From NCBI GenBank assembly GCA_964409875.1, contig CAYPEN010000002.1, positions 65,067-129,066 on the forward strand: a DNA stretch of 64,000 nucleotides, written 5' to 3'. Position numbers and translations under genes: made by a program. The notes under the pieces are model-generated. The model made no database searches. It worked only from the letters and a program-made list of their open reading frames with translations, and was not told where the DNA came from. The stretch comes from an uncultured Gammaproteobacteria bacterium. GTDB lineage: Bacteria > Patescibacteriota > Microgenomatia > Levybacterales > GWA1-39-11. Below are positions 1 to 64,000 of the stretch, one piece after another (position 1 is the stretch's first letter; the number at the start of each line of letters is the position of its first letter).

Positions 1-213
1 TGACCGTAAGAATTTCAGGCACAAACCCATGCACCGTTACCATTACTGTTTCATAAGGAACAGGAGTTGGTGTGGGAGTGGACTTATTAGTGCGTGTTGC
101 TGATGTGCTTGGACCCGTATTCTTTTGACTTGAAAGCATAAAAATAATAAGACCTAAAAGAATAATAGTTGCAGCCGCAAAAAAAATAAAAAAAGTTTTT
201 CTGCTACCCTTCA
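1..213 (-). CDS. Partial CDS (5' end only; gene continues beyond window start): membrane-anchored Pro/Thr-rich protein
   Basis: Reverse-strand ATG at 213-211 reads MKGSRKTFFIFFAAATIILLGLIIFMLSSQKNTGPSTSATRTNKSTPTPTPVP... with N-terminal TM helix; open to window edge. Not in ORF track because truncated. Confidence 0.45.
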
Positions 214-301
214 TATATATTATATACTGCGTTCTTTATTTTGCGTTGTCAACCCTCAGTAAAATATTGACATTATAAATCAATTCCTGCTTAATCTAAT
301 T

Positions 302-1012
302 ATGGAGAACAAAAATTCAATTAATTTTTTTTATATTATAGGTGCAGGATTTGCACTTAGTATCATTGTAATTCTTACGCTTGCTCTATATATAAACTAT
401 CTTTCTGTTAAAAAACAGGCTCCAAAATCTAAAGTTATCGTCAAGGAGCAGCTACCCAATACAATTATACCTGTCAAAAAGGCTGCTATTGCACCAAATT
501 CCACATTACCATGCTCTAATTCTACAGTGTACACGGACCTATCCGAAGCATCAAAAAATCCTTCAGCAGTCTGTCACTTAATCTTAAATGACAAAAACCT
601 CAGTAGTATTCCTGACGATTTTTCAAAATTCACGCATCTTACTGAACTTTCCCTGAATCACAATCAATTATCCGAAATACCAACACAAATTCTAAAACTT
701 AAAAATCTTGTACGGCTTGATATTGCAGGAAATAAAATTTCATCTATTCCAAAAGAAATTTCATCCCTCTCAAACCTTCAGATATTAAATCTGACAAATA
801 ATAATCTAACCTCATTAGATGAGAAAATAACCGAATTGCGGTATCTTACGGTTTTACAGCTTGCCGGCAATAATATTACAAGTCTTCCACAAAATATAGA
901 AAATATGCCGTATCTTTCACTGCTTACTTTGCCAAAAAATAATTTTTACAACAAAGACAAAATAGATTACCTGAAGAAAACATTACCACATACAAAAATA
1001 TCTTTTTTCTAA
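302..1012 (+). CDS. Leucine-rich repeat (LRR) protein with N-terminal TM anchor
   Basis: Repeated LxxLxLxxNxLxxIP units (LTELSLNHNQLSEIP, LVRLDIAGNKISSIP, LQILNLTNNNLTSL, LTVLQLAGNNITSLP); hydrophobic N-terminus. Confidence 0.85.
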   Translation: MENKNSINFFYIIGAGFALSIIVILTLALYINYLSVKKQAPKSKVIVKEQLPNTIIPVKKAAIAPNSTLPCSNSTVYTDLSEASKNPSAVCHLILNDKNLSSIPDDFSKFTHLTELSLNHNQLSEIPTQILKLKNLVRLDIAGNKISSIPKEISSLSNLQILNLTNNNLTSLDEKITELRYLTVLQLAGNNITSLPQNIENMPYLSLLTLPKNNFYNKDKIDYLKKTLPHTKISFF

Positions 1013-1044
1013 CGACAAAAGTCATTTTCCATTAAAGATAAATA

Positions 1045-2667
1045 ATGCAAAAAGCTCCTACGATTTACCATCTCTCAAAGCTTAAAATATTTATCCTCCC
1101 ACATATATATGTAATTACTCTTTCTTTCATCTTAATAGCTCTCTTTTTTATAAGAGTTTACAAACTTACAGATATACCAGCTGGATTTTCTTTTGATGAA
1201 GCTTCAATTGGATATAATGCATACTCAATTCTTACTAACGGACATGATGAGTATGGAATATTTTTTCCTTCATATTTTAAGGCATTTGGAGAATATAAGA
1301 ACCCTGTCCAGATTTATAGCACAATTCCTTTCGTTGCAATCCTTGGTCTTAATGAACATTCTGTAAGGCTTGTATCCGTTGTCTATGGAATTGCTTCAGT
1401 TTATGCAATTTATCTATTAACAAAGCTTTTTGTGAATACAAAGAAAAGCATTGCCGGCATTATTGCAGCAATTGCGCTGGGAATTGTGCCATGGCATTTT
1501 CATCTAAGCAGGTTTTCTCTTGAAGCCATGATGCCCTACCTTCTTTTTGTCATCTTGGGGACTTATTTTTTCCTCAAAAAATTTTCTCAAAGAAATATCC
1601 TTCTTAGTGGTATTTTTTTTGTTTTGGCTGTTTATAGTTATTTTCCTTCCCGTATCTTTGTTCCCCTATTTGTGATATCTCTATCAATAATTTATAAATC
1701 AAAGCTGATAAGAAATTGGAAGCCTACTCTTTTGGCCCTTATTTTTTCATTAATGCTTCTGTCTCCTTTTTTTATCCATTCTTTCTCGCCGGAAGGCATG
1801 ACACGCTGGAACTCAGTAAGTATTTTCGTCAACGGACCTGATAATAAAAGCAAAATACTCCCTCTCATAGTAAATAACTACCTCAGTCATTTTTCGTATG
1901 ATTTTCTTTTCAAAAAGGGAGATATCGACATGCCAGGACAGTCTTTTACTATGTATTCTGTCAGAGGATTTGGTGAACTTTACAAATTTCAACTCCCTTT
2001 TGCACTCCTTGGCGGTCTCTATTTGATTTACCGGCGTAAATACCGGCTTTTTGCAGTTATTTCTTCCTGGCTTTTACTGTATCCGCTTGGAAGTTGTTTT
2101 ACAACTGCAATAAGCGCACAAGCAACACGCTCTATAATAGGCGTTGTACCTTTTCAGATTCTAACAGCTTTGGGAATAATGTGGGTTGCGTATTCTATAA
2201 GAAATATCAAAGCCAGAACAATTTTTATTGTAGTTCTTGCTTGTGTCGCACTTTTCTCATTTTTTAAATTTCTCAACTCTTTTTATACAAAGTATCCGCT
2301 CTATTCATCCGGCACATGGGGATGGCAATACGGAGCAAGAGAAATTTTGTCTTATTACAAAAACCATCAAAATGAATATGACCTCTTGCTCTTTCCGCCG
2401 GAATTTAACGCTGCTGACATATTTATCAAGTTTTATGCTCCTAACTGTGCTAAATGTAAAGTAGGTATTCCTGACTCATTTAGTATTACTGCAAATCAAC
2501 GCATACTATATGCTATGTCACCCATGAACCACATGATGTACCCAAATTTTAATCTAAAAGAAGTAAAAACCCTTTACTACCCTGATGGAAAAGTTGCATT
2601 TATTATTGGAGAGATACAAAAAGATATAAAACCAAGCTCGGTTAATGCTATCTCAAGACCATTTTAG
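1045..2667 (+). CDS. GT-C fold membrane glycosyltransferase (ArnT/PMT-like, GT39/GT83-type)
   Basis: Multi-pass membrane protein; N-terminal DEAS..YNAY..GHDEYG loop motif typical of dolichyl/undecaprenyl-phosphate-sugar dependent GT-C enzymes. Confidence 0.7.
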   Translation: MQKAPTIYHLSKLKIFILPHIYVITLSFILIALFFIRVYKLTDIPAGFSFDEASIGYNAYSILTNGHDEYGIFFPSYFKAFGEYKNPVQIYSTIPFVAILGLNEHSVRLVSVVYGIASVYAIYLLTKLFVNTKKSIAGIIAAIALGIVPWHFHLSRFSLEAMMPYLLFVILGTYFFLKKFSQRNILLSGIFFVLAVYSYFPSRIFVPLFVISLSIIYKSKLIRNWKPTLLALIFSLMLLSPFFIHSFSPEGMTRWNSVSIFVNGPDNKSKILPLIVNNYLSHFSYDFLFKKGDIDMPGQSFTMYSVRGFGELYKFQLPFALLGGLYLIYRRKYRLFAVISSWLLLYPLGSCFTTAISAQATRSIIGVVPFQILTALGIMWVAYSIRNIKARTIFIVVLACVALFSFFKFLNSFYTKYPLYSSGTWGWQYGAREILSYYKNHQNEYDLLLFPPEFNAADIFIKFYAPNCAKCKVGIPDSFSITANQRILYAMSPMNHMMYPNFNLKEVKTLYYPDGKVAFIIGEIQKDIKPSSVNAISRPF

Positions 2668-2673
2668 TAGAAA

Positions 2674-5600
2674 TTACTGGCACACAGCGGCATTAGGAGT
2701 ATTTAATTTACTTGAAACACCCGACCCCAATCCTTGATTCCCTAAGAGGCTACCCCAACACTTTATTGTCCCTGAACTTGTTCTCCCACAGATAAGATAC
2801 TCATTACTACTAAGACTTGTTATTCCATTTACCACACTTGTTGTAAGAAATGTAGTACTACTTGTCGGAGATGAACCCCACAAAGTACCAGAACCGGAAC
2901 ATTTTACACTCCCATCTCCTAAAACGGCGCAGATTGCATCTCTTAGACCAGCAAATCCTACTACATTTGTAAGGCCGGTTGGGACTACGGGTGAATTAGT
3001 AGAATAGGTAGAACCGTTTCCCAATTGGCCTGATGAATTAGCACCCCAACATTTAGCGGTAGAATCAGAAAGTACAGCACAAACATTAAAAGAGAACGAA
3101 TATACTTTCGTTGCTGTCGATATGCCTGAAACCTGAACAGGAACAGTCGTATCAGAGTTGGAGCCGTTACCTAATGCGCCGTCGGTTCCAGAACCCCAAC
3201 ACCATACGGTTCCATCACTTTTTACAGCGCAGGCAACATCTGTTCCGACTGACACATCAACTGCCGTAGTTATTCCCGAAACTTGAACAGGTATTGTAGT
3301 GTTTGTAGTGGAACCATTACCTAATTTTGAAGCCTGACCGCTTCCCCAAGGGTCAGCATATCCCCAACACCATATAGTATTATTATTCTTAAGTGCGCAG
3401 GCGGTTCCTCCTGACGTAGATACTTTGGTTATATTTGTAAGTCCTGAAATTTGATTTGGAGTACCTGACTCAGATGATAAACCATTTGCATATCTACTAC
3501 CCCAACATTTTACTGTGTTATCAGTAAGCAACGCACATCTGCCACCATAACCAACAGAGACTTTAGATGCATTAATTATACCAACAGAAACAGGCTCCCA
3601 TGAACCCACATCGTTTGTTACACCATTACCTAGCTGTCCACTACCATTTGTACCCCAACACTTAACTCTTCCATTACTGAGTGCAGCACAATTTCCATAA
3701 TCCCCTCCACCACCACTCATATAGTCTACCGCAGTAGTGATGCCATATACGGTTGATGCAGCATTGGTAGTATCAGTTCCTCCTCCAAATTGTGACAATA
3801 TACTTCTACCTCCCCAAAATCTAATTGTCCCATTGCTTAAGACTACTCCAGCTAAGTCTGCTGGTCCATACCCTGGTATAAGTGTTGAAGCAGTAGTTAT
3901 CCCACTAACCGTTCTTGGTTGATACAAGGGACTATTCGAATAATATGAAATAGGATCCCCACTACCTAACTGTCCGTAATCATTATATCCCCAACACATT
4001 ACGGTTCCATTCGATAAGAGTGCACATGGACCACCATCATGAGTTGAAACATCGATAGCGGTTGTTATCCCTGTAACTGATGTTCCCGGTGTACTTTGGC
4101 TCGAACTATTTCCGTTCCCTAACATTGAAGCATCTCCCCAGCATTTTATTGTGTTATCTGAAAGAAGTATACATGAACCTCGAAAGCCATCAGTAGCAAC
4201 CTTTGATGCAGTTGTAATTCCTGTAACAACAACCGGAGTTGAGCTCTGGGTATTAATACCGTCGCCCAAACCACCTGAGTTCATACCCCAACACTTTACT
4301 GTGCCGTCATTAAGTCTAGCGCATGATGAATACCATCCTGTACTAATTTGAGTTGCGGTAGAAATGCCTGTTACATCTACAGGGGTTGAAGAATTGCTAG
4401 TGCCGCCGTTTCCGAGTTGACTATAGGCACCCCAACCCCAACATTTAACACCCCCCGTACTGAGGAGTGCGCAGGTATGATCGCTCCCCAGGTTAACCAT
4501 AGTTGCATTTGATATACCTGTTACAGTTACAGGAGTTGAAGAGCTATAAGTGTTACCATTCCCGAGTTGGCCTGAGTAACCATTCCCCCAGCACTTTATC
4601 GTCTTATCAGAAAGAATTGCGCACGCGTGACTGCTGCCTACAGAGACCGAAGTTGCATTGCTTATTCCCGACACAGTCACCGGTACACTTGACTCTGTTG
4701 TAGTACCGTTTCCGAGTTGGCCATAATAGTTGTACCCCCAACATTTAACATTACCTGAAACGACCATGCAAACACTATTCCCCCCAATTGAAATTGAGGT
4801 TGGAGATGCTGCAAGTGGAGTGGACTTTGCAGCATTGGCATCACTGCAATCTTGTCCTGCAGTGACGCTATAACCACTGGGCAATGACGACCCTGTGCAA
4901 ACCGATGTAGAATTAAATGTGTATACACCATCTCCATCCAAATCCCTATATCCGGTTAGGTTTTGCCATTTGGCTGCATCAACATCATCACAATCACTAC
5001 CACTGGAGGTCAAAGTATAACCTGAAGGAACACTTACTCCTATGCACTGAGAAAAACCACTCCCCGTATACCCATCTCCGTCGAGGTCAGGGTATATAGT
5101 AGGATTACGGTACAATGATGCTGATGTATCGTCACAATCCGAGCTTCCTAAAGCAAGAGTTGTATTGGTAAGGATATATGAACCCGAAGAACTTTTGTAA
5201 TACGTTCTTGAGCCAACCACAGAAGTGTTCCCAACACAAGTCATTGCGCCGGAGCCTACATAATATCCATCCTGGTCGTTATCAACCGCTAGATTTGCTA
5301 CATTCTGAAATATATTAACATTTGCGTCATTACAGTCGGTAGATGCCGGGTTTGCGATATAATTTGATGGCAAACTATTCCCAGAGCAGATAGGTTGCGT
5401 AACAAGTGTTGCTGCATATCCATCTCCATCGCTGTCAGATGCCCCCGGCAAAAGTTGCCATTTTGTTCCATCATTTGGGGAACAGTCAATAAGTCCCGAT
5501 GTATTAAGATTCCGTCTCATGTATCCCGATTGGGGTGAGGTTGAAATTATTTGGGCAGTGTTATTAGCATTATCGGGCAGGCCATCACCATCTGTATCAG

Positions 5601-6837
5601 GTATCCATACTGCACCACGTACAATACTACCACCTGCAAATTTCACAATACTTGCACCCGGCATATAAAGAATTCCATACGCGATTCTTTGACCGCTATT
5701 AATAGTAAGCGTTTTTCCCTTATCTATAGTAAGTATTCCAGTATTGCTTTGCCCGCTTCCCCTATCTATCCCATCAACGGTTGAAGGAAATGAACAGCTT
5801 GATAAAATTGTATAATCATTGTCTGGATTATTTGACAGACATTTTGAACTTCCAGTCTGTGTAAAACTATTAACAGTTCCATATGTTATACCCATAGAAT
5901 TTACTGCAATCGGGCAATAATAATACGTATTACCCGGAATAAGACCGGTAACAGTCTTTGACAACGAGTTATTCGCCCCTACTCCATTAAATAAGGATGT
6001 ATCAGTTATATTCGGTAAATTTTGACAAGATGTATTTTGGGTTCCCCATAAAAAGTAGGCGGTTGTATTTGCATTATTATCTCCAACAGTTGCTGTTAGG
6101 CTTGTCGAAATAGCATCTACATTGCTATTCCCAATGGAGCTTATTGATGGAGCCGATTGCATTGTATATAAAGTTGCAGTGTCCGTCTTTGTGGGACTGT
6201 TTACTGCATTTATATCGGCAGTAGCTAATAACCCGGTGTCGTCCTCTACTCCTGCAGTCACTGTATTCCCGTTAGTAGAAGTTGTTCCACCATAATGTAT
6301 TTCAATGTTGTTAGTAGTCTCATATAACTTAATTTCAAAATTGACATCAGCAGAGTTGCCGCAACATCTCGGTATTCCACTGAATTGCACGATAAATCTC
6401 CTATTTGGTGCTGTACCAAGAGTTGTATATTGTATGGTCCCGTTTCCCGGCGGATAAAGATCTGTCCACCATCCGGCAATAATATTATTAATAGAAGCCC
6501 CAGGTAAAGTAGCTCCGCTGCAGCAACCACTACTACTTAAACTCGTGTTAAATGATATAAACCCATTACTTGAAACAATAAGTTGATTATAGGAATTACC
6601 ATAAAAACTGAAGTTAAAAGGCATAGTAATTATTGAAGATAGTGCATCATCACTGAGGGATAAGGTCGTTCCTGTAAATGTTTCCCAGTTGACAGAAATA
6701 GTCTGTGTTATATATGTACCAGTTCCAGCATAAATACTTGAAGGAGTAAAAAAGAAGAGAAAAAACAAAAAAACACCGGTAACAATTTTTAGCTTATACG
6801 ATCTAGGGAGCAAATTTATGAGCAGGTTTTTATTCAT
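2674..6837 (-). CDS. Giant secreted surface protein with RCC1-like (KCWG..GQLGNG) beta-propeller repeats and DxDGDG calcium-binding-like motifs
   Basis: 1387 aa, signal peptide/TM at N-terminus; >10 tandem repeats of ~50 aa with C-W-G-x-N-x-x-G-Q-L-G-N-G signature (RCC1/ATS1 family); several DxDGDGY motifs. Confidence 0.8.
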   Translation of the reverse strand: MNKNLLINLLPRSYKLKIVTGVFLFFLFFFTPSSIYAGTGTYITQTISVNWETFTGTTLSLSDDALSSIITMPFNFSFYGNSYNQLIVSSNGFISFNTSLSSSGCCSGATLPGASINNIIAGWWTDLYPPGNGTIQYTTLGTAPNRRFIVQFSGIPRCCGNSADVNFEIKLYETTNNIEIHYGGTTSTNGNTVTAGVEDDTGLLATADINAVNSPTKTDTATLYTMQSAPSISSIGNSNVDAISTSLTATVGDNNANTTAYFLWGTQNTSCQNLPNITDTSLFNGVGANNSLSKTVTGLIPGNTYYYCPIAVNSMGITYGTVNSFTQTGSSKCLSNNPDNDYTILSSCSFPSTVDGIDRGSGQSNTGILTIDKGKTLTINSGQRIAYGILYMPGASIVKFAGGSIVRGAVWIPDTDGDGLPDNANNTAQIISTSPQSGYMRRNLNTSGLIDCSPNDGTKWQLLPGASDSDGDGYAATLVTQPICSGNSLPSNYIANPASTDCNDANVNIFQNVANLAVDNDQDGYYVGSGAMTCVGNTSVVGSRTYYKSSSGSYILTNTTLALGSSDCDDTSASLYRNPTIYPDLDGDGYTGSGFSQCIGVSVPSGYTLTSSGSDCDDVDAAKWQNLTGYRDLDGDGVYTFNSTSVCTGSSLPSGYSVTAGQDCSDANAAKSTPLAASPTSISIGGNSVCMVVSGNVKCWGYNYYGQLGNGTTTESSVPVTVSGISNATSVSVGSSHACAILSDKTIKCWGNGYSGQLGNGNTYSSSTPVTVTGISNATMVNLGSDHTCALLSTGGVKCWGWGAYSQLGNGGTSNSSTPVDVTGISTATQISTGWYSSCARLNDGTVKCWGMNSGGLGDGINTQSSTPVVVTGITTASKVATDGFRGSCILLSDNTIKCWGDASMLGNGNSSSQSTPGTSVTGITTAIDVSTHDGGPCALLSNGTVMCWGYNDYGQLGSGDPISYYSNSPLYQPRTVSGITTASTLIPGYGPADLAGVVLSNGTIRFWGGRSILSQFGGGTDTTNAASTVYGITTAVDYMSGGGGDYGNCAALSNGRVKCWGTNGSGQLGNGVTNDVGSWEPVSVGIINASKVSVGYGGRCALLTDNTVKCWGSRYANGLSSESGTPNQISGLTNITKVSTSGGTACALKNNNTIWCWGYADPWGSGQASKLGNGSTTNTTIPVQVSGITTAVDVSVGTDVACAVKSDGTVWCWGSGTDGALGNGSNSDTTVPVQVSGISTATKVYSFSFNVCAVLSDSTAKCWGANSSGQLGNGSTYSTNSPVVPTGLTNVVGFAGLRDAICAVLGDGSVKCSGSGTLWGSSPTSSTTFLTTSVVNGITSLSSNEYLICGRTSSGTIKCWGSLLGNQGLGSGVSSKLNTPNAAVCQ

Positions 6838-7015
6838 ACAATATACCTACTTTTAGAATAATCAATTCAAAATAGGCTGTCAATCAAAAAAATTTCCTTG
6901 ACAGACCTTTTTAAAATTTGCTATTGTGAGTATATTCCCTATTTAATGGAGTCCGTAATATTTTTTAAGCTTTTTTTAAGGGGTTGAACCGTTTAATGGA
7001 TAGAGAGACATTATT

Positions 7016-9178
7016 ATGAATACAAAATCTGCCTCATCATTTTTGACAAGTATTGCGACTGTTGTCACAGCCAGCATCTTTTTCCTATTTCCACTTTTTT
7101 TCCTGACCATAACAACCGACTTTTTTACATTCCCAAAACAAATCCTTATCGTCTTCGGAAGCCTCTTGCTTCTTGTTTTGTGGGGTGTGAAGGTTGTCAT
7201 TGACAAGCGGATAACGCTTGTAACAAATCCCCTGAATGTACCTATCCTTCTTTTTGCTCTCGTCTTAATCCTCTCTACATTTTTTTCTGCATCTCTTCAG
7301 GATGCAATTCTCCAGTCAACGCCGGTTATACTTCTGTGCGTCTTCTTTTTTACAACTGTAAATTTCATACAGGAAAAATCATCGTACGCGATAGTGCTTA
7401 CTTCTCTTATAATAGGAAGCTCTCTTTCTGCAGTGCTCAGTGTGTTCGCACATTTTAATGTGTATCTGCTTCCATTCGAAGCGGTAAAATCCCAAACGTT
7501 CAATACTCATGGCTCTCCTATTCAATACGCGGCATTTCTGCTTCCCTTGCTTGCGCTTTGCCTCACTTCCTTAATTACCATCGTTAAAAAGGGCAAACTG
7601 AACGCCATATCAAAGGATTACACAAAATTACTTCAACTGGGGGCTACTGTTATATTCGCAGTCGGACTTGGGTTGGTGGTATATCAAATTGCATCTTCTC
7701 CGCAAAAACCTATTTTGCTTCCTTTCAATCATGGCTTCCAGGTTGCTTTTGCAGCTATCAGTCAGGATTCGCAGCGTCTCGCACAGTCACTACTCGTTGG
7801 CTCAGGATACGGTACGTTCTCAACGGACTTTACACGGTATATCACCCCTACATTTAATACGTATTCGTTCTGGAATCTTACTTTTGCATTTTCTTCTTCA
7901 TATGTGTTGGAGCTCTTGGCAACAACCGGAGTTTTGGGACTTTTTGCTTTTGCCTTTATCTTTGTCAATCTCTTGAGAAGTAAAAGCAAAATTAGCAATC
8001 CGGTGTTTTTGGCAACGTTGGTCGTTTTTGGCCTTTCACTTGTTATTCCGTTCTCTTATTCGATGGTATTTTTGCTTTTCGCGCTTTTAAGCCTATTCGT
8101 CTCACATAGAAGTATTGAGAATGCAAAAGGCTTTGACACTATCAGCCTTAATTTAGTTGCCCTCAAACAAGGCCTTATTTCATTGGGGGAGGAACATGAA
8201 AAAAAGAAAGAAAATCTCGCCTTGCCGGTCATCATACTCGCCCTTACTCTATTGGTTTCAGTTTTCGTACTTTTCTACCTCACAGGGTCCGGTGCCACTC
8301 CACGAAAGGGATATGTTGCGCTGGTGAATTCCGATATCCTTTTTGCAAAATCCTTTACGCAACAAGCGTTGCGCTCGGGAACTGAAACATATAATCTGGA
8401 AACCCAAGCCATCAACGAGTATCCATATCGCAGTGACTATTACAGACTCTTTTCACAAATAAACCTGGCACTTGCTGCAAACATTGTCAATGCACAGCAA
8501 GGCAAAAAACCAACAGATGAGGTACAAAACAATATTATTGCACTTCTTCAACAAAGCATTAACAGCGCGCGTCAAGCGGTTACTCTCTCCCCATTTGTAT
8601 CAATAAATTGGCAGAATTTGGGACAAATCTACCGCAATCTTATCGGTGTCGGCCAAAATGCAGAACAGTTCGCTGTAGCCTCCTATAATCAAGCAATAAC
8701 CCTCAACCCCTCAAATCCAGGCCTTAGAATTGAACTTGGTGGGGTGTATTATCAGCTCAAGCAATGGGATTTGGCTCAAAACCAGTTCACAATTGCTGCA
8801 CAGCTTAAAAATGATTACGCCAATGCCTATTACAATTTAGGTCATGTTCTTGAAGAAAAAGGTGACCTTCAAAACGCGCTTACCCAATACCAAACAGTTC
8901 AGCAATTGGTCGCAAATGACAAGGCCAACCTTGATAAAATAACCTCTGAAATAAAAGCAGTTCAAGATAAAATAGGAAAAGCGCAAGCAAATATCCAAAC
9001 CAAAACCCCGACCGAAGACACTACACCTCTTGGGGTAGCAAAGCCTCAAGCTGAATTCCCTCCAAAAGATCCGCGCGTCAAGATACCTGAGCCTCCAAAA
9101 GGCAAGGTATCCCCTACCCCCAGCCCATCGGTAAGCCCAACGGCAAGTCCCTCACCGAGCGCAGAACCTAACCAATAG
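7016..9178 (+). CDS. O-antigen ligase-like (Wzy_C) polytopic membrane protein with C-terminal TPR repeats and Pro/Ser-rich tail
   Basis: About 10 TM segments; Wzy_C-like loop (SYVLELLATTGVLGLFAF); C-terminal TPR-like repeats (AYYNLGHVLEEKGDLQNALTQY) and PSPSVSPTASPSPS tail. Confidence 0.7.
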   Translation: MNTKSASSFLTSIATVVTASIFFLFPLFFLTITTDFFTFPKQILIVFGSLLLLVLWGVKVVIDKRITLVTNPLNVPILLFALVLILSTFFSASLQDAILQSTPVILLCVFFFTTVNFIQEKSSYAIVLTSLIIGSSLSAVLSVFAHFNVYLLPFEAVKSQTFNTHGSPIQYAAFLLPLLALCLTSLITIVKKGKLNAISKDYTKLLQLGATVIFAVGLGLVVYQIASSPQKPILLPFNHGFQVAFAAISQDSQRLAQSLLVGSGYGTFSTDFTRYITPTFNTYSFWNLTFAFSSSYVLELLATTGVLGLFAFAFIFVNLLRSKSKISNPVFLATLVVFGLSLVIPFSYSMVFLLFALLSLFVSHRSIENAKGFDTISLNLVALKQGLISLGEEHEKKKENLALPVIILALTLLVSVFVLFYLTGSGATPRKGYVALVNSDILFAKSFTQQALRSGTETYNLETQAINEYPYRSDYYRLFSQINLALAANIVNAQQGKKPTDEVQNNIIALLQQSINSARQAVTLSPFVSINWQNLGQIYRNLIGVGQNAEQFAVASYNQAITLNPSNPGLRIELGGVYYQLKQWDLAQNQFTIAAQLKNDYANAYYNLGHVLEEKGDLQNALTQYQTVQQLVANDKANLDKITSEIKAVQDKIGKAQANIQTKTPTEDTTPLGVAKPQAEFPPKDPRVKIPEPPKGKVSPTPSPSVSPTASPSPSAEPNQ

Positions 9179-9220
9179 CTAATAGACAATAGCTGATAGT
9201 TGATAGTTAATAGCTAGTAG
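9177..9220. repeat. Stop-codon-dense palindromic low-complexity block (AGCTAATAG/GATAGTT motifs) upstream of four-helix-bundle gene
   Basis: agctaatagacaatagctgatagttgatagttaatagctagtag; TAG/TGA/TAA in all frames; shares agctaata, agctagta (direct) and agctgatagtt (inverted) with block at 9622-9653. Confidence 0.6.
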
Positions 9221-9234
9221 AGAATAATGAATTC

Positions 9235-9606
9235 ATGGCGAATATTTCCTCGTTTAGAGATTTACTTGTGTGGCAAGAAGGACATAAACTTGTAATTTCT
9301 ATCTATCAACTAACTCAAAATTTTCCAGCAAATGAGCAATTTGGGTTAACCAATCAGTTGCGTCGAGCTAAGGTTTCTATAACTAGTAATATTGCTGAAG
9401 GTTTCGTACGAAAGAATAAGAAGGAAAAAATACAATTCTATTTTATGTCTTTAGGTTCATTAGCTGAAGTTCAAAACCAAATACTTATTGCTCTTGATGT
9501 TAAATATATCAAAAGTCAAGATTATGAAAAAGTATTTGAGCAAACAGAAACCATAGGTAGATTGTTAAATAGCCTTATTAAGGCTACAAATAATCGATCT
9601 TTCTAA
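9235..9606 (+). CDS. Four-helix-bundle protein (the family often found in 23S rRNA intervening sequences)
   Basis: 123 aa; motifs NEQFGLTNQLRRA..SITSNIAEGF and SLGSLAEVQNQ characteristic of the four-helix-bundle/IVS-protein family. Confidence 0.8.
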   Translation: MANISSFRDLLVWQEGHKLVISIYQLTQNFPANEQFGLTNQLRRAKVSITSNIAEGFVRKNKKEKIQFYFMSLGSLAEVQNQILIALDVKYIKSQDYEKVFEQTETIGRLLNSLIKATNNRSF

Positions 9607-9621
9607 ACCCCTCCAATTTTA

Positions 9622-9653
9622 ACAGCTAATATCTACTAACTATCAGCTAGTAT
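9622..9653. repeat. Partner palindromic repeat block downstream of four-helix-bundle gene
   Basis: acagctaatatctactaactatcagctagtat; inverted match (agctgatagtt) and direct matches to 9177-9220 block. Confidence 0.55.
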
Positions 9654-9760
9654 TTCTTTTCCCCTAATGGAGAAAAGAAAGTGGGTCAGAAGCTCGACCC
9701 TTTACCCTAATATAGGAATGACAGAGGGTCGTTTCGCAACCCATTAAGCTAGATAACAAC

Positions 9761-10954
9761 CTAGTGAAGGAAGCTTAATGGGTCGTAGAAGTTGCCGCCG
9801 GAACGGACTTCGAAATGCAGATGAGGTCCGGTAGTTCTACCCGTCAGGCCCACCCAACCTACCACGGTTGAGCCTGCTGTTACTCTTTGTCCCGAGGACA
9901 CATTGAGCGAGCTCATGTGCGCGTAAAGGGTCTGATATCCGTTGTCTCCTGAAATTATGACATGGGTTCCATACCCATAATTCCAGCCTCCTGCAATAGC
10001 TTCACTGACCACTCCTGATTGAGCAGCCACCACGGGAGTTCCGAGAGGCGCACCAAGGTCAACCGCCTTGTGGTACCAGCTGAAGTACTGGTTCATAGTA
10101 CCCTGTACCGGCCATGAGAATCCGGCTCCGCTTACAGCCCTTGGGCTTGTCGTGGTTGGTCCACGTCGGGCGATATATACAGGAGCCGCTTGAGGCTGAA
10201 CCCCGTCAGGCACGATAATAGTCTGGCCTACCACCAATGAGAACGTTTGAGGGTCGGCAAAGTCGTTGAAAGGGAAATCGACTATCGCCTGCGGATTTGA
10301 ACTGTATTTTTTGGCAATGGTATAAATTGTGTCGCCTGAAGCTACTTTGTGTGCGATTCCGGTCACAGGAAGGATTTTAAGTGAATCCCCCACCGTAATA
10401 CTGTCATCGCTGAGGTCATTTTCCCACTTAATTGTGTCTTCTGAAATACCATATTTCTTGGCAATTCCAGACAATGTATCACCTTTTTGGACAGTGTAAC
10501 TGATAATTTCTGAGCGTGGTTTTTCAGACAGTTGCGTTTGAAATACATCCTGCGGTGCAATACTTTGCTTCTGGTCAGTAAGATCTTGGGCAAAAGAAAG
10601 GAGATTTTGGTTCTTGGAGAACGGATTTTGTTCCGTAATAAGAGGAGAGATGAGCACACCAAAGGACAATACGGCCATAGCCGAAACGTGCAGAAAGAAC
10701 CGGTTTCTCTTCCCTCGCTTGATAAGGATTGATTTAACAACGGTATTTTTATTCTTCTCAAAGATATTGGAGAAGAACATTACTTTATCTTTTGAATATG
10801 AGGATAAAAATAGCAGAAAACTTCCAAATTCACTCCTCAAATAATGCAATGTCTGAAAAATACCTTGAAGTTTTGAATGTTGGAAAAATCGAGGCAATCT
10901 ACCCATGGTAAACCCGTGCTTTACAGGACGCATATGAAGATTCAAGTGTACCAA
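9761..10954 (-). CDS. LysM-domain M23 family metallopeptidase (cell-wall endopeptidase)
   Basis: Two LysM motifs (GDTLSGIAKKYGIS, GDTIYTIAKKYSSN) and C-terminal M23 signature (GTHVIISGDNGYQTLYAHMSS...GPHLHFEVR). True start possibly internal (MFFSNIF...). Confidence 0.85.
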   Translation of the reverse strand: MVHLNLHMRPVKHGFTMGRLPRFFQHSKLQGIFQTLHYLRSEFGSFLLFLSSYSKDKVMFFSNIFEKNKNTVVKSILIKRGKRNRFFLHVSAMAVLSFGVLISPLITEQNPFSKNQNLLSFAQDLTDQKQSIAPQDVFQTQLSEKPRSEIISYTVQKGDTLSGIAKKYGISEDTIKWENDLSDDSITVGDSLKILPVTGIAHKVASGDTIYTIAKKYSSNPQAIVDFPFNDFADPQTFSLVVGQTIIVPDGVQPQAAPVYIARRGPTTTSPRAVSGAGFSWPVQGTMNQYFSWYHKAVDLGAPLGTPVVAAQSGVVSEAIAGGWNYGYGTHVIISGDNGYQTLYAHMSSLNVSSGQRVTAGSTVVGWVGLTGRTTGPHLHFEVRSGGNFYDPLSFLH

Positions 10955-11064
10955 ATGAGTAATAATTTAGCAAGAAATGAGGCACTGAGCGTAGACAAGA
11001 TTGACTACCCTGTTCTTTTCTTTTTCCGCAGGAAAATGAAAATCATCTACTAATGAAGTCTAGC

Positions 11065-12330
11065 TTACTCTTTCCCGAGGCCGTTGAGGAAGTCTTCGTT
11101 AGTATCGGTCTGTGAAAGGCGTTCGATAAGTATCTGGGTGCGCTCATCCGGACCCAAAACATCCATCATACGCCGCATAGTCGAAATCTTCTTATAATTC
11201 TTCTCGTCAAGCAAAAGCTCTTCTTTTCTCGTGCCAGACCGCTCAATATTAATAGACGGGAAGATACGTCTTTCGGCAAGTCTTCTATCCAAATGCAGCT
11301 CCATATTCCCTGTTCCTTTGAACTCTTCATATATAAGGTCGTCCATGCGGCTTCCCGTATCCACAAGCGCGGTACCGATAACTGTAAGCGACCCACCTTC
11401 TTCACAATTTCTGGCGGCTCCAAAGAAACGTTTTGCAGGCCAGAGAGCTGCAGGGTCAAATCCTCCGGTCAAAGTCCTTCCTGAAGGCTCAATTGAGAGA
11501 TTGTAGGCACGCGCAAGACGGGTAATTGAATCCAGAAGGATGACAACATCCTCTCCCTGTTCTACCAGTCTTTTTGCCCTATCCAATGCAATTTCGGCTG
11601 CGTTTGTTTGAGCCTCCGGCGGCTCGTCAAAATTTGAGGCTACGACCTCACCTTTAACAGAACGTGAAATGTCAGTTACCTCTTCAGGCCTCTCTCCGAT
11701 AAGACATGCCATAAGATGCACTTTAGGGAAGTTCTCGGCAATTCCTGCTGCAATATCTTTAAGGATGGTTGTTTTCCCGGCCTTAGGTGGAGAAACTATC
11801 ATACCTCTTTGCCCAAAACCGATAGGAGACACGATGTCTATAATGCGGGTCGAAAGAGGGTTCTTCTTTGTAGATAGAACGAGCTGTTTGTTGGGGTAAA
11901 TCGGGGTTAAGTCCTCGAAATAGACCCTCTTCACCCCTTCTCTTGCCTCTTTACCGTTGATTTTTTCTATCTTAAGTAGTCCGTAATACCGCTCGTTGTC
12001 TTTTGGCGGGCGGCCAAGACCTTCAACAAAATCTCCATTCCGAAGCCAAAAACGCCGTATTTGGGAAGAGGAGATGTAAATATCACGCTCTGATGGCCTA
12101 AATTTTGGGCGGAGGAACCCATGACCTTCAGGCTTAATATCAAGAATGCCTGCAACTACCTCAGTTGCCTGGTCGGGCGTCCGGGAGCGCATGTTCTGCT
12201 CATACTCCCTTCCCTCTTGCATAGGAGGGGCGTCTACGCTCTGTGGCGCATCTACTATTTCTACATCGGAAGTTTTCTTAGTTGGACTCATACAAAAAAT
12301 GAGGTTAAAAAGGTAATGGAAAAAAAGCAA
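11065..12330 (-). CDS. rho: Transcription termination factor Rho
   Basis: RNA-binding N-domain plus RecA-like ATPase with Walker A GQRGMIVSPPKAGKT and conserved Rho C-terminal motifs. Confidence 0.95.
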   Translation of the reverse strand: MLFFHYLFNLIFCMSPTKKTSDVEIVDAPQSVDAPPMQEGREYEQNMRSRTPDQATEVVAGILDIKPEGHGFLRPKFRPSERDIYISSSQIRRFWLRNGDFVEGLGRPPKDNERYYGLLKIEKINGKEAREGVKRVYFEDLTPIYPNKQLVLSTKKNPLSTRIIDIVSPIGFGQRGMIVSPPKAGKTTILKDIAAGIAENFPKVHLMACLIGERPEEVTDISRSVKGEVVASNFDEPPEAQTNAAEIALDRAKRLVEQGEDVVILLDSITRLARAYNLSIEPSGRTLTGGFDPAALWPAKRFFGAARNCEEGGSLTVIGTALVDTGSRMDDLIYEEFKGTGNMELHLDRRLAERRIFPSINIERSGTRKEELLLDEKNYKKISTMRRMMDVLGPDERTQILIERLSQTDTNEDFLNGLGKE

Positions 12331-12614
12331 AGCGCAAATACTAACTCTGTCTTTTCTGCGTTTGCCCTATTATTAAATCATGCACCCTCACAATTGTCAA
12401 CAAACAGTTTTTTCCCATTCAAGTCATTTAGGAGCGTTTTCTTACAATTCTCATATTTCCTTCATATAAATTGGGTCCAAACTAAGTTTGCCAGTTCAAA
12501 TTGGCATTATGACCTATAATATTAATTCTTACATAAAACTATAAGTCATATATGGAACGTGCAAGTTACATTAATTATGAACAGTTTGTGTCCTATAGCA
12601 CTTGACATCGGGAA

Positions 12615-13364
12615 ATGCTTTTGGTATACTCCCAAAATCAAATTGATTCCCGCAGGGAACAAAAGAAATTATTTATGAATTTTAAGAAAACTATAATTAC
12701 TGCACTCGTAACGGGGGCCTTCTTGGCAACTGCGGGAGTTGCAAATGCTTCAGGAAGCAATTGCCAAATCATCTACGGAGGAGGCGAAGTTTGCAACAAC
12801 AATATCCAATTCTCCATTAACAAAATGGTAGGTATTCCGAATACCTCAAATTTCACTGATAATCTTTCAATAAATGATTCGAAATACAGTGCAGGACAAA
12901 CAATTCCTTTTAAAATTATCGTTACCAATACCGGAAGCAATAAAATCGGACACATCAAAGTAACCGATACCCTTCCCCAATATCTTACCTGGATTTCAGG
13001 GGACGGTTCATGGAATGCAGATGCAAGAACTATCACCTTTGACATCAACAACCTTGATGCCTCCCGCGCACAACAATTTGTGATTAATGCGAAGGTCGTT
13101 GACAATAATCAATTACCAAATCAGTCAGCCGTCTGTGTAACCAACCAAGTTAATGCATTTGAAGATAGTGGGGTTACAGCTGCAGATTCATCACAAGTGT
13201 GTATTACCCGTGAGATTGTAAGCACTAACCCAACTCCTGAGGTTATCAATACTGTTCCCCCAAAGAAAATCCCAAATACCGGTCCTGAAATGCTTCCGCT
13301 CCTAGGTCTTATCCCGGCTGGAATTGCAGGGTTTACCTTGAGGAGAAAATCAAAACTCGGCTAA
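12615..13364 (+). CDS. Secreted DUF11-like repeat-domain protein with LPXTG-like (IPNTG) sorting signal
   Basis: Signal peptide; conserved-repeat-domain-like segment (IIVTNTGSNKIGHIKVTDTLP); C-terminal KIPNTG + hydrophobic stretch + RRKSKLG tail resembling sortase substrate. Confidence 0.65.
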   Translation: MLLVYSQNQIDSRREQKKLFMNFKKTIITALVTGAFLATAGVANASGSNCQIIYGGGEVCNNNIQFSINKMVGIPNTSNFTDNLSINDSKYSAGQTIPFKIIVTNTGSNKIGHIKVTDTLPQYLTWISGDGSWNADARTITFDINNLDASRAQQFVINAKVVDNNQLPNQSAVCVTNQVNAFEDSGVTAADSSQVCITREIVSTNPTPEVINTVPPKKIPNTGPEMLPLLGLIPAGIAGFTLRRKSKLG

Positions 13365-13706
13365 CACAGCTCTTTGAGGTTAGAGAAGGCAGCTTTTCTC
13401 ACAATACCACCCCCTCCCCACCCATTTCCTACATAAAAAGCTACTTTCCCTAATCTTAGAAATTAAGACTAGGCCCTTTTGCGGATGAATATGCCGTTTT
13501 GCTGGCATTGTAGTCCAAAAAGGATGTGTTCTTTGACAAGGTATACAGAAAAATTTTGCGTTTGTGAAAGGCATGTGCCGGGCACAGCGTACCATGAGTA
13601 ATAAGCTGCCATGGTGCGCGCTGTCCGGTACTTGCCAAATTTACAATCGCAGGAGGAAAAAAAGCGATTTTGGCAAATAGCTAATGTATCGGAGGAGGCA
13701 ACTCTC

Positions 13707-14141
13707 ATGGATTTGACCTGGCAACAGGTCAGTAAGTGGGCGTACAACACGACCGACTACGGCGAAACGTCACTTGCCGCTCTCGAGTGGCAACTGCCCG
13801 TTGTGGGCATGAACGGTGACCAAGTTCGTGAAGAGGTCCAGTTGCACGTCTCCAGGCAGTCTGTTGCATACGGCCTTCAAGCCGTGGCAGATGTGCCCCA
13901 GAACCTGAAGGAGGTCATCGAACCGTACTTCAGGCCGCAACCAAGGCCTCAGCAGGCCGTGCGGGCTGTTGCAGGCCCCAAGACCCAGGCGGCTCAAGCC
14001 GCCAACCAGGCCCCTGCAACCGCGGGTGGCAGGCCCAGCTTCTGGTCCAGCCCTTGGGGCTACCTGAAGTACATCCCGCCCCCCACGGACGGGAACGACC
14101 ATTCCAGCAGGTTCGTCCGCTGGTTCAAGGCAGACTTTTAG
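13707..14141 (+). CDS. Hypothetical protein encoded in high-GC island
   Basis: ATG at 13707 preceded by GGAGGAGG SD 8 nt upstream; GC3-rich codon usage unlike flanking genes; no recognisable domain. Confidence 0.5.
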   Translation: MDLTWQQVSKWAYNTTDYGETSLAALEWQLPVVGMNGDQVREEVQLHVSRQSVAYGLQAVADVPQNLKEVIEPYFRPQPRPQQAVRAVAGPKTQAAQAANQAPATAGGRPSFWSSPWGYLKYIPPPTDGNDHSSRFVRWFKADF

Positions 14142-14148
14142 GAAAACC

Positions 14149-15036
14149 ATGTTCAAATCCATCGTCATCGTCGTTCTCTCCATCTTCCTCGTTGTTGCCA
14201 TCTGGCGTAACGTCATTGGCAGCGACGACAACGCGAAGGCCCAAGGGGTTCCCCCGACGGCCACCGCAACCACCGATACCGGGAAGGCACCGGCTTACAC
14301 GCCGACACCTGTTCCCGCCCAGCCGACCGCGGCGCCGTCCCAGGCTACAGCAAGCGCTGCATGCCCCACAGACGGCCAGATGCAGGCCATGTTCGGGTTC
14401 GACAAGATGAACCCGCCCATCAAGCCCGTCTTCAGCGGCCAAAACGTCGCGTGGGAACCATGCAAATGGTCCCTGCAGTGGACCGGCCCGGGTACCCTTC
14501 CGCTCACGATGCTTGGTAACTGGCAATTCACCTCTACCATGGCCGACGATTCCGTCGTCGTCTGGTACGGTGATGCTCAGGTTCGAAACGTGAAGGGCGC
14601 AACCATCAGGTACACGCCAGCCTACGTCGGCAACGCCGGCAGCTGGGTAACCGACGGCTGCACGCTGTTGACCAAGGAGAACGATTTCGGCCACGGCCGG
14701 AATCCCTCCTACGACACCGTCAATGGGAACGTCTGTAACGGCGGCAAGAGCCAACCGGCTCTGATGTCGACGACGTCCTCCGGCACTCAGCCGGCCACAG
14801 CCAACCAGTGCCCCACAACTGCCGCTCAAGCAGCATCGCTTCTGAGCGGAGGCGTCGGCAACTGGACGGACCTGGGTTCCGATTCCGGGACCCACAAGTG
14901 GAAGTTCAACGTCGCCGGCCAGGCCGATGCGACGCTGCACTATCCGGGGTTCGGATCTTTCGACCACTGGTCGAAGGGCAATGGCTTCCGCGGGGACATC
15001 CCCGGAGCCACAGACGCGACGTTCAACTGCAGCTAG
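14149..15036 (+). CDS. Hypothetical membrane-anchored/secreted Pro-Thr-Ala-rich Cys-containing protein in high-GC island
   Basis: N-terminal TM/signal (IVIVVLSIFLVVAIW), PT-rich linker, Cys-containing C-domain; AGGA SD; the fully overlapping antisense ORF 14125-15057 is a high-GC artefact. Confidence 0.55.
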   Translation: MFKSIVIVVLSIFLVVAIWRNVIGSDDNAKAQGVPPTATATTDTGKAPAYTPTPVPAQPTAAPSQATASAACPTDGQMQAMFGFDKMNPPIKPVFSGQNVAWEPCKWSLQWTGPGTLPLTMLGNWQFTSTMADDSVVVWYGDAQVRNVKGATIRYTPAYVGNAGSWVTDGCTLLTKENDFGHGRNPSYDTVNGNVCNGGKSQPALMSTTSSGTQPATANQCPTTAAQAASLLSGGVGNWTDLGSDSGTHKWKFNVAGQADATLHYPGFGSFDHWSKGNGFRGDIPGATDATFNCS

Positions 15037-15085
15037 ACTCCCTGGAGGCAACTCCATGGAGAGATTGCTACGATCGCCACCTTTT

Positions 15086-15116
15086 GGAGGGGGTCCGGCT
15101 CCGCCGGAACCCCTCC
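15086..15116 (+). other. GC-rich hairpin at 3' boundary of the high-GC island
   Basis: ggagggggtccggc tcc gccggaacccctcc: ~14-bp stem with one mismatch; no U-tract. Confidence 0.4.
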
Positions 15117-15184
15117 TCCCCTACGGGGGAAAACTGTATACCTTGTCTTACCAAAAAAATTGCAAAAAAAGAATTGATTATTAT

Positions 15185-16450
15185 ATGAATAAACAAAAAG
15201 TTATTGTTATTTCGAGCTATCCTTCGAAAGAGCATATTCACGATAGCTACGTAGGAGGTGTGGCTTCGTATGCCAAAAATACACTTTTATCTATTAAAAA
15301 GATTAAGGAATCAACAAAGCTCGACATTACTGTTCTTGCCGACAGAGTAAATCAGCACACGGATTACATTCAAAAAAATATTAGAGTGAAAAGGATATGG
15401 AAAAAAAGCTCGCCCGTTACGTTTATTAGACTTGCGAAAGAAATCTTTTTTAAAGAGCACACTGCTAAATCCGTCATTATAGAATTTGAACATCAAATGT
15501 TCGGAGGGCCCCTTAATTTACTTCCGCTCCCCTTTTTTGTAATGGCGTTAAGACTATCAGGCAAGCGGGTCATTGTTGTTTGTCATCAAGTAATTCCTGA
15601 TATGAACGAAATTGGCCCGCATATTAATGTGCAAATTAAATCGTCAAAAGCGGTAATAATGAATATAATGTTAGGATTATTTTATCGGCTGCTTTTGATT
15701 TCATGCAGTAAGATAATTGTGTTTGAAGACAACCTAAAACAGCGGTTAGGAAAATACGGCAATAAGAAAAAAATAGTTACTATTGCCCATGGAGTCCAAC
15801 AATTTCCAGCAAAACCTACTATGTTTGAGGCTAGAAAAAATCTGGGAATTCTAGAGGATAAATTTGTAATCCTTTTGTTTGGATTCATAGGCTGGTATAA
15901 AGGTACCGATTGGGCAATTGACGCCATTAAAAAAATAAAAAATGAGAAGAAAAACAAAAATTTTGAACTTATTATTGCCGGCGGGCCAAATCCCAATCTT
16001 GAAGAAAAAAAACATTATGCCCAATATATTCAGAACATTAAAGACCACTGCCTCGAAAACGGCATCAGAATTACCGGATTTGTCGCAGAAAAAGATATTC
16101 CGCTTTATTATTCAGCGGCTGACCTTGTAGTCTTTCCTTACCGTTCATTTATGTCAGCAAGTGGTCCTCTTTCGCTTGCAATGTCATTTGGCAAACCCTT
16201 CCTTCTCTCTCCAAAATTAAAACCTGTTATTGGCATGAAAGATTTTCAGACAGAGATGAAAAAGCTGCGCATCAAAGAAGAAGACATGCATTTTACCGAT
16301 TTTAATGGTGACTTTTCAAAGAAGCTAAGCAGACTTGAAAAGAATATGCAATTAAGAGAGAGAATATCGATGTTGTCTACAAAAATACAAAAAAAGAGAA
16401 GCTGGGATATCATCGGAACCCAATACTACAATGAAATCGTCAATCAATAA
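15185..16450 (+). CDS. Glycosyltransferase family 4 (GT-B, GT1 clan)
   Basis: Real start MNKQKVIVISSYPS at ATG 15185 (the track ORF extends 5' into the GC island artefactually); C-terminal GT4 motifs (IITGFVAEKDIPLYYSAADLVVFPY...SFGKP). Confidence 0.85.
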   Translation: MNKQKVIVISSYPSKEHIHDSYVGGVASYAKNTLLSIKKIKESTKLDITVLADRVNQHTDYIQKNIRVKRIWKKSSPVTFIRLAKEIFFKEHTAKSVIIEFEHQMFGGPLNLLPLPFFVMALRLSGKRVIVVCHQVIPDMNEIGPHINVQIKSSKAVIMNIMLGLFYRLLLISCSKIIVFEDNLKQRLGKYGNKKKIVTIAHGVQQFPAKPTMFEARKNLGILEDKFVILLFGFIGWYKGTDWAIDAIKKIKNEKKNKNFELIIAGGPNPNLEEKKHYAQYIQNIKDHCLENGIRITGFVAEKDIPLYYSAADLVVFPYRSFMSASGPLSLAMSFGKPFLLSPKLKPVIGMKDFQTEMKKLRIKEEDMHFTDFNGDFSKKLSRLEKNMQLRERISMLSTKIQKKRSWDIIGTQYYNEIVNQ

Positions 16451-16452
16451 CC

Positions 16453-18153
16453 ATGAAAAAATTCTATCATTGGATAATTCTTGCAATTGCATTTCTTAGC
16501 ATATTTTACCTGATTTTCCGTGCCCCGGTTCTCAATTATGGTGGTGATATCGCAGAATATCACGGTATAACTGAAACAATTATCAAGAGTCGAAGCCTCG
16601 CATTGACACCGACAGCAGAATATAATTTAAGAACATACCTTCCTTCTGCTTATTTTGACAATCCGGGCTACTATAATACCGGGGTTGACGGAATGCGTTA
16701 CCCGGTGCATTTCATTCTTTATTCACTGCTCTCTATTCCAACCAGACTTGTTTTACATCTCTTTTCAATTAATGAGTTGCAAACACTCCGGCTTACAAAT
16801 GTTTTATTCTTGGGAATTACAATGTTCTTCCTTTTTAGATATGTTGTGTTTAACGACTTTAAAAGGCTTATTTTGCTCTTAACACTTCTCCTTTCCCCTT
16901 TTGTATTCTTTCTTTCCTGGCCAGGACCTGACGCATTTTATCTCCTCTTGTTGCTTACCGCTTGTCTTACTTTTCTGAAAAAACAGTACATTACAGCAGG
17001 AATTATTACTGCAATTGCCTCCCTCCAAAGCCAACCCCTCACCCTTCTTGCGCTTCTTATAGCCGGATACGCTATGTTCGTGCACCTTGTTAAGCCGAAA
17101 AGTGCTATATCTCTTAAAAAGCATGGAGAAACTATATTGAAAATCGGAATAATCCCTTTTATTTTGGCTATTCCCGTTGTTTATAACTTGCTATATTTTG
17201 GAGTAGTAAGTCCATGGACGAAGTTTCAAGACGGTTGGACTATCTTAAATGGATTCGGTTTACAAAATCTTTCACTCCAAAAACTATTCGAGCAATTCTT
17301 CGACCTCAATTATGGCCTCTCTTTTTATGCTCCCGTGCTTATTGTGACCGGGTTTTATTTTTTATGGAAATTCAAACGCAATAGAGATGTTGTTTTTCTA
17401 TTTTTGTCGTTTCTACTGACTGCTTTTTTCTATCAGACCAATCCTGCATGGCATTACGGCACAGCCGGTTATGGCCCTTCCAGACATGCTATATTTCTGC
17501 TTCCATTGTTTATCGTTTTTTTCGTATTTACCATTCAAAGATCGTGGAAGCACTATATTCTACTTGCCACCTTTGTATTACTACAAATTCCAATTCTTTA
17601 CATGAACGGATTTGTGAATCCTAATATCAATAACTCCCTGAAAAATAGCCCTATTGCCCAATTTGTTTTAGACCGATGGCCATATCTATATAATCCAACA
17701 CCTGAAATATTCGTAGACCGTACAAATCATACCGATCTGGATATTCCAACAAGCGCCGTATATAAAACCGGCAATTCTTGCAAAAAAGCGTATGTTTTAA
17801 TAACTGATATATCTGCTATTCAGGCTGAGTGTGGGAAGATTTCTTCTGCAAGTAAAGACCAGTTTGATGATGATTTTGCCAGAAAATCAAATGTCTACCG
17901 TACAACCAAAACAACTGTAGCAACGTTTTGGCCCGACCCCCAAAGCTGCGGAATCAATTACAAAGGTCCTTATATTTGCATGCGCAATACATCCGAATTC
18001 ACAAAACAAACAGGAGTTGCCATGTCTGAAAGAGTAAAAGATTTAGGAAACGGTGTTTGGAAAATTGATACAGGCACACCCGTAACCATTACCGTTCCGC
18101 CTGGCTACTTTATACAATATCATGCGCTCACAGGACATTACATCAATTTCTAA
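16453..18153 (+). CDS. Polytopic membrane protein, probable GT-C-type glycosyltransferase/polymerase
   Basis: About 12 TM helices; start overlaps upstream stop (operon); no soluble catalytic domain recognised. Confidence 0.5.
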   Translation: MKKFYHWIILAIAFLSIFYLIFRAPVLNYGGDIAEYHGITETIIKSRSLALTPTAEYNLRTYLPSAYFDNPGYYNTGVDGMRYPVHFILYSLLSIPTRLVLHLFSINELQTLRLTNVLFLGITMFFLFRYVVFNDFKRLILLLTLLLSPFVFFLSWPGPDAFYLLLLLTACLTFLKKQYITAGIITAIASLQSQPLTLLALLIAGYAMFVHLVKPKSAISLKKHGETILKIGIIPFILAIPVVYNLLYFGVVSPWTKFQDGWTILNGFGLQNLSLQKLFEQFFDLNYGLSFYAPVLIVTGFYFLWKFKRNRDVVFLFLSFLLTAFFYQTNPAWHYGTAGYGPSRHAIFLLPLFIVFFVFTIQRSWKHYILLATFVLLQIPILYMNGFVNPNINNSLKNSPIAQFVLDRWPYLYNPTPEIFVDRTNHTDLDIPTSAVYKTGNSCKKAYVLITDISAIQAECGKISSASKDQFDDDFARKSNVYRTTKTTVATFWPDPQSCGINYKGPYICMRNTSEFTKQTGVAMSERVKDLGNGVWKIDTGTPVTITVPPGYFIQYHALTGHYINF

Positions 18154-18154
18154 T

Positions 18155-21100
18155 ATGAAAAACTTCACAAAAAAACATATGTGGCTCTATTTCCTTAATT
18201 TCATTGTTATTGTGACAGCAATAATAAATTTTCCTGTTAACAAATATTTTATTGGATGGGATGCTTTGAACCCGGAATTTAATGTTCCCCTGAATGTTAT
18301 CCGCGCCATATTTCCTTTTTGGCAGAACAATTACGGCTTGGGAACGCTTACCGGCCACGGTTTTGCTGCAACATTACCTCATACATTAATAATTGGGCTA
18401 CTTTCCATTGTGCTACCTCAATGGTCTCTTCGCTCGTTTTTCACTTTCCTGTGTTTTTACTCTGGTGGAATCGGTATGTACTTTCTGGTTTCATACGTTC
18501 TAAGACGAATTGGAAGAGATATGGTATGGCTTTCTCAACTCATATCACCTATTGCTTTCATCAGTTCTCTTTTTTATCTGTTTAATCTTGGAACGATACA
18601 GGTATTCTATATTCAGCTTGAAGCCTTCATTGCTCAATTCGCAACACTCCCCTGGTTATTTTTGGCAGTATTTTTAGCTTTAGACAAAGGAAAGACAAAA
18701 CACTATTTATTGCTATTCCTAATAAGCCTATTTTCGAGCATTCAGGGATTTATCCCTTCGCTGTATATAGCGTATTTCACTATGCTTTTGATAACGCTTT
18801 GCGGATTTGCCTTTTCTCACAGAACAAAAGATTCGCTAGCAAGAACATTGAAGGTTTTATTTACAACGCTAGCTGCCAATCTCTATTGGCTCCTGCCGGT
18901 TGCTTATTTTCAACTGACACATGGTGCCGGTTTTTTGGAAGCATACAATAACCTTTCATCAACCCCTCACTTTATTGAGCTCAGCAAACAATATGGAAAT
19001 CTTGCTAATGTTGCTCTTTTAAAGAGCTATCTTTTTAGCTCATTTGAGCTCGGTGGATATATCCTTCAACCATACATAACACATCTTGCATCAAGCGTCG
19101 TACCAATTATCGGATACGGTATCTTTGCCTTAATTTGCTTTGGATTAGTTGCTTCGGTTATCAGATTTAAGAATTACTACACTCTTACTTTGGCCGCGTC
19201 GTTTCTCTATTTATTCTCAAGTCTTGCTATTGACACTTTCCCTTTTAACCTTCTAACAAAATTCCTACAAACCATTTCTCCAACTTACGAACAGGCATTT
19301 AGGACAACATTCACAAAATTCGGAATTGGTATGTCTTTTTTGTATTCTATCGAATTTGCTTTTGCCCTCTTTATGATTGCTTATTTTATCGGAAAAATAG
19401 GTAAAAAAATATCTTTTTATGCAATTTTTACCGTAATAGCTTTTGCTCTCATCTATTATTCCTGGCCATCCCTTTCCGGAAATCTTCTCTATAAAAAATT
19501 ACAAGTTAAAATCCCGCCTGCCTATTTTGATTTAATGGACCACATGAATTCAGACTCTGAAGGACGAATAGCTGACCTTCCCCAATATTGTACCAGTGGT
19601 TGGTATGCATATAATTGGGGCTATTTTGGCTCTGGATTTATGTGGTATGGAGTAAAACAACCGTTTCTTTCCCGTTCATTTGATGTCTGGAGCAATAATA
19701 ACGAAAACTATTATTGGGAATTATCACAGGATTTGAACTCAAAAAACTATAAGAAAGCTGCAGAAGTGTTGAATAAGTATCACGTTTCCTGGGTACTATA
19801 TGACCCTAATATCATAAGCTGCACATCGCCAAAAAATATATTAGTAAATAAAGATTTTGTTTCATATCTTACCTCAAGCAGCAACTTTTCGGTAGAAAAA
19901 ATATTCAGTAAGGGAGTCTATTCACCCATTCTCCTGCTGAGGAATAATGCAATGGCAGATACCAATTACTTTTCTTTAGAAAAAGACTTACCAAACATAG
20001 GTCCTTCTTCACAGTGGCTTGATTCTGATGAAGCAGCAGCTCCATACATTACAACATCGAAAGAAACCTATCAAACATATCTTCCCTTCCGCTCTCTGCT
20101 TACTAAAAGAGGTCCACAAAATGGTTCTAACCCTGCAATCTCCGTTCAGAATAATGAAGGGACGGTTACCACTGAATTACCTAAAATTGGGACATATCAA
20201 CTGCAAAGCAATAATTATGTATCTACTGAAAAAATGTTGCCTATTAAAATTTCACTACAAAAAAATGCAGATACAACAACAAATATCTTTCTCCAGCCGC
20301 TTTTTCCAATAGTAACCTTAAATGGTAAAGTACTCTCCTACCAAGCTCAAAAGTTATTAATTGGGATCATTTCAGCAGACGTGGAGCGGACACTGTCATT
20401 ATATGTAAATGGCCAAATTATAAAACCTACAAACAATAATTATTCCACAATGTTCTCAACTAATTCGGTCAATACTATTCAAATAACAAATGGTGAGAGC
20501 CTTCTTTACAGCTGGGAATCTTCAGATAATGTTTATCAAAATGAAATTAGTGCCTATGTCAAAGCTCAACCTTCAACAATTAATAATGGAGGGAGGCTAA
20601 CCGTAACTTTTCCTGTAATAACCGACAATGAATATTTTGGAATAAATCAAACTAATATTGCATCGATTGTTCCTGTACCGTGTAATGAAATCACACCGAC
20701 AAATAGAAATGTTTTTGAAGTTAATTCTGAGCCTGACAAACAATTTGTTCGGCTAATTTCACAAAATAGCTCTCAATGTATAAAGCTTTCCTCTCCTCAT
20801 ATATTTGATAACCAGGGCTATGTAATGAGTGTTTTGTCTGCTAATATTTCTGGAAATTTACCGCGCACCTCACTATACAACAATGGTAATCTCATATATT
20901 CAGACCTCACAACCGGAAAAAAAGGTTCGTTAACACAAACCGCGTATATCATCCCGCCATCTTCAGAGTCTGAAGTAGGATATGATTTTGAGTTTTTGAA
21001 TTCATCTCATACGAATGGCGTCAGTAAAAACGATTTTTATGGATTTTCGCTTTACCCTATTCCCTATAATTACCTCAAAAGTTTGAGGCTTATCCCTAAT

Positions 21101-21565
21101 GCGCCGGAATTCAAGCAACACCAAGCATATCCCGTTAATACAGAACAAATGTTGCCCAACCACTATAGTGTTTCTCCACAAGCTGGTGGCACTCTCACTT
21201 TTGCTCAAAGCTTTGACAAAGGATGGAAAGCATACTTACTTCCGCAAAAAAATCCGTCATGGATTCAAAGGATGCTGCCATTTATTTACGGAAAAGAATT
21301 AAAAAACCATGTTCTTTTGAACAATTGGGCGAACGGGTGGAATATTCAGGATAATCTGGCTTCAAATTCTAATGTTGTAGTTGTGTATGTTCCCCAATAT
21401 TTGGAGTTTGGAGGATTTTTATTGCTTATATTAGCTTTGCTTTCTTTTTTAACACATTCTTTTTGGATGAAAGTAAACACTGGAGTTTTAAAAGTTAATA
21501 ATTTTTTTGAGAATAAAGCACAATTCTTTAAAAGTCTTATTGAGCTACGGTTTTCAAAAACTTGA
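18155..21565 (+). CDS. Large membrane protein: N-terminal polytopic GT-C-like domain (AftD/arabinofuranosyltransferase-like architecture) plus ~700-aa extracytoplasmic domain
   Basis: Start MKNFTKKHMW at 18155 immediately after upstream stop; about 13 TM helices then a long hydrophilic domain and terminal TM; architecture reminiscent of DUF3367/AftD-type enzymes (inference). Confidence 0.55.
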   Translation: MKNFTKKHMWLYFLNFIVIVTAIINFPVNKYFIGWDALNPEFNVPLNVIRAIFPFWQNNYGLGTLTGHGFAATLPHTLIIGLLSIVLPQWSLRSFFTFLCFYSGGIGMYFLVSYVLRRIGRDMVWLSQLISPIAFISSLFYLFNLGTIQVFYIQLEAFIAQFATLPWLFLAVFLALDKGKTKHYLLLFLISLFSSIQGFIPSLYIAYFTMLLITLCGFAFSHRTKDSLARTLKVLFTTLAANLYWLLPVAYFQLTHGAGFLEAYNNLSSTPHFIELSKQYGNLANVALLKSYLFSSFELGGYILQPYITHLASSVVPIIGYGIFALICFGLVASVIRFKNYYTLTLAASFLYLFSSLAIDTFPFNLLTKFLQTISPTYEQAFRTTFTKFGIGMSFLYSIEFAFALFMIAYFIGKIGKKISFYAIFTVIAFALIYYSWPSLSGNLLYKKLQVKIPPAYFDLMDHMNSDSEGRIADLPQYCTSGWYAYNWGYFGSGFMWYGVKQPFLSRSFDVWSNNNENYYWELSQDLNSKNYKKAAEVLNKYHVSWVLYDPNIISCTSPKNILVNKDFVSYLTSSSNFSVEKIFSKGVYSPILLLRNNAMADTNYFSLEKDLPNIGPSSQWLDSDEAAAPYITTSKETYQTYLPFRSLLTKRGPQNGSNPAISVQNNEGTVTTELPKIGTYQLQSNNYVSTEKMLPIKISLQKNADTTTNIFLQPLFPIVTLNGKVLSYQAQKLLIGIISADVERTLSLYVNGQIIKPTNNNYSTMFSTNSVNTIQITNGESLLYSWESSDNVYQNEISAYVKAQPSTINNGGRLTVTFPVITDNEYFGINQTNIASIVPVPCNEITPTNRNVFEVNSEPDKQFVRLISQNSSQCIKLSSPHIFDNQGYVMSVLSANISGNLPRTSLYNNGNLIYSDLTTGKKGSLTQTAYIIPPSSESEVGYDFEFLNSSHTNGVSKNDFYGFSLYPIPYNYLKSLRLIPNAPEFKQHQAYPVNTEQMLPNHYSVSPQAGGTLTFAQSFDKGWKAYLLPQKNPSWIQRMLPFIYGKELKNHVLLNNWANGWNIQDNLASNSNVVVVYVPQYLEFGGFLLLILALLSFLTHSFWMKVNTGVLKVNNFFENKAQFFKSLIELRFSKT

Positions 21566-21931
21566 GATCCTAGGTGTAAAAAGTTTTCCAGAAGATATCC
21601 ACATTAATTTAGATATGTATATTTTTATTGATTTATCAATCTATTTTGTATTGGTACAAACTCTAGGCCTGCATCATAATATATCACTTTTGTTATAGGT
21701 TGAAGAGCTTGACAGGATATGCTATACTTTCAAAAGTATGAAACTATTTTCGTTTGCAACCAAAAATAAAAAGAGCGCGCGACGCAAGAGGATATTCTCA
21801 GATTACTATCAGGAATCGGTAAACACTTACGGAAGACAACAGCTTAAATCACTCATCGACAAAGGGCTTTCAGCTCAATGGTAATTGTTACCAAATTGGT
21901 GAGTTTGGTCTTTTAAAACGGGTAAAAAACA

Positions 21932-21983
21932 CGTTTCAAGCTTTGCTTAAAAGGGTATCAACCGTTTCAAGCTTTGCTTAAAA
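21932..21983. repeat. Tandem direct repeat (2 x ~30 bp) in a 780-bp non-coding region
   Basis: cgtttcaagctttgcttaaaa occurs twice 30 bp apart, each followed by gggta. Confidence 0.6.
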
Positions 21984-22021
21984 CGGGTACGCTAATAGTT
22001 GTATCTTTCTTCAAGAGAAAG

Positions 22022-22082
22022 AAAAAGAGCATCGCTTTCGCTACTCATAAATAAATCCAAGTACGAAAAGCAATGCTCTTTT
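22022..22082. terminator. Bidirectional Rho-independent terminator-like hairpin
   Basis: aaaaagagcatcgctttcg ...loop... cgaaaagcaatgctctttt: ~16-bp stem with flanking A-run/T-run giving U-tracts on both strands; downstream of pyk (minus) and of the 15.2-21.6 kb operon (plus). Confidence 0.5.
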
Positions 22083-22347
22083 AACTGTTAGCTTTTAGTC
22101 TTTAGGCAGGGTAAGACTATGCTAGAATTCAAAATAGCAAATTCTACACTTGCTTGTCAAGAAAAAATGCTGAAGCAAATTTTAACAGTTTAGATTGTTA
22201 AATGGATGCTTTTCACGCATGCTTAATGTTGATTGAATGAAGTGGAAGAGTTGGGCAGGCTTTTCCACTTCATTGAGTTAATATAGAGCAGCACCCTACT
22301 CCCGCAATAAAAAACAGAATCCACGCGTTAAAAAATTCCTGGAAAAA

Positions 22348-23814
22348 TTAATGAAGTTCTTTTGGAGAAATGACTTTCAAGGTTGAAACTTGACCTTCGA
22401 CCATCCAATTATCCCCATACAGAAGAATATAATACTTATTCTCATCAAACAAATTGTGTTTTTTGAGGTACTCAATCGCATTTTTCATGTCATCCAGTTT
22501 TACTTGCTGACCTTTCTTGAATATGGTCGGTTGAACGAAAGGAACAACGCCGAAATTAACCGTTAGACTATCTCTCACCTTCTCATTTGGTGCAAATACA
22601 AATATAGGCGCTTCTGCTCTATATCGGGAAAGCTTACGGGCCGTCCTACCTTTCTCTGTAAACACTACAAATCCCCCAAAATTGAAGTTTTTCTTTCGAA
22701 ACTGTAGGTAGAGGTTATATGCAGTATCGCAAAGCATTTCTTCAGCATCTACGCTTATAAAATCAAATGTGCTCCGTGTATCTTTCAGCATGACATTGCG
22801 CTCATTAAAGACAATGGTCTTTTTCATGTATCCAACTGCTTCAAGCGGGTACTGGCCCGCAGCAGATTCTTCAGACAGCATCACCATATCTGTAAGGTCA
22901 AAAACAGCATTTGCAATATCCGATATTTCAGCTCTGGTCGGATATGGGCGCTCTATCATGCTATGTATCATTTGAGTGGCCGTAATAACAGGAAAACCCC
23001 GCTCGAGACATTTCTTTATCATGATTTTCTGGTAATAAGGAACTTGCTCGATAGGAAGCTCTACTCCCAAATCCCCCCGGGCAACCATTATCCCTTCTGA
23101 TGCATCAATAACTTCATCAAGATTGTCGATAGCAAGCTTGGTTTCAATTTTTGAGATTACTCTTCCCTCAAAGCCTTCTTTGGACATGAATTTTTTGAGG
23201 TCATACACGTCTTGCGCTGTTCTGACAAAAGAAAGCGCAACAAAATCAACAGGAGAATCTGCAAATCCTCTTATTGCTTCTTTATCTCTTGAGGTTATTG
23301 CAGCAAGAGGGAAATATACGCCTGGGACATTCAGGGTTTTTCTGGTCTTAAGAATTCCATTTGAATGGGCGACAAGCGTGACAGCATCTTTTGAGGCTTT
23401 AATAACCTCAAACTGGAATTTTCCATCATCAACGACAATTTTCTGTCCTTTTTCCATATAGGACAACACAACATCGTCCGTAAGACAAAAAGTATCATTA
23501 TCTTTTTGTTTTTTGGTAATTTCAATTTCGCTTCCTTTTTTTATTGCTACTTCAGCCATTTGAGGGGTAATAAGCCTAATTTCAGGTCCCTGAAGATCAA
23601 TAAGAGTTCCTATTGCCCTATTCATTTTCTTTGCTATTTCTTTGACAAGCGCAATCTTCTCTTTGTGCCATGAAAGCTCGTTGTGTTTGAGGTTAAACCT
23701 GAATACGTCGACTCCTGTTTCGATAAGCTTTTGTATCATTTCAGGACTGTCTGATGACGGGCCAATTGTTGCTATAATCTTTGTAAATTCTCCTATATTT
23801 TTATTCATAATCAA
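22348..23814 (-). CDS. pyk: Pyruvate kinase
   Basis: Conserved PK motifs (MVARGDLGVELP, SEESAAGQYPLEAV). Confidence 0.95.
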   Translation of the reverse strand: MIMNKNIGEFTKIIATIGPSSDSPEMIQKLIETGVDVFRFNLKHNELSWHKEKIALVKEIAKKMNRAIGTLIDLQGPEIRLITPQMAEVAIKKGSEIEITKKQKDNDTFCLTDDVVLSYMEKGQKIVVDDGKFQFEVIKASKDAVTLVAHSNGILKTRKTLNVPGVYFPLAAITSRDKEAIRGFADSPVDFVALSFVRTAQDVYDLKKFMSKEGFEGRVISKIETKLAIDNLDEVIDASEGIMVARGDLGVELPIEQVPYYQKIMIKKCLERGFPVITATQMIHSMIERPYPTRAEISDIANAVFDLTDMVMLSEESAAGQYPLEAVGYMKKTIVFNERNVMLKDTRSTFDFISVDAEEMLCDTAYNLYLQFRKKNFNFGGFVVFTEKGRTARKLSRYRAEAPIFVFAPNEKVRDSLTVNFGVVPFVQPTIFKKGQQVKLDDMKNAIEYLKKHNLFDENKYYILLYGDNWMVEGQVSTLKVISPKELH

Positions 23815-23907
23815 AAAATTAACAAAGATACCGAGAGTCTCCGACGTGCGTTAGCGAGTCGAAAGAGTTGACGGTAACTTTGTAAATTCTCCTATATTTT
23901 TATTCAT
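23779..23907 (-). repeat. Perfect 30-bp direct duplication of the pyk 5' end (copies 23779-23808 and 23878-23907) flanking a 69-bp GC-richer spacer
   Basis: ctttgtaaattctcctatatttttattcat twice; on the coding strand the upstream copy initiates an 18-codon mini-ORF MNKNIGEFTKLPSTLSTR*. Confidence 0.7.
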
Positions 23908-23918
23908 GCTTGTTTCAG

Positions 23919-23947
23919 TAAAAAAGCGGCATACAATTGATACCGCC
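23919..23947 (-). terminator. Putative Rho-independent terminator for the PIN/TRAM gene
   Basis: Minus-sense GGCGGUAUCAAUUGUAUGCCGC followed by UUUUUU; 50 nt downstream of the 23997 stop. Confidence 0.4.
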
Positions 23948-23996
23948 AAAGAAGTATTCTAATACAAAAACCCTAATTTGTGAAGGGGTTATATGT

Positions 23997-24788
23997 TTAA
24001 ATCACAATTTTTCCGAAGAAAATCCTCCCAACGTCTGTCTGGATAACTCTCGAGATCAAAACTTTCACCGTCTGATCTATCAAATCTTCCCCTTCTTCAA
24101 CGACAACCATTGTTCCGTCAGGCAGATACCCTACTCCTTGCTTTTCTCCCTTTCCTTTCTGAACCACCTTGATGAAAAACGCCTCACCCGGAAGCGCTGT
24201 TGTCTTCAAAACATTTGCCATTTCATACATATCAATTGCAGTGACACTTGATATTTGTGCTTTTTTTGAAAGGTTGAAATCGCAGGTAATTATTTTCCCT
24301 TTATTCTTCTTTGCAGCCTCAATAATGCGCTCATCTACCGCTTTTTTAATACTTGAGTCGTCATATATCTCAAATTTAATATTCTTTTCCTTTCTCAGTT
24401 TTTCAAGTAGGGTCAAACCTCTTCTCCCCCGCTCTTTTTTCACCTCGTCTTTTGAATCTGCAATATGTTTCAACTCATCCAACACACCCTCAATCACAAC
24501 AAAGGTACCGGTAAAAACCCCGAGGCGAATCAAATCAAAAACACGGGCGTCAATAATTGCTGATGTATCAAGAAACAATGGGTTATCTAATTTTTTTTCA
24601 GTCTTGTTTTCACCCCTTTTTAGTTGCTTCGCAACGATATTACCGACCTCTTCGGCTATTTGGGAAACGACCCTTTGAGGCAAAAGTATGCCGTCAAGCA
24701 GCCGGTTGGCTTCATGATTCGTTGGTGAAGTCTTGGACTTTTTTGGTTCTTTTTTTATTGTTTTTACTGTTTGTTTTTTTGCTGGCAT
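23997..24788 (-). CDS. PIN/TRAM domain protein (YacL-like)
   Basis: PIN-like core (LDTSAIID...VIEGVLDELKH...IITCD) and C-terminal TRAM-like beta domain. Confidence 0.75.
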   Translation of the reverse strand: MPAKKQTVKTIKKEPKKSKTSPTNHEANRLLDGILLPQRVVSQIAEEVGNIVAKQLKRGENKTEKKLDNPLFLDTSAIIDARVFDLIRLGVFTGTFVVIEGVLDELKHIADSKDEVKKERGRRGLTLLEKLRKEKNIKFEIYDDSSIKKAVDERIIEAAKKNKGKIITCDFNLSKKAQISSVTAIDMYEMANVLKTTALPGEAFFIKVVQKGKGEKQGVGYLPDGTMVVVEEGEDLIDQTVKVLISRVIQTDVGRIFFGKIVI

Positions 24789-24830
24789 AGTTTATTTTCT
24801 TATTTTGTGTTTAAAATAGGCTGAATTATT

Positions 24831-26189
24831 CTACTTTTTACCACCCACTATTTTTAAAGCATCTTTCAAATATGGTGCTTCTTTGTACGTAACTAGATTT
24901 TTGTATCCGAACTTTTTTGCCTCTTTTACTCTTTTTTCTAGACTTATAACCCCCTTTGTCTCACCCAAAAGCCCGACTTCGGCTATTGCAACTGTTTGAG
25001 AAAGGGCGACACTTTTAATGCTTGAGGCTATCGCAAGGCAAATTGCTAAGTCTGAGGCGGTTTCTGTTATCTTTAGCCCACCCACAACATTGACAAAAAC
25101 GTCGTACTTATCAGCATTTATTGTACCATGACGCTGAAGAACAGCCAAGAGAAGCTCTAACCTCCTGTCTGAAATGCCTTGCGCAACTCGTCGGGGGAAG
25201 GCAAGATTTGAAGGAACGGTCAGGGCCTGCACTTCGATAAGAAGTGGTCTTGAACCTTCCATGATAATTGTGATACATGAACCTGGCACATTTTTGTCAG
25301 AAGCTCCCAAGAAAAAATCTTTCACATTTGAAATTTCAACTAATCCTCTTTCTTCCATAATGAAAATCCCTACTTCGCTCGTATCCCCGAAGCGGTTCTT
25401 CAGTGACCTAAGGATTCGTGTTCCTGTAAGAGCTTCACCCTCAAGATATAAAACGCAATCGACCATATGCGCGAGTAATTGTGGTCCTGCAATAGTACCC
25501 TCTTTCGTAACATGGCCTATAAAAAAGACTGGAGTATGCGTACTTTTCGCAAAATTAACAAGTTTTAACGTAGCGTAGCGTAATTGTGGAAGGGAACCGG
25601 GAAATCCGGTAGCCTGCTCGGATGCCACCGTTTGGATAGAATCGATTATTAAAATGTCTACTTTATGCTTTTCTGCTGTTGCAACAGCTTGGTCAATATC
25701 TGTACTCGAAAGTAGATATAAATCCTCATTTTGTATTCCGTTATTGCCTGCAATTCTTTCAGCTCTTATCTTTATTTGTGATTCACTTTCCTCTCCTGAA
25801 ACGTACAGTATTTTCTTTTTCCCTTTTGCCACTGCCAAGGCTATTTGCAACATTATTGTTGATTTGCCAATTCCCGGATCTCCCGATAACAGGATAACTT
25901 CTCCGGGAACAATCCCCTGTTTGAATCCTGAGCTTGTCGAAGGACCGCCCAATACTCTGTCAAATTCTGAAATGGTAGTTGAGATACGGGAGAGTTCGCT
26001 GCTTTTGACCTGGCTTACTTTTTGAATATGTTCAACGGGTTCTGCGCCTCTACTCCCAAACCCTTTTTTAGGCTTATCGGGAAGACTCATTTCCTGAAAT
26101 GTATTCCAAGACGAACATGAAGGACAAAGACCTAACCATTTGGAACTTTCATAACCGCAGTTGTTGCATACAAATATTTTCTTTGTCAT
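24831..26189 (-). CDS. radA: DNA repair protein RadA/Sms
   Basis: N-terminal C4 zinc finger (CNNCGYESSKWLGLCPSC), Walker A GDPGIGKST, KNRFG motif, Lon-like C-domain. Confidence 0.95.
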   Translation of the reverse strand: MTKKIFVCNNCGYESSKWLGLCPSCSSWNTFQEMSLPDKPKKGFGSRGAEPVEHIQKVSQVKSSELSRISTTISEFDRVLGGPSTSSGFKQGIVPGEVILLSGDPGIGKSTIMLQIALAVAKGKKKILYVSGEESESQIKIRAERIAGNNGIQNEDLYLLSSTDIDQAVATAEKHKVDILIIDSIQTVASEQATGFPGSLPQLRYATLKLVNFAKSTHTPVFFIGHVTKEGTIAGPQLLAHMVDCVLYLEGEALTGTRILRSLKNRFGDTSEVGIFIMEERGLVEISNVKDFFLGASDKNVPGSCITIIMEGSRPLLIEVQALTVPSNLAFPRRVAQGISDRRLELLLAVLQRHGTINADKYDVFVNVVGGLKITETASDLAICLAIASSIKSVALSQTVAIAEVGLLGETKGVISLEKRVKEAKKFGYKNLVTYKEAPYLKDALKIVGGKK

Positions 26190-26329
26190 GATAAATCCCC
26201 TGTAGCCAAATTAGCTTACAATTGCATGATATATATGTAGTTTAAGAATAGCAAAAGAAATTAGTTAAAACCAGGCTCGAATGTTGAGGCAGGAGATTGG
26301 TTTTTAGCACCAAACTTCGTTAAAAGGTA

Positions 26330-27403
26330 CTATCGATACGTAATAACTTTTGTCTTCAGTACCGGGGAAACAAGAACAAGCCTTTTCTTGTCGTCAAATC
26401 CAGTAACCTCGACCTCTATTGATTCATCCACTTTATACTCGGTACCTGTTGGTATTTTGCTTGAAGATATAAAACCATTGACACCTTTCTCAAGAGACAA
26501 AGTAATGCCTTTCGACTTCACATCTATGACCGTTCCTTTAACAGTCTCTTCCAATTTATACTTCTTCTTTACTTCCTCAAAGGCATCTTTCTCAAGTCTC
26601 TTAAGAGATAAATTGACTCTTTTGTTCTCGACATCGATACCGATTACTTGAGTTTCCAGTGTTTCTCCTATCTTAAACTTTGATTCCAAGCCTTCAACTC
26701 TTTGATGTGAGACTTCTGAAATATGTATAAATCCTTCAATCAATATGCCTTCTTTAGGCGATATTTCCAAATAAATTCCATATGAAGTAACAAGCGTTAC
26801 CACTCCTTTTATAACAGTATCCCGCTTCAAATATTTCTCTATCTCGGAAACATTCATAAGATAGTGAGTAGCTTTCTGTGATACAATTACTCTCTTCTTC
26901 TCTCTATCAAATTCTATAACCTTTACCTCAACATCATCGCCTTGATTGAGCCTTCCCTCCAAAAGTTGGGAATTCGGCAAAAATCCTTTGATTCCCCCAT
27001 CCGTTTCGATAAAATAGCCACCTCGTGTCACTTCAAGAATATGCGCAGTAAGCGTCGTATCTGCCCGAAAAACACTTTCTAACGCTCCATACACCTTCTC
27101 CTCAAGCATTCTTCGAAGGGATAATACCGGAAAACCTTCTTCAGATTCAGGTGAAATAACGCTTGCTGTCACTTTATCACCCACCTTCAAAAGACTTAAA
27201 AGGTTCTCAAGATTTTGCTTGTCATACTCGATAACAAGCGCATCGGATTTATAACCGATATCAAGAAGAATTTCTTTTGGGGTAAGTTTTTTGACTGTTC
27301 CGGTCACAATATCTCCTCTTTTAAGAGCATTAAACGAAGAAGATTGGCGGGACATTAATTCCGCCATTGAAGTTGCTTTAGTAGTAGATGTCGAATTTGC
27401 CAC
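26330..27403 (-). CDS. rpsA: 30S ribosomal protein S1 (short, 4 S1 domains)
   Basis: Four tandem S1 OB-fold units (GDIVTGTVKKL..., VIKGVVTLVTSYGIYLEI..., etc.). Confidence 0.75.
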   Translation of the reverse strand: MANSTSTTKATSMAELMSRQSSSFNALKRGDIVTGTVKKLTPKEILLDIGYKSDALVIEYDKQNLENLLSLLKVGDKVTASVISPESEEGFPVLSLRRMLEEKVYGALESVFRADTTLTAHILEVTRGGYFIETDGGIKGFLPNSQLLEGRLNQGDDVEVKVIEFDREKKRVIVSQKATHYLMNVSEIEKYLKRDTVIKGVVTLVTSYGIYLEISPKEGILIEGFIHISEVSHQRVEGLESKFKIGETLETQVIGIDVENKRVNLSLKRLEKDAFEEVKKKYKLEETVKGTVIDVKSKGITLSLEKGVNGFISSSKIPTGTEYKVDESIEVEVTGFDDKKRLVLVSPVLKTKVITYR

Positions 27404-27517
27404 TCAAATTATTTCCTTTCATTTTCAGAATAAGCTATTTTATCATAAAGAACAGGCAAACACAAAACTATTTTTTCCATTGATTGAACTCGTGACCGCT
27501 GGTATACTAGCAAGAAG

Positions 27518-28948
27518 GTGGCAGCTGAAGTTTTTTCATTCGCTCAAGTCTTGGGGGTGGAACTGCTAAGAGTTCCTGACTCTCCTGCGGCCGATTTTCA
27601 AGATTCTCCAGCTAACGTACTACCTTTTCCTTCAGAATTGGATCCAAAAGAATATCGGCAATTTACCCTTCCAACCGGTGAAACACTTCCTCTTAGCGGA
27701 CTTAAGGCGCTTTACATGCAAGCATTAATTTCGACAAGTCGAGAGAATCCACTTCTTGATAGTGATGCCAGAAATGCGTTGAGAAAACCTGGTGAGGACA
27801 TCACACCCAAAAAACTTCAAAGAAGATTGTTGCAAACAAGATGGCAACTGAATGAATGGTTCCAGGCATATGGTATACGATATGCAGTTGCTGAATGCTT
27901 TCATGAGGTTTCACCTAGTCAACTGCAAAGAGCACACTATCTGAGACCATTTGAACGCATTGAACCGGACGAAATGAAAGAACTTGCCGACCCTGCTACT
28001 CATCTGACAAATGAGACTGACCATGGTGTTCCTCCCGCAATTCCCGAGACACCTACTGTACCATCCCCACCAAAAACTCCTTCTATCCAGGCCCAATTGC
28101 GTGGCCTCATTGAGGAAGGGAAATATACCTACCTTCAAATTACTGCCCTTCTCTACCCGGGAATTCCTCTTGCCACCGCGAAAAATCGATTAAGTCCTCA
28201 GCTTAATCGATTGCGCGGCACTCTTTTGAACGAAGGTCTTTTTATTCCTGACGGGAGGAAAAATCTAGGCGGAGTTGTTACAGTGAAAAAAATAGGCGAA
28301 GAAGATGCTCTTCAGACACCGGAACAGGTGAAAGAGAAATCAGTAATGGAACATGCCGTAGAAAATGAAAACACTCCAATAACTCCACCTACCACAACAG
28401 ATAACCCAGATACGGTACCACAAGAGGCAGAAGATTTCTCTGACGAAGATGAACCGGCTCAAATAATCAACAGGGCACAGAAACGGGCTGAAGCCAAAAC
28501 CTCACCCAAATCAAAGCTCACAATTACACAAAATCCTGATTTTCCGGGAAAAGTTGAGGCTCGAATTGAAATACCGGGCAAAGGAAAAACACCTGGCCTT
28601 CAACTTAGCAGGGATGAAGCGCTCCTTTTTGAAACTATTTTTACGTCTCCCCAGTCATACACACATCCGGATTTGGAATTAAAAATGGTAGATATTGCAC
28701 GAAGTGCGGTGTTTGATAGTAGAGGTGGATTTGAAAGAGTATTTAACTCACTTAATAAAAAGCTGACAAAATGGCATATCAACATTTCTTTTAATGACAA
28801 AGAACAACTGGTTCTTTCGAATGCCACAGACAACCCGCTTACGCTTACTCCCGTTTTTCGCGACTATGAAAGTGACTTTGAAGAGAGACTCCAGGGACAG
28901 GAAAGACAAAGGCGGCGCCAACCCTCTCATGGCAAACTCCGACTCTAA
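27518..28948 (+). CDS. Hypothetical protein (acidic, Pro-rich central region)
   Basis: Long ORF with no recognisable domain; start uncertain. Confidence 0.45.
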   Translation: MAAEVFSFAQVLGVELLRVPDSPAADFQDSPANVLPFPSELDPKEYRQFTLPTGETLPLSGLKALYMQALISTSRENPLLDSDARNALRKPGEDITPKKLQRRLLQTRWQLNEWFQAYGIRYAVAECFHEVSPSQLQRAHYLRPFERIEPDEMKELADPATHLTNETDHGVPPAIPETPTVPSPPKTPSIQAQLRGLIEEGKYTYLQITALLYPGIPLATAKNRLSPQLNRLRGTLLNEGLFIPDGRKNLGGVVTVKKIGEEDALQTPEQVKEKSVMEHAVENENTPITPPTTTDNPDTVPQEAEDFSDEDEPAQIINRAQKRAEAKTSPKSKLTITQNPDFPGKVEARIEIPGKGKTPGLQLSRDEALLFETIFTSPQSYTHPDLELKMVDIARSAVFDSRGGFERVFNSLNKKLTKWHINISFNDKEQLVLSNATDNPLTLTPVFRDYESDFEERLQGQERQRRRQPSHGKLRL

Positions 28949-28968
28949 AACATGGTATGATATAGGTT

Positions 28969-29571
28969 ATGGAAGCTTTCCTGATTGGCATTATTATCAT
29001 CGTTTTTTCGGCTATTTTGCATGAAATTGCGCATGGATTTGTAGCCGACAAATTGGGTGACCCGACAGCACGAATTGCCGGGCGTCTCACACTTAACCCC
29101 CTCCCCCATTTAGACCCTATTATGAGTATCATTGTTCCATTTCTTTTGATTGCTTCAGGCTCACCTATAATTTTTGGTGGTGCAAAACCGGTACCTGTTA
29201 ACCCTCTTATGCTTCGTGAGGGAAGAAAAGATATTGCGCTTGTTGCACTTTCTGGGCCTATGACCAACCTTGCCATTGCAGTTATAGCAGCGCTCTTAGC
29301 CCATCTCACCTATTCTTCTCCCGATATTTACAGTATCCTTCGCCTCGTTGTGCGGTTCAATCTTATTTTGGGGTTTCTAAACCTTATTCCAATTCCTCCC
29401 CTTGACGGCTCAAAGTTTTTCTCCATTTTATTCCCTGAGAAAACTGCCCAACAATATCTTTCCCTTGCACCTTTTGGTATCTTTATTCTCTTCTTATTGC
29501 TTTTAGCAACGCCTTTAGGCGACATTTTAAGTCAGCTTATTCTTACTTCTATGCATCTTTTGGGAATGTAA
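28969..29571 (+). CDS. Site-2 protease family (M50) zinc metalloprotease
   Basis: HEIAHGFVADKLGD HExxH motif within TM helix; polytopic; ~200 aa SpoIVFB-like. Confidence 0.75.
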   Translation: MEAFLIGIIIIVFSAILHEIAHGFVADKLGDPTARIAGRLTLNPLPHLDPIMSIIVPFLLIASGSPIIFGGAKPVPVNPLMLREGRKDIALVALSGPMTNLAIAVIAALLAHLTYSSPDIYSILRLVVRFNLILGFLNLIPIPPLDGSKFFSILFPEKTAQQYLSLAPFGIFILFLLLLATPLGDILSQLILTSMHLLGM

Positions 29572-29617
29572 ATTGATATTGAATTTTTAATTTCAAACCC
29601 GTAGAATAACTTCTGGC

Positions 29618-30859
29618 ATGAAAATAACAGACATTCAATCACTCGAAATCCTTGATTCAAGAGGCAATCCCACTGTCAGAACTTTTGTAACTCTTGAGGA
29701 TGGCTCCGTACATGCTTCTTCCGTACCGTCAGGTGCCTCAACAGGCTCACATGAAGCAGTAGAACTCCGTGACGAAGATAAAAACCGATATATGGGTAAG
29801 GGCGTTCAAAAAGCGGTTGAGAATGTAAACACGGTCATCAAAGAGACAATTGTCGGCATGGAAGCAGACCCCAACTCGATAGATGACAAGATGCTTGCAA
29901 CAGACGGTACTTCCAACAAGGCAAAACTCGGTGCCAATGCTATTCTTTCAGTCTCTCAAGCCGTAGTTAAAGCAGCAGCTCATGCATCCGGTCAACCGTT
30001 ATGGAAATTTATGAACTCTTACTACTTCAATTCAAAACCTGTTGGGTTTCCTCAACTTTTGGTAAACATCGTAAATGGCGGCAAGCACGCCTCTTGGAAC
30101 TTTGACATCCAGGAGTTTATGGTTGTTCCTAACTCAAATACACCCTCAGAGTCGGTGAGAATTGCTGCCGAAATATTCCATTCCCTCGGGAAGGTTTTGA
30201 AAGAAAAAAAACTATCAACGCTTCTTGGGGATGAGGGTGGGTACTCTCCTCTGCTTTCTTCAAACGAAGAGGTATTGGAAACAATTGTTACAGCTGCATC
30301 AAACGCAGGATACGAGAATGTTACGGATTACCGGCTATCTCTTGATGTTGCCTCAACCGAATTCTACAAAGACGGCAAATACGAGCTCAAGAAACAAAAC
30401 AAATGGCTAACACCCGAAGAACTGACCGAATACTACTCCAAGATTGGCCAAGAATACAAAATTCTCTCTTTTGAGGATGCGTTTGCCGAAGACGACTGGG
30501 AAGCCTGGACAAAATTCACAACAATGGCTGAGAAGTTTCAATTCATAACCATCGGAGACGACCTTTTAGTCACTAATCCCGAAAGGATTAAGCGGGCAAT
30601 CGACGAAAAAGCAGCAAATGCGGTGCTGGTCAAAGTAAACCAAATCGGCTCAATTAAAGAGACTGCCGAGGCCATAAATATGAGTCACGCTGCAGGGTGG
30701 AAAACCGCAATCTCCCACCGCTCAGGCGAAACCGAAGACTCATTTATCGCAGACTTGGCCTTCGCTTGCGCTTCTGAATTTATAAAAACAGGCTCAATGT
30801 CCCGCTCGGAAAGACTCTCAAAATACAATAGATTGCTCGAAATCGAACAGGGTTTATAA
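29618..30859 (+). CDS. eno: Enolase
   Basis: N-terminus MKITDIQSLEILDSRGNPTV and C-terminal SHRSGETED motif. Confidence 0.97.
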   Translation: MKITDIQSLEILDSRGNPTVRTFVTLEDGSVHASSVPSGASTGSHEAVELRDEDKNRYMGKGVQKAVENVNTVIKETIVGMEADPNSIDDKMLATDGTSNKAKLGANAILSVSQAVVKAAAHASGQPLWKFMNSYYFNSKPVGFPQLLVNIVNGGKHASWNFDIQEFMVVPNSNTPSESVRIAAEIFHSLGKVLKEKKLSTLLGDEGGYSPLLSSNEEVLETIVTAASNAGYENVTDYRLSLDVASTEFYKDGKYELKKQNKWLTPEELTEYYSKIGQEYKILSFEDAFAEDDWEAWTKFTTMAEKFQFITIGDDLLVTNPERIKRAIDEKAANAVLVKVNQIGSIKETAEAINMSHAAGWKTAISHRSGETEDSFIADLAFACASEFIKTGSMSRSERLSKYNRLLEIEQGL

Positions 30860-30897
30860 TTGACTAAACCCTAAACGCTGTACATTAAACCTTATCT

Positions 30898-31527
30898 ATG
30901 GCTACGCTTGTTCTTGTCAGACATGGTAAAAGTGAATGGAATGAAAAAGGTCTTTGGACCGGCTGGCGCGATATTCCGCTTGCGCCTGTGGGCCATGATG
31001 AGGCAAGACGGACAGGTGAAGCGTTAACCGACATCAATTTTGATTATGCATATACATCAGCTCTTACACGCGCTCAGCAAACCCTCGATGACATTTTAAA
31101 GACAATCCATCAAACGCCTCCTATCACCAGAAATGAAGCCCTTAATGAACGAGACTATGGCGAGTACACCGAAAAAAACAAATGGGATATACAAAAAGAA
31201 GTCGGTGAGGAAGAATTTCAGAAAATCAGAAGAAGTTGGGATTACCCTCCTCCCAATGGCGAGTCATTAAAAATGGTATACGAGCGAGTACTCCCCTACT
31301 ACCTGTCTGAAATTGAACCAAAACTGAAAGAAGGAAAGAACGTTATCATTGCAGCTCACGGTAATTCTCTTCGCGCGTTAGTTAAGCACTTAGAGAATAT
31401 TTCCGATGAAGAAATTGCAAACCTAGAAATCGGGACCGGCGAGGCCTATATATACCATATCGATGAAAACGGCAAGGTTGTACATAAAGAAATTCGTGGA
31501 GAAAATGTAAATAAAGGAAAAGTCTAA
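30898..31527 (+). CDS. gpmA: 2,3-bisphosphoglycerate-dependent phosphoglycerate mutase
   Basis: LVRHGKSEWN catalytic-His motif, second His in IAAHGNSLRAL. Confidence 0.9.
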   Translation: MATLVLVRHGKSEWNEKGLWTGWRDIPLAPVGHDEARRTGEALTDINFDYAYTSALTRAQQTLDDILKTIHQTPPITRNEALNERDYGEYTEKNKWDIQKEVGEEEFQKIRRSWDYPPPNGESLKMVYERVLPYYLSEIEPKLKEGKNVIIAAHGNSLRALVKHLENISDEEIANLEIGTGEAYIYHIDENGKVVHKEIRGENVNKGKV

Positions 31528-31599
31528 TTTTCCAAAAAATTGCTTCAATTGTGATGAAAATCACGAATATTTTTCATACTCCTGTTGTATAATATTTAT

Positions 31600-32211
31600 A
31601 TGAAAATCATTGTGGGGCTTGGAAATCCGGGTGAAAAATACATCGGTACCAGACATAATATTGGATTTGAAACGCTTGATCACCTTCTTAAAAAATACGA
31701 ACCACTCAAAGAAAGCAGCTGGGAAAATAGCAAAAAGACAAAGTCACAAGTAAAAAAACTTACCATCAATAACATCCCTACTCTTCTAGCGCAGCCTCAA
31801 ACCTATATGAATAACAGTGGCATGGCTGTCAGCCTTTTACTTGATTACTACAAAGTCAAGCCTCAGGACCTTATTGTTATCCATGACGAACTCGATTTAC
31901 CGCTCGGAAAACTCCAAATACGCTTCGGGGGAGGTTCTGCCGGTCACAATGGAATTGAATCGATTATTGGCGCGCTTAAGACTGACAAATTCTTAAGAAT
32001 CAGGATGGGAATAGGAAAGCCAACTCGTATTGATAGTTCAAAATTTGAAGCAAAAAATCCTCATTCGGTTGATCAATATGTACTTCAACCTTTCCAAAAT
32101 GGGGAACGTCAAGAAGTAAGGACAATGATAAAACACGTACAGAAAAATCTTGAATTACTTCTCTCTCATGGAATTGAATCATTTATGAGCAAGTATAATG
32201 TGAAAGCGTAA
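31600..32211 (+). CDS. pth: Peptidyl-tRNA hydrolase
   Basis: MKIIVGLGNPGEKYIGTRHNIGF; ATG at 31600 chosen over the TTG-initiated track ORF; TATAAT hexamer at 31588-31593. Confidence 0.9.
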   Translation: MKIIVGLGNPGEKYIGTRHNIGFETLDHLLKKYEPLKESSWENSKKTKSQVKKLTINNIPTLLAQPQTYMNNSGMAVSLLLDYYKVKPQDLIVIHDELDLPLGKLQIRFGGGSAGHNGIESIIGALKTDKFLRIRMGIGKPTRIDSSKFEAKNPHSVDQYVLQPFQNGERQEVRTMIKHVQKNLELLLSHGIESFMSKYNVKA

Positions 32212-32247
32212 CGTTAAAATTCACCGCTTATCACTCTAAACACCAGG

Positions 32248-34197
32248 CTATGGATTCACTTCCTGCCATTTGGTGTATGAGGTCTTGTAAAAGTCTGTCA
32301 GCTGAGTAATAAAGTCGGGCCGTGAGGCAACAAAAAGCGACGGATAGGTTGTGCTGTTTGCACAGACACTTCTCTTGTTCTGTATTGTCCCCGTACCGAT
32401 AGTAGAAAACGGCTTGAGAGAATTAGATATCAATGCCCCTCCTACATTTAGCCGAAGGTCAGGTGTGGTACCGTCGGGACAGGTATCACCGTCAAGTATA
32501 ATGCTTCCTTGCGCCGTATAGTATCCGTCCAGACTATGAGTATTTGCCGTACCAAGCACATAATCTGTGTTGTAGGCAACTCCAACAGCTTTTGCTACCG
32601 TAATATTTCCTTTTGCAGCTAAAATAAATACTCCCTGATTTTGCGCAATTACAATAGGAGTATTAATTGTCACATTCCCATCAACCAATAGAACGACTCT
32701 CCTACCGTTGACGTGGTTGTAGAGATTGATTGTTAAGTCACCGGCAGCCTCATACACCCCACTCCCGGTGATTTGAGTCTGATCGAATGTGCCGGTTGCA
32801 ATTTGAGTAACCGTGGTTCCAAGCTGGCTTGCCTTGGACTTGTAGAAGTCGTACGACATGCCTCCATTACGGTTTTCCGTATCTGCATTATATGAATATT
32901 CGTTGTTAATAACCCAATTTTTTTGTGACGCAGTCCCAAATCCCAAATTTGCATTGCTATTGGAAGAGTAATAAATACCCGGATATGTTGTATCTATTGA
33001 TCCTAATTTGCCGGTAGGAACGGGATTGGTAAGGTTCAAAAATCTTACATCCCCCTTATCCGTCTGGAACCAGGGATTAATAGGGGCAATACAAAAAGTA
33101 GCGGTTGCATTTGCCGACAATGGGCTGAAGCTTATCGGGTTATTTCCAGGAATGGATTGAACCCCATTCAGCGCAGTACCTGTAAGAGTATAACCGGAAG
33201 GAACAGAGACTGTAAGTTGATAATTTCCACCCGATATACAGGTAAATGAAGCCTGACCGCTTGCAGGGTTTGTAGTTTGATTTTGATTCACTGACCCTCC
33301 GTTGAGATTGAGCCTTGCGCCATTTCCAACCCCATCGTTGTATGCCGTTCCATCTGTAGGAGCACACGAGCTAGTAGTCGTCACGGAACGGACATTAGTC
33401 GTTATTGTATAGGTAGCAGGAACGGTAATGTTGGCACTATAGTTCGTTGAACCTCCAGGACCGGCTACGGTTACCTGTGGAGCATATGTTTTTTGAGCGT
33501 CAGGACAGTTGGGAGCTGTCCATGTAACTGTCGAGCTGGTGGGGGTATCTGTTTGCCCAGAAACTGTAGGTGGCGGATTATTTCCATTGGTGTCCGGATT
33601 CCATACCGGCCCCGGAGGCGGAAGATTGATATCAGTACATGATGTGACTGATAAAGTCGCAGTACCTCCCGGTTGGACATTTAAAGAAGTGGAACTCATT
33701 CCTCCCGTACATGCAGGTGGAGGAACGAGTTGGATTCCAAAATTCACAACCGAATTAGGGCCAATAGTAACTGAACGTGGATTTGCCGTGGTTGCCTGAT
33801 ATCCGCTCGGGACTGTGAGAGTAACGCTGTATGTTCCCGCCACCATTGATGCTCTGGAATAATTACCGGCAGCATTTGTAAACGTATCTACTCCTCCCAC
33901 ATTAACAGTTGCATTATTGTAGCCGCTTTCCCCTACATCTTTAAATCCGTTTCCGTTTGTATCCACATAAACATTTCCAGAGATTGTATATGTCGGATTA
34001 CAAAGGCCAGTCCCGTTATTGCATCCACCTGCGCAAGGCAAACAAGAGGTTCCAGAACAAGTATTTCCCGAGCAAGACTGGCCACCCGAACAAAAAGGGG
34101 CAATAGGAAAGCAGTATTGAGCCTCTATTTTTACTGGTAGTGCCAACAGAAGCCAAACTGTGCCTATATAAAGAAGTACTATTACTCCTCTTTTCAT
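32248..34197 (-). CDS. Secreted protein with N-terminal Cys-rich module and SdrD-B/Cna-B-like beta domain
   Basis: Signal peptide; cluster of ~14 Cys in first 70 mature residues; TISGNVYVDTNGNGFKD segment resembling SdrD B-type domain. Confidence 0.55.
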   Translation of the reverse strand: MKRGVIVLLYIGTVWLLLALPVKIEAQYCFPIAPFCSGGQSCSGNTCSGTSCLPCAGGCNNGTGLCNPTYTISGNVYVDTNGNGFKDVGESGYNNATVNVGGVDTFTNAAGNYSRASMVAGTYSVTLTVPSGYQATTANPRSVTIGPNSVVNFGIQLVPPPACTGGMSSTSLNVQPGGTATLSVTSCTDINLPPPGPVWNPDTNGNNPPPTVSGQTDTPTSSTVTWTAPNCPDAQKTYAPQVTVAGPGGSTNYSANITVPATYTITTNVRSVTTTSSCAPTDGTAYNDGVGNGARLNLNGGSVNQNQTTNPASGQASFTCISGGNYQLTVSVPSGYTLTGTALNGVQSIPGNNPISFSPLSANATATFCIAPINPWFQTDKGDVRFLNLTNPVPTGKLGSIDTTYPGIYYSSNSNANLGFGTASQKNWVINNEYSYNADTENRNGGMSYDFYKSKASQLGTTVTQIATGTFDQTQITGSGVYEAAGDLTINLYNHVNGRRVVLLVDGNVTINTPIVIAQNQGVFILAAKGNITVAKAVGVAYNTDYVLGTANTHSLDGYYTAQGSIILDGDTCPDGTTPDLRLNVGGALISNSLKPFSTIGTGTIQNKRSVCANSTTYPSLFVASRPDFITQLTDFYKTSYTKWQEVNP

Positions 34198-34305
34198 ATC
34201 AATTTACTTATCCTTCCCACTAAATTAATAGTAGGCAACTTAATAAGCCTTGTCAATGAACTTAATTGACATTATCAAGCTACCAACGTATTATGTGAAC
34301 ATAAT

Positions 34306-35112
34306 ATGAAAAAAGGCGGCAGGAATTATTTTTCGTTTGTCAAAAAGCTGCGGTTTGTTGATTACCTACTAATTATTATTTTTCTTCTGATGCTTGTGTT
34401 GTTCTATAGATTTATACGGCGCGAGCAAGTTTGGGTCAATGCAACTGCTCTATCTTACTCAAATATTTTCCAGACAAGCGTCATTCATAAAGGTGATTTT
34501 GAAACAGATTCATCAGGAAAGAAAATCGCTGTCGTTGAAGATGTGGAATCAGTTGACACCCCACCACTTAATGGCAACCAGTTCCAAAATAAAATTTTAA
34601 TTCTTCGAGTCAAAATGCTTGCAGATCAAAGCAAAAGAACAAGTCAAATCCAATATAAAAATCAACCGCTAGGTGTAAGCTCTCAGGTTCAATTTAATTT
34701 CAATTCATCTATCGTTCAAGGTTATATTTCTGAAATAGAAGGAAGCGAAACCTCAAGAAAATATGAAACTAAATTGTTAACTGTAATACTTTACAACCAA
34801 TGGCCTTGGTTTGCTGATGCAATTAAAGTTGGCTCTACTGCGACAGATTCAAATGGGGAAAAAATTGTGGAGGTTCTTTCTAAAGATAGCTCGCCAACTC
34901 AGGTAGTAAATACAACCGCCACCGGAGAAGTTATGGAACTTATCGGTTCATCAAAGGTAGACATTACGCTTCATATCAGAACAAAGCTTCAAAAAACCAA
35001 CGAAGGATATATTTTCTTAGGATACAATAACGTCCTCGTAGGCAAACCCATCTCATTTGCATTGGATAATGTACAAATAAGTAACGCCGTTGTAACTACA
35101 ATAGAAAAATAG
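34306..35112 (+). CDS. Hypothetical membrane-anchored protein
   Basis: Single N-terminal TM; stop abuts start of next gene (operon). Confidence 0.45.
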   Translation: MKKGGRNYFSFVKKLRFVDYLLIIIFLLMLVLFYRFIRREQVWVNATALSYSNIFQTSVIHKGDFETDSSGKKIAVVEDVESVDTPPLNGNQFQNKILILRVKMLADQSKRTSQIQYKNQPLGVSSQVQFNFNSSIVQGYISEIEGSETSRKYETKLLTVILYNQWPWFADAIKVGSTATDSNGEKIVEVLSKDSSPTQVVNTTATGEVMELIGSSKVDITLHIRTKLQKTNEGYIFLGYNNVLVGKPISFALDNVQISNAVVTTIEK

Positions 35113-35114
35113 CT

Positions 35115-36659
35115 ATGCTCCAAAGCTATCTATTCTCAAACATTAAGAATGCTCTATCAAAAAGCTATTTCCTAAATTTTTTGATTAATCAGGTTGATGT
35201 TAAAGAAGAATTAAAATATGAAAGTGTAATTATAGACTCGTTTTATAAGCCAATAGTACATATAAATTCACTCCTCGACAGGATTGCAAATCATACTTAT
35301 ATAAAAGCTTTATCCAGACGAATTGACCTCAAATCAGTAGTCATTTTTGTTTTTATCGTAAGCCAAGTCCTCTTCCCCGGCTATGGGACTGAAAACACCG
35401 GTACCGCTCTTCTTCCTGGAAGCCCAGTGGGTAGTGTTGCTAACAGGTCAGGTTTTGTACTAAATTTACTTGTTTTTTTTATCACCCTTTCATCTCTTGG
35501 TATAATCTTTTTGAAAGATATAACAAAAAATTCAAAAGCTTTCAGGTTATCTAAATTTGATGTTCTGATATTAATTTTTATTTTAAGTATTGCTGTCTCA
35601 TCTATTTTTAGCGTTTACCCCAATATTACATTTACCTGGTTCCTTAAAGTTCTACGAGGAATTTCAATGTATTTTATTTTCTCAAGGCTAATCATCAAAA
35701 AAGGTCATACCCTTACTATCTGCCTTGCATTTCTTTCTATAATCTATATTGAATCCTTTCTTGCCATTTTCCAATATATACATGGTGGTTTTGTCGGCCT
35801 TCCAATTGAAACAGCACAGAATGCAGCCAGCCCAAATCAACTTTATGCTTTTATTGATTTTCCGGTTTTTCGACCCACTGGAACTTTATCACAAGCAAAT
35901 ATATTAACCTTCATATTGGCTTTGGCAGCACCATTTTCTGTATTCTTCATAATCTCTGATAAGTTTATTTACAAAATTTTAGGAATTGTGGCGCTCTTAC
36001 TAAGTGTTTGCATATCTATTATCTCATTATCGAGATGGGGATTTCTAACTTTAATATTTAGTTTGTTCTTATCTTTGTCGTTTTTATTCTTTAGAAAAAT
36101 CATTAGGTCGAAAATAAATTGGGGCATAAGGATTTTATCTGTCTTAACCATCGCAATCATTACTTTATTTTCTTTCCAGTACCTATTTGTATCGAGATTT
36201 GCTTATTTTTCTTTTGTAGATTCAAGCTTCACCGCAAGAATGCAGCTCATAACTCAAGCTTTGTATGTATTTAGTCATAACGTTCTATTTGGAATAGGTG
36301 GCAAAAATTTCTCAACATACCTAATAAGTCATGACTTTACACCACTACATATTTCTTCTACTTTTCCTGCGCCTGTTCACAACCTATATTTTCTCTTGCT
36401 CTCTGAAAATGGACTTCTAACAACTATTCTTTTTATTATTTCATCTATATATCTAGTAACCACTATTTTTAATACTGTAGGAAAGGTCAAGATAATCACT
36501 AACTTACCTGCAATATTCATACTTACACTATTAGCCTCCATCGTTACTTATCTGTTTAATGGCTTATGGGAGTTAAGATTTCTCGATGAACATTTGATTA
36601 TTATATACTGGATGATGATAGGAATATGCTTTAATCGTTCTCCCCTACTCAACAACTGA
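35115..36659 (+). CDS. O-antigen ligase/polymerase family (Wzy_C) membrane protein
   Basis: Polytopic; Wzy_C-like loop (ISLSRWGFLTLIFSLFLS). Confidence 0.7.
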   Translation: MLQSYLFSNIKNALSKSYFLNFLINQVDVKEELKYESVIIDSFYKPIVHINSLLDRIANHTYIKALSRRIDLKSVVIFVFIVSQVLFPGYGTENTGTALLPGSPVGSVANRSGFVLNLLVFFITLSSLGIIFLKDITKNSKAFRLSKFDVLILIFILSIAVSSIFSVYPNITFTWFLKVLRGISMYFIFSRLIIKKGHTLTICLAFLSIIYIESFLAIFQYIHGGFVGLPIETAQNAASPNQLYAFIDFPVFRPTGTLSQANILTFILALAAPFSVFFIISDKFIYKILGIVALLLSVCISIISLSRWGFLTLIFSLFLSLSFLFFRKIIRSKINWGIRILSVLTIAIITLFSFQYLFVSRFAYFSFVDSSFTARMQLITQALYVFSHNVLFGIGGKNFSTYLISHDFTPLHISSTFPAPVHNLYFLLLSENGLLTTILFIISSIYLVTTIFNTVGKVKIITNLPAIFILTLLASIVTYLFNGLWELRFLDEHLIIIYWMMIGICFNRSPLLNN

Positions 36660-37562
36660 TGCATACATTTTCCCCATAAAATATACAACTTCTTGAAGGA
36701 AATAGAGAAAGCTTAGTTTTAAAACATTTATATAACTATTCTCTTTTGAAGCGTATAAGAAAAAGCTATCTACTCTACTTGTCCACCATAACGATTTTCT
36801 TTGAGGAAAATAACTTTTGGACCATAATTTTTGAGTCTTCTTAGTTTCAATACCCGAAAAAAATTTCTGTTTCATAAATGCCCAAATCGTTTCTCTTTCC
36901 CAGTGATAAACTTTTATAAAAGAACAAAAACCTATTATTTTATTTCTGGATAATATTTGTTTTGAAAATTCAAGATCCTCTGCATGCTTGAAGCTGGTAT
37001 TAAAAGTAAGACCAATTTTTTTTAATTCTTTAAAATTAAAAGATACATTTCTAGTATCAAGAAACAAAGAATAAAAATATTTGTTATTTTTATTTATTAA
37101 GTCTGCATGAGAGATTCCATTCTCTCCATAATAAATATTATCCCTATAAACTTGCTCTCTTATATTTGTAACGACTATGCTAATTGGCGAATTTCGAGGG
37201 CGACTCACTACCCAGCCTTGGATTGCTAGAAATTGTGGAAACTGTCTGTGTGATTTCTTAATATTTTCTGTCCACGTAGAAAAAGCCTCACAGTCATCAT
37301 CAATAAAAGCCAAAATTGAACATTTTGCGACCTTTAAAACTCTATTTCTTGCATTGGCTCGTCCCACTTGATGCTCAACTAAAAAATCAATTTCCAGTCT
37401 ATTTTTAAATGAATCTATAATTTCCTGAGTTTCATCAGTTGAATTATTGTCAACTATTAAAACATTAAAAGTATTGTCTATTTGTCGGGTTAACGACTCC
37501 AAACACCTTCTTAATTTGTATGCCCTATTTCTAGTTATTATCGCGATTGTTAAATCATTCAT
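36645..37562 (-). CDS. Glycosyltransferase family 2
   Basis: IAIITRNR...VDNNSTDET...FIDDDCEA: GT-A fold DxD signature. Confidence 0.8.
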   Translation of the reverse strand: MNDLTIAIITRNRAYKLRRCLESLTRQIDNTFNVLIVDNNSTDETQEIIDSFKNRLEIDFLVEHQVGRANARNRVLKVAKCSILAFIDDDCEAFSTWTENIKKSHRQFPQFLAIQGWVVSRPRNSPISIVVTNIREQVYRDNIYYGENGISHADLINKNNKYFYSLFLDTRNVSFNFKELKKIGLTFNTSFKHAEDLEFSKQILSRNKIIGFCSFIKVYHWERETIWAFMKQKFFSGIETKKTQKLWSKSYFPQRKSLWWTSRVDSFFLYASKENSYINVLKLSFLYFLQEVVYFMGKMYASVVE

Positions 37563-38999
37563 TTAATATCCAACTGATCGTAGATTTTCCAGCACTATAT
37601 CTCTATCTTCTTTAATTTCTGCCATATTACCCTTTAATTTCTCTTTTTTTGATTTTTTATAAAAGTCTAACCTTTTATCATTTAAACGTGAAATAATTAC
37701 ATCTAATTCTCTCTTTAAATCTTCTGCAAGACCACTCTTTTTAATTACTAGATTATCTTTCTCATCTGGATCTTTTCCCAAATCAAACATCTCATAATTA
37801 CAATTTAAACGACCTCTATTAGGCATTAATGAATAGAGATATTTTCTATTTCCACTTAAAGTTTCGATAAATTTATAATTACCTTTTCTTATTCCTCTTC
37901 TACGAGTATTTGCTGGAAAGTTAATTTTTCGATAGGTTAAATCTTCAAAAAAGGATGTTTCCCTCAATGGCTTATCTTTTATTAATAAAGGGATTAAGGA
38001 TTTGCCATCGATCTTTTTAGTATCATAACCTATCCCACAAAAATCTAATATAGTCGGGTAATTATCTATTAGTTGTACCTGAGACTTTATCTTTTTTGGA
38101 TTTAGAGTCTTGCTCATGAATATCAACGGAACTCTTAATACATCTTCATAAAGATTTTCATGATTAAACGGTATATCATGTTCATGCAGATTTTCTCCAT
38201 GATCTGCCATAAATATAATTAACGAATTATCATAACTGTTTGTCTCTTTCAGAAAACGTATAAATCTACCCATCTCTTTATCAATAAAATTAACTTCAGC
38301 ATTATACGTTGCTTCAATATTATCTTTAAGATATGACTTCAAACCTCTTGGTTTTGTATGTGGAGAATGAGCATCCCACAAATGCATATATAAAAAGAGC
38401 TTATTTTTTTTATTTTTTTTGAGTATTTTAATTGCCTCATCAATTATTAAATTTGCTGAATCGTATGGAATTTGTGGATTAGGGAAAAATGCATAATAAA
38501 AACGAATAAAAATTTCTCTTTTCAAAAATTTAACAGCTATCTTATCCAGTATTCGTAAAATTAGAGGAAAAGGAAGTTTATCAAATATGGGATATGTCTT
38601 TCCTTTACCCGTCTTAAGCCTTCCCGAATAATAATCAAACCCTCTTTTATGCCATCTGCCCAACCAGTCAATTGCGGCTGTCCTATATCCGTTTTTTTGA
38701 AAAATTTCAGATAAAAAAATAGCATTATCTAATGCTTTTTCTTCCTCTGATGATATATGAAACCCATGGTTTATCAACCCAAGTCTTAGCGGATACAAAC
38801 CACTCATTGTCGAGCTAATTGAAGGATCCGTTGCTGTAATAGTAGTATATGCATTAAGAAAAACTACACCCTCGCTACCAAACTTATCGATATTTGGTGT
38901 TGGTGATGGTTTTGCTCCATATAATCCAACGTTTTTCGCCCTTAATGTATCGGCTATTACGAGAATAACTTTATCGAATTTATACTTTTTCCTACTCAT
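37563..38999 (-). CDS. Sulfatase-like alkaline-phosphatase-superfamily enzyme
   Basis: N-terminal ILVIADTLRAKNVGLYG...PNIDKF metal-binding region typical of sulfatase/phosphotransferase fold; canonical CxPxR not evident. Confidence 0.7.
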   Translation of the reverse strand: MSRKKYKFDKVILVIADTLRAKNVGLYGAKPSPTPNIDKFGSEGVVFLNAYTTITATDPSISSTMSGLYPLRLGLINHGFHISSEEEKALDNAIFLSEIFQKNGYRTAAIDWLGRWHKRGFDYYSGRLKTGKGKTYPIFDKLPFPLILRILDKIAVKFLKREIFIRFYYAFFPNPQIPYDSANLIIDEAIKILKKNKKNKLFLYMHLWDAHSPHTKPRGLKSYLKDNIEATYNAEVNFIDKEMGRFIRFLKETNSYDNSLIIFMADHGENLHEHDIPFNHENLYEDVLRVPLIFMSKTLNPKKIKSQVQLIDNYPTILDFCGIGYDTKKIDGKSLIPLLIKDKPLRETSFFEDLTYRKINFPANTRRRGIRKGNYKFIETLSGNRKYLYSLMPNRGRLNCNYEMFDLGKDPDEKDNLVIKKSGLAEDLKRELDVIISRLNDKRLDFYKKSKKEKLKGNMAEIKEDRDIVLENLRSVGY

Positions 39000-39014
39000 T
39001 TTGAGGTAATTCTA

Positions 39015-39758
39015 TCATAGTTGTTTTAATAGATGGAGCGGTATTCTAACCAAAAAGATGGTATTTCCTAATAAATACCGTTTCCACATACGTCTTGGTT
39101 CTTTATAAAATCTATAAAGCCATTCGAGCCCATTTGATGTCATTATTTTAGGTGCCCTAGGGACAACACCGGCAATTATATCTATTGAGCCACCTATACC
39201 AAAAAATGCATTAGCTTCAATTTTATTTTTATATTTCTCTATCCATACTTCTTGCATTGGTGTCCCCATCGCAACAAAAAGAATTTTGGGTTTTATTTTG
39301 TTGATGTCAGCTATAATTTGCTTTGTCTCATTTTTAGAAAAATATCCATGATGGCCATAAATTTTTAGGCTAGGAAACGTAGTTTTTAAATTTCTTAGAG
39401 CTTTTTCGGATACCTCTTCTCTACCTCCCAACAAGTATATTCTCCATTTTTTCTTCTCACATGTCTTAAAAACATTGAAAATAAAATCCATTAAAGTTGT
39501 TTTTCCTTTTAAAGGATTTCCTAGTATTCTGGAAGTTAAAACAGTAGCTATCCCCTCTGGATAGACGAAAGTTGCATTATTTAGCGCTTGTCGATAAGTA
39601 GGGTCTTTATAATAAAAGTTAATTGAATGAGAATTGGCACCATATACTGTTACTTTTTTATCGAGGCTTATGAGTCCAAAAATTATTGGAACTACATTCA
39701 TGAGGGTTACATTTGCAACGTCTACACCTAAAATATTTTTTGTGTCATATCTCAACAT
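39015..39758 (-). CDS. WecB/TagA/CpsF family glycosyltransferase (GT26)
   Basis: ILFVAMGTPMQEVWI...FGIGGSIDIIAGVVPRAP...WLYRFYKEPRRMWKRY: family-specific C-terminal motifs. Confidence 0.85.
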   Translation of the reverse strand: MLRYDTKNILGVDVANVTLMNVVPIIFGLISLDKKVTVYGANSHSINFYYKDPTYRQALNNATFVYPEGIATVLTSRILGNPLKGKTTLMDFIFNVFKTCEKKKWRIYLLGGREEVSEKALRNLKTTFPSLKIYGHHGYFSKNETKQIIADINKIKPKILFVAMGTPMQEVWIEKYKNKIEANAFFGIGGSIDIIAGVVPRAPKIMTSNGLEWLYRFYKEPRRMWKRYLLGNTIFLVRIPLHLLKQL

Positions 39759-39844
39759 ATGATCTGATTTGCTATAAATTTACAATCTTACAGAATTTTA
39801 AACTTAATACTTTATACTAGAATCTTATACTTTCCATTTTATAC

Positions 39845-40849
39845 TTATTGATTGCATGGCACCAATTTGGTCTTAATTAAATACTGGAAAAGATCATCAA
39901 CTATTACCTTGTACCCATCGGCTGTTGGATGATTATCATTTAAAAAATATTTGTGGTTGTTATATATGTTCGGGATTTTATCATAAATGTAAATCGACCG
40001 TCTGGATTTGGAAAATGAGTTTAAAACTTCAAAATACTGACTTTTTAATGTTGGGAATGAAAAGACGACTAAATTTCCTTCATAATATTTATTAAGAAGA
40101 TTAAAATTGCTTTTTTGGATATTCAATATTGCATGTTCACCACCAAGCTCTTGTAAAATAGAATCAATTGACCTTCTCCAGGGTATATGCATGATAGTAT
40201 TTCCTATTATGTCTTGTTGCCTGTTTAATTCCTTTTCCTTCTTAATTTCTTTACTCAATCTTGGAACCAACATTTCATTTATTCTTAAAAAATCGTTATC
40301 AATTACAAACCATAGAACCAAATCTGGATGATATTTTAAGCCTTTAATTTTATACCTTTCTACCACATATCTTATATCGTATCCTCCAACCCCCAAATTT
40401 ATAACTTGGTAATCTTTTAGTTGGTTGTTTTTGCAAGTTGTATTTAACTGTGCCTCGAGCTGAGACGGATAATTATCGGTGGTATTTATATTTTGCCCAT
40501 AGGTAAAAGAGTCACCTATTGTTAATATTCTAAATGTTTGATTGGGCTTTTCTTCTGTATAATCACTTAATTGATTTAATCCATCCTTGTTTATATAATT
40601 CTCAATTTTCTCTCCTTGACGGTATCCTAATTGCTTTAAAAAATTTGAATCAATCGATAATTTTCCTGGTTTAGGCTCATAGAAATATTTCAGTCCATCA
40701 TTCGGATTAAAAATATAATCTTTTGATTCCAAGGGTGAGATCGTAATGCTACTCGAAGTGATTTTCCTATAAATAAATATTATTAATATAATAAATATAG
40801 ATAACAAGAAAACATAAAAATAAAATATTATTCTCCGTTTCACTTTCAA
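39845..40849 (-). CDS. SGNH/GDSL hydrolase family protein (membrane anchored)
   Basis: GDSFTYG block I, GVGGY block II, DNHPTADGY block V (DxxH). Confidence 0.65.
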   Translation of the reverse strand: MKVKRRIIFYFYVFLLSIFIILIIFIYRKITSSSITISPLESKDYIFNPNDGLKYFYEPKPGKLSIDSNFLKQLGYRQGEKIENYINKDGLNQLSDYTEEKPNQTFRILTIGDSFTYGQNINTTDNYPSQLEAQLNTTCKNNQLKDYQVINLGVGGYDIRYVVERYKIKGLKYHPDLVLWFVIDNDFLRINEMLVPRLSKEIKKEKELNRQQDIIGNTIMHIPWRRSIDSILQELGGEHAILNIQKSNFNLLNKYYEGNLVVFSFPTLKSQYFEVLNSFSKSRRSIYIYDKIPNIYNNHKYFLNDNHPTADGYKVIVDDLFQYLIKTKLVPCNQ

Positions 40850-40886
40850 AAAAGAATAACACAGACGAAAAATATCTACAAGAAAC

Positions 40887-42203
40887 TTAGGCAGCTTTTG
40901 GAGGAAGGGATTTTACTACATCCAAAACGGCAAAATAAGCCGGTTTTGGGTTTAAATCGTCATCGTACATGGTGGGATCCGCATTAGGTGAATAAGAGGG
41001 AGTTCTTTTATCAGTTTCGTCGGAAGAGTATTTATCACCTATGGTAAAGAATGTTATACTTTTGCAGACACCGGAGTCGAGAGCTGCTTTACAAATACTT
41101 CTATAAATTTCTGCTTGTTTAGCAAACCTCTCCTCTTGAGATCCAACCACATCTTTTAAATTAACACTCATTTCTGTGATTTCAACCGGTACACCATAAT
41201 TCCTCATCTGGGCAGCTACATTTTCACTTTTTAAAGGTTTTGCTCCATCAATCCTCATCTGCATACCAATTCTGTCAATTAGTCCCTTAGCTTTAAGCCT
41301 ATCAACTATGGATTTTGTCAATGGCGTATTTGGGCCCCCAGGGGTCTCATTACCATAGTCATCATAACTGAGTATCAATGGCGTATCCCAATCTTTTGAA
41401 GCATCCCTAGCAGCCTGAAAAGCAATATCAACATATTCGTTTCCTATCACATCAAGAAATACATCTTTTGGTGCAATCGCTGGGTGTGCATGCGCCTCAT
41501 TCACTATTGACCATCTATTGATTTTCCCCTTAAAGTGTGTAACTGTATCGGTTACATGGTTTTTTAATATATCTATTAATTCTTCTCTCGAGAAATTGCC
41601 ATTTTTAAGCCAGTCTGGATAAGTATCTACATATATAAGTGAATGTCCTTCGGGCGAAACCTTTCTCGATAGTAATACGTCAACCATTTTGTCCATATTT
41701 GAATAATCTACGGCCCCTCTTCTTTTCTCCAAATTTTTCCAGCTCAAATCATATGCCAAAGAAGCGGAATTAAACTCAAGAGTCTTAAGATCTTTAAATC
41801 TTGGCTGTGTGGCGATGTTTTCAGTGCTTATGCTTGTGCCAATCTCGATACCCGCCCTATCTGCTGCTAGCCTTAATTCTCCAAATGGAGGAATAACTTC
41901 AGGGGTTTTTGTTGCTTCTGGAGTCGCGGTTGGACTGGCGGTTGGGTCGGTATCAGGTGTAACTGTCGGATCATTATCGGGTGTTGGTGTCCCATTCCCA
42001 CCGGAAAGATGCTGTGTATCCGGATTCGGGTTTGCACCCTCTCCGTCACTCGAAATCATCGGAATGGCAATTCCTCCTACCGCGGCAAGACCTGCAGCTG
42101 CGCCGACACCGGCAGCAATTTTCAAAAATCCCCTTCTGCTAACCGGTCTTTTAGGTAATTCTCCTGGAAGCTTACCCGGAACTGGTGGATGTTCAAGAGT
42201 CAT
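40887..42203 (-). CDS. Twin-arginine-signal secreted glycoside hydrolase, clan GH-A, GH10-like
   Basis: SRRGFLKIAAGVGAAAGLAA TAT motif; PT-rich linker; WSIVNEAH (acid/base) and ITEMSV (nucleophile) blocks. Confidence 0.65.
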   Translation of the reverse strand: MTLEHPPVPGKLPGELPKRPVSRRGFLKIAAGVGAAAGLAAVGGIAIPMISSDGEGANPNPDTQHLSGGNGTPTPDNDPTVTPDTDPTASPTATPEATKTPEVIPPFGELRLAADRAGIEIGTSISTENIATQPRFKDLKTLEFNSASLAYDLSWKNLEKRRGAVDYSNMDKMVDVLLSRKVSPEGHSLIYVDTYPDWLKNGNFSREELIDILKNHVTDTVTHFKGKINRWSIVNEAHAHPAIAPKDVFLDVIGNEYVDIAFQAARDASKDWDTPLILSYDDYGNETPGGPNTPLTKSIVDRLKAKGLIDRIGMQMRIDGAKPLKSENVAAQMRNYGVPVEITEMSVNLKDVVGSQEERFAKQAEIYRSICKAALDSGVCKSITFFTIGDKYSSDETDKRTPSYSPNADPTMYDDDLNPKPAYFAVLDVVKSLPPKAA

Positions 42204-42290
42204 ATTGTATGATTAAAACTCATAATTACTATGAGCCTTAAATTCATTTTATCACTTATTTTCTACCAGTCAATATAAAAAACAATTTTC

Positions 42291-43268
42291 TTACGAAAGA
42301 AGAGTTATCCATACAGTCATTGCAGTAGATAATTTCCGCCAATACCCTCTTTTTTTACCTAATTCTTTCGCAATTTCTAAATAACACCCTTCAATAGTAT
42401 TGGAGGTTAAGCGTATATCTTCAACTTCTCTCCACAACCATTCATTGACCGGTATACCGGTCTTCTCTTTCTCTATATTTACATCTGTATTTGATGCCCT
42501 ACTGTGCTTTACGGATGGAGCACCGGAAGTAATTGCATAACCCAAATGGTCGCAAATTTTCTTGATAAATAATCCTGCCCAGATGTCATCAAATCGGTCA
42601 TAAGGCCATTTATTTTCGTTCTTATCCTTACCCATCAGCAAAAAATACATTGCAGGCAAAATTTCCCGTCTGAAAGCCAAATTCATAGAACACATCGGAA
42701 AGTACTTCCCATACGGCACTTTTTCTACCTTTTTGAACGGTTTTGTCCTCAACTCCGGGTATTTTTTTTGTGTAATTCCATCAAGATCGGGAATATTTGA
42801 CCAAAGACCGTGATGGACCATGGTCGGCTGCCTTTTATCCCTAAACTCATATGGATATCCCCGTGGATAGATTTGATTTTCAAGCGTGTTCCACCAATAA
42901 TCACTCTGCCATTCTTTTTTTAAGCTCGTGAGAATATCTTTCATAAAACCGTTTTTGTATTGTTTCTCAGGCAAACAATCATCATCTAACGTCAGTATGT
43001 ACGTGCTCCCTTTTTGCCAAGCTTTTATGAAACCATACGATCTTACGGCTGCCGACCTGCGAGGTATAATCCAAGAATTTTTTCCTAGCTCACTTTCTAT
43101 ATCTTCCCAACTGTAATGCTGTATCCATTGAGGTAGTTTGAAGCTTTTTTGGGGGTTATCTTCAACTACAATAATTTCAAGTCCGGAAAACTCCTTTTCC
43201 CAAGCTGTTAAGAACGAATTAATTGATTGCTCACGGATGGTAGGTACAATAATTGCAATATCTTTCAT
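42291..43268 (-). CDS. Reversibly-glycosylated-polypeptide (RGP)/UDP-arabinopyranose mutase-like protein (GT75-like)
   Basis: Blocks LTLDDDCLP, HGLWSNIPDLDG, FPMCSMNLAFRREILPAMYF, RFDDIWAGLFIKKICDHLGYAITSGAPSVKHSRASN closely parallel conserved plant RGP/UAM motifs (from memory of the family). Confidence 0.6.
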   Translation of the reverse strand: MKDIAIIVPTIREQSINSFLTAWEKEFSGLEIIVVEDNPQKSFKLPQWIQHYSWEDIESELGKNSWIIPRRSAAVRSYGFIKAWQKGSTYILTLDDDCLPEKQYKNGFMKDILTSLKKEWQSDYWWNTLENQIYPRGYPYEFRDKRQPTMVHHGLWSNIPDLDGITQKKYPELRTKPFKKVEKVPYGKYFPMCSMNLAFRREILPAMYFLLMGKDKNENKWPYDRFDDIWAGLFIKKICDHLGYAITSGAPSVKHSRASNTDVNIEKEKTGIPVNEWLWREVEDIRLTSNTIEGCYLEIAKELGKKRGYWRKLSTAMTVWITLLS

Positions 43269-43357
43269 TTAGTTTCCTATCTTACTCAATTTTTGCTTGG
43301 TTTAAAAGCTTCTTTTTGAATTTGTCAAAAGTCTGCAGACGATGGTACACTTCACAC

Positions 43358-43939
43358 ATGCCAAGACTTATTGCCATTATTCTATTCATCGTCTTACTTC
43401 CCCTTTTTCCATTAATGTTTGTGCTAATAACAATTACCTCTGATGGTCCTTTTATTTTCAAACAAAAAAGAATGGGGAAAGGAAAAAAGGTATTCACAAT
43501 TTATAAACTGCGAACGATGGTGAAAGATGCTGAAAAACTAAAATCTAAATACTTACATCTGAATGAGACTGATGGTCCAGTCTTTAAAATCCGTAACGAT
43601 CCCAGATATACAAGTATTGGGAGATTTCTTGCAAGAACAGCACTTGATGAACTGCCCCAGCTCATAAATATAATTAAGGGCGAAATGGCTTTTGTGGGGC
43701 CTCGCCCCCTTCCTGTTGAAGAAGCAAGAAATGTACCTAAAAAATATGACGCCCGTTTTTCTATCCTCCCCGGGCTTACATCAACTTGGGTTATAAAAGG
43801 GTCTCACCAGCTCAAATTTGAACAATGGATGGAACTTGATTTGAAATACGTAAAGAATAAGACTTTATGGGGTGACTTTGAAATTATTCTTAAAACTTTT
43901 TTTCTCATATTTAAATCTTTAATAAATATAAGAAGGTAG
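43358..43939 (+). CDS. Polyprenyl-phosphate sugar phosphotransferase (bacterial sugar transferase, WbaP/PglC-like small form)
   Basis: Start MPRLIAI at 43358; PVFKIRNDPRYTSIGRFLARTALDELPQLINIIKGEMAFVGPRP signature. Confidence 0.85.
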   Translation: MPRLIAIILFIVLLPLFPLMFVLITITSDGPFIFKQKRMGKGKKVFTIYKLRTMVKDAEKLKSKYLHLNETDGPVFKIRNDPRYTSIGRFLARTALDELPQLINIIKGEMAFVGPRPLPVEEARNVPKKYDARFSILPGLTSTWVIKGSHQLKFEQWMELDLKYVKNKTLWGDFEIILKTFFLIFKSLINIRR

Positions 43940-43974
43940 CCCAAAAAACGTTTCCGAATATGCTACCATAAATC

Positions 43975-45153
43975 ATGATCCGGTTGCTGCCTTATTTCCT
44001 CTTTTTCCTACTAGCGCTTGAGGGACTCGGAATTCCTAACGGCCGGGAACTGGCATATGCAATTCTCGTACTGGGTTCTCCAATATTTTTTATCCACACT
44101 TTTTTTCAAAAAAAAGCATTTAAAATACCCAGAACGATAACAATACTTTTCATATTATTAATTGTTTCTGCTTTTATATCTTCATTTATGGGTTTAAAAC
44201 CGCAAAATTCTCTTCAATATTCTTTTCTGTTACTGTCAATCTTTTTCCTTTTTCTCGTTGCATATAACAATCAAAAAGAACTCACAAAACCAATCATAGT
44301 AGTAATTTTTCTTTCCTCTGCGCTCTTTACTCTTTATTCAGCTCTTCTTTCCTTTCATATTAATTTCCCCCTGCCTGCAAATGGTTACCAGTTCGTATTT
44401 TCGAAATTCGGCTCGCACAACCACCTCGGCGACTTTCTGGTTCTTCCTTCAATAATTTGCCTATATTACTTATATAACCGCAAGTATGTATTACTAGCTA
44501 TTAGCTATCAGTTATTTGCTATTATTTTCATTTTTTTCTCCTACTCCCGATCTGCATACCTTTCATTAGCATTAACAACAATTTTGCTGCATTTAATGTA
44601 TTTAAAATCTAAAAACTCTTTACACACCATACTTCTATCAAGGCTTTTAATGCTCATATTAGTTCTTTCATCAGCTTTTTTTATTGTCGCAACAACCCGC
44701 CAGGCAATAACCCAACCCTTATCAAAAGAAGTAAATGAAACGCTCGTTAAAAAAGGAGGTTTAAAGCATAAAGAATTATTGGGCAATAGGCTTGAGTATA
44801 TAAGGCAATCTCTCCTCTCAGTACAAAAAAACTCAATTTTTGGCATTGGTCCTAACAATTTTTTGTTAGTTTCCAAAACGTATGCACCCAAAAAATCTTT
44901 AATTACTGAAGCTACTCACAACATTTTTCTTGAAATACTCGTAGGACAGGGAATTTTAGGGCTTTTGCCTTTTATCACTATTAACATCCTTATATTGATA
45001 AAATCCAAAAAAAATGCCCTTTATTTCGGGTTGGTGGCATTGCTTATCAATTTCCAAACAGATTATACGTACCAAATTTATTCGTTTCTTCTTCTATTTT
45101 TTGTCCTAAGTGGCGTGATTTTAGAACAACCTAACCATAATCCTAACTCGTGA
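43975..45153 (+). CDS. O-antigen ligase-like (Wzy_C) membrane protein
   Basis: Polytopic; FSYSRSAYLSLALTTILL loop typical of Wzy_C. Confidence 0.6.
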   Translation: MIRLLPYFLFFLLALEGLGIPNGRELAYAILVLGSPIFFIHTFFQKKAFKIPRTITILFILLIVSAFISSFMGLKPQNSLQYSFLLLSIFFLFLVAYNNQKELTKPIIVVIFLSSALFTLYSALLSFHINFPLPANGYQFVFSKFGSHNHLGDFLVLPSIICLYYLYNRKYVLLAISYQLFAIIFIFFSYSRSAYLSLALTTILLHLMYLKSKNSLHTILLSRLLMLILVLSSAFFIVATTRQAITQPLSKEVNETLVKKGGLKHKELLGNRLEYIRQSLLSVQKNSIFGIGPNNFLLVSKTYAPKKSLITEATHNIFLEILVGQGILGLLPFITINILILIKSKKNALYFGLVALLINFQTDYTYQIYSFLLLFFVLSGVILEQPNHNPNS

Positions 45154-45182
45154 ATCTTTATTTGCTATGGTAGAATAGCTGC

Positions 45183-45470
45183 ATGATGACCAAAAATTCT
45201 CCTAAAATTAAAATTATTAAAGGTTTTGTTACTCAAAGAAATGGAAAAACCGTTACTATCTTTGATGCAGAGAAGTCAATGCTCTACACTTTTAATCCGT
45301 CGGCAACTTTTATTTTCGAAAGGTTGAAAAAGGGACTGGATGCCAATAAAATTGCTTCTTTAATGATGAAAGAATTCAACATACAAGAGAAGAAAGCAAT
45401 TGATGACATCAACGATTTCATTAATACTCTGCTCGCAAAAGGACTCGCAAAAAAGGAAAAGATTGCATAA
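45183..45470 (+). CDS. PqqD-family protein (RiPP recognition element-like peptide chaperone)
   Basis: 95 aa; SMLYTFNPSATFIFERLKKGLDANKIASLMMKEFNI...AIDDINDFINTLLAKGL matches the PqqD/RRE pattern (beta-strands + LNxTA..IW..LDG..ei.....dv..fl..L...GL). Confidence 0.75.
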   Translation: MMTKNSPKIKIIKGFVTQRNGKTVTIFDAEKSMLYTFNPSATFIFERLKKGLDANKIASLMMKEFNIQEKKAIDDINDFINTLLAKGLAKKEKIA

Positions 45471-46683
45471 TAAACCTTTTTGTCTTTCTATTAATAACCC
45501 AAAGTAATGAGTACAAAATTGTACCATTAAGAAACACAAATATTTTAATCCACAATGGGTTTGGAGAAAGAGAAAATAGCACTCTAAAAAAATTACCCTC
45601 TCCTAGAATTTCTTTTTCATCAAAAATATTTGTTTTGCCAAACTTTCTTTCTACTAAATTCGCATTGCTTATTTTTCTAAGACCCTTATAAAACGGGCTT
45701 TTAATACGCTTTCTATCGTAATACTTTACATAAAGAAACAAAGCGGAATAGATGAAATTCCATAATTTATACTCCTTAATAGTGTTTAAAATTTGATAGT
45801 AATTTATTTTTTTCTTAAAGACTTCTCTCATAAATTGATATCGATACCCACCCTCAAAATTGTGATGGTAAATATGAAGAAGCAGATAGATGATTAAATT
45901 TTCAATCTTTAAAACAGGAAATTTTACCCTTTCAATCTCAATATATTCCTTTTCATATATAAACTTTTGAGATAACTTGTCTACAAGTTGTTGGGGATAC
46001 AATTTTTCCACTTTACCAATACTGGTCATTAAAAAAACTATTTCAAGATGGATATCAAATGTGACAATCAGTCCGTTGACGTTTTTGTAGAACGAAATTT
46101 CAGCCTTATCAAGCATTGTTTTTCCCGTTAGAGAAGTCGGTGTAACCATTTTGTAGCTATTATCAAAAAGGAGTTTCTTAACCTTTTTGAACTGTTTCTT
46201 ATGAATAAGAATATCGCAATCTGCATAAATTCGACTTGGATACTTTCCTTCGTATAAAAGATGCAAAGGTAGACCTTTCAGAATAACAAAGTCAATTTTA
46301 TGCTCCATAAATAAGCCTGCAATCCTTCTTATCTCATCGAAATACAAACTGGACTGCATAAGATACAGGTCCTCAACTTTATACTTATGACTTCCTCGTT
46401 GGATAGAATCGACTAAACCGATTATCCTCTCTGGTCTTATTTTCCCATCAGATAAACGGTTATTATCCCCTTTTGTTATGAGATATTTATTCGTTTTGTA
46501 CAACACCCTATGAGTAATCAAATGGCTATTTTTTTTAAAACAAACAATATCGTTAGTTTTAATTCTGTTAAAGCTAATTTTCTTAATATGAACTGTATCT
46601 TGGTCTCGAAGGATAGGGAACATAGAATTCCCAAAAGTTTTTATCTTTCCTCTCTTTACTACCTGGTTGACTAAATCTTGCAT
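45421..46683 (-). CDS. Fusion protein: N-terminal S24/S26-type serine peptidase domain + C-terminal uncharacterised nucleotidyltransferase (NTP_transf_5-like) domain
   Basis: N-term GNSMFPIL...ITKGDNN (Ser nucleophile SM motif of LexA/signal-peptidase fold); C-term FVILKGLPLHLLYEGKYPSRIYADCDILIHK matching KG..LY....R...D.D.L nucleotidyltransferase motif. Confidence 0.55.
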   Translation of the reverse strand: MQDLVNQVVKRGKIKTFGNSMFPILRDQDTVHIKKISFNRIKTNDIVCFKKNSHLITHRVLYKTNKYLITKGDNNRLSDGKIRPERIIGLVDSIQRGSHKYKVEDLYLMQSSLYFDEIRRIAGLFMEHKIDFVILKGLPLHLLYEGKYPSRIYADCDILIHKKQFKKVKKLLFDNSYKMVTPTSLTGKTMLDKAEISFYKNVNGLIVTFDIHLEIVFLMTSIGKVEKLYPQQLVDKLSQKFIYEKEYIEIERVKFPVLKIENLIIYLLLHIYHHNFEGGYRYQFMREVFKKKINYYQILNTIKEYKLWNFIYSALFLYVKYYDRKRIKSPFYKGLRKISNANLVERKFGKTNIFDEKEILGEGNFFRVLFSLSPNPLWIKIFVFLNGTILYSLLWVINRKTKRFIMQSFPFLRVLLRAEY

Positions 46684-46703
46684 CCGAGTTACTTAATAGT
46701 TAT

Positions 46704-48179
46704 TTAATATTGAAGTGATTTTAATTTTGCCTTTATATCATCGTTAAAATTTGAATCATTTTCTTCGAAGCCGTTATTTTGTTGCTCTGATATTATGAAG
46801 GGTGAAGGCAAATTATAAGGTGCTAGATGTTCATATAAAACTTGCTTTAACCTACCTGCAATTCGAGGAAGCTTATCTATCAAATTATTACTCTCATATT
46901 TATCTTTCTCAACGTTATATAACTCTTCATAATTATTCTCATGTATGCAAGACCCGGGAAGCGAATAGATATATTTATATTCGCCATCGCTTACGGAAAA
47001 CTTCGAAAGGTTGTTATTTTCTGAAAACGAATATTTCCTCCGGTTAGCTGGGAATGGATTAATAAATAAACTCCGGTTAAATAGGTAAGCAAAGCTCTGC
47101 CCGTCGAAAGCAGAATTATCTTTAATACTCATCAAATCGAGCAGTGTCGGAAGAATATCAGTGTTTTGCAACATAACATTTGAGGTCATTTTATGATCAG
47201 ATAATGGATCGTAGATTATAAGCGGAATCTTTATGGCAGAATCGTATAGAACAGTTCTGTGGTCAAAATAATAATTGTGGTCAAATCCTTCTCCATGATC
47301 CCCATAGATAACAACTATTGTGTTCTTTAAGACCCCGATTTTTTTAAGAGTATTTAATATTTCTCCTGTTATCCGGTCAGCCGAAGCAACTCCACCATCG
47401 TAGAGATTTTCCATAAGCCCAATCCTTTCTTTGGGCACCGTTCTATTTTGACATTTTTGATACTCACCACGTAATCGTTCCAGGTCTTCCAAGCTTTTTC
47501 CGCTGATTTGTGAGCAATATTTAGAGTTAAACTTACAACGTAAATCATCAGGAGGATAATAAGGTGCATGTACATCCATTAAATGAATCCAGGTAAAGAA
47601 TTTAGTATTATGGTTTTTTTCCAACCAGCCTGAAGCTTGTCTTATAAAAGACTCATAGTCTGCCCTACTACTTTGCCTGAATTGTTCATTCCCACTTTTA
47701 TCGAATTGAAAATACTTGAATATGTGAAAATGAAAATCATCAATCCCCTGGTCAAGAGGCTCACCTGTGATAAATGCAGCTGTCTTATATCCGGCTGTTT
47801 TTAACTCCGTTGCCAGTGTCTTAGTATTCCAACTTATACCAGAAAAGCTATTATTCAAAATTCTGGTCTTTAAAGGATCGTAACCTGTCATAAGAGAAAT
47901 AAATGAAGGGTGTGTCATGGGAACTGTAGTTGAAACGTTAGTGAATACTTTTGCGTTATTCGAAAAATTATCTATGTTTGGGGTTGTTTTTTTTTCGTAT
48001 CCATAGACCCCCATATGATCAGGTCTTAATGTGTCAATCGATATTATGACAAGATTGAGGTCTTTTGCCCGTTTGACAATATAAATCTGTCTTCCAAATT
48101 CGAAGGCGGTATAGGATAGAATCAGAATTATTATTACAAGAAAAAGTTTTTTTGATATTAATTTTTTTAATTTCTTCAT
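46704..48179 (-). CDS. Sulfatase-like alkaline-phosphatase-superfamily enzyme (membrane anchored)
   Basis: LVIISIDTLRPDHMGVYGY...PNIDNFS...TTVPMTHPS core; start codon overlaps upstream stop (translational coupling). Confidence 0.7.
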   Translation of the reverse strand: MKKLKKLISKKLFLVIIILILSYTAFEFGRQIYIVKRAKDLNLVIISIDTLRPDHMGVYGYEKKTTPNIDNFSNNAKVFTNVSTTVPMTHPSFISLMTGYDPLKTRILNNSFSGISWNTKTLATELKTAGYKTAAFITGEPLDQGIDDFHFHIFKYFQFDKSGNEQFRQSSRADYESFIRQASGWLEKNHNTKFFTWIHLMDVHAPYYPPDDLRCKFNSKYCSQISGKSLEDLERLRGEYQKCQNRTVPKERIGLMENLYDGGVASADRITGEILNTLKKIGVLKNTIVVIYGDHGEGFDHNYYFDHRTVLYDSAIKIPLIIYDPLSDHKMTSNVMLQNTDILPTLLDLMSIKDNSAFDGQSFAYLFNRSLFINPFPANRRKYSFSENNNLSKFSVSDGEYKYIYSLPGSCIHENNYEELYNVEKDKYESNNLIDKLPRIAGRLKQVLYEHLAPYNLPSPFIISEQQNNGFEENDSNFNDDIKAKLKSLQY

Positions 48180-48652
48180 AATGACTTAATAATAAGGTAA
48201 TTAGCTGCTGCATTTTTCTCATAAAGGTTTGCAGTTTCTTTTATTGTCACATTGTCATTTTTTGTAAGTGACCCAAATGGGATATTATTCCCAAAATTGT
48301 CTATAACGCTTACTTCATGACTGTTATCGGGTGTCAGTAAAAACTGTTTCCTATTGCCATTTTTCTCGATTGTTATCCTTTTTGTTTTTGTATCCATATT
48401 TTCAGTAATATTAAAAATAGAACCTTCATAAACATTTATCAATGTAGATGTAGTCAAAGTACTTTTAGAGGAATAGAAAAAATTAAATAAGACAGACGAA
48501 CTGTAAGGAAGGTAAAATGTTTTGACCTCTCGAGGATTTTTCAACATAAAAGAATTGATATGTGGTTTTTCGTGGATAAAAATAAAAAATTCCAGAATAC
48601 AAAATGCAGTCAAAAAAAACGCAAGATAGGAGAGATTAATCTTATTTTTCAT
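48176..48652 (-). CDS. Small membrane-anchored hypothetical protein, translationally coupled between SagB-like and sulfatase-like genes
   Basis: N-terminal TM; 1-nt overlap with SagB-like stop and 4-nt overlap with sulfatase-like start. Confidence 0.4.
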   Translation of the reverse strand: MKNKINLSYLAFFLTAFCILEFFIFIHEKPHINSFMLKNPREVKTFYLPYSSSVLFNFFYSSKSTLTTSTLINVYEGSIFNITENMDTKTKRITIEKNGNRKQFLLTPDNSHEVSVIDNFGNNIPFGSLTKNDNVTIKETANLYEKNAAANYLIIKSL

Positions 48653-49428
48653 TATCCTAGAGCTACCACTTCAAGAACAGTCTCGGAAAACCCATCTATA
48701 TCAAGATAGTTATTCAGTTTATCATCTACATAGCCTCCGATAGCACAGCATGCTATATTTTGTGAGGCGGATATTAAATAAATATTCTGCAGCATGCAAC
48801 CTGCCTCGGTAAGCACATGTCTATATCCCCTATTTCCATATTTCGTAGTATTTCTGATAAAAACGCCGGTTATAATTAATAATGCGGATGCTTTATATAC
48901 CCACTCCTGGCCTTTGAAAGATTCTACCACAACATCACTATTAAACTCCCCGACAAGCTCAAGCGAGTTATTCTTGACATAATAATGATAAAGGCCTTGA
49001 GGAATTTCCGAATTCATACTGATGAAATAGACCTCCAACGGATATCTTGCTCCTGCAGAGGGATAAAATCTTGCACCTGTTCGGTTATCTTTAATACCGG
49101 CAGAAAAATAAAGCAGATTGCTTATCCGTTCGGTTGTTAGTACTTGACTAAATTCCCTTCGGGATTCTCTTTTTTCCAAAAATTCAGAAAGAACTTTCTG
49201 TTCAAGTACGGGCTTTGGAAGTATAGTTTCGGGCAAACGAGCATAGCCTTTATAGAAAATCTTGATCCATTCAGTTGGCCATTCGCTTCTATTGATTTCT
49301 TTCTTATATTTTTTTATCTTTGTCAGGTTATGGAATTTTTCGAAAGGCTGCATCGGTTCTTTCAAAAGTTCATTCACATCGATATCGTCTTTTTTTAATA
49401 CCTTTGAGTCTGGACGTGTACTCACCAT
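48652..49428 (-). CDS. SagB-type (McbC-like) FMN-dependent dehydrogenase of azoline-forming RiPP pathways
   Basis: Nitroreductase-fold motifs RESRREF, YPSAGARYP, RGYRHVLTEAGCMLQNIYL, ACCAIGGY. Confidence 0.85.
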   Translation of the reverse strand: MVSTRPDSKVLKKDDIDVNELLKEPMQPFEKFHNLTKIKKYKKEINRSEWPTEWIKIFYKGYARLPETILPKPVLEQKVLSEFLEKRESRREFSQVLTTERISNLLYFSAGIKDNRTGARFYPSAGARYPLEVYFISMNSEIPQGLYHYYVKNNSLELVGEFNSDVVVESFKGQEWVYKASALLIITGVFIRNTTKYGNRGYRHVLTEAGCMLQNIYLISASQNIACCAIGGYVDDKLNNYLDIDGFSETVLEVVALG

Positions 49429-49466
49429 GATGTTAAAATATAGCAGATTCCAAGGGATTGTAAAGA

Positions 49467-50261
49467 ATGGATGAATTTTATGTGTCTATTGCGGGTTTTT
49501 TAATCAGGTTGCTTTTTAAGAAAGATGATCGGAAAAATAACCAACAGGAAATTATTATCTACAAACTCCAAACTGAGATTCTCCATACTCTAGCAGGGTT
49601 TGTGTCTGTTGTTACTAGAAATCCTGACTTTACAATTACCATCTCAGAGACCAAGGATGTTGAACGCATCAAGAGGAAGTCGGATCAACATAATTTTATC
49701 TACCAGTATCACAGAATTGATGACAGAAGAGCTTGTGGAAATTACCAAATGAGCATCTGGCATTTTCAATCGATGCTTGCAGACATTTTATATTTTCTGC
49801 TTTCTGAAAACGATGGATTTGGCATACACTGTTCCTCGGTCTATTCTGGAAATAAAGCATATCTATTCTTGGGAAATTCTGGTGCCGGAAAATCTACTAT
49901 AGCAAATCTTCTGAATGGTTATTTCCAGCACTTTACGGACGACATCGCATTTGTTAGAAAGATTGATAAGAAGTATTATCTCTATCAATCACCCTTTCTT
50001 GAGAAGGAAAACAATATTAAATTTCCCTATGGATATGAGATCTCACAAGTCTTCTTCCTGCATAAAAGCAACACGACATGCATCAAAAGGTTAAAGCAAA
50101 ACAAGATTGTAACAAGATTGACAAGACAAGTGCTATCAGACGGTAACTTACCCAAAAATATCCGTAAGACAGTGGAACAATTCGCTTCGCAGGATGTTTT
50201 CAGTGAACTTTACTTTGAAAAAGACCCACAAAAATTGAATGATGTATTGAGGAGGATTTAG
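49467..50261 (+). CDS. HPr-kinase C-terminal-domain-like P-loop protein (HprK-related kinase)
   Basis: GIHCSSVYSGNKAYLFLGNSGAGKSTIANLLNGYFQHFTDD parallels HprK hGVlv...G.GvLi.G.SG.GKSE.AleL...G..liaDD. Confidence 0.65.
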   Translation: MDEFYVSIAGFLIRLLFKKDDRKNNQQEIIIYKLQTEILHTLAGFVSVVTRNPDFTITISETKDVERIKRKSDQHNFIYQYHRIDDRRACGNYQMSIWHFQSMLADILYFLLSENDGFGIHCSSVYSGNKAYLFLGNSGAGKSTIANLLNGYFQHFTDDIAFVRKIDKKYYLYQSPFLEKENNIKFPYGYEISQVFFLHKSNTTCIKRLKQNKIVTRLTRQVLSDGNLPKNIRKTVEQFASQDVFSELYFEKDPQKLNDVLRRI

Positions 50262-50271
50262 TTGAAATATT

Positions 50272-50469
50272 CTAATGGCACATTGCACCGCATGGTCCTG
50301 TAGGAAAGCACATAGCACCCGAGGTTCCAGAACAAGATCCGTAAGTAATAGCGTATACATTCGGGATGATTGAATTGTATGAGTCATTAAACCTGCCGTT
50401 TGCCATGAATTGATTGATTTTAATCTTCTTAATCTTTATTGAAGGTTTTATGTATTTTTTTGAACCCAT
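50272..50469 (-). CDS. RiPP precursor peptide (TOMM/LAP-like): Lys-rich leader + C-terminal core SCSGTSGAMCFPTGPCGAMCH
   Basis: 65 aa (or 44 aa from internal Met); core contains 4 Cys, 3 Ser, 2 Thr, 5 Gly in 21 residues; lies 63 bp downstream of YcaO on same strand; TATAAT 8 nt upstream of ATG. Confidence 0.7.
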   Translation of the reverse strand: MGSKKYIKPSIKIKKIKINQFMANGRFNDSYNSIIPNVYAITYGSCSGTSGAMCFPTGPCGAMCH

Positions 50470-50532
50470 ATGTTGTTAAAGCATTATACCCATAATACAG
50501 AATCTTCACCCGGTGGTCAAATTGAGTATCCC

Positions 50533-51801
50533 CTATAAGAAGGGATGAGGGATTTGATTTATTTTCACATTTTCAGCTCTAAAGAAATCAGCAACCTGCT
50601 TAAGCCTTTTCCTGTTAACAAATTTCTTTTGTTTTTCAAACAGGTATAGAGGTTGTAAGTTAGGAATTAAAATTTTATATGTTACATAATTAATTTTTTT
50701 TAACTGTCTGGCACTTATATCAGCACAAAATATTTCATACCCTTTTTGGCTCAATATTTTTACAACATGCTCTAATTCTTCTTTTTCCGATCCCTGAAAT
50801 TTTGTCATTCTTTTTTTCGATGGTTTTTGTGAAAATAGAAAATCAAGCTTGTCAATCGCCTCAACCGGCCACCAGTAAAATCCACGTTCATGCAGCTCCT
50901 TCATGAACTTGCCCTCGTTTTTAACTTTTTCGCCATTTAATGACGATAGTTTTGCAGCTCTCATGATACTTCTTACCATAAAAGATTCATCAATACTTCC
51001 TTTTATCGCATTTATGCAATTGAAACCCGCTTTCGCCCCTACCGATACAGCGGGGCCAAGTCCAGTCCTGTCAACCAGTATCGATATGAACGATGGGATG
51101 CCCAAATCATTGGTGGCATCAAATATAGATAGCTCCAAATTATACCGTTTAATCGACTTTAAAACAGACAAAAGATCTTTATCTTTTTGTTCATTAATAT
51201 CAATCATAGGTAGCCGTATGGAATTTAAATACGCACAAACAAAAGCGTCTCTCTCAATTACTTCGTAAATACCTCTTAATACTGATGACTCGAAGTTAAA
51301 GCCTCCAGCTGCACCTGTACTTACGAGAGGATATCTATAATCTATTTCCTTTCTGGACGATTTATAATTTAGATAGACAAGCTTTGCAGGAATAACGGTA
51401 GTATTTTTTTTCATAAGATTAATCCCCTCGATATAGCTGACTAATCCATTTTCTCTTATTACCGGAGAAAAAGCTGACAATGGAAATTTGCGATGAAGCC
51501 AGTTGTCGGCTTTTATGTGTTTGACCTTTTTTTCCTTGTAAGATGACAGAGAATAGCGTTCTATAGTCTCACCTAAACATTTCAGAAGAGCGATTTCTCG
51601 GTTGGAAAGCGACACGCCACTTGCACCTAATTCTTTATCGAGATAACCGTCAGTGTGTTTTTGGCTAAGTGCTAGCTTTGCGAAGTAATAATAGAACCTC
51701 GGATCATCATTGAAATATTTTGCTTCACCTATTGACTCCAAAATCCCTAGATCCAATAAACTATCGAGCATTTTTTCCATAGTATTTCTCATATTATTCA
51801 T
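50533..51801 (-). CDS. YcaO-domain cyclodehydratase (SagD-like)
   Basis: CLGETIERYS, STGAAGG (ATP-binding), EVIERDA, and C-terminal proline-rich PHPFL terminus typical of azoline-forming YcaOs. Confidence 0.9.
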   Translation of the reverse strand: MNNMRNTMEKMLDSLLDLGILESIGEAKYFNDDPRFYYYFAKLALSQKHTDGYLDKELGASGVSLSNREIALLKCLGETIERYSLSSYKEKKVKHIKADNWLHRKFPLSAFSPVIRENGLVSYIEGINLMKKNTTVIPAKLVYLNYKSSRKEIDYRYPLVSTGAAGGFNFESSVLRGIYEVIERDAFVCAYLNSIRLPMIDINEQKDKDLLSVLKSIKRYNLELSIFDATNDLGIPSFISILVDRTGLGPAVSVGAKAGFNCINAIKGSIDESFMVRSIMRAAKLSSLNGEKVKNEGKFMKELHERGFYWWPVEAIDKLDFLFSQKPSKKRMTKFQGSEKEELEHVVKILSQKGYEIFCADISARQLKKINYVTYKILIPNLQPLYLFEKQKKFVNRKRLKQVADFFRAENVKINQIPHPFL

Positions 51802-51863
51802 CCTTATTAGACTAGAAAAACATATTAGGAGAATATGTATCTTTATGCAAGGGTCAAGAGGGG

Positions 51864-52451
51864 TTAAATTCGAGTTATAGTCAATTCATTTAAAAAGTCC
51901 GGGTATCTTTTCATTAATGATGTGTTAATTTTTATTATTACTTTATCTCCGGGTTTCAAGTCATTAACTTTAATAGGTATATCATTTCCGGCCTTTTTTT
52001 CAAAAACGTGCACTCTATTCATGTATTTACCTCCCACATAATATGGAACTTTATAAGAATCCTTTAAGGATGGGTCATCATAATTTAAAGTAATGGAAAA
52101 TGCATATGGTGCATTTAATCTGGGAGCAATTCCACCCTTCACATCAACGTCTCCAATATAACCCTCATATTCGAGCACCGAATAAGCTTGGTGTAATTTT
52201 TTAAAATCGGATAGTTTTTGTAAAAGAGTTGTCCGCGAAGAATAGATTTTTAATTGTTGATCGTAACTTGTCCCATTATTATCTTGGGTCTGGTGCCATG
52301 GTAAATATGAAGCTATATGAATGACCCCAAATCGGTCCAATACAAAAATTGCAATTGCAATCACACTTAATATCACTAAAACTTCATATATCAAGGCCCT
52401 TACCCCTACCGCTCTTTTCCTGGTTTCGCTTTGCATACTAAAGTTTTCCAT
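51864..52451 (-). CDS. Membrane-anchored hypothetical protein (paralog B of tandem pair)
   Basis: N-terminal TM; C-terminal DLKPGDKVIIKINTSLMKRYPDFLNELTITRI shared with neighbour. Confidence 0.5.
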   Translation of the reverse strand: MENFSMQSETRKRAVGVRALIYEVLVILSVIAIAIFVLDRFGVIHIASYLPWHQTQDNNGTSYDQQLKIYSSRTTLLQKLSDFKKLHQAYSVLEYEGYIGDVDVKGGIAPRLNAPYAFSITLNYDDPSLKDSYKVPYYVGGKYMNRVHVFEKKAGNDIPIKVNDLKPGDKVIIKINTSLMKRYPDFLNELTITRI

Positions 52452-52452
52452 A

Positions 52453-53046
52453 TTATTGTTTGGTAATTAAAACTTGGTTGATATTATTGGGATAGGCACG
52501 AAGAGTTCCTGTATTCGTCCTAACTGTTACTTTATCACCGACCCTCAGATCTTTCAAACTTATCACCTTTTTCAAAGAATCTACAACCTTTATCTTATCC
52601 ATTGCTAATGTAGGATAAAGAAGTGTTGCACTTTCTGAACCCTTACCTACTCCTACTACTAACTTTGCACTTATAGAAGCTTTCGTTGCGGTATCCACTT
52701 CAGGGTTCAAATCTATTGTTATTATTTTCCCTTCAAATTCACTGATATTTTGAGCCATATGTAAAGCTTTATTTCTAGAAACAATATTTAAGTCTGGCTG
52801 GGCTGGATTTAGCTTGATATAATTTTGTTTCTGACTTAGCCTCTGATTGTCGAATGAATTAGGCTTTATTTTTGCATTTTGACTAGGTTGGAAATTAGGT
52901 TTTCGTGCAAAAAGAGCATATATATCTATGATCTTCAAAAAATTGAGCATAAAAATAACAATGCTTGTCAAAATAAGGATTATTGCAATCTCAATTATTG
53001 CAGCTTTCAAAATCCCGAAAGTTGTTGTCGAAGTATTATTTTCCAC
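52453..53046 (-). CDS. Membrane-anchored hypothetical protein (paralog A of tandem pair)
   Basis: N-terminal TM; C-terminal LKDLRVGDKVTVRTNTGTLRAYPNNINQVLITKQ; stop abuts start of paralog B. Confidence 0.5.
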   Translation of the reverse strand: MENNTSTTTFGILKAAIIEIAIILILTSIVIFMLNFLKIIDIYALFARKPNFQPSQNAKIKPNSFDNQRLSQKQNYIKLNPAQPDLNIVSRNKALHMAQNISEFEGKIITIDLNPEVDTATKASISAKLVVGVGKGSESATLLYPTLAMDKIKVVDSLKKVISLKDLRVGDKVTVRTNTGTLRAYPNNINQVLITKQ

Positions 53047-53119
53047 TTTATCTCATTTTAAGTATTAAAATAAGCAAAAGTCAATCGAATTTGAATTCAT
53101 TGACGCTGCATACTTTTTT

Positions 53120-53554
53120 GTGTTAGGCTGGAATATAATGAAACGCAAACAACAAGCAATGCTTATCCGCATTTTCTTTAGCATAGTTATATTATCAGTC
53201 CTCGCTATATTAGTTATTCCCAAAAATAATTCCACACAACCCCCTCAGCAAAAAAGCTTGATGCTATCCAAAAAAACAATAGTTGTACATTCCATTACTC
53301 TTACCTCAAGAGGTTTTGAGCCCTCAAAAATTACTATCAAAAAAGGGGAAATTGTAAGATGGACCAATCATAGCGGTAAGACGGGAAGTGTCAATTCTGC
53401 CGAACACCCTACTCATATGCTTTATCCGTTTTTAAATTTAGGACAATTTGATAATAATTCAAGTGTTCAAGCAACAATTTATCGGACTGGTGAACTTCGC
53501 TACGTCAACCATTATATCCCTTCCCAAAGGGGAACAATTATCGTAACCGAATAA
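53120..53554 (+). CDS. Membrane-anchored small beta-domain protein, possibly cupredoxin-like fold without Cys ligand
   Basis: N-terminal TM; ITIKKGEIVRWTNHSG...H...H pattern but no cysteine. Confidence 0.35.
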   Translation: MLGWNIMKRKQQAMLIRIFFSIVILSVLAILVIPKNNSTQPPQQKSLMLSKKTIVVHSITLTSRGFEPSKITIKKGEIVRWTNHSGKTGSVNSAEHPTHMLYPFLNLGQFDNNSSVQATIYRTGELRYVNHYIPSQRGTIIVTE

Positions 53555-53557
53555 AAA

Positions 53558-55606
53558 CTACCGCAGAACTCCTACTAACTTTAGCACGTAAGGCATGACT
53601 TGGGTTATTTGAGGCTTTTTAAAACCCAATTTTCTATTTGAGAGCAATACGCCGGGTACTTCGGTCGGGTCAAAAAGGTGATCCCCGCTCCATTTATAAG
53701 TTCTCTTTGTTATCACATCAGGAGTTGTCGCCCCTATCGCGCTGTCCCAGGATGAGCGCGTTCCTTTATAAAAACCTAAAATCAGATCAGGTGCGTAGTT
53801 ATCATCGGGTGAAACACCCATCTCTTCTCTTGTATAAACGTGCTTCATTATCTTATCTCCCGTTTGAGGATTTATCTCATCCATTAATTTTTGAATGATC
53901 TCTTTTTGTAACTCTCGTATATCTTTAGGATGAACTGATCCTTCTTCTTCGCGTCCTGAAATATTGAAAAACACACTGTTGTATCCTGCAGCATACGCTT
54001 TCGTCTTGCTCCAATCGACAGAATCATATAATGGTCCGGATTCATTTGCTCCCTCTCTTAATACCAAATAACCATTCTTGACCAAGAAAGTATTAACGTT
54101 CATTTCGTAATCAAATGAATAAAACCCATGATCGGAAAGTATCAGGAAAGTCGTATCCTTATCCATTTTTGCAATGGTCTGCCCTACTATCTCATCCATT
54201 TTTTCATAATACTGGTTTATCGTGTCATGATATGGACTGTTTTGATCTTTTAAAAATCGCCAGAACATATGAGAAATTGTATCCGGCATGCCAAAATAGG
54301 CAAAAAGGATTCCGTTGTTGTAAGAGGCAAGCTTTGAGTAATAAATTTTCTTTCTTTCGGCAAGAATTGAATCTGCTTGCTTAAGGAAAGCCTTTTCATC
54401 AAACACGTTCTCTTCCAAAGCCCAGGTGTCATGCGGAAGACCCAAAGTTGAGTACAACCCAAGCTCCTTTGAGAGTTTTGCAGAAAATCCTTTCGGTGCA
54501 GAAATAGGTTTTAAAGGTGTTTCAGGGTCAAAATTAATGGGTGACATATACAACTCAATGTCGGGAGATACACTTTTGAGGTAAAACTTGGCTATCCCTT
54601 TAACTTTTGTAAAGAAGTCTATGCCAAATTCCAAACGTTTCCAATCGGAAAACTCCCCTTTAGCAATTTTGAAAGTTTGCTTTTGAACGCTAATTTCAAC
54701 AGAAGAATCCTTAATAACCTTAATGGTAAGCGGAACTGTTGCTACTTTTGTATCGTTACCGCCATTATATTTTGGTCCCTCTATATTTGTATCTATTGTC
54801 TTTTTATATGAAACGGGAATTACTTTTCCCCTCCAGGTATAATCATTGGTCGGATACTTTCTTGTAGTAAAAAGCGTAAATGTTCCCTGAGTTCCAAGGA
54901 CATCGGGTACCCCCATTCCTGCAATCATCTCGCCAGTCAGTGATTTTGGCGGCTCGAAAGTATCGGGCAAAAATAAAACGGTAACTGGAACTTTGTTTGC
55001 GGTTGTCTTTTCCCAAAAAGGAGTTGCATGAAGTGTCGTTGTATTTTTGTCGTTGCCTGAAAAGACTAAATTTAGGCCGTAATTTGCAGGATCCCGCTCA
55101 ATAAAGTCATATACTCCGTGCTGTGAAGGATTCTCCCCAGTTATAAAACTCGCCCATGCAACTGGGGACTGAGGCGGAACAACCGTTGCAAGAGGAGAGA
55201 AATAGCCCGTATCTTTAAGTTTTTTTAAATTTTTAAACCTTCCATTTTTCCACCCTTCTTCAAGAATATTTGGGTCCATTCCGTCAAAACCCAATATGAT
55301 TACTTTTTTTGTTTGCTTGGTGCCCAACAGAGACATACCCCCAATTATACCAGCGAATAAAACAAGCAAAATAAGAACAACAATAACGCTCTTTTTTCTG
55401 AAAAACGGGAATATTTTATATCTTAAATAGAATAAGCTCGAACCCAAAGCTCCCAGTATAACAGCAAGAAAAATTGGAATATTTGAACCCAATACGTATC
55501 CTGACCCAGGGTCTATATAGTTTAAAATCAATTGTGGATTTGAAAGAAGGGTTGCTGTGTACTGCAATTGCACCTCGCTTGCTGCTATTTGACAAAGAGC
55601 GCACAT
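53558..55606 (-). CDS. Type I phosphodiesterase/nucleotide pyrophosphatase family (alkaline phosphatase superfamily) membrane-anchored protein
   Basis: VIILGFDGMDPNILEE...ATVVPPQSPVAWASFITG motif block; N-terminal TMs. Confidence 0.75.
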   Translation of the reverse strand: MCALCQIAASEVQLQYTATLLSNPQLILNYIDPGSGYVLGSNIPIFLAVILGALGSSLFYLRYKIFPFFRKKSVIVVLILLVLFAGIIGGMSLLGTKQTKKVIILGFDGMDPNILEEGWKNGRFKNLKKLKDTGYFSPLATVVPPQSPVAWASFITGENPSQHGVYDFIERDPANYGLNLVFSGNDKNTTTLHATPFWEKTTANKVPVTVLFLPDTFEPPKSLTGEMIAGMGVPDVLGTQGTFTLFTTRKYPTNDYTWRGKVIPVSYKKTIDTNIEGPKYNGGNDTKVATVPLTIKVIKDSSVEISVQKQTFKIAKGEFSDWKRLEFGIDFFTKVKGIAKFYLKSVSPDIELYMSPINFDPETPLKPISAPKGFSAKLSKELGLYSTLGLPHDTWALEENVFDEKAFLKQADSILAERKKIYYSKLASYNNGILFAYFGMPDTISHMFWRFLKDQNSPYHDTINQYYEKMDEIVGQTIAKMDKDTTFLILSDHGFYSFDYEMNVNTFLVKNGYLVLREGANESGPLYDSVDWSKTKAYAAGYNSVFFNISGREEEGSVHPKDIRELQKEIIQKLMDEINPQTGDKIMKHVYTREEMGVSPDDNYAPDLILGFYKGTRSSWDSAIGATTPDVITKRTYKWSGDHLFDPTEVPGVLLSNRKLGFKKPQITQVMPYVLKLVGVLR

Positions 55607-55632
55607 AGACCTACATTATATACTACAAAAAT

Positions 55633-56301
55633 ATGACCCTTCAGGATAAAATTGCCAAAACCAAGCAGATTTTAAAACAGGCTGAGAAGAAGTATGGCTT
55701 CAAAGATATTGCCCTTGCCTGGAAAGGTGGAAAAGACACAACAACCCTTATGCATATCATCCTGACTCTATATAATGGCGTTATTCCGTACAAGGTTATG
55801 TTCAATGACACGACAATAGAATTTCCGCAAATGTATAAATTCATTGAAAAAGTTGCCCACCAATGGAATTTGAATTTAATAATAGAGAAACATTCAGATA
55901 GTGACCTTGCAAACTACAAAAAAGCCCGCGGAATGGCCTTAAAGGAAGAAATCTCACGGCTCGCAAAAATCAATTCACTCAACAGAGCGTTGGAAAAGTA
56001 TAAATTAAAAGGTTATATGCTGGGAATACGCCGTGACGAAAACCCAGCAAGGAAAAATGAAAAATACTTCTCTCCTCGTCCAAACCACATAAGAATTCAC
56101 CCGTTACTTGAATTTACCGAGGAAGACGTGTGGGCATATATCCGTCTTTTCAACGTCCCTTACTCACCACTCTATGATAAAGGCTACCGCTCAATAGGCG
56201 AAAAACCTTTTACAAAAAAATCCTCGGGTGATGAGCGTTCCGGACGGGAACAAAATAAGGAAAAAATGATGGAAAAATTACGACAAATGGGATATTGGTG
56301 A
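55633..56301 (+). CDS. PAPS-reductase-family PP-loop protein lacking C-terminal catalytic Cys
   Basis: ALAWKGGKDTTTLMHI PP-loop; LGIRRDENPAR; C-terminal YRSIGEKPFT has no Cys in place of the CysH Cys motif. Confidence 0.7.
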   Translation: MTLQDKIAKTKQILKQAEKKYGFKDIALAWKGGKDTTTLMHIILTLYNGVIPYKVMFNDTTIEFPQMYKFIEKVAHQWNLNLIIEKHSDSDLANYKKARGMALKEEISRLAKINSLNRALEKYKLKGYMLGIRRDENPARKNEKYFSPRPNHIRIHPLLEFTEEDVWAYIRLFNVPYSPLYDKGYRSIGEKPFTKKSSGDERSGREQNKEKMMEKLRQMGYW

Positions 56302-56302
56302 A

Positions 56303-57949
56303 TTACTTAATAAGTTTTTCCACCTTCAAAAACTTTAAAATTTCTCCCACACATACTTTAACGCTATGGTTTGTGGTATCAAGTATAATTTCAGGTGCAA
56401 GAGGCTTTTCGTAAGGGTCGTCTATTCCTGTTAAATTCTTAATCAAACCCATCTCAGCCTTTTTATACAGTCCTTTCGTATCCCTTTTTTTACATACGGA
56501 AAGTGGCGTTGAAACATATGCTTCGGCAAAAGTCCCAACCTGGGAAACAATTTCTCTCACCTCATCCCGCACCTTTCTATACGGCGCAATCGCCGCAACG
56601 ATTACTACCCCCTGGTGTTTTACGATTTCACCTGCAACAAACCCAATACGCCGAATGTTCTCGTCCCTATCATCCCTTGAAAACCCGAGGCCTTTTGTCA
56701 AATGTTTTCTAATAATATCCCCGTCAAGAAGCGTAACCGGCTTGTTGTACCTATCCATAAGCACTAACGATAGACTTTTTGCAACTGTTGATTTGCCTGC
56801 ACCTGAAAGACCGGTCAGAAAGACACAAAAACCCTTTTGCCTTTTAACTCTTCTCTTGAGGATTTTAATAACAGGTGGAAAAGAAAACCATTCCGGAACT
56901 TTTTCGTCTTCTCTTAACATCTTTCGAAATTGCGTCCCGGAAATCCGCTTGATGGCTTTCGCATCTTTGTTTTTGGCTGAAACTTCAACATATTGCTTGT
57001 TCTTTTCATCGTAAGCCATCTCGTTAAATTCAATAATTTTTATTCCAATCTCTCTGGCGTATTTTTGCGCAAGCTTTTGGGCATCGTAAGGCTCATAGAA
57101 AAGATTACCGTGACTATCTGTTCCGGGATCTGCATGGGACCGTCCGACAATAAAATGTGTACAACCATAGTTTTTACGGATAATTGCGTGCAGGATAGCC
57201 TCTCTTGGTCCTGCCATTCGCATCGCTAATGGCAATAGGCTAAGGGTAGAAAAATCCTTGGCGTATTTTCTTTGAATGATTTTGTAGCATTTAACTCTAG
57301 TTATATAGTCGATATCTCCGTCTTTCGTCTCCCCCACCGAAGGATGGATAAGAGCGTGTGCTTTTTCTTTTTCTGCAGCCTTCTTTATCATCCAGAAGTG
57401 AGCCTGATGAATAGGATTTCTTGTTTGAAATCCAATTACTTTCTTCCATCCTCTTTTCTTAAAATATTTCTTTAACTGCTGGGGTGTCTTTCTTAAATTC
57501 TTATAATCGTAGTGCTCAATAGAGCCCAATTTTTCAACTTTTCCACCAAGATAGTACTCATTTGTCCTTTCAAACAGATATTTGACTCCAAAATGTTCTT
57601 TTGAATCGGTTCCATACACCATTTGTGCTTCCTTTTTCTTGTCCGGCTTGTAGATAGACTCAACATGAAGTGTTGCAACCGGCTTTTCGGAAAGGTCGCA
57701 AAGTAGTACTTTTTGTCCAACATTAAAACCAGCTAATCCCTCTACATCCAAAACGATAGGAATTGGCCATAGAATGCCGTTTGAAAGGCGCATTTGGCTT
57801 ACAACAGAGCGGTAGTCGTCTTCGTTAAGAAATCCTGTCAAGGGGGCAAATCCGCCGTTTAGAATCAATTCTAAATCACAAAGCTGGCGGGTAGACAGAA
57901 AGATTTTAGAAAGAAAAGCCTCTGATGCTTCTTTCTGTAACATATTCAT
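56303..57949 (-). CDS. sat/cysC: Bifunctional sulfate adenylyltransferase (ATP sulfurylase)/adenylylsulfate kinase
   Basis: N-domain QTRNPIHQAHF and GRSHADPG motifs; C-domain Walker A LTGLSGAGKSTVAKSL of APS kinase. Confidence 0.9.
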   Translation of the reverse strand: MNMLQKEASEAFLSKIFLSTRQLCDLELILNGGFAPLTGFLNEDDYRSVVSQMRLSNGILWPIPIVLDVEGLAGFNVGQKVLLCDLSEKPVATLHVESIYKPDKKKEAQMVYGTDSKEHFGVKYLFERTNEYYLGGKVEKLGSIEHYDYKNLRKTPQQLKKYFKKRGWKKVIGFQTRNPIHQAHFWMIKKAAEKEKAHALIHPSVGETKDGDIDYITRVKCYKIIQRKYAKDFSTLSLLPLAMRMAGPREAILHAIIRKNYGCTHFIVGRSHADPGTDSHGNLFYEPYDAQKLAQKYAREIGIKIIEFNEMAYDEKNKQYVEVSAKNKDAKAIKRISGTQFRKMLREDEKVPEWFSFPPVIKILKRRVKRQKGFCVFLTGLSGAGKSTVAKSLSLVLMDRYNKPVTLLDGDIIRKHLTKGLGFSRDDRDENIRRIGFVAGEIVKHQGVVIVAAIAPYRKVRDEVREIVSQVGTFAEAYVSTPLSVCKKRDTKGLYKKAEMGLIKNLTGIDDPYEKPLAPEIILDTTNHSVKVCVGEILKFLKVEKLIK

Positions 57950-57982
57950 TGCATAATACCATAAAAAAATCGTGATGCAGAA

Positions 57983-59137
57983 CTAATAACTCTCTCCCGC
58001 ATTTGTAACGAAAACATCGTGAGGATGGGATTCCTGAAGGGACGCCTGCGTAATCTGATAGAACCGTGCTTTCTGATGCAATTCCGAAATGGTTTTTGCC
58101 CCTACATAATACATCCCCGACTTAATACCGCCTATTGCCTGTTCCATGACTTTTTGTACACTTCCTTTCACAGGCACCATGGCCTCTACTCCTTCGGCCA
58201 CAAGCACGCGCTCTTTGTAATAACTTTTTCCGTGAAATTCCGCTCCCGACTTGATTTTTGCCCCTAATTTCATCGCGGCAACGCTTCCCATCCCCCGGTA
58301 TTCCTTGAATAAATAGGTAGTATTGTGATTGAGAATGCTCTTAAAACGGGCTGGAACTTCATTTTTCGTAAGCCGTACCATCTTCCCCGGGGACTCCTCA
58401 CAGGCTGCGAAAAATGAGCCCATCATACATGCCGATGCGCCTAAAGCCAACGCTTTTACCATATCTCCTGAGTATCTCAGTCCTCCATCAGCAATCACTG
58501 GTATACCAGCCTGTTTTGCCGCTCTTACCGCCTCAGAAACAGCCGTTGCCTGCGGAACTCCCATTCCAGAAACAATTCTGGTAGTACAAATTGCGCCTGG
58601 TCCCATTCCTACCCGAAGGCAATCGACACCTGCTTTTATCATAGCCTTTGCCCCTTCATATGTTGCAATATTTCCACTCATGACAGGAAGTTGGGTGTAC
58701 GTTTTTTTAAGATACACGATAGCATCGATAATGCTACTTGTATATCCATGGGCTGTGTCCGTCACAATGATATCAACCCCTGCTTTGACTAACGCCTTTG
58801 TACGGTCAATCAAATCTCCATTTCCGGCAATAGCCGCTCCAACTACTAACGGTGAGCTTGCCGAACCCGCCTTTTTCACTTTTGCAACTTCAGCCGCCTG
58901 CTTTTGAATTGAAAGATTGCGGTGAATTATCCCAATTCCTCCCATTTTAGCAAGAGCAATGGCTAGTCTAGACTCAGTAACTGTATCCATTGGCGAGGAA
59001 ATAAAGGGTACGTCTAAAGAGATTTTTTTTGTAAGAGAAGTCTTGAGAGTTATGTCTGTTCTGGTGAAATCTGAGAAGCCGGGGATAAGTAAAATGTCGT
59101 CAAAAGTGTACGCTTTCGGGAACTTGTCGCTTTCCAT
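57983..59137 (-). CDS. guaB: IMP dehydrogenase/GMP reductase family (no CBS pair)
   Basis: TIM-barrel IMPDH motifs (GIGIIHRN, GMGPGAICTTRIVSGMGVPQATAV, catalytic Cys loop). Confidence 0.8.
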   Translation of the reverse strand: MESDKFPKAYTFDDILLIPGFSDFTRTDITLKTSLTKKISLDVPFISSPMDTVTESRLAIALAKMGGIGIIHRNLSIQKQAAEVAKVKKAGSASSPLVVGAAIAGNGDLIDRTKALVKAGVDIIVTDTAHGYTSSIIDAIVYLKKTYTQLPVMSGNIATYEGAKAMIKAGVDCLRVGMGPGAICTTRIVSGMGVPQATAVSEAVRAAKQAGIPVIADGGLRYSGDMVKALALGASACMMGSFFAACEESPGKMVRLTKNEVPARFKSILNHNTTYLFKEYRGMGSVAAMKLGAKIKSGAEFHGKSYYKERVLVAEGVEAMVPVKGSVQKVMEQAIGGIKSGMYYVGAKTISELHQKARFYQITQASLQESHPHDVFVTNAGESY

Positions 59138-59208
59138 AATTCATAGTAAAGAATTAAAAAAGCCTTGTCAAGAATGAATTTTAACTAAAAATTTGAAGCT
59201 AAATGCGG

Positions 59209-59574
59209 TTATCTTTTGTATCGTTTCAAGATTGTCTGCATTGCTGTTCGAAGGGTTAAAACCTCATTACCGTTCTTTGATGTTTTTGGCAAAATCCAAA
59301 AATGGATATGGGGATTGGAAAGGCCCAATGACATTGCAAGAACTCGCTGTGCCTTTGCAATATCATAACTTTTCAAAGAATACTTCTGAATGAGTTGGCC
59401 AATTTCGCTACTTTCTTCTACAGTCAGTTCGGCCAACGATTCGCAATGACGTTTCAAACGGATAAAGAAAAGGCCAGGGAATTTAAAATCACGAGGTTCA
59501 TCGACCAACCAACTTGTTCCTTCTTCAATGAATTGTTTTGATATATTCATTGCGCATAGAACACATTCAGCCAT
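59209..59574 (-). CDS. HIT-family (histidine triad) protein
   Basis: Start MAECVLCAM (CxxC near N-term as in HIT proteins) and C-terminal NPHIHFWILPK histidine triad; TATAAT 9 nt upstream of this ATG; the longer track ORF would abut the 5S gene. Confidence 0.55.
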   Translation of the reverse strand: MAECVLCAMNISKQFIEEGTSWLVDEPRDFKFPGLFFIRLKRHCESLAELTVEESSEIGQLIQKYSLKSYDIAKAQRVLAMSLGLSNPHIHFWILPKTSKNGNEVLTLRTAMQTILKRYKR

Positions 59575-59663
59575 AGTAGTTACATTATAATTGTTTTCAC
59601 CACAAAAAAACCTAGCGATTAAGCTAGGTTTCCTTGTCGAATACAATAGTTTTTGATCTCTTT

Positions 59664-59800
59664 TTGCCCGAGAGTCCCCCGGCCTTGACCTATTTTCCCC
59701 AAATTATGAGTATCGTAGGCGCTGGCGCGTTTCACTTCTCTGTTCGGAAAGGGAAGAGGTGGTTCCACACCGCTCCAAAGACCGAAAGGCTTTCGGGCAA
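59664..59800 (-). rRNA. rrf: 5S ribosomal RNA
   Basis: Reverse complement contains CCGAACAGAGAAGTGAAACGCGCCAGCGCC (conserved loop B/helix III region) with terminal helix GCCCGAAAG / CTCTCGGGC. Confidence 0.75.
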
Positions 59801-59857
59801 AAAAACTTGGGATACAAGACCTAGTAAAAACTAGGCACTCACATGATTTAAAAGAAC

Positions 59858-63125
<3,268 letters not shown>

Positions 63126-63392
63126 ACAGATTCTTGAAAATCATGTGCGGTGTTCTCTTAACTTTAAAATTAAAATTGCTGTGTATCCGCCCTTAGGCGG
63201 AATACGGCCTAGTTATTTACTGACTTTAACGTCGCTGATGTGACGCTAAAGTGCTTGTATCCCAATTGTTAAAGAACATATTTCTACTGTATTCGAGGAA
63301 GGCCAGCTGTAGCGCTGCGCCTTTCTCCAACACAGTAGGTTGTCGAATTCAGTGGGTCAGCTAAGCTGACCATCACCCAGCTAAGCTGGGTG

Positions 63393-63413
63393 GACCCTAG
63401 GAGATTCGTTACG
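63393..63413 (-). repeat. Duplicated tRNA-Ala 3' fragment between tRNA-Ala and 23S
   Basis: tggaccctaggagattcg identical to the 3' part of tRNA-Ala 80 nt away; adjacent ccagctaagctgg also resembles the tRNA D-arm region. Confidence 0.6.
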
Positions 63414-63473
63414 AAGTGTCTGACTCTGACCTCTCCGTCGATTTTCCTTGAGCCACTCTCAAAGAGCGAACTG

Positions 63474-63546
63474 TGGACCCTAGGAGATTCGAACTCCTGA
63501 CCTCATCATTGCAAATGATGCGCTCTACCAGCTAAGCTAAGGGCCC
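63474..63546 (-). tRNA. tRNA-Ala (anticodon UGC)
   Basis: Reverse complement GGGCCCTTAGCTTAGCTGGTAGAGCGCATCATTTGCAATGATGAGGTCAGGAGTTCGAATCTCCTAGGGTCCA folds as cloverleaf with G3:U70, anticodon TGC; CCA not encoded. Confidence 0.85.
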
Positions 63547-64000
63547 AAAATTTTCAATTTTGGGCACTCAACGTTCTGAAGCTGAAAGCTTCATGGTTGT
63601 TAAGGGCCCGAACCATAAAGGTCTAAATATTTAATGTGCTTGTTAAGAACTTTCTTGAACTTTGTTCAAGACTTCGCCCCGAAGGGAAGTTCTTTAACAG
63701 CTTCAATTCATCCGTCTTTTCAAGAAAAGAACGGTATTCTTGAAGCTTTATATAAACCCGTTGAGAAAAATCGATCCGCGAGGAAGTCAAGAAGACACTA
63801 TGTTAGCCAAAAATATTTGGCGTTAAGCGTAAACTTTTAAAAACTTTATCATGCGATATTCGATTTAGATTATCCATTTCAATTTGTTTATACAAACCAG
63901 GGATGGATACACCTCAAAAGGTGAAACTATTCTACTAATTTAGGACTGCTATGTCAAGGGATAAAAGTAATTAAAAAACTATCAAATGAAACCCTCAGAA

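Follow-up and report, generated by a model that had tools for sequence, protein, structure and literature searches.

A four-helix-bundle gene between inverted heptanucleotide arrays forms an exchangeable spacer cassette with likeness to rRNA intervening sequences

Introduction

Intervening sequences (IVSs) of 23S rRNA that contain an ORF are known from Leptospira and from Coxiella burnetii, in the latter as the "S23p" element in helix 45. To our knowledge, the function of the IVS protein family and the origin of the rRNA IVSs have been standing questions since 1993, as has the meaning of the cyanobacterial heptanucleotide arrays, while the function of the STRR-type repeats has been a puzzle since 1990.

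In the Coxiella element, tandem GACAGAT heptamers precede the ATG and RNase III cleaves the terminal stem, which is 28 bp long; the ORF is decaying and apparently untranslated (PMC4990558). Small GIY-YIG cassettes, which also occur in CPR rRNA insertions, are flanked by inverted repeats of ~30 nt (PMC11270868). The paper on the TAACTGA repeats makes no mention of four-helix-bundle or S23 genes (PMC4679880), and our literature searches for a link of PF05635 genes in general to heptamer arrays found none. Here we describe a four-helix-bundle (4HB) gene and its flanking heptamer arrays in a 64-kb stretch of DNA (the window) of probable candidate-phyla (Patescibacteria) origin, as the source names of its homologues suggest, and compare this locus with its alleles in relatives and with 4HB genes elsewhere (loci labeled L).

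Results

The initial annotation had identified a 123-aa four-helix-bundle gene, and profile searches bear this out: the ORF matches PF05635 (23S_rRNA_IVP; E 5.2e-37, 126.7 bits against a cut-off of 33.8, covering 1-106 of 106) and TIGR02436 ("four helix bundle protein"; E 1.7e-35, 121.5 bits against a cut-off of 24). It is the sole copy of the gene within the 64-kb window (tblastn), and its G+C content is ~30% compared to 39% in the window. PDB relatives by sequence similarity are 2GSC (E 1.3e-20) and 2RLD, and Avd-related sequence was also detected (PF22296, E 1.3e-9; phrog_3206, E 5e-13). No PADLOC defence-system protein model matched the cassette protein at E ≤ 0.01 and the phage records searched contained no 4HB homologue. 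Comparison with the L004 gene gave a pN of 0.21 and a pS of 0.79, the latter being saturated; by this measure the 4HB protein is under purifying selection.

The gene is bracketed by two heptanucleotide arrays (Table 1). The upstream array, which is intergenic and ends 5 nt before the 4HB ATG, consists of eight tandem units (AATAGCT, AATAGAC, AATAGCT, GATAGTT, GATAGTT, AATAGCT, AGTAGAG and AATAATG) and the downstream array of five (AACAGCT, AATATCT, ACTAACT, ATCAGCT and AGTATTT). Thus, the flanking blocks noted earlier as 30-45 bp in size are present and more regular than described, but they measure 56 and 35 nt. The direct and inverted matches reported between them were also recovered. AGCTAATA occurs in both, at 9177 and 9624, and TAGCTGATAGTT (9190) and AACTATCAGCTA (9638) form a perfect 12-nt inverted repeat that occurs nowhere else in the 64 kb. 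When extended, the arms reach 35 nt with a complementarity of 77%. Their inverted-repeat score is 16, compared to 6.8 ± 1.05 for shuffled blocks, and their duplex energy is -29.8 kcal/mol, compared to -14.8 ± 3.7 kcal/mol for shuffles. Both the MFE and the centroid fold of 9165-9665 pair the two blocks. The arrays are complementary and, in these models, are predicted to pair into a ~23-bp stem (23 pairs and three single mismatches) that encloses the ORF in a 408-nt loop. The gaps between stem and ORF are 19 and 17 nt here, which exceeds the family median. Stem arms are the more fitting description of the two blocks.

Table 1 Features of the 4HB cassette and its spacer in the window
Feature	Position	Strand	Description or basis
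Exchanged tract	9164..9802	.	Whole spacer and last codons of both flanking genes; window compared with L003
Upstream heptanucleotide array	9174..9229	+	8 units, consensus [AG]ATAG[CT]T; unit reading; TRF periods 7/14/21; repeat families spaced 14 and 21 nt
Long-range stem, 5' arm (predicted)	9190..9215	+	Pairs with 9624-9649 in MFE and centroid folds
Promoter-like site in 5' arm	9200..9228	+	TTGATA, 17 nt, AATAAT; consensus scan, 10/12 matches
4HB protein gene	9235..9606	+	123 aa; PF05635 / TIGR02436
Downstream heptanucleotide array	9621..9655	+	5 units; approximate reverse complement of upstream array
Long-range stem, 3' arm (predicted)	9624..9649	+	Pairs with 9190-9215 in MFE and centroid folds
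Local hairpin	9653..9680	.	12-nt arms, 4-nt loop; inverted repeat directly after 3' arm
Terminator-like G+C-rich hairpin for the convergent M23 peptidase gene	9683..9700	-	Conserved in relatives

The blocks do place stop codons in all three frames, as had been noted: the upstream block harbors 13 stop triplets per 56 nt on the + strand, compared to 5.8 expected from composition, and the downstream block six on the - strand, compared to 3.3 expected. No further copies of the exact blocks were found within the 64-kb window. A similar TAGCTAT run at 44495-44524 was dismissed as coincidence, as it lies in frame within a long ORF (43975-45153). The blocks are thus unique in the window, but the relatives that retain the gene (L002-L004) retain the repeats as well, and the condition set with the initial annotation for rejecting the module therefore did not hold. 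ATAGTTGATAGTTA of the upstream array is invariant in L002-L004 and is also found in L182 and L183. Identity of the upstream arm to that of L004 is 68%, compared to 43% for third codon positions. When the arms of the window and of L004 were aligned, a count made by eye gave only one clear compensatory double change, too few to argue from.

The cassette lies in the spacer between two convergent protein genes, a TPR/membrane protein gene upstream and an M23 peptidase gene downstream, and its gene neighbours are RCC1-repeat, TPR, M23 and Rho. The stop codon of the upstream gene (TAG, 9176-9178) falls in the first heptamer. The -10 hexamer of the promoter-like site ends 6 nt before the 4HB ATG, and L004 preserves both hexamers and their spacing; if functional, the site would yield a leaderless or near-leaderless mRNA. 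Shine-Dalgarno sequences are rare among the host genes, and in 11/43 a -10-like hexamer is located 7-12 nt ahead of the start. The terminator-like module, GGGTCAGAAGCTCGACCC, is shared with L174 and appears in L086 as GGATC...GATCC.

To compare the spacer alleles, pairwise BLAST was combined with direct reading. Among relatives, the TPR|M23 spacer is ORF-less in some, while in others it is occupied by a GIY-YIG cassette or by a 4HB cassette, of which there are three kinds, unrelated to each other and with both orientations represented; the inserts are mutually unrelated. L091 carries at the same site a 4HB protein only 28% identical, with other heptamers, while L174-176 and L178 are ORF-less. 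Between the window and L003, only nine differences were found in 639 nt (98.6% identity) over the exchanged tract, whereas identity outside it is 74-93% per 100 nt and the flanking genes are ~85% identical. L170 and L171 have flanks that are 99.7-99.8% identical, yet one holds a 4HB and the other a GIY-YIG cassette, with a boundary ~40 nt inside the gene ends, of the same kind as that between the window and L003. The same 4HB / GIY-YIG swap is seen between L185 and L182 in the Rho|M23 spacer. These data strongly support a swappable cassette. The proposal that the region is an insertion module rather than ordinary intergenic DNA is well supported by the varied spacer contents and by the island of near identity in diverged flanks; the module first placed at 9177-9653 is real, but the exchanged unit is larger. 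The location of the boundaries inside the flanking gene ends points to homologous recombination. Hence sequence comparison shows the cassette and its spacer to have been exchanged between diverged strains, apparently by recombination, the first placement at the site being a separate matter. L182 and L183 keep a window-type upstream array but are without the 4HB gene and, as related genomes also hold period-7 arrays without any 4HB gene, the arrays may not be a cassette-specific part.

We surveyed homologous 4HB genes, mostly from candidate-phyla bacteria (82 genes in the array call and 83 loci in the flank statistics). Period-7 arrays were present on both sides of 54/82 genes and on one side of a further 19/82. 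By contrast, 378 random control window pairs had none, 24 had an array on one side and three on both (genes sharing a spacer with a 4HB gene were excluded). Seven was the best period in 66/83 upstream and 63/83 downstream flanks. The unit sequence varies between loci while the two arms match within each locus, so that other 4HB genes are flanked by analogous arrays of different sequence. A duplex z below -3 was obtained for 39/83 loci, compared to 6% of control genes, and the median distance from the stem is 1 nt both to the ATG and to the stop; a wide-flank duplex search, which over-extends and is noisy, followed the arrays into the codons at both ends of the ORF. The arms are also polar, with G exceeding C upstream in 77/83 loci and C exceeding G downstream in 71/83, a polarity that arrays away from 4HB genes do not share. 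The same arm-ORF-arm design is found in Nostoc, Picosynechococcus and Riemerella plasmids, and in a true 23S rRNA IVS, the 4HB copy of Azospirillum lipoferum, which has GAGGACG-type arms and resides inside LSU rRNA (RF02541, 401 bits). Inverted heptamer arms are thus the rule for the 4HB gene family, inside and outside rRNA, and their polarity is fixed. As a separate observation, the Picosynechococcus copy is located between cas10 and cmr3.

The initial annotation had also suggested that the stop codons terminate read-through translation from the upstream gene. The family data do not bear this out: upstream arms contain 3.29 stop triplets, compared to 3.14 predicted from their C-poor composition, and the stops are spread over three frames in just 47% of upstream arms (25% of shuffles; 7-nt period). 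Among short periods, period 7 alone is abundant in these genomes: 46 such arrays were counted in 460 kb selected independently of 4HB genes, compared to 0-11 arrays for periods 5-11, and none in shuffles. Related genomes also contain inverted heptamer hairpins without an ORF, with loops of 8-80 nt. Tests of pairing at the RNA versus the DNA level did not separate the two. Sense and antisense duplex energies were each favored in similar numbers of loci (30 versus 24, p 0.28) and, among mismatches in ungapped arm alignments, sense-strand G.U (55) was not enriched over A.C (62), with transversions numbering 172.

Discussion

The window element is probably a free-standing copy of the element type found in ORF-carrying 23S rRNA IVSs, exchanged by recombination. 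Because the upstream array starts at the stop codon of the upstream gene and no terminator intervenes, transcripts of that gene should continue into the cassette. In the read-through transcript the stem would form and, by analogy with rRNA IVSs, be cut by RNase III, which would part the cassette RNA from the host mRNA; an rnc motif was not seen within the 64-kb window. The 4HB gene may also be expressed as a leaderless mRNA from the promoter-like site in the 5' arm, a layout that appears to be common in this genome. Counting against this scheme, the transcript from that promoter, if real, would be without the 5' arm and so unable to form the stem. The pairing tests likewise gave no sign of selection at the RNA level, and the wide gaps between stem and ORF in the window and the period-7 arrays that lack a 4HB gene weigh in the same direction. 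The three-frame stops would be mostly a by-product of a C-poor unit repeated at a period indivisible by three.

Other explanations account for parts of these data. It is conceivable, though unlikely, that the arms act in DNA, either as terminal inverted repeats (or as a hairpin or cruciform) for a recombination or insertion machinery supplied in trans, or because the ORF inserts in the loop of pre-existing heptamer-array hairpins. The equally good pairing on both strands, the lack of wobble bias among mismatches, the ORF-less hairpins of related genomes, the turnover of cassettes at fixed spacers and the transposon origin that early authors proposed for IVSs (PMC4990558) would all suit such a role. 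However, no transposase or recombinase was found in or adjoining the cassette, the units differ from locus to locus and thus offer no common protein-binding site, and the boundaries of exchange fall within the flanking genes, a position that fits homologous recombination but not site-specific insertion. Moreover, a symmetric DNA structure does not account for the fixed orientation of the purine-rich arm with respect to the ORF. The notion that these blocks are chance A+T-rich low-complexity intergenic DNA around an ordinary gene, which their A+T richness and the TAGCTAT run inside a coding ORF might have suggested, is already refuted by the shuffle statistics, the conservation of the blocks in L002-L004 and the family-wide pattern.

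We regard as rather improbable the idea that the arrays serve solely as expression signals, the upstream one combining promoter, translational control and a three-frame stop barrier, and the downstream one blocking antisense translation or aiding termination, with complementarity being secondary. The model here is the heptamer direct repeats that immediately precede start codons in Beggiatoaceae, cyanobacteria and Bacteroidetes; for the TAACTGA repeats, the most frequent distance to the start codon is 1 nt, and they have been suggested to act in translation (PMC4679880). The promoter-like site and its retention in L004, the few Shine-Dalgarno sequences and leaderless-type spacing of the host genome, the excess of stops in the window's upstream block and the persistence of the array in L182 and L183 without the 4HB gene are consistent with this idea. 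Yet arm complementarity is far above that of shuffles and is held while the unit sequence changes between loci, the stop content across the family equals the composition expectation, and true IVSs use the same arms as an RNase III stem. Finally, the 4HB protein, as a putative Avd-like, pentamer-forming nucleic-acid binder, might itself act on the arrays, in autoregulation via its own flanks or in maintaining or spreading arrays across the genome. Here one may cite the tight association of gene and arrays, the abundance of period 7 in these genomes, the resemblance to Avd of diversity-generating retroelements (DGRs) and the fact that the heptamer-rich phyla (cyanobacteria and Bacteroidetes; PMC4679880) are those with plasmid 4HB copies. 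This reading is very improbable: the units vary freely between loci, which would demand recognition of shape or a recognition peculiar to each locus, the arms lack the strong conservation of the protein, and the Coxiella protein is apparently not made (PMC4990558).

On the reading of the element as a free-standing relative of IVSs, the IVS-protein and heptamer-array questions become testable outside the ribosome if free-standing 4HB genes share the arm-ORF-arm design. More tentatively, and as a possibility we would not call probable, PF05635 genes with inverted heptamer arrays may constitute a single, widespread class of stem-bracketed cassettes that has not been recognised before. The rRNA IVSs would be merely the special case noticed first, and the class would compete with GIY-YIG cassettes for shared sites in spacers and in rRNA; the many orphan period-7 arrays of candidate phyla, cyanobacteria and Bacteroidetes might then be footprints or landing pads. 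The 4HB and GIY-YIG cassettes mark recombination hot spots between strains, and such cassettes may explain spurious "associations" of the 4HB protein with operons, for example CRISPR-Cas in the case of the Picosynechococcus copy.

Among known systems, DGR Avd shares a related four-helix-bundle fold and sequence with the window protein. Identity with Avd was rejected (NF033474 Avd equivalog, 37.7 bits against a cut-off of 80), as was DGR membership: there is no nearby reverse transcriptase or template/variable repeat pair, the heptamer arms being the only repeats. Integron attC cassettes likewise combine small cargo ORFs with variable cargo at one site, and attC sites, like the 4HB arms, are imperfect inverted repeats that preserve a structure although their sequence varies. 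Unlike integron cassettes, which have a single 3' attC, the 4HB cassette has arms on both sides of its ORF and its exchange resembles homologous recombination; a search for integrase/attI revealed no integrase among the neighbouring genes within ~3 kb on either side. GIY-YIG cassettes occupy the very same spacers in sister strains and also place a small ORF within inverted repeats, but they encode a nuclease and their flanks have the conserved sequence GTCATTCTGAG.../...CTCAGAATGAC rather than heptamer arrays. The STRR and TAACTGA repeats are, like the 4HB arrays, tandem 7-nt units that are intergenic, end ~1 nt before start codons, carry stop codons in the forward orientation and vary in copy number (PMC4679880). 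In contrast, the 4HB arrays have units particular to each locus and flank members of one specific gene family as an inverted pair.

The rRNA IVSs differ from the window element in location, as the latter lies in a protein-gene spacer and not in 16S or 23S rRNA (no Rfam match within 8900-10000). Its ORF is under purifying selection, unlike that of the Coxiella IVS; moreover, the window element has a promoter-like site and its excision by RNase III is only predicted. However, the window element and the rRNA IVSs both combine a PF05635 ORF, complementary terminal arms around that ORF and heptamers directly before the ATG (as in Coxiella and Azospirillum) with a G+C content below that of the host, and both are sporadic among close relatives and horizontally exchanged.

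The four-helix-bundle gene and its flanking arrays

The protein encoded by the four-helix-bundle (4HB) gene matches PF05635 (23S rRNA intervening-sequence protein; E 5.2e-37) and TIGR02436 (four helix bundle protein; E 1.7e-35), and the solved structures nearest to it are 2GSC and 2RLD. Matches to the DGR Avd models were weak and sub-threshold, and that identity was dismissed. No second 4HB copy was found in the 64 kb window, and the 4HB region matched no known RNA family. The G+C content of the gene is ~30%, versus 39% for the whole window.

Features of the 4HB locus and of other window regions discussed
Feature	Position	Strand	Description
Secreted-looking protein gene	2674-6837	-	1387 aa; many RCC1/WD40-like repeats; adjoins the locus
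TPR/membrane protein gene	7016-9178	+	720 aa; 5′ neighbour of the 4HB gene
Upstream array	9174-9229		8 heptamers: AATAGCT AATAGAC AATAGCT GATAGTT GATAGTT AATAGCT AGTAGAG AATAATG
4HB gene	9235-9606	+	123 aa
Downstream array	9621-9655		5 heptamers: AACAGCT AATATCT ACTAACT ATCAGCT AGTATTT
Direct repeat, 30 nt	9658-9687, 9701-9730		77% identical; carries G+C-rich hairpin modules GGGTCAGAAGCTCGACCC and GGGTCGTTTCGCAACCC
LysM-M23 peptidase gene	9761-10954	-	Convergent, 3′ of the 4HB gene; followed by rho
TAGCTAT run	44495-44524		Period 7, 4.3 copies; resembles the cassette unit; in frame within ORF 43975-45153

The initial annotation had described two stop-rich repeat blocks bracketing the gene at 9177-9653, an observation confirmed here by the gene matches, arrays, inverted repeats and stops in all frames; the blocks are in fact more regular than it described. 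The downstream array approximates the reverse complement of the upstream array, and the two contain a 12-nt perfect inverted repeat (9190 and 9638) that is found once in the window. The inverted-repeat score of the arms is 16, compared to 6.8 ± 1.05 for shuffles, and their duplex energy is −29.8 kcal/mol, compared to −14.8 ± 3.7 kcal/mol. When 9165-9665 is folded as RNA, the minimum-energy and centroid structures agree on a 23-pair stem between 9190-9215 and 9624-9649, and the ORF is predicted to be enclosed in a 408-nt loop. Stop triplets in the upstream block number 13, with 5.8 expected, and fall in all three frames; the TAG within its first heptamer is the stop codon of the TPR gene itself. 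The downstream block has a similar excess in all three frames of the opposite strand.

The hairpin modules 3′ of the gene occur in reversed order in L174, a homologous locus from another genome (reverse complement of 7600-7930), indicating that these terminator modules have been rearranged. The TAGCTAT run, which lies inside a long ORF, was considered as a relative of the cassette arrays and taken as coincidence.

Between the window and the homologous locus L004, pS is 0.79 (saturated), third-position identity 43% and pN 0.21, while the upstream arms are 68% identical. The low pN and conserved arm against a saturated pS indicate that protein and arm are both constrained, and from this divergence pattern the window's 4HB gene is judged functional. 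In the closest relatives, L002 (1844 region) and L003 (648 region), the start codon is changed from ATG to ATT (window 9237) within an island of otherwise 98.6% identity, which may reflect a rare ATT start codon or recent inactivation of the gene. A different 4HB gene, L170:7475-7837, carries a premature stop (CAA to TAA at a conserved Gln) that is shared by L172 and L173; the same nonsense change in three samples marks a pseudogene or a case of read-through.

Heptamer arrays across the 4HB family and beyond it

We sampled 80 loci from species-representative genomes. The homologues they encode share 43-59% identity with the window 4HB protein, and most come from candidate phyla, with smaller numbers from Bacteroidota, Nitrospira and Chloroflexota. 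Across this sample a short tandem array abuts the ATG and its reverse complement abuts the stop codon, with a unit specific to each locus (AAGAAGT, GTAGTAA, GAATTAT, GTATCTA, CGCATAA, GGGAGTA and others). Of 83 flanks on each side, 66 upstream and 63 downstream had 7 as their best period. Other 4HB genes carry like flanks: of 82 genes, an array caller assigned 54 a period-7 array in each flank and 19 an array in a single flank, while random window pairs from the same loci gave 3, 24 and 378 with arrays on both sides, one side and neither. Arm-to-arm duplexes had z < −3 for 39 of 83 4HB genes, versus 6% of control genes. Stem and coding sequence lie close together: the median gap is 1 nt on the ATG side and 1 nt on the stop-codon side, and the stem often extends into the first and last codons. 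Arm composition has a fixed polarity: G outnumbers C upstream in 77 of the 83 genes, C making up only 8% of the upstream arms, and C outnumbers G downstream in 71 of 83. These data show that the arms are complementary and that their polarity follows the ORF.

Period-7 arrays are not confined to 4HB genes. In 460 kb selected via the M23 gene, independently of 4HB, we found 46 (about 10 per 100 kb), compared to 0-11 for each of the periods 5-11 and none in shuffles; among short-period arrays, only period 7 is abundant in these candidate-phyla genomes (L005-L084 and L085-L164 in general; for example, L094:353-417, L067:3568-3672 and L139:3818-3925). Many are orphans, some being ORF-less hairpins and some flanking ordinary genes, and the orphans showed no polarity relative to neighbouring genes. 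One unit family alternates in orientation around SufU, 4HB and LexA genes (L038:1667-4401), and alternating same-unit arrays surround rho (L151:2226-3740) and the M23 gene (L089:3836-5107). Inverted heptamer arrays can thus bracket housekeeping genes.

Replacement of the spacer content

The gene order Rho-M23-spacer-TPR is kept in many metagenomic relatives, while the M23-TPR spacer is variable. The 4HB gene and arms are retained in L002, L003 and L004, among which ATAGTTGATAGTTA is invariant. Over 9164-9802 the window and L003 differ at 9 of 639 nt (98.6% identity), while the flanking genes range from 74 to 93% identity per 100 nt; this island spans the arms, 4HB gene, terminator hairpins and last codons of both neighbours. 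L170 and L171 have the same Rho protein, and 7.4 and 3.3 kb of their flanks match at 99.7-99.8% identity. Their spacers diverge from ~40 nt inside the gene ends. That of L170 holds another 4HB cassette, in the reverse orientation, which has arms of AAGTTGG type and the nonsense-broken ORF; that of L171 holds a GIY-YIG gene (91 aa) flanked by ~30-nt inverted repeats of its own. The neighbouring Rho-M23 spacer shows a 4HB/GIY-YIG swap as well (L185 versus L182-184). A third cassette occupies the M23-TPR spacer of L091 (PF05635 gene 28% identical to the window's, TTCAGAA-type arms), and L182 and L183 retain a window-type upstream array followed by nested GIY-YIG cassettes and no 4HB gene. ORF-less alleles also exist: the spacers of L174-176 and L178 are 217-244 nt long, and direct reading of those in L174 and L178 found no heptamer array.

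Together, the island, swaps, ORF-less alleles, third cassette and orphan arm show that the spacer content has been replaced repeatedly, arms and gene being exchanged as one block, which supports the original suggestion of an insertion module. Replacement would most simply occur by homologous recombination via the flanking genes.

The GIY-YIG nuclease genes sharing spacers with the 4HB cassettes of sister strains encode 91-98 aa and carry ~30-nt inverted repeats, GTCATTCTGAG...CGAAGAATC and complement or a GTCATTGCGA variant (L171:7441-7857; L085:3489-3940; L182:4719-5229 and 6406-7000); L182 has one of these cassettes inside the remnant of a second. In more distant relatives (L097-L158, e.g. 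L157:5555-5842) the M23-TPR spacer holds a conserved double treble-clef zinc-finger gene of ~95 aa (PF13451 and PF23477), absent from the window's lineage.

Possible modes of action

Because the array begins at the upstream gene's stop codon and no terminator lies between that codon and 9653-9700, transcription should read through into the element. The read-through transcript would form the 23-bp stem and present it as an RNase III substrate, as in rRNA intervening sequences; of all parts of our reading, cleavage by RNase III is the least secure. Alternatively, or in addition, a leaderless mRNA might start inside the 5′ arm, and such an RNA would be unable to form the stem. A promoter-like TTGATA-17-AATAAT, which L004 has conserved, stops 6 nt short of the ATG. 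Shine-Dalgarno sequences are rare in the window and a −10-like hexamer lies 7-12 nt before the start in 11 of its 43 long ORFs (e.g. 28969, 55633 and 53558-55606), a pattern suggesting that leaderless mRNAs may be widespread in this organism. These features together make the leaderless route plausible. Comparison of RNA-level with DNA-level pairing across the family loci revealed neither a strand difference in arm duplex energy nor an excess of G·U-compatible mismatches.

The arms had also been proposed to stop read-through translation from the upstream gene. The 7-nt period does place stops in all frames in 47% of arms, versus 25% of shuffles, and the window's upstream arm exceeds the family average in stop content. 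However, the family-wide stop-triplet count equals that expected from a C-poor composition, and the putative stop function is only partly supported.

Comparison with known elements

The 4HB gene family, the terminal stems of intervening sequences and the heptamers of the Coxiella element are already known. The searchable literature contained no description of the arm-ORF-arm design as a rule for free-standing 4HB copies, of 4HB arms as locus-specific heptamer arrays with fixed polarity, or of 4HB cassettes swapping with GIY-YIG cassettes at fixed spacers. Heptamer direct repeats just 5′ of start codons are reported in Beggiatoaceae, cyanobacteria and Bacteroidetes (PMC4679880), in a study that draws no link to the 4HB family.

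Cultured organisms also show the arm-ORF-arm design, and so does a true rRNA intervening sequence. A Nostoc punctiforme plasmid copy has eight TCAGGAG units upstream and CTCCTGA downstream, and plasmid copies in Picosynechococcus PCC 7003 and Riemerella are likewise arm-ORF-arm. The Picosynechococcus cassette (L166; NZ_CP016476.1 126543-126899) lies in a type III-B operon, with cas10/cmr2 and cmr3 as its neighbours. A large clustering survey lists '23S rRNA IVP' among CRISPR-linked proteins (PMC10910872), and operon insertions of this kind could explain that entry. In Azospirillum lipoferum the copy is within a 23S rRNA gene (401 bits to the Rfam LSU model); one of its flanks has GAGGACG/GATGACA heptamers and the opposite flank has their complement. 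The Coxiella burnetii intervening sequence contains an S23p ORF, tandem GACAGAT heptamers of strain-variable copy number before the ATG, a 28-bp terminal stem cut by RNase III and a G+C content below that of its genome (PMC4990558).

The window element has the architecture of an rRNA intervening sequence but lies between protein genes. As the defining rRNA location is absent, it falls outside that class proper; the known family, stems and heptamers, taken with the three undescribed points, lead us to class it, with moderate confidence, as an intervening-sequence-type element outside rRNA. The competition seen at the M23-TPR spacer resembles that among candidate-phyla rRNA insertions, where LAGLIDADG, GIY-YIG or 4HB proteins occupy shared sites (PMC11270868).

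Follow-up and report, generated by a model that had tools for sequence, protein, structure and literature searches.

The window analysed here, a stretch of 64,000 nucleotides of DNA from an uncultured bacterium, carries at positions 42291..43268 of the minus strand a gene (hereafter the RGP ORF) for a true member of the GT75 or reversibly glycosylated polypeptide (RGP) family, with an intact catalytic set. We propose, with a probability of about 0.6, that its product is a Mn2+-dependent, flavin-independent NDP-sugar pyranose/furanose mutase, which would act on a UDP-sugar of the L-arabino or D-galacto configuration and feed the neighbouring glycopolymer machinery. Furanoses in surface glycans require a dedicated ring-contracting enzyme, a role that the flavoenzyme Glf usually fills in bacteria. 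The protein, itself uncharacterised, belongs to an enzyme family that is already known, and the finding is in that sense incremental, not that of a new kind of system. Its clade is large and its genes form part of conserved envelope-glycan cassettes in uncultured phyla, among them the CPR, about whose cell surfaces very little is known; the source organism is itself probably an ultra-small bacterium of the CPR. If UDP-L-Araf were made there in the plant way, this would add a new enzyme for NDP-furanose synthesis and would bear on the origin of the plant enzyme.

A GT75 protein with intact catalytic residues

The RGP ORF begins with an ATG, with a GGAAA Shine-Dalgarno-like element 5 nt upstream, and encodes a soluble protein of 325 amino acids without a transmembrane (TM) segment. 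A preliminary description of the region had given exactly these coordinates and this length, and had pointed to four motif blocks of plant RGPs, or UDP-arabinopyranose mutases (UAMs). All four were found and could be aligned with plant and algal UAMs: LTLDDDC, HHGLWSNIPDLDGITQ, FPMCSMNLAFRREILPAMYFLLMG and RFDDIWAGLFIKKICDHLGYAITSGAPSVKHSRASN. The HMM comparison that had been suggested bore out the family assignment: in a Pfam search, PF03214 (RGP) matched over practically its full length (profile positions 5-336 of 342) with an E-value of 2.3e-53 and 182 bits, the curated cut-off being 23.8 bits. PF03214 was likewise present in 120 of the 120 best homologues among the matches listed; no model was matched by the RGP ORF in the NCBIfam search. 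The best match in a sequence search of the PDB was rice UAM2 (OsUAM2, 8cid; E 2e-30). The same structure came first when the AF2 model of the protein (pLDDT 93.8, pTM 0.92) was submitted to Foldseek (E 1e-23, TMq 0.78); MtdL was matched with an E-value of 4e-21 and a TMq of 0.75, and other GT-A folds gave TMq values of at most 0.42.

The only characterised bacterial GT75 enzymes are MtdL (Marinactinospora, A201A pathway) and Hyg20 (hygromycin A pathway), which are GDP-L-galactopyranose and GDP-L-fucopyranose mutases. The residues on which catalysis depends in MtdL and in the plant enzymes are all found in the RGP ORF. The DDD motif, of the DxD type, which coordinates Mn2+ and is essential in both OsUAM1 and MtdL (PMC9937993), corresponds to D95-D96-D97, followed by Cys98, and is invariant or near-invariant in our alignments. 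Arg136, located in a PRGYPY sequence and found in every one of 82 bacterial homologues, is aligned to MtdL R159 which, like R158 of OsUAM1, is the reversibly glycosylated nucleophilic arginine. Other equivalences are those of Asp161 with MtdL D195, Arg225 with R257 (the β-phosphate arginine), Asp228 with D260 (the general-base aspartate) and His255 with H287 (the Mn-binding histidine). All these residues (D95/D96/D97, R136, D161, R225, D228 and H255) are near-invariant across 79-82 bacterial homologues, and mutating their equivalents abolishes MtdL or UAM activity (PMC9937993). The preliminary description had named the lack of the conserved DxD or arginine residues as evidence that would speak against its proposal; D95-D97, Arg136 and Arg225 are present on the alignment. 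The RGP ORF shows none of the three marks of the inactive class-2 RGPs, namely DDN in place of DDD, Thr for Arg257 and Arg for His287: where the class-2 protein 8cid carries R, T and DDN, the RGP ORF has His255, Arg225 and DDD.

Position within the family and distribution

A neighbour-joining tree (Poisson distances, 100 bootstraps) contained three clean clades. The RGP ORF falls in a bacterial clade supported by 98 of the 100 bootstraps; the plant and algal sequences form a clade of their own (100/100), inside which it was not placed, and the MtdL clade splits from the clade of the RGP ORF, again with 100/100. Judged by these sequence comparisons, the protein is thus to be assigned to a separate clade of bacterial proteins, as yet uncharacterised, that adjoins the plant and algal UAMs, and not regarded as a plant-type orthologue. 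With plant and algal class-1 UAMs it shares 36-39% identity over the full length (190-199 bits), and with the MtdL clade 25-30% over about 200-260 residues (88-106 bits). The label 'plant-type' used in the preliminary description therefore holds in so far as the protein is a GT75 member nearer to plant UAMs than to MtdL, but has to be dropped as a statement about its clade. The RGP ORF does not belong to the MtdL/Hyg20 type either: at the sites that discriminate between the clades, T13, N112, Q229 and H292 of MtdL are replaced by P9, C98, M195 and S259, which are the plant-type residues.

The likeness to the class-1 UAMs of plants and green algae (OsUAM1, AtRGP1-3; GT75, PF03214) extends to the fold, the DDD motif, the autoglycosylated arginine, the Mn-binding histidine, the HS(K/R)ASN loop, the four clade-discriminating residues and the soluble, cytoplasmic nature of the protein. 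The RGP ORF differs from them in having Ser72-Ala73 in place of the Asp-Ser of plants, DLD rather than DYD as third DxD motif and D-N instead of DGD at the first, in being about 35 residues shorter and in its location in a bacterial polyprenol-linked glycan cassette. With MtdL and Hyg20 it has in common the family, the fold, the catalytic Arg, Asp, His and DDD residues, the bacterial origin and a serine at the position of MtdL Ser86. However, MtdL-type genes are found in antibiotic clusters or beside a GDP-mannose 3,5-epimerase gene, whereas the RGP ORF is part of a surface-polymer cassette. A more remote parallel is the FAD-dependent Glf/UGM, where an analogous ring contraction would supply furanosyl donors to GT2 enzymes in surface-glycan loci; its fold and cofactor are, however, unrelated to those of GT75. 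The nucleophile of UGM is reduced FAD, and GT75 enzymes use Mn2+ and an arginine.

The clade of the RGP ORF is rare, but spread across many uncultured phyla. The preliminary description had called such homologues uncommon in bacteria. The RGP family is indeed small (2109 clusters at 50% identity among 1.84 billion), but relatives occur in at least 132 GTDB species representatives, and the metagenome matches amount to 2413 clusters at 90% identity. The 79 RGP loci that were returned are all from MAGs and come from many phyla. In the literature, nothing further was found on this bacterial clade or on GT75 in CPR or Chloroflexi.

A conserved surface-glycan cassette

The RGP ORF heads a same-strand array, in the order RGP, GH10, GDSL, WecG, sulfatase-like and GT2, with gaps of 0-87 bp, which is flanked by divergent phosphoglycosyl transferase (PGT) and Wzy genes. 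The presence around it of the PGT, WecG and GT2 genes, of two Wzy_C genes and of a PMT_2 GT-C gene in the same locus agrees with the description of the region as a bacterial glycan locus. The GH10 gene (40887..42203, minus strand) starts 87 bp 3' of the RGP gene and encodes a glycoside hydrolase, predicted to be exported, which has a TAT signal and a linker rich in Thr and Pro (PF00331, E 5.5e-56, and TAT_signal); the catalytic motifs VNE and ITE can be read in its translation. Co-transcription of the two genes is not assured, because a promoter-like site lies between them. Next on the minus strand are a GDSL/SGNH esterase-like gene (39845..40849; Pfam PF13472/PF00657), whose product has a TM-like segment at residues 7-25, a gene of the WecG/TagA/CpsF glycosyltransferase family (39015..39758; PF03808, E 7e-59, and NCBIfam TIGR00696 above its cut-off), one for a sulfatase-fold protein of the alkaline-phosphatase superfamily (37563..38999; PF00884, E 1e-42) and one for a soluble GT2 glycosyltransferase without TM segment (36645..37562; PF00535, E 2e-21), which is a candidate furanosyltransferase.

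On the plus strand, convergent with the array, a gene for a Wzy_C membrane protein of 514 aa (35115..36659; PF04932, E 5.8e-15) is preceded by its conserved partner, a DUF4330 gene (34306..35112; PF14221, E 3e-6). The divergent genes on the other side are that of a small polyprenyl-phosphate PGT (Bac_transf; 43253..43939, plus strand; PF02397, E 1.7e-56) and that of a second, 392-aa Wzy_C membrane protein, O-antigen polymerase/ligase-like, with about nine hydrophobic segments (43975..45153, plus strand; PF04932, E 1.5e-18). The PGT has one TM hairpin region, and its match to EPS_sugtrans/WbaP-type NCBIfam models remained below the cut-offs. The PGT gene probably begins close to position 43358; in gene calls made for identical DNA, it is shorter.

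The core of RGP, GH10, WecG, sulfatase, GT2 and Wzy genes is kept in the loci of relatives of 60-75% identity that we designate L081, L085, L001 and L002, and also in L003 except for GH10. In the former four, GH10 is again beside the RGP gene, and the GDSL gene is kept in L001, L002 and L081. Orthologues of the 514-aa Wzy_C protein are found in L001-L003, L081 and L085; the DUF4330 cluster occurs in 14 RGP loci and that of the 392-aa Wzy_C protein in 11. The GT2 of the window has orthologues in L001 and L002 (41% identity) and, more generally, a GT2 gene is present in 48 of the 79 RGP loci, adjacent and on the same strand in 26. We considered that these enzymes might be membrane-anchored GT2s of the GtrB/DPM1 type, but 18 of 28 RGP-neighbour GT2s, like that of the window, have no hydrophobic segment, so that a role as polyprenyl-phosphate sugar synthases is not favoured.

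Proposed reaction and choice of substrate

If the reaction proceeds as in MtdL and the plant UAMs, Mn2+ and the diphosphate would be bound by the DDD motif (95-97) together with His255, Arg225 would contact the β-phosphate and the sugar, and Asp228 would deprotonate Arg136 for attack on C1, giving a transient arginine-sugar adduct; ring opening and reclosure through O4 would then lead to release of the NDP-furanose. As for the other members of the cassette, the PGT would prime polyprenyl phosphate, the lipid-linked unit would be elongated in the cytoplasm by WecG and the soluble GT2, a putative furanosyltransferase, its polymerisation or ligation outside the membrane would fall to the Wzy_C proteins, and the exported GH10 and GDSL enzymes may trim or deacylate the polymer.

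The shared plant active-site signature (Pro9, Cys98, Met195, Ser259) and the position of the clade next to the UAMs make a UDP-sugar the most likely substrate. The residues of the base site are, from sequence, ambiguous as to nucleotide specificity. UDP-using RGPs have Pro at the position of MtdL T13, Asp at N42 and Asp at S86, and the S86D change abolishes GDP binding by MtdL (PMC9937993). At the last position the RGP ORF has Ser72, as in MtdL, and no member of its clade has the plant Asp; Asn38 resembles MtdL Asn42 and not the plant Asp, in a part of the alignment that is gapped. Our best guess for the reaction is the conversion of UDP-L-Arap to UDP-L-Araf, and the enzyme possibly also converts UDP-D-Galp to UDP-D-Galf.

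The window contains no UGDH, UXS, UXE or other nucleotide-sugar gene, and no gene for UDP-Xyl, UDP-Ara or UDP-Gal synthesis. Short-chain dehydrogenase (SDR) genes near relatives were typed by PDB sequence searches; for ten of them all NCBIfam matches were far below cut-off and non-discriminating. In two loci, a UDP-hexose 4-epimerase homologue lies just upstream of a clade member, at 16 bp in L016 (188 bits to 4zrm) and, in L010 (336 bits), with a UXS/ArnA-like SDR in front of it. GDP-mannose 3,5-epimerase (GME) orthologues (313 bits to 2c59) occur 2-7 kb from genes of our clade in L055, L065 and L074; in L013, the GME gene is followed by an MtdL-type paralogue and the paralogue of our clade sits apart, which argues for different substrates of the two. 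The SDR neighbours are thus mixed (four GME orthologues, GalE-like, UXS/ArnA-like and others), and an attempt to deduce the precursor pathway from neighbourhood clustering was abandoned, the SDR cluster being heterogeneous and no single route common to the loci.

Two other substrates have to be weighed. The protein could be a flavin-independent UDP-D-galactopyranose mutase that takes over from FAD-dependent Glf as source of UDP-D-Galf, with L-arabinose not being involved. We regard this as unlikely. UDP-D-Galf is a common bacterial surface sugar donor, and β-L-Arap and α-D-Galp have the same ring stereochemistry. GalE-type epimerases adjoin clade members in L016 and L010, GalE alone suffices for UDP-Gal, which would suit a reduced CPR metabolism, and no Glf domain was found in the Pfam-annotated contexts L080-L085. 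Moreover, the interconversion of UDP-D-Galp and UDP-D-Galf is among the activities of OsUAM1 and AtRGP2 (PMC9937993), but the conversion of Galp by plant UAMs has been reported to be inefficient (PMC6861824), the UXS/ArnA-like SDR before the epimerase of L010 better fits a pentose route, and residue-level signs of a C6-binding pocket were not found. The GT2 neighbours resemble GT2 galactofuranosyltransferases in class only, the match to GlfT1 being very weak (E 6e-4). It is more improbable that the enzyme works like MtdL and Hyg20, on GDP-L-Galp or GDP-L-Fucp, to give L-Galf or L-Fucf for the polymer. In favour of such an activity are the use of GDP-sugars by the sole characterised bacterial GT75 members, the identity of Ser72 with MtdL Ser86, the clade-wide absence of the Asp that blocks guanine binding, and the GDP-mannose 3,5-epimerases found at 2-7 kb. 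Nevertheless, the two clades are separated with 100/100 bootstraps, the similarity to MtdL is lower and partial only, the GME gene of L013 precedes the MtdL-type paralogue and not that of our clade, and the signature residues T13, N112, Q229 and H292 of MtdL are exchanged for the plant ones (P, C, M and S, respectively); the Q229A variant of MtdL is inactive (PMC9937993).

Arginine autoglycosylation being known in the GT75 family, and the best PDB sequence match being the class-2 protein OsUAM2, one could also imagine that its role in vivo is not that of a mutase, but that of a self-glycosylating protein serving as primer or scaffold, as for the inactive class-2 RGPs, or else of an ordinary GT-A transferase. 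This seems highly improbable, because DDD, Arg225 and His255, which class-2 proteins lose, are kept, and because the best overall sequence match is to class-1 enzymes, of which no UAM chain was included among the PDB matches. Finally, the motif resemblance to plant UAMs might have suggested a plant-derived sequence, through assembly contamination or a recent plant-to-bacterium transfer. The chance of this is negligible, and both variants can be considered as effectively refuted: identity to plant proteins is only 36-39%, the same contig has a 23S/5S/tRNA-Ala unit of bacterial type, and the neighbouring genes are bacterial too, the identical protein is found on four independent contigs, and the NJ tree leaves the plant and algal sequences outside a deep and diverse bacterial clade with 98-100% bootstrap support.

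A possible distant relative of AftD and the proposed polymer

The preliminary description had connected the proposed mutase with an 'AftD-like' protein encoded elsewhere in the window. The ORF concerned (18122..21565, plus strand) encodes a membrane protein of 1147 aa with a GT-C-like architecture: about nine TM segments at the N-terminus, a large portion outside the cytoplasm and a further TM segment at the C-terminus. It had no match in Pfam at E<=1 or in NCBIfam at E<=0.01, and none in the PDB by phmmer, whether with the single sequence or with a 2-sequence profile; a single-sequence AlphaFold model was unusable (pLDDT 34.7). The resemblance to AftD could nonetheless be reached through two intermediate homologues. 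The ORF matches a 1161-aa protein of L082 (BLASTP E 5e-17, with a collinear C-terminal match), which is in turn related to a 1160-aa protein of L084 (E 7e-136), and it is to the latter that the best match to PF11847 (GT-C_AftD) in the set, E 1.1e-7, is attributed; the L082 protein alone gives E 0.05. Through this transitive homology, the ORF would be a distant relative of the AftD-like proteins encoded behind RGP genes in other loci. With mycobacterial AftD (PF11847) it has in common the size class, the N-terminal multi-TM GT-C-like region, the extracytoplasmic part and the C-terminal TM segment, and its intermediate homologues, encoded downstream of RGP genes, match PF11847; it differs in that the ORF itself has no significant match to PF11847 or to AftD structures. 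The donor of AftD is decaprenyl-phospho-D-arabinofuranose, formed via DprE1/E2, and not an NDP-L-Araf. In three relatives (58-60% identity), the RGP gene is followed downstream, at a distance of no more than about 3 kb, by AftD-like genes, which gives some comparative support to the idea of arabinofuranosylation. The ORF of the window can be regarded only as a possible component of the RGP pathway.

A more ambitious reading combines these elements: some CPR/Patescibacteria would build an L-Araf surface polymer via a plant-like UDP-Araf route, perhaps with a xylan-like backbone and sulfation, an AftD-like GT-C may add the furanose outside the membrane, and the bacterial clade would be the source of the Viridiplantae UAM. 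Taken as a whole, we consider this quite unlikely. A xylan-like backbone is possible because the exported GH10 and the GDSL esterase are conserved beside the mutase gene. A sulfated polymer is possible in view of a sulfatase-PAPS_reduct fusion and of PAPS-synthesis genes nearby: in L085, the orthologue of the sulfatase-fold protein is a Sulfatase+PAPS_reduct fusion of 668 aa, and the orthologues in L001-L003 are 676-736 aa long.

A GT75 homologue with intact catalytic residues

The ORF proposed in the preliminary description exists at exactly 42291-43268, on the minus strand; it starts with ATG, 5 nt downstream of a ribosome-binding-like GGAAA, and encodes a protein of 325 amino acids. Its membership of the GT75/reversibly glycosylated polypeptide (RGP) family was borne out by a Pfam search, in which PF03214 matched over nearly the entire profile and far beyond chance (182 bits, E = 2.3e-53); no NCBIfam model matched. 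The motif blocks given as characteristic of plant RGPs and UDP-arabinopyranose mutases (UAMs) were all seen in the alignment with plant and algal class-1 enzymes. The top PDB sequence match is the rice class-2 protein OsUAM2 (8cid; E = 2e-30, full length), and the entries for MtdL, a bacterial GDP-L-Gal/L-Fuc mutase, match residues 67-268 with E = 3e-21. The window protein, itself uncharacterised, belongs to a known enzyme family, GT75, and does not represent a new kind of system; it lies in a clade apart from both characterised groups, and its gene is part of an uncultured bacterium's conserved envelope-glycan cassette.

An AlphaFold model built with 25 homologues as input (pLDDT 93.8, pTM 0.92) is closest in the PDB to OsUAM2 (TMq 0.78) and MtdL (0.75), followed by generic GT-A enzymes at 0.42 or less. 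The functional residues of GT75, as defined in the structural paper on MtdL (PMC9937993), were mapped through a multiple alignment of full-length MtdL (P0241), plant and algal UAMs and 82 bacterial homologues. D109-D111 of MtdL corresponds to D95-D97 of the window protein, the nucleophilic, autoglycosylated R159 to R136, D195 to D161, R257 to R225, the proposed general base D260 to D228, the Mn ligand H287 to H255, and R289 to R257. The essential DxD (DDD) and arginine residues are all present, and the mapped positions are invariant or almost so among the bacterial homologues. The inactive class-2 protein 8cid is changed at three of them (DDN, Thr and Arg), whereas the window protein is free of these changes. 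Since the functional residues are kept and the class-2 changes absent, we conclude, on sequence grounds, that the window protein should be a catalytically competent GT75 enzyme.

Position within the family

In BLASTP comparisons, the window protein is 36-39% identical to plant and algal class-1 UAMs over the full length (190-199 bits), and 25-30% identical to MtdL-clade proteins, mostly over about 200-260 residues only (88-106 bits). A midpoint-rooted neighbour-joining tree of 100 sequences (100 bootstraps) separated an MtdL clade (100/100), a clade of plants and algae (100/100) and a large bacterial clade holding the window protein (98/100), with plants as sister of the latter. At sites separating MtdL from the plant type, the window protein is plant-like (Pro9, Cys98, Met195 and Ser259). 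It differs from plants in the base pocket, where their Asp is replaced by Ser72; this position is T, N, S or V in the bacterial clade, and never Asp. In MtdL, the change S86D at the equivalent site abolished GDP binding (PMC9937993). The third DxD motif reads DLD, as in all the bacterial GT75 entries in CAZy at the time of a 2019 review (PMC6861824), so that such sequences have apparently been catalogued before, though uncharacterised; MtdL and Hyg20 have been described as the sole characterised bacterial members (PMC9937993).

The MtdL clade takes in the second paralogues of two loci, L013 and L061. In L013 (291-4196, from a WOR-3 MAG), a GDP-mannose 3,5-epimerase (GME) gene is followed by the MtdL-type paralogue and, about 1 kb further on, by a window-type one; L061 likewise carries both types. 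Such loci constitute a natural test case for differing substrate specificities of the two bacterial clades.

The glycan cassette and its conservation

Pfam annotation of the window places the RGP gene at the head of a same-strand array whose genes are 0-87 bp apart and which continues with a GH10 protein bearing a TAT signal (40887-42203), a GDSL esterase (39845-40849), a WecG/TagA glycosyltransferase (39015-39758), a sulfatase-fold protein (37563-38999) and a soluble GT2 (36645-37562). A small phosphoglycosyl transferase (PGT, Bac_transf) and a Wzy_C protein are encoded divergently from the array, whose far end faces a DUF4330 gene and another Wzy_C gene, both transcribed towards it. The interval separating RGP from GH10 holds a promoter-like site, and no terminator-like site was found there. 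The same annotation revealed no nucleotide-sugar synthesis genes in the whole 64-kb window.

When the ORFs of 79 related loci were clustered, the neighbours found were a GT2 in 48 (same strand and adjacent in 26), a GT4 in 26, an SDR epimerase/dehydratase-like protein in 25, an ABC exporter pair in 13-17, WecG in 12, Wzy in 11 and PGT in 10, a profile that marks these as polyprenol-linked surface-glycan loci. The loci with the closest relatives, L081 (75% identity) and L085, L001, L002 and L003 (about 60%), retain most of the cassette seen in the window; GH10 adjoins RGP in all of these except L003. A second group, with RGPs 58-60% identical to that of the window (L082, L084 and the P0020 contig), is arranged otherwise: downstream of RGP, either at once or with a soluble GT2 in between, come a membrane protein (about 1160 amino acids), a small protein with 3-4 TM segments and another large multi-TM protein. 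In L082 (10993-16808) and L084 (1643-3646 and 13896-20613), where the RGPs are 59-60% identical, the membrane protein is an AftD-like GT-C, further large multi-TM proteins follow, and the small protein (93-113 amino acids) is possibly flippase-like; L084 additionally has a carbamoyltransferase.

Proteins of the sulfatase fold are encoded twice in the window, alongside a PAPS-reductase-like gene and a bifunctional ATP-sulfurylase/APS-kinase (37563-38999, 46704-48179, 55633-56301 and 56303-57949). The L085 counterpart of the sulfatase-fold protein in the cassette carries a fused PAPS_reduct domain (668 amino acids), and versions of similar length occur in L001-L003. This gene set and the fusion may be a sign that the glycan is sulfated or modified in some other sulfur-related way. 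Directly adjoining the cassette, 45183-51801 holds a set resembling an azoline-type RiPP cluster: a PqqD-like small ORF (~45183-45470), NTP_transf_5 (45421-46683), a nitroreductase (48652-49428), a ScmC-like protein (49467-50261) and YcaO (50533-51801). At the same position the set is complete in L081, and NTP_transf_5, PqqD-like and ScmC-like genes are found in L085 and L001/L002. The left end of the window (302-6837) encodes an LRR protein (236 amino acids), a PMT_2-type GT-C (540 amino acids) and a 1387-amino-acid RCC1-repeat protein, domain types better known from eukaryotes.

Which sugar?

The preliminary description had suggested that the organism may make UDP-arabinofuranose and arabinofuranosylated surface glycans. 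This interpretation is partly borne out. A GT75 enzyme in a surface-glycan cassette is well supported, but UDP-L-Ara is one of several candidate substrates. The plant-like clade position and residues argue for a UDP-sugar of the L-arabino/D-galacto type. In L013, moreover, the GME (313 bits to 2c59) immediately precedes the MtdL-type paralogue and the window-type one stands separately downstream, which suggests that the two types do different jobs; however, L055, L065 and L074 each have a GME orthologue within 2-7 kb of a window-type gene, and the base pocket of the window protein is not plant-like. Two further arrangements favour a UDP-sugar. In locus L016, a gap of 16 bp separates the end of a GalE-type epimerase gene (188 bits to 4zrm) from RGP downstream. 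In L010/L083, a UXS/ArnA-like SDR and a GalE orthologue (336 bits) are followed by a methyltransferase, RGP and a GT2, the order that would be expected for UDP-GlcA -> UDP-Xyl -> UDP-L-Arap -> UDP-L-Araf, if the weak UXS assignment is right. Against such a sugar, one adjacent SDR, in L039, is closest to the chain 6zl6, deposited as "epimerase domain-containing protein", which we take to be a UDP-glucuronic acid 4-epimerase.

A GalE neighbour cannot tell Ara from Gal, because plant UAMs act on UDP-Galp as well (PMC9937993). Given an active mutase, we would put UDP-L-Ara at a probability of about 0.4; UDP-D-Gal is a rather unlikely second candidate, some other substrate is less likely again, and GDP-L-Gal or GDP-L-Fuc, the sugars of MtdL, appear the least probable.

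From what is known of the family, Mn2+ bound by Asp97 and His255 would hold the diphosphate, Arg136, activated by Asp228, would attack C1, and the ring would open and reclose via O4 to release an NDP-furanose. The gene context suggests that this product could be consumed by the soluble GT2 on a lipid-linked intermediate started by the PGT and extended by WecG, and that the Wzy_C proteins would then polymerise or ligate the unit. By analogy with other exopolysaccharide operons, whose hydrolases process the polymer, one may speculate that the exported, conserved GH10 and GDSL proteins act on the polymer here; if so, its backbone might be acylated and resemble beta-1,4-xylan. For a single decisive enzyme assay, the window RGP protein would make a useful target.

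The large GT-C-like protein

The ORF at 18122-21565 (+; 1147 amino acids), previously labelled AftD-like, gave no Pfam match even at E<=1, no NCBIfam match and no PDB sequence match, and its single-sequence AlphaFold model was unusable (pLDDT 35). Its hydropathy profile fits a GT-C-like layout: about nine TM segments at the N terminus precede a soluble stretch of some 600 residues, and one more TM closes the protein. It matches the 1161-amino-acid protein of L082 (E = 5e-17, with a collinear C-terminal match), which in turn is homologous to the L084 protein over the full length (E = 7e-136); a precomputed Pfam table of the L084 contig assigns PF11847 (GT-C_AftD) to both its 1160- and 667-amino-acid proteins, and a PF11847 scan of the three aligned proteins gave a best E of 1.1e-7, attributed to the L084 protein. 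The label is therefore plausible through transitive homology only, direct family and PDB sequence searches having given no match. About 21 kb separate the ORF from the RGP gene, and AftD-like genes are close to RGP in only 4 of about 85 contexts. Immediately upstream of and overlapping it, 14927-18153 encodes a 507-amino-acid GT4 and a 566-amino-acid 7-TM protein with no family match; they probably form a second glycan-assembly unit.

Distribution and host

When 1.84 billion representatives at 50% identity were searched with a profile, 2109 clusters matched with E<=1e-3 and 572 with E<=1e-30, and a word-indexed search gave 2413 clusters at 90% identity. Two peptide patterns alone recovered at least 132 relatives among 185 579 GTDB species; all of the 79 loci listed from these come from MAGs, of Patescibacteria, Dormibacterota, Chloroflexota, Acidobacteriota, Planctomycetota, Melioribacteraceae, Gemmatimonadota, Solirubrobacterales and others, with one from Thermoplasmata. 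Counted per genome, the family is rare; its phylogenetic spread is broad, and here it is known from uncultured organisms only.

The window itself is bacterial and carries 23S rRNA, 5S rRNA and tRNA-Ala; most of it has a GC content of 30-45%, with a rise to about 50% over a single 2-kb stretch. An identical RGP protein occurs on four metagenome contigs, one being a Logan assembly of run SRR11845634. GTDB species representatives do not include the genome that the window comes from; the best relatives among them (60-61% identity) are those of L001, L002 and L003, the last a Candidatus Daviesbacteria MAG, and the origin of the window is likely CPR/Microgenomates-like. L001 and L002 (CAYVKP010000005.1 and CAZYWG010000004.1) are titled 'uncultured Gammaproteobacteria', yet share the CPR-like cassette and the closest RGP with the window and the Daviesbacteria MAG, so that these two MAGs may be mislabelled taxonomically. 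The 23S rRNA (59859-63126) probably contains one or more insertions, because the match spans 3268 nt against a 2925-nt model, and a '23S rRNA intervening sequence protein' gene (PF05635) lies 50 kb away from it, at 9235-9606.

Follow-up and report, generated by a model that had tools for sequence, protein, structure and literature searches.

The YcaO-containing locus in the 64-kb window (the whole stretch of DNA analysed here) is probably a hybrid RiPP cluster, in which a CPR version of the LPP maturation chassis is combined with a plug-in YcaO/SagB azole pair. The pathway for LPPs (linear polyphosphorylated peptides) was described in Bacillota (Popov et al., Nat Commun 2026, PMC13381572). Its clusters, located in polysaccharide loci, encode an HprK-like kinase, a SipW-like leader peptidase, an NTP transferase and a discrete RRE that recognises a YxxP motif in the leader. 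In our best reading the PqqD protein, the HprK-like protein and the peptidase-nucleotidyltransferase fusion would form the core of the system, and YcaO and SagB an added module.

Gene content of the locus

All the open reading frames named in an earlier sequence-only reading were found at the coordinates it gave (Table 1). Its family assignments hold (YcaO, SagB, PqqD, an S24/S26 peptidase fused to NTP_transf_5, and an HprK/PEPCK-fold P-loop protein), and the HMM check that it proposed matched YcaO (PF02624), SagB (TIGR03605, above cutoff), PqqD (PF05402) and NTP_transf_5 (PF14907). It missed that the genes D, I and J form one conserved family, that the "sulfatase" gene recurs with the locus and that the conserved neighbourhood reaches upstream to position 43253. 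The host is a small-genome CPR/Patescibacteria bacterium, the closest named relatives of the window's YcaO are Candidatus Levybacteria, and the 23S rRNA in the window contains insertions.

Table 1. Features of the locus, with positions in the 64-kb window
Feature	Position	Strand	Evidence or sequence
Bac_transf, small polyprenyl-phosphate sugar-phosphate transferase	43253..43939	+	PF02397 E=1.7e-56
Wzy_C (O-antigen ligase / polymerase-like) membrane protein	43975..45153	+	PF04932 E=1.5e-18
Discrete PqqD-family RiPP recognition element, 95 aa, LppB / lasso-B1 analogue	45183..45470	+	PF05402 E=1.6e-11
Fusion protein, 420 aa: signal-peptidase-I-like N-domain and NTP_transf_5 nucleotidyltransferase C-domain	45421..46683	-	
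Membrane-anchored alkaline-phosphatase / "sulfatase"-fold protein	46704..48179	-	PF00884 E=1.9e-46
Member D, divergent, same family as I and J, directly after SagB	48176..48652	-	profile E=1.9e-22
SagB-type FMN-dependent azoline dehydrogenase, 258 aa	48652..49428	-	TIGR03605
HprK/PEPCK-fold P-loop protein, 264 aa, LppK / PadeK analogue	49467..50261	+	
Precursor peptide, 65 aa	50272..50469	-	ORF and leader HMM homologues
Precursor predicted core, aa 41-65	50275-50349	-	ITYGSCSGTSGAMCFPTGPCGAMCH
Precursor leader, aa 1-40	50350-50469	-	MGSKKYIKPSIKIKKIKINQFMANGRFNDSYNSIIPNVYA
Leader motif Y6-x-x-P9-x-I11, predicted RRE (PqqD) recognition sequence	50437..50454	-	
YcaO-family ATP-dependent cyclodehydratase, 422 aa	50533..51801	-	PF02624 E=1.5e-39
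Member I, single-pass membrane-protein family, LKPGDKVII motif	51864..52451	-	iterative profile search
Member J, same family as I and D	52453..53046	-	iterative profile search

The NCBIfam model nearest to the YcaO was TIGR03604 (SagD), at 177.7 bits and under the curated cutoff of 219. Its motifs E77/E80 and E179/E182/R183 are invariant, and its C-terminus reads PHPFL in CPR versus PHPFP in E1-partnered relatives; judged by sequence, it belongs to a CPR-specific clade ending in PHPFL. The sub-cutoff SagD score and a C-terminus departing from PxPxP count against our preferred reading. SagB scored 125.3 bits against TIGR03605 (cutoff 78.4), with RfyPSaG and K196-Y197 kept in at least 90% of 28 homologues, and follows YcaO directly, mostly overlapping it, in 22 of 24 CPR loci.

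The best NCBIfam matches of the PqqD protein were lasso-type PqqD chaperones, all sub-threshold, and its best PDB match was the lasso protein TfuB1 (weak, E=0.18). In the fusion, the C-domain matched NTP_transf_5 (PF14907 E=1.3e-20) and is a predicted nucleotidyltransferase analogous to LppN, and the N-domain scored 49.9 bits against the archaeal-type signal peptidase I model TIGR02228 (cutoff 51.85). This archaeal/SipW-type domain is a predicted leader peptidase and LppS analogue; H57 and D78 are invariant and S19 and D72 at least 90% conserved, in parallel to S29/H68/D93 of LppS. The HprK-like protein retains an intact Walker A motif and, as expected of an active kinase, invariant His, Ser and Asp residues. 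Its fold and P-loop predict a peptide Ser kinase, its sequence-level matches being weak, which counts against our reading.

The N-terminus of member I is predicted to lie inside, and this protein had no Pfam or NCBIfam match. Member J shares 43% identity with its counterparts in loci L001 and L002, and the proteins at the position of D in L001, L002, L004 and L008 are of the same family. A gene of this family lies directly upstream of the precursor gene in 31 of 44 cases in the related loci. The "sulfatase"-fold protein and all its homologues carry a pMTHPSF motif, with Thr at the nucleophile position, in place of C/SxPxR; from these residues an extracytoplasmic phosphoesterase or phosphotransferase is predicted rather than a sulfatase. 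The 34-46 kb region of the window is a glycan locus, to whose genes Bac_transf belongs.

A common leader on variable cores

The 65-aa ORF had no family match in Pfam or NCBIfam. The leader HMM gave 44 small-ORF matches at E<0.01, from 42 sources including the window (39 unique sequences), and the ORF is therefore not a chance one; the Cys/Ser/Thr-rich precursor proposed earlier is a genuine gene with homologues in about 40 loci. Its upstream start is supported by the conserved N-terminal KKYxKPxIK motif, and the common leader of the family reads KKYxKPxIKxKKIKxNxF...φφA↓core. YxxPx[IVLF] was present in 38 of the 39 unique precursors; discrete RREs of lasso and LPP systems bind [Y/W]xxPx[LVIAF] (PMC13381572).

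Read by eye, the junction is φ-φ-Ala in 37 of 39 precursors, with Ser for Ala in the other two; an automatic hmmalign tally gave Ala at -1 in 20/36, a lower figure explained by several junctions that the local alignment misplaces. By its residues the φφA junction fits an S26-type site (-1 small, -3 hydrophobic). About a quarter of the homologues have "QS" after the junction, like the AQS of LppA. The core in the window does not, so any phosphorylation site in it would be less certain, which counts against our interpretation. This core has 4 Cys, 3 Ser and 3 Thr, and most YcaO-linked cores are likewise rich in these residues, with small residues flanking them. The same leader was found in loci without YcaO, and the cargo behind it ranges from 4-aa cores up to Hint and S74 domains.

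Co-occurrence and the absent E1-like partner

Two locus sets were compared, 24 YcaO-anchored CPR loci and 39 peptidase-anchored metagenome loci of at least 8 kb. The first contained the HprK-like gene in 13, the peptidase-nucleotidyltransferase in 10, PqqD in 8 and the precursor in 15 loci. The second contained PqqD in 30, the HprK-like gene in 30 and the D/I/J membrane protein in 31, with YcaO in 11 and SagB in 10 (about 28% carry YcaO/SagB). PqqD, the HprK-like kinase and the fusion thus recur in shuffled gene orders, together with the common-leader precursor family, and the genes that the sequence-only reading had called accessory are the conserved core of a large CPR system, mostly without YcaO. 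An operon in L144 has the order HprK-like, PqqD, YcaO, SagB, and a further PqqD gene lies next to the peptidase gene. L014 and L001, both with long flanks, contain HprK-like genes, yet neither PqqD nor an intact peptidase was found within 10 kb, so PqqD is possibly encoded elsewhere or is not an obligatory partner of YcaO. The trio of PqqD, HprK-like and fusion genes was entirely absent from 8/24 CPR YcaO-SagB loci, which have another precursor family and other neighbours. The "sulfatase"-fold gene is a frequent but not universal companion (7/24 YcaO-anchored and 4/39 peptidase-anchored loci). Bac_transf was detected in 19/39 peptidase-anchored loci, typically adjoining the PqqD or HprK-like gene and often in one operon, and Wzy_C was a recurrent neighbour (16/39).

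The SagC/E1 profile found no E1/SagC-like partner anywhere in the 64-kb window, nor in the roughly 100 related CPR loci; the earlier reading had noted this absence for the locus. Outside CPR the same profile detected the partner at over 50 loci, beside nearly all of the relatives, and the only CPR ORFs matching it were PqqD ORFs, sub-threshold. The search in this genome covered the 64-kb window, and an E1-like gene outside it is possible, which weighs against the interpretation preferred here. Of the earlier TOMM/LAP classification, the presence of YcaO, SagB and the Cys/Ser/Thr-rich precursor stands; the locus is not a canonical TOMM/LAP, as the defining C/F partner was searched for and not found. 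Leader binding by the separate PqqD protein, which the earlier reading had suggested, is now the idea with most support.

Related systems, proposed maturation and alternatives

The accessory set had been said to match no characterised pathway; it matches the LPP clusters of Bacillota (PMC13381572), from whose published description the likeness to LppS, LppB and LppK is drawn. Both systems have a discrete PqqD-type RRE and a YxxPx(V/I) leader motif, precursors with a conserved N-terminus and a highly variable C-terminus, an HprK-like kinase and a PF14907-type NTP transferase. In both, the leader peptidase is of the archaeal/SipW signal-peptidase-I type, with an N-terminal helix and a Ser/His/Asp set, and the genes lie within polysaccharide loci. 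They differ in that peptidase and nucleotidyltransferase are fused here into one polypeptide, and that the leader, which is longer and strongly basic (KKYxKPxIKxKKIK), ends in φφA where that of the LPPs ends in FET. Each precursor here is also coupled to an additional small membrane protein. The LPP clusters have an MsbA-like exporter, whereas none was found in the window, which counts against our reading, and LPPs were described as restricted to Bacillota, whereas the host here is CPR. Above all, YcaO and SagB, unmentioned in PMC13381572, are added here.

With LAP/TOMM systems (the streptolysin S, microcin B17 and plantazolicin BCD synthetases, and CPR LAPs, PMC7298704) the locus shares a SagD-closest YcaO, a SagB with its motifs, an adjacent Cys/Ser/Thr-rich precursor and a peptidase. 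It differs from them by the absence of an E1-like (SagC) or Ocin-ThiF-like partner, for which a lasso-type PqqD presumably gives leader recognition in trans, by PHPFL rather than PHPFP, by the sub-cutoff SagD score and by kinase and nucleotidyltransferase tailoring. Phosphorylated and phosphoglycosylated lasso peptides of the paeninodin / pseudomycoidin type likewise use a discrete B1 RRE with a [Y/W]xxP leader, and an HPr-kinase homologue phosphorylates a precursor Ser. In lasso clusters hexose is attached to this phosphate by a nucleotidyltransferase, which some clusters encode as a fusion with the leader peptidase (PMC8498205), so the fusion has precedent. The scanned genes here contained no lasso cyclase or B2 cysteine protease; the predicted leader peptidase is a serine S26-type enzyme and the product is presumably linear. 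NHLP and Nif11 precursors combine one conserved leader family with diverse cores and different maturases; here, too, one leader carries very diverse cores, with or without YcaO/SagB, but leader sequence, recognition protein and peptidase (S26-like rather than C39-ABC) differ.

Observed here are the gene identities, the conserved catalytic residues, the folds, the co-occurrence, the leader and junction motifs held in common and the missing E1-like partner; the following enzymology is inferred. The 65-aa precursor would be made first, and the discrete PqqD, taking the role of the RRE usually built into the E1-like C protein, would bind Y6xxP9xI11 in the basic 40-aa leader and hand the peptide to the modifying enzymes in turn. 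YcaO with ATP would cyclodehydrate Cys (possibly Ser/Thr) of the 25-aa core ITYGSCSGTSGAMCFPTGPCGAMCH to azolines, which SagB would oxidise to azoles. The HprK-fold kinase would phosphorylate a Ser near the core N-terminus, as LppK does on Ser3, and the nucleotidyltransferase domain may decorate the phosphate. The signal-peptidase-like domain would then cut off the leader after V38-Y39-A40 in an RRE-dependent manner. D, I, J, the Thr-nucleophile phosphoesterase-like protein and the glycan genes would act at or outside the membrane, with possible roles in immunity, export, unmasking or glycan linkage.

It is very unlikely that the locus is an ordinary stand-alone LAP/TOMM cluster, in which only YcaO and SagB (and some peptidase) act and PqqD, the HprK-like protein, the nucleotidyltransferase and the membrane proteins are glycan-locus neighbours by synteny. 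The CPR LAP clusters of Sharrar et al. consist of YcaO, nitroreductase, peptidase and precursor (PMC7298704), the locus is embedded in glycan genes, and eight CPR loci have YcaO and SagB without any gene of the trio; however, those eight carry precursors of another family among other neighbours, the trio and the precursor family occur together in many gene orders and orientations, the identical leader type is present in loci without YcaO, and PqqD is a dedicated peptide-binding domain whose YxxP motif the leader carries. There is likewise little chance that no azoles are made, with YcaO performing thioamide or amidine chemistry, or being inactive without a partner, and SagB in a structural or other redox role. 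Partner-independent YcaOs with other chemistry exist (bottromycin), and the missing E1-like partner, the score under the SagD cutoff and the change to PHPFL would be consistent with this. Against it, SagD is still the nearest sequence model, the scanned neighbours included no TfuA or sulfur-transfer gene, SagB is nearly always translationally coupled to YcaO with its FMN and Lys-Tyr motifs kept, and most YcaO-linked cores have the composition described above.

We also consider it improbable that the HprK-fold protein, not PqqD, activates or recruits YcaO as a new YcaO partner class, phosphorylation being secondary or absent. It is the most frequent YcaO companion in the YcaO-anchored CPR loci (13/24 versus 8/24 for PqqD) and often adjoins YcaO directly (L005, L014 with two copies, L030, L141, L144 and the window), and L014 combines its two HprK-like genes with YcaO and SagB without PqqD within 10 kb. 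Yet its kinase residues are intact, Ser kinase activity is proven for its LPP and lasso homologues (PMC13381572, PMC8498205), and it is equally common in loci without YcaO (30/39 peptidase-anchored loci). Unlikely, finally, is that the products are envelope-associated or signalling peptides, phospho-glycosylated or attached to glycan via the Bac_transf, Wzy_C or phosphoesterase-like proteins, rather than diffusible antibiotics. The glycan-gene counts, the frequent sharing of an operon by these genes, PqqD and the HprK-like gene, the range of cargo and the absence of a dedicated exporter from most loci point that way. LPP and paeninodin clusters are also found in capsule loci, and a biofilm role was suggested (PMC13381572). 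The evidence is all co-localisation, though; about half of the loci are without glycan genes, and the pairing of precursor and membrane protein resembles bacteriocin-immunity pairs.

Loci of this kind had been said to be rarely reported from such genomes, but a 2020 study listed 110 LAP-type clusters in 93 CPR genomes (PMC7298704). LAP clusters in CPR bacteria were thus already known (Sharrar et al. 2020, PMC7298704), and what is new, if the locus is the hybrid cluster that we favour, is an azole module on an LPP-like system.

Azole enzymes and the E1-like partner

Every open reading frame that the sequence-only reading had placed in the locus was found exactly where it had been put, and profile searches agreed with its assignment of a YcaO cyclodehydratase, a SagB-type dehydrogenase, a PqqD-family protein and a fusion of an S24/S26-type peptidase with a nucleotidyltransferase (NTase).

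Genes of the locus with their window coordinates and the searches that define them
Feature	Coordinates	Strand	Search result
PqqD protein (putative discrete RRE)	45183-45470	+	PF05402, E=1.6e-11
Peptidase-NTase fusion (420 aa)	45421-46683	-	PF14907 (NTP_transf_5), E=1.3e-20; N-terminal archaeal-type signal peptidase I domain
Sulfatase-fold protein	46704-48179	-	profile search
Membrane protein D	48176-48652		family profile
SagB-type FMN dehydrogenase	48652-49428	-	TIGR03605, 125.3 bits (cutoff 78.4)
HprK-like protein	49467-50261	+	weak sequence matches, P-loop and ScmC only
Precursor (65 aa)	50272-50469	-	
YcaO cyclodehydratase	50533-51801	-	PF02624, E=1.5e-39
Membrane protein I	51864-52451		family profile
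Membrane protein J	52453-53046		family profile

The closest NCBIfam model of the YcaO is TIGR03604 (SagD), with a score of 177.7 bits that lies under the curated cutoff of 219.25. Comparison with homologues found the glutamate motifs (ExxER) of the YcaO to be invariant and the RfyPSaG and Lys-Tyr (K196-Y197) motifs of SagB to be kept, and because of this both enzymes look active. At the position of the PxPxP motif of azoline-forming YcaOs, the C-terminus reads PHPFL in members of the Candidate Phyla Radiation (CPR) and PHPFP in the E1-partnered proteins of L021 and L023, two of the loci (L-numbers) fetched for their relatives of window proteins.

The nearest named relatives of the YcaO belong to Candidatus Levybacteria, followed by other Patescibacteria. 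The window also harbours a 23S/5S rRNA operon, in which the 23S gene (59859-63126, minus strand) is 3268 nt long against a model of 2925 positions, with approximately 340 nt of insertions; rRNA genes of CPR bacteria are known to contain such insertions. From the over-long 23S and the YcaO relatives, the genome earlier described as reduced and low in GC is more precisely a CPR genome. A local GC peak of 0.50, against 0.30-0.45 elsewhere, lies at 14000-16000 and holds long overlapping ORFs on opposite strands (14125-15057, minus; 14149-15036, plus). Further genes of the window, at 302-1012, 2674-6837 and 16453-21565, code for an LRR protein and an RCC1-repeat protein of 1387 aa, together with two large ORFs (566 aa and 1147 aa) that have no Pfam match.

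The absence of an E1/ThiF-like partner, which had been remarked on from the sequence, was confirmed with a dedicated profile. Among 80 genome loci fetched for their YcaO relatives, the ORF directly upstream of YcaO in non-CPR loci was a SagC/E1-like protein; ten such neighbours were verified (TIGR03603 matched 10 of 10, TIGR03882 9 of 10) and used to make the profile. With it, a partner (a separate protein or part of a fusion) was seen in over 50 non-CPR loci, and no partner came from approximately 100 CPR loci or from the 64-kb window translated in six frames. The sole CPR matches were PqqD ORFs (E 0.05-0.7), and such weak matches are expected if PqqD is the counterpart of the RRE portion in a C protein. 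Azoline-forming YcaOs are thought to require an E1-like or Ocin-ThiF-like partner. A copy could reside elsewhere in the genome, beyond the 64-kb window. Of the canonical TOMM/LAP set ascribed to the locus, the YcaO, the SagB and the Cys/Ser/Thr-rich precursor are present, but the E1-like C or F protein is missing from the window.

A second type of CPR YcaO-SagB locus was detected in L012, L016, L017, L019, L020 and L028 (YcaO match at approximately 10001-11300 in each). These loci are without the PqqD, HprK and peptidase set and contain instead an APH-family kinase (PF01636) and a histidine phosphatase (PF00300). Their precursors, for example ...CGSCSSCASCGC..., are unrelated and are located upstream of YcaO or, elsewhere, downstream of SagB. 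The SagC/E1 profile found no partner in this type either.

The accompanying genes across CPR loci

The best NCBIfam matches of the PqqD protein are lasso-type PqqD chaperones, all sub-threshold, and its top match in the PDB, lasso TfuB1, is weak (E=0.18). The fusion protein scored 49.9 bits against TIGR02228 (cutoff 51.85). PDB sequence searches with the fusion and the HprK-like protein gave P-loop-only matches or none, and both were modelled confidently from alignments of database homologues (pLDDT 89 and 88). The fold of the N-terminal domain of the fusion model matches SipA, E. coli signal peptidase I, SEC11A and LexA, and that of the C-terminal domain the nucleotidyltransferases MenT1, LnuA and ANT(2''). 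Fold comparison also lends support to the earlier HprK-like assignment, which is weak by sequence. The precomputed Pfam label PF27840 is attached to each of the 16 homologues of the HprK-like protein in the database.

In 30 homologues of the fusion protein, H57, D78 and the NTase residues D154 and D156 are invariant, and G17, S19, R58, D72 and N73, within the GxSMxP, HR and GDN motifs, are at least 90% conserved. A HMMER scan of 1.84 billion representatives returned 203 clusters at E<=1e-30; nearly all of the best 150 of these cover both domains, and by this sequence coverage the fusion is a discrete and sizeable family.

Loci were searched with the window proteins, all ORFs were clustered and profile searches were run. 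PqqD, the HprK-like protein and the peptidase-NTase recurred with YcaO and SagB in many differing orders and orientations. In the reverse test, metagenome contigs were anchored on the fusion protein, and 39 loci of at least 8 kb were counted. A membrane protein of the D/I/J family was present in 31 of the 39, PqqD and the HprK-like protein in 30 each, Bac_transf in 19, Wzy_C in 16, YcaO in 11 and SagB in 10. By these last two counts, YcaO/SagB is an optional extra of a module that is widespread in the CPR. The long YcaO loci L014 and L001 contain HprK-like genes, with PqqD and an intact peptidase absent within 10 kb. In L001, from Levybacteria and the closest named relative, a 37-residue fragment (16618-16791) is all that was detectable of the peptidase-NTase gene and no PqqD was found in the locus; these components could have decayed there or have moved elsewhere.

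Membrane proteins D, I and J belong to one family of single-pass proteins (approximately 170-210 aa, N-terminus predicted inside, LKPGDKVxI motif) spanning 56 sources, window counted, and have no Pfam or NCBIfam match. A relationship with DUF4330 was ruled out (hhalign probability 0.5%). For 31 of 44 precursor genes, the next gene upstream encodes a member of this family, and the two often overlap; in L001, L002 and the window, YcaO sits between the membrane-protein gene and the precursor gene. As a guess, the family might provide cognate immunity or an export partner. The sulfatase-fold protein is probably no true sulfatase, since Thr occupies the nucleophile position and none of its homologues has a C/SxPxR motif. 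It is more likely, judged by these residues, an extracytoplasmic phosphoesterase or phosphotransferase, and might, speculatively, unmask a phosphorylated pro-peptide, for example.

The region 34-46 kb contains DUF4330, two Wzy_C genes, GT2, WecG, RGP and Bac_transf. The DUF4330 protein (34306-35112, plus strand) recurs in approximately 30 related loci as ORF cluster FAM11, usually near Bac_transf, and probably belongs to the glycan locus and not to the peptide pathway. On the other side, a cupredoxin-like 144-aa protein (53120-53554, plus strand) recurs beside the locus in L001, L002, L007, L013, L082 and L092, and a 682-aa membrane type-I phosphodiesterase/nucleotide pyrophosphatase (53558-55606, minus strand) in L024 and L082. 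Sulfur-activation genes follow at 55633-57949: a PAPS_reduct-domain protein (55633-56301), whose family adjoins the HprK-like gene or YcaO in L009, L011 and L024, and a fusion of ATP sulfurylase with APS kinase (56303-57949). L002, L008 and L025 each have a protein of the arylsulfotransferase (ASST) family. Peptide sulfation is a possibility; a sulfotransferase is carried by paeninodin-type clusters (PMC8498205).

A conserved leader on variable cargo

The precursor gene lies 63 nt downstream of YcaO. A TTGACC-17-TATTAT site in this gap, found in a promoter/terminator scan, was discounted as evidence because overall counts were not above shuffled expectation. Homologues of the 65-aa ORF adjoin the module in about 40 loci and share a conserved leader N-terminus, (K)KYxKPxIKxKKIKxNxF. 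The motif YxxPx[IVLF] is present in 38 of 39 unique precursors, with Y6xxP9xI11 as the window version. Some 35-40 residues in, a φ-φ-Ala junction is followed by a hypervariable C-terminus; by eye it was recognised in 37 of 39, the remaining two having Ser for Ala. The automatic tally of Ala at -1 was only 20 of 36, since the local hmmalign alignment misplaces several junctions. S26-type peptidases prefer Ala at -1 and a hydrophobic residue at -3. The junction common to the family predicts for the window precursor a 40-aa leader ending in V38-Y39-A40 and a 25-aa core, ITYGSCSGTSGAMCFPTGPCGAMCH, with 10 Cys/Ser/Thr among its 25 residues.

YcaO-linked cores are mostly Cys/Ser/Thr-rich peptides. 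A Cys-rich core was ruled out as a predictor of YcaO, as several were found in long YcaO-less loci (L122, L105, L131, L146). Some cores of the family are short (4-9 residues). Five loci, L133 (8679-8834), L108 (1963-2115), L153 (1778-1927), L089 (146-271) and L148 (570-719), have predicted cores of 4-7 residues with one Ser apiece, VQISAV, KRISPV, SIAR, TFKS and VWAVSI; these loci contain PqqD, the HprK-like protein and the peptidase-NTase, without YcaO. Such cores may yield tiny peptides, phosphorylated or decorated.

The same KKYxKPxIK...φφA leader was also found on whole domains, in L092 (4837-5397, plus strand), L030 (12726-13304, minus strand) and L137 (714-1280, plus strand). The cargo in L092 and L030 is a PT-HINT (Hint/intein-like) domain a few residues past the predicted cleavage site, and in L137 a Peptidase_S74 'chaperone of endosialidase' domain preceded by a Cys-rich stretch. 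A Hint domain placed just after a 5-residue stub could serve the transfer or release of the stub.

Relation to known pathways and a proposed maturation model

Two earlier statements, that loci of this kind are rarely reported from such genomes and that the accessory-enzyme combination matches no characterised pathway, did not hold. Sharrar et al. 2020 described a CPR LAP cluster of YcaO, nitroreductase, peptidase and precursor, counted 110 such clusters across 93 CPR genomes, and left the partner problem and the accessory genes unanalysed (PMC7298704). The same parts list as in the window is found in the clusters for linear polyphosphorylated peptides (LPPs) of Bacillota (Popov et al. 2026, PMC13381572). 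These comprise a discrete RRE (LppB), an HprK-like kinase (LppK) that polyphosphorylates core Ser3, an archaeal/SipW-type leader peptidase (LppS; S29/H68/D93) that is RRE-dependent, an NTP transferase (LppN) and an MsbA-like pump, and sit within capsular polysaccharide loci (PMC13381572). For cleavage by LppS, leader residues F-3, E-2 and T-1 are important and an N-terminal helix touches the RRE-leader sheet; LPP precursors, of 35-200 aa, have a leader of the form YxxPxVL...FET|AQS and vary at the C-terminus (PMC13381572).

Compared with the LPP proteins by published description, the window contains a discrete RRE (PqqD, PF05402), a leader with a YxxPx[VLI] motif, a predicted leader peptidase of the archaeal/SipW-type signal-peptidase-I kind with a Ser/His/Asp set, a putative HprK-like kinase and an uncharacterised NTP transferase, in a polysaccharide-locus context. 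Directly after the junction, 'QS' is found in about one quarter of the homologues and resembles the AQS of the LPP precursor LppA; the window core begins with ITYGS. The window differs from LPP clusters in that the ORFs scanned along its length include no MsbA-like/ABC exporter; ABC exporters (FAM6) occur in a minority of related loci.

Lasso peptide clusters were also considered. Those of the paeninodin type have an NTase that is at times fused to the leader peptidase (PMC8498205), a parallel to the fusion protein of the window. Membership was ruled out by the absence of the Asn-synthetase-like cyclase and the B2 transglutaminase-like protease, neither of which appeared in the Pfam/NCBIfam matches of 40 ORFs scanned across the window. 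The NCBIfam 'HPr-rel-A system' and SynChlorMet, to which the locus is related in theme, gave sub-threshold scores only and were ruled out as well (20 vs 35 bits for TIGR04353 and 32.6 vs 100 for TIGR04248, both PqqD; 29.2 vs 125 for TIGR04249, ScmC). The description that fits the locus best is an LPP-like maturation system of CPR bacteria with a YcaO/SagB azole module, a fused leader peptidase-NTase and no E1-like partner. The sequence-only reading was thus borne out as an observation and partly as an interpretation, the system being LPP-like with an azole module and not a canonical LAP.

By analogy and sequence, maturation may be depicted as follows: PqqD would bind the leader at Y6xxP9xI11 and present the precursor. 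The core Cys, and possibly Ser/Thr, would be converted into azoles by YcaO and SagB, and the HprK-fold kinase would add a phosphate, which the NTase domain may extend, to a Ser close to the beginning of the core. The S26-like domain would cut the leader off after A40. The results behind this scheme are gene identities, motifs, folds, co-occurrence and the lack of an E1-like partner.

Since CPR LAPs were reported in 2020 and LPP chemistry in 2026, the locus is not categorically new. Popov et al. 2026 make no mention of YcaO, azoles or CPR and call LPPs Bacillota-restricted (PMC13381572). No paper turned up in literature searches that combined YcaO with HPr kinase, PqqD and NTase, and a search for PF14907 gave nothing relevant; two RRE genome-mining papers describe no discrete-RRE-dependent YcaO. 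The gene combination, the pairing of a discrete RRE with YcaO and the CPR-wide leader family were all absent from the searchable literature. We tentatively propose, as a possibility that we hold somewhat doubtful as a whole, that the azoline-forming YcaO of CPR has a third kind of partner, a discrete RRE of the lasso/LPP type that takes the place of the E1-like C protein, possibly together with the HprK-fold protein; that the products are linear azole peptides, phosphorylated, decorated or both, which form a new hybrid RiPP class; and that the KKYxKPxIK...φφA leader serves as general address tag for a maturation system found throughout the CPR, with cargo from four residues to a Hint domain and a dedicated membrane protein per precursor.

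As the precursor, its leader motif and predicted cleavage site, and the set of enzymes are defined, this hypothesis is directly testable. If true, a lineage of YcaOs that work with a separate RRE would alter the rules by which these enzymes are mined and engineered, and the LPP machinery, characterised only in 2026 and described as Bacillota-restricted, would reach into the CPR and be a modular chassis open to additional tailoring enzymes. That CPR bacteria, which are uncultured episymbionts of minimal genome, keep a system of more than ten genes, with approximately 200 fused peptidase-NTase clusters at 50% identity, suggests that these peptides matter for their interaction with hosts or competitors.
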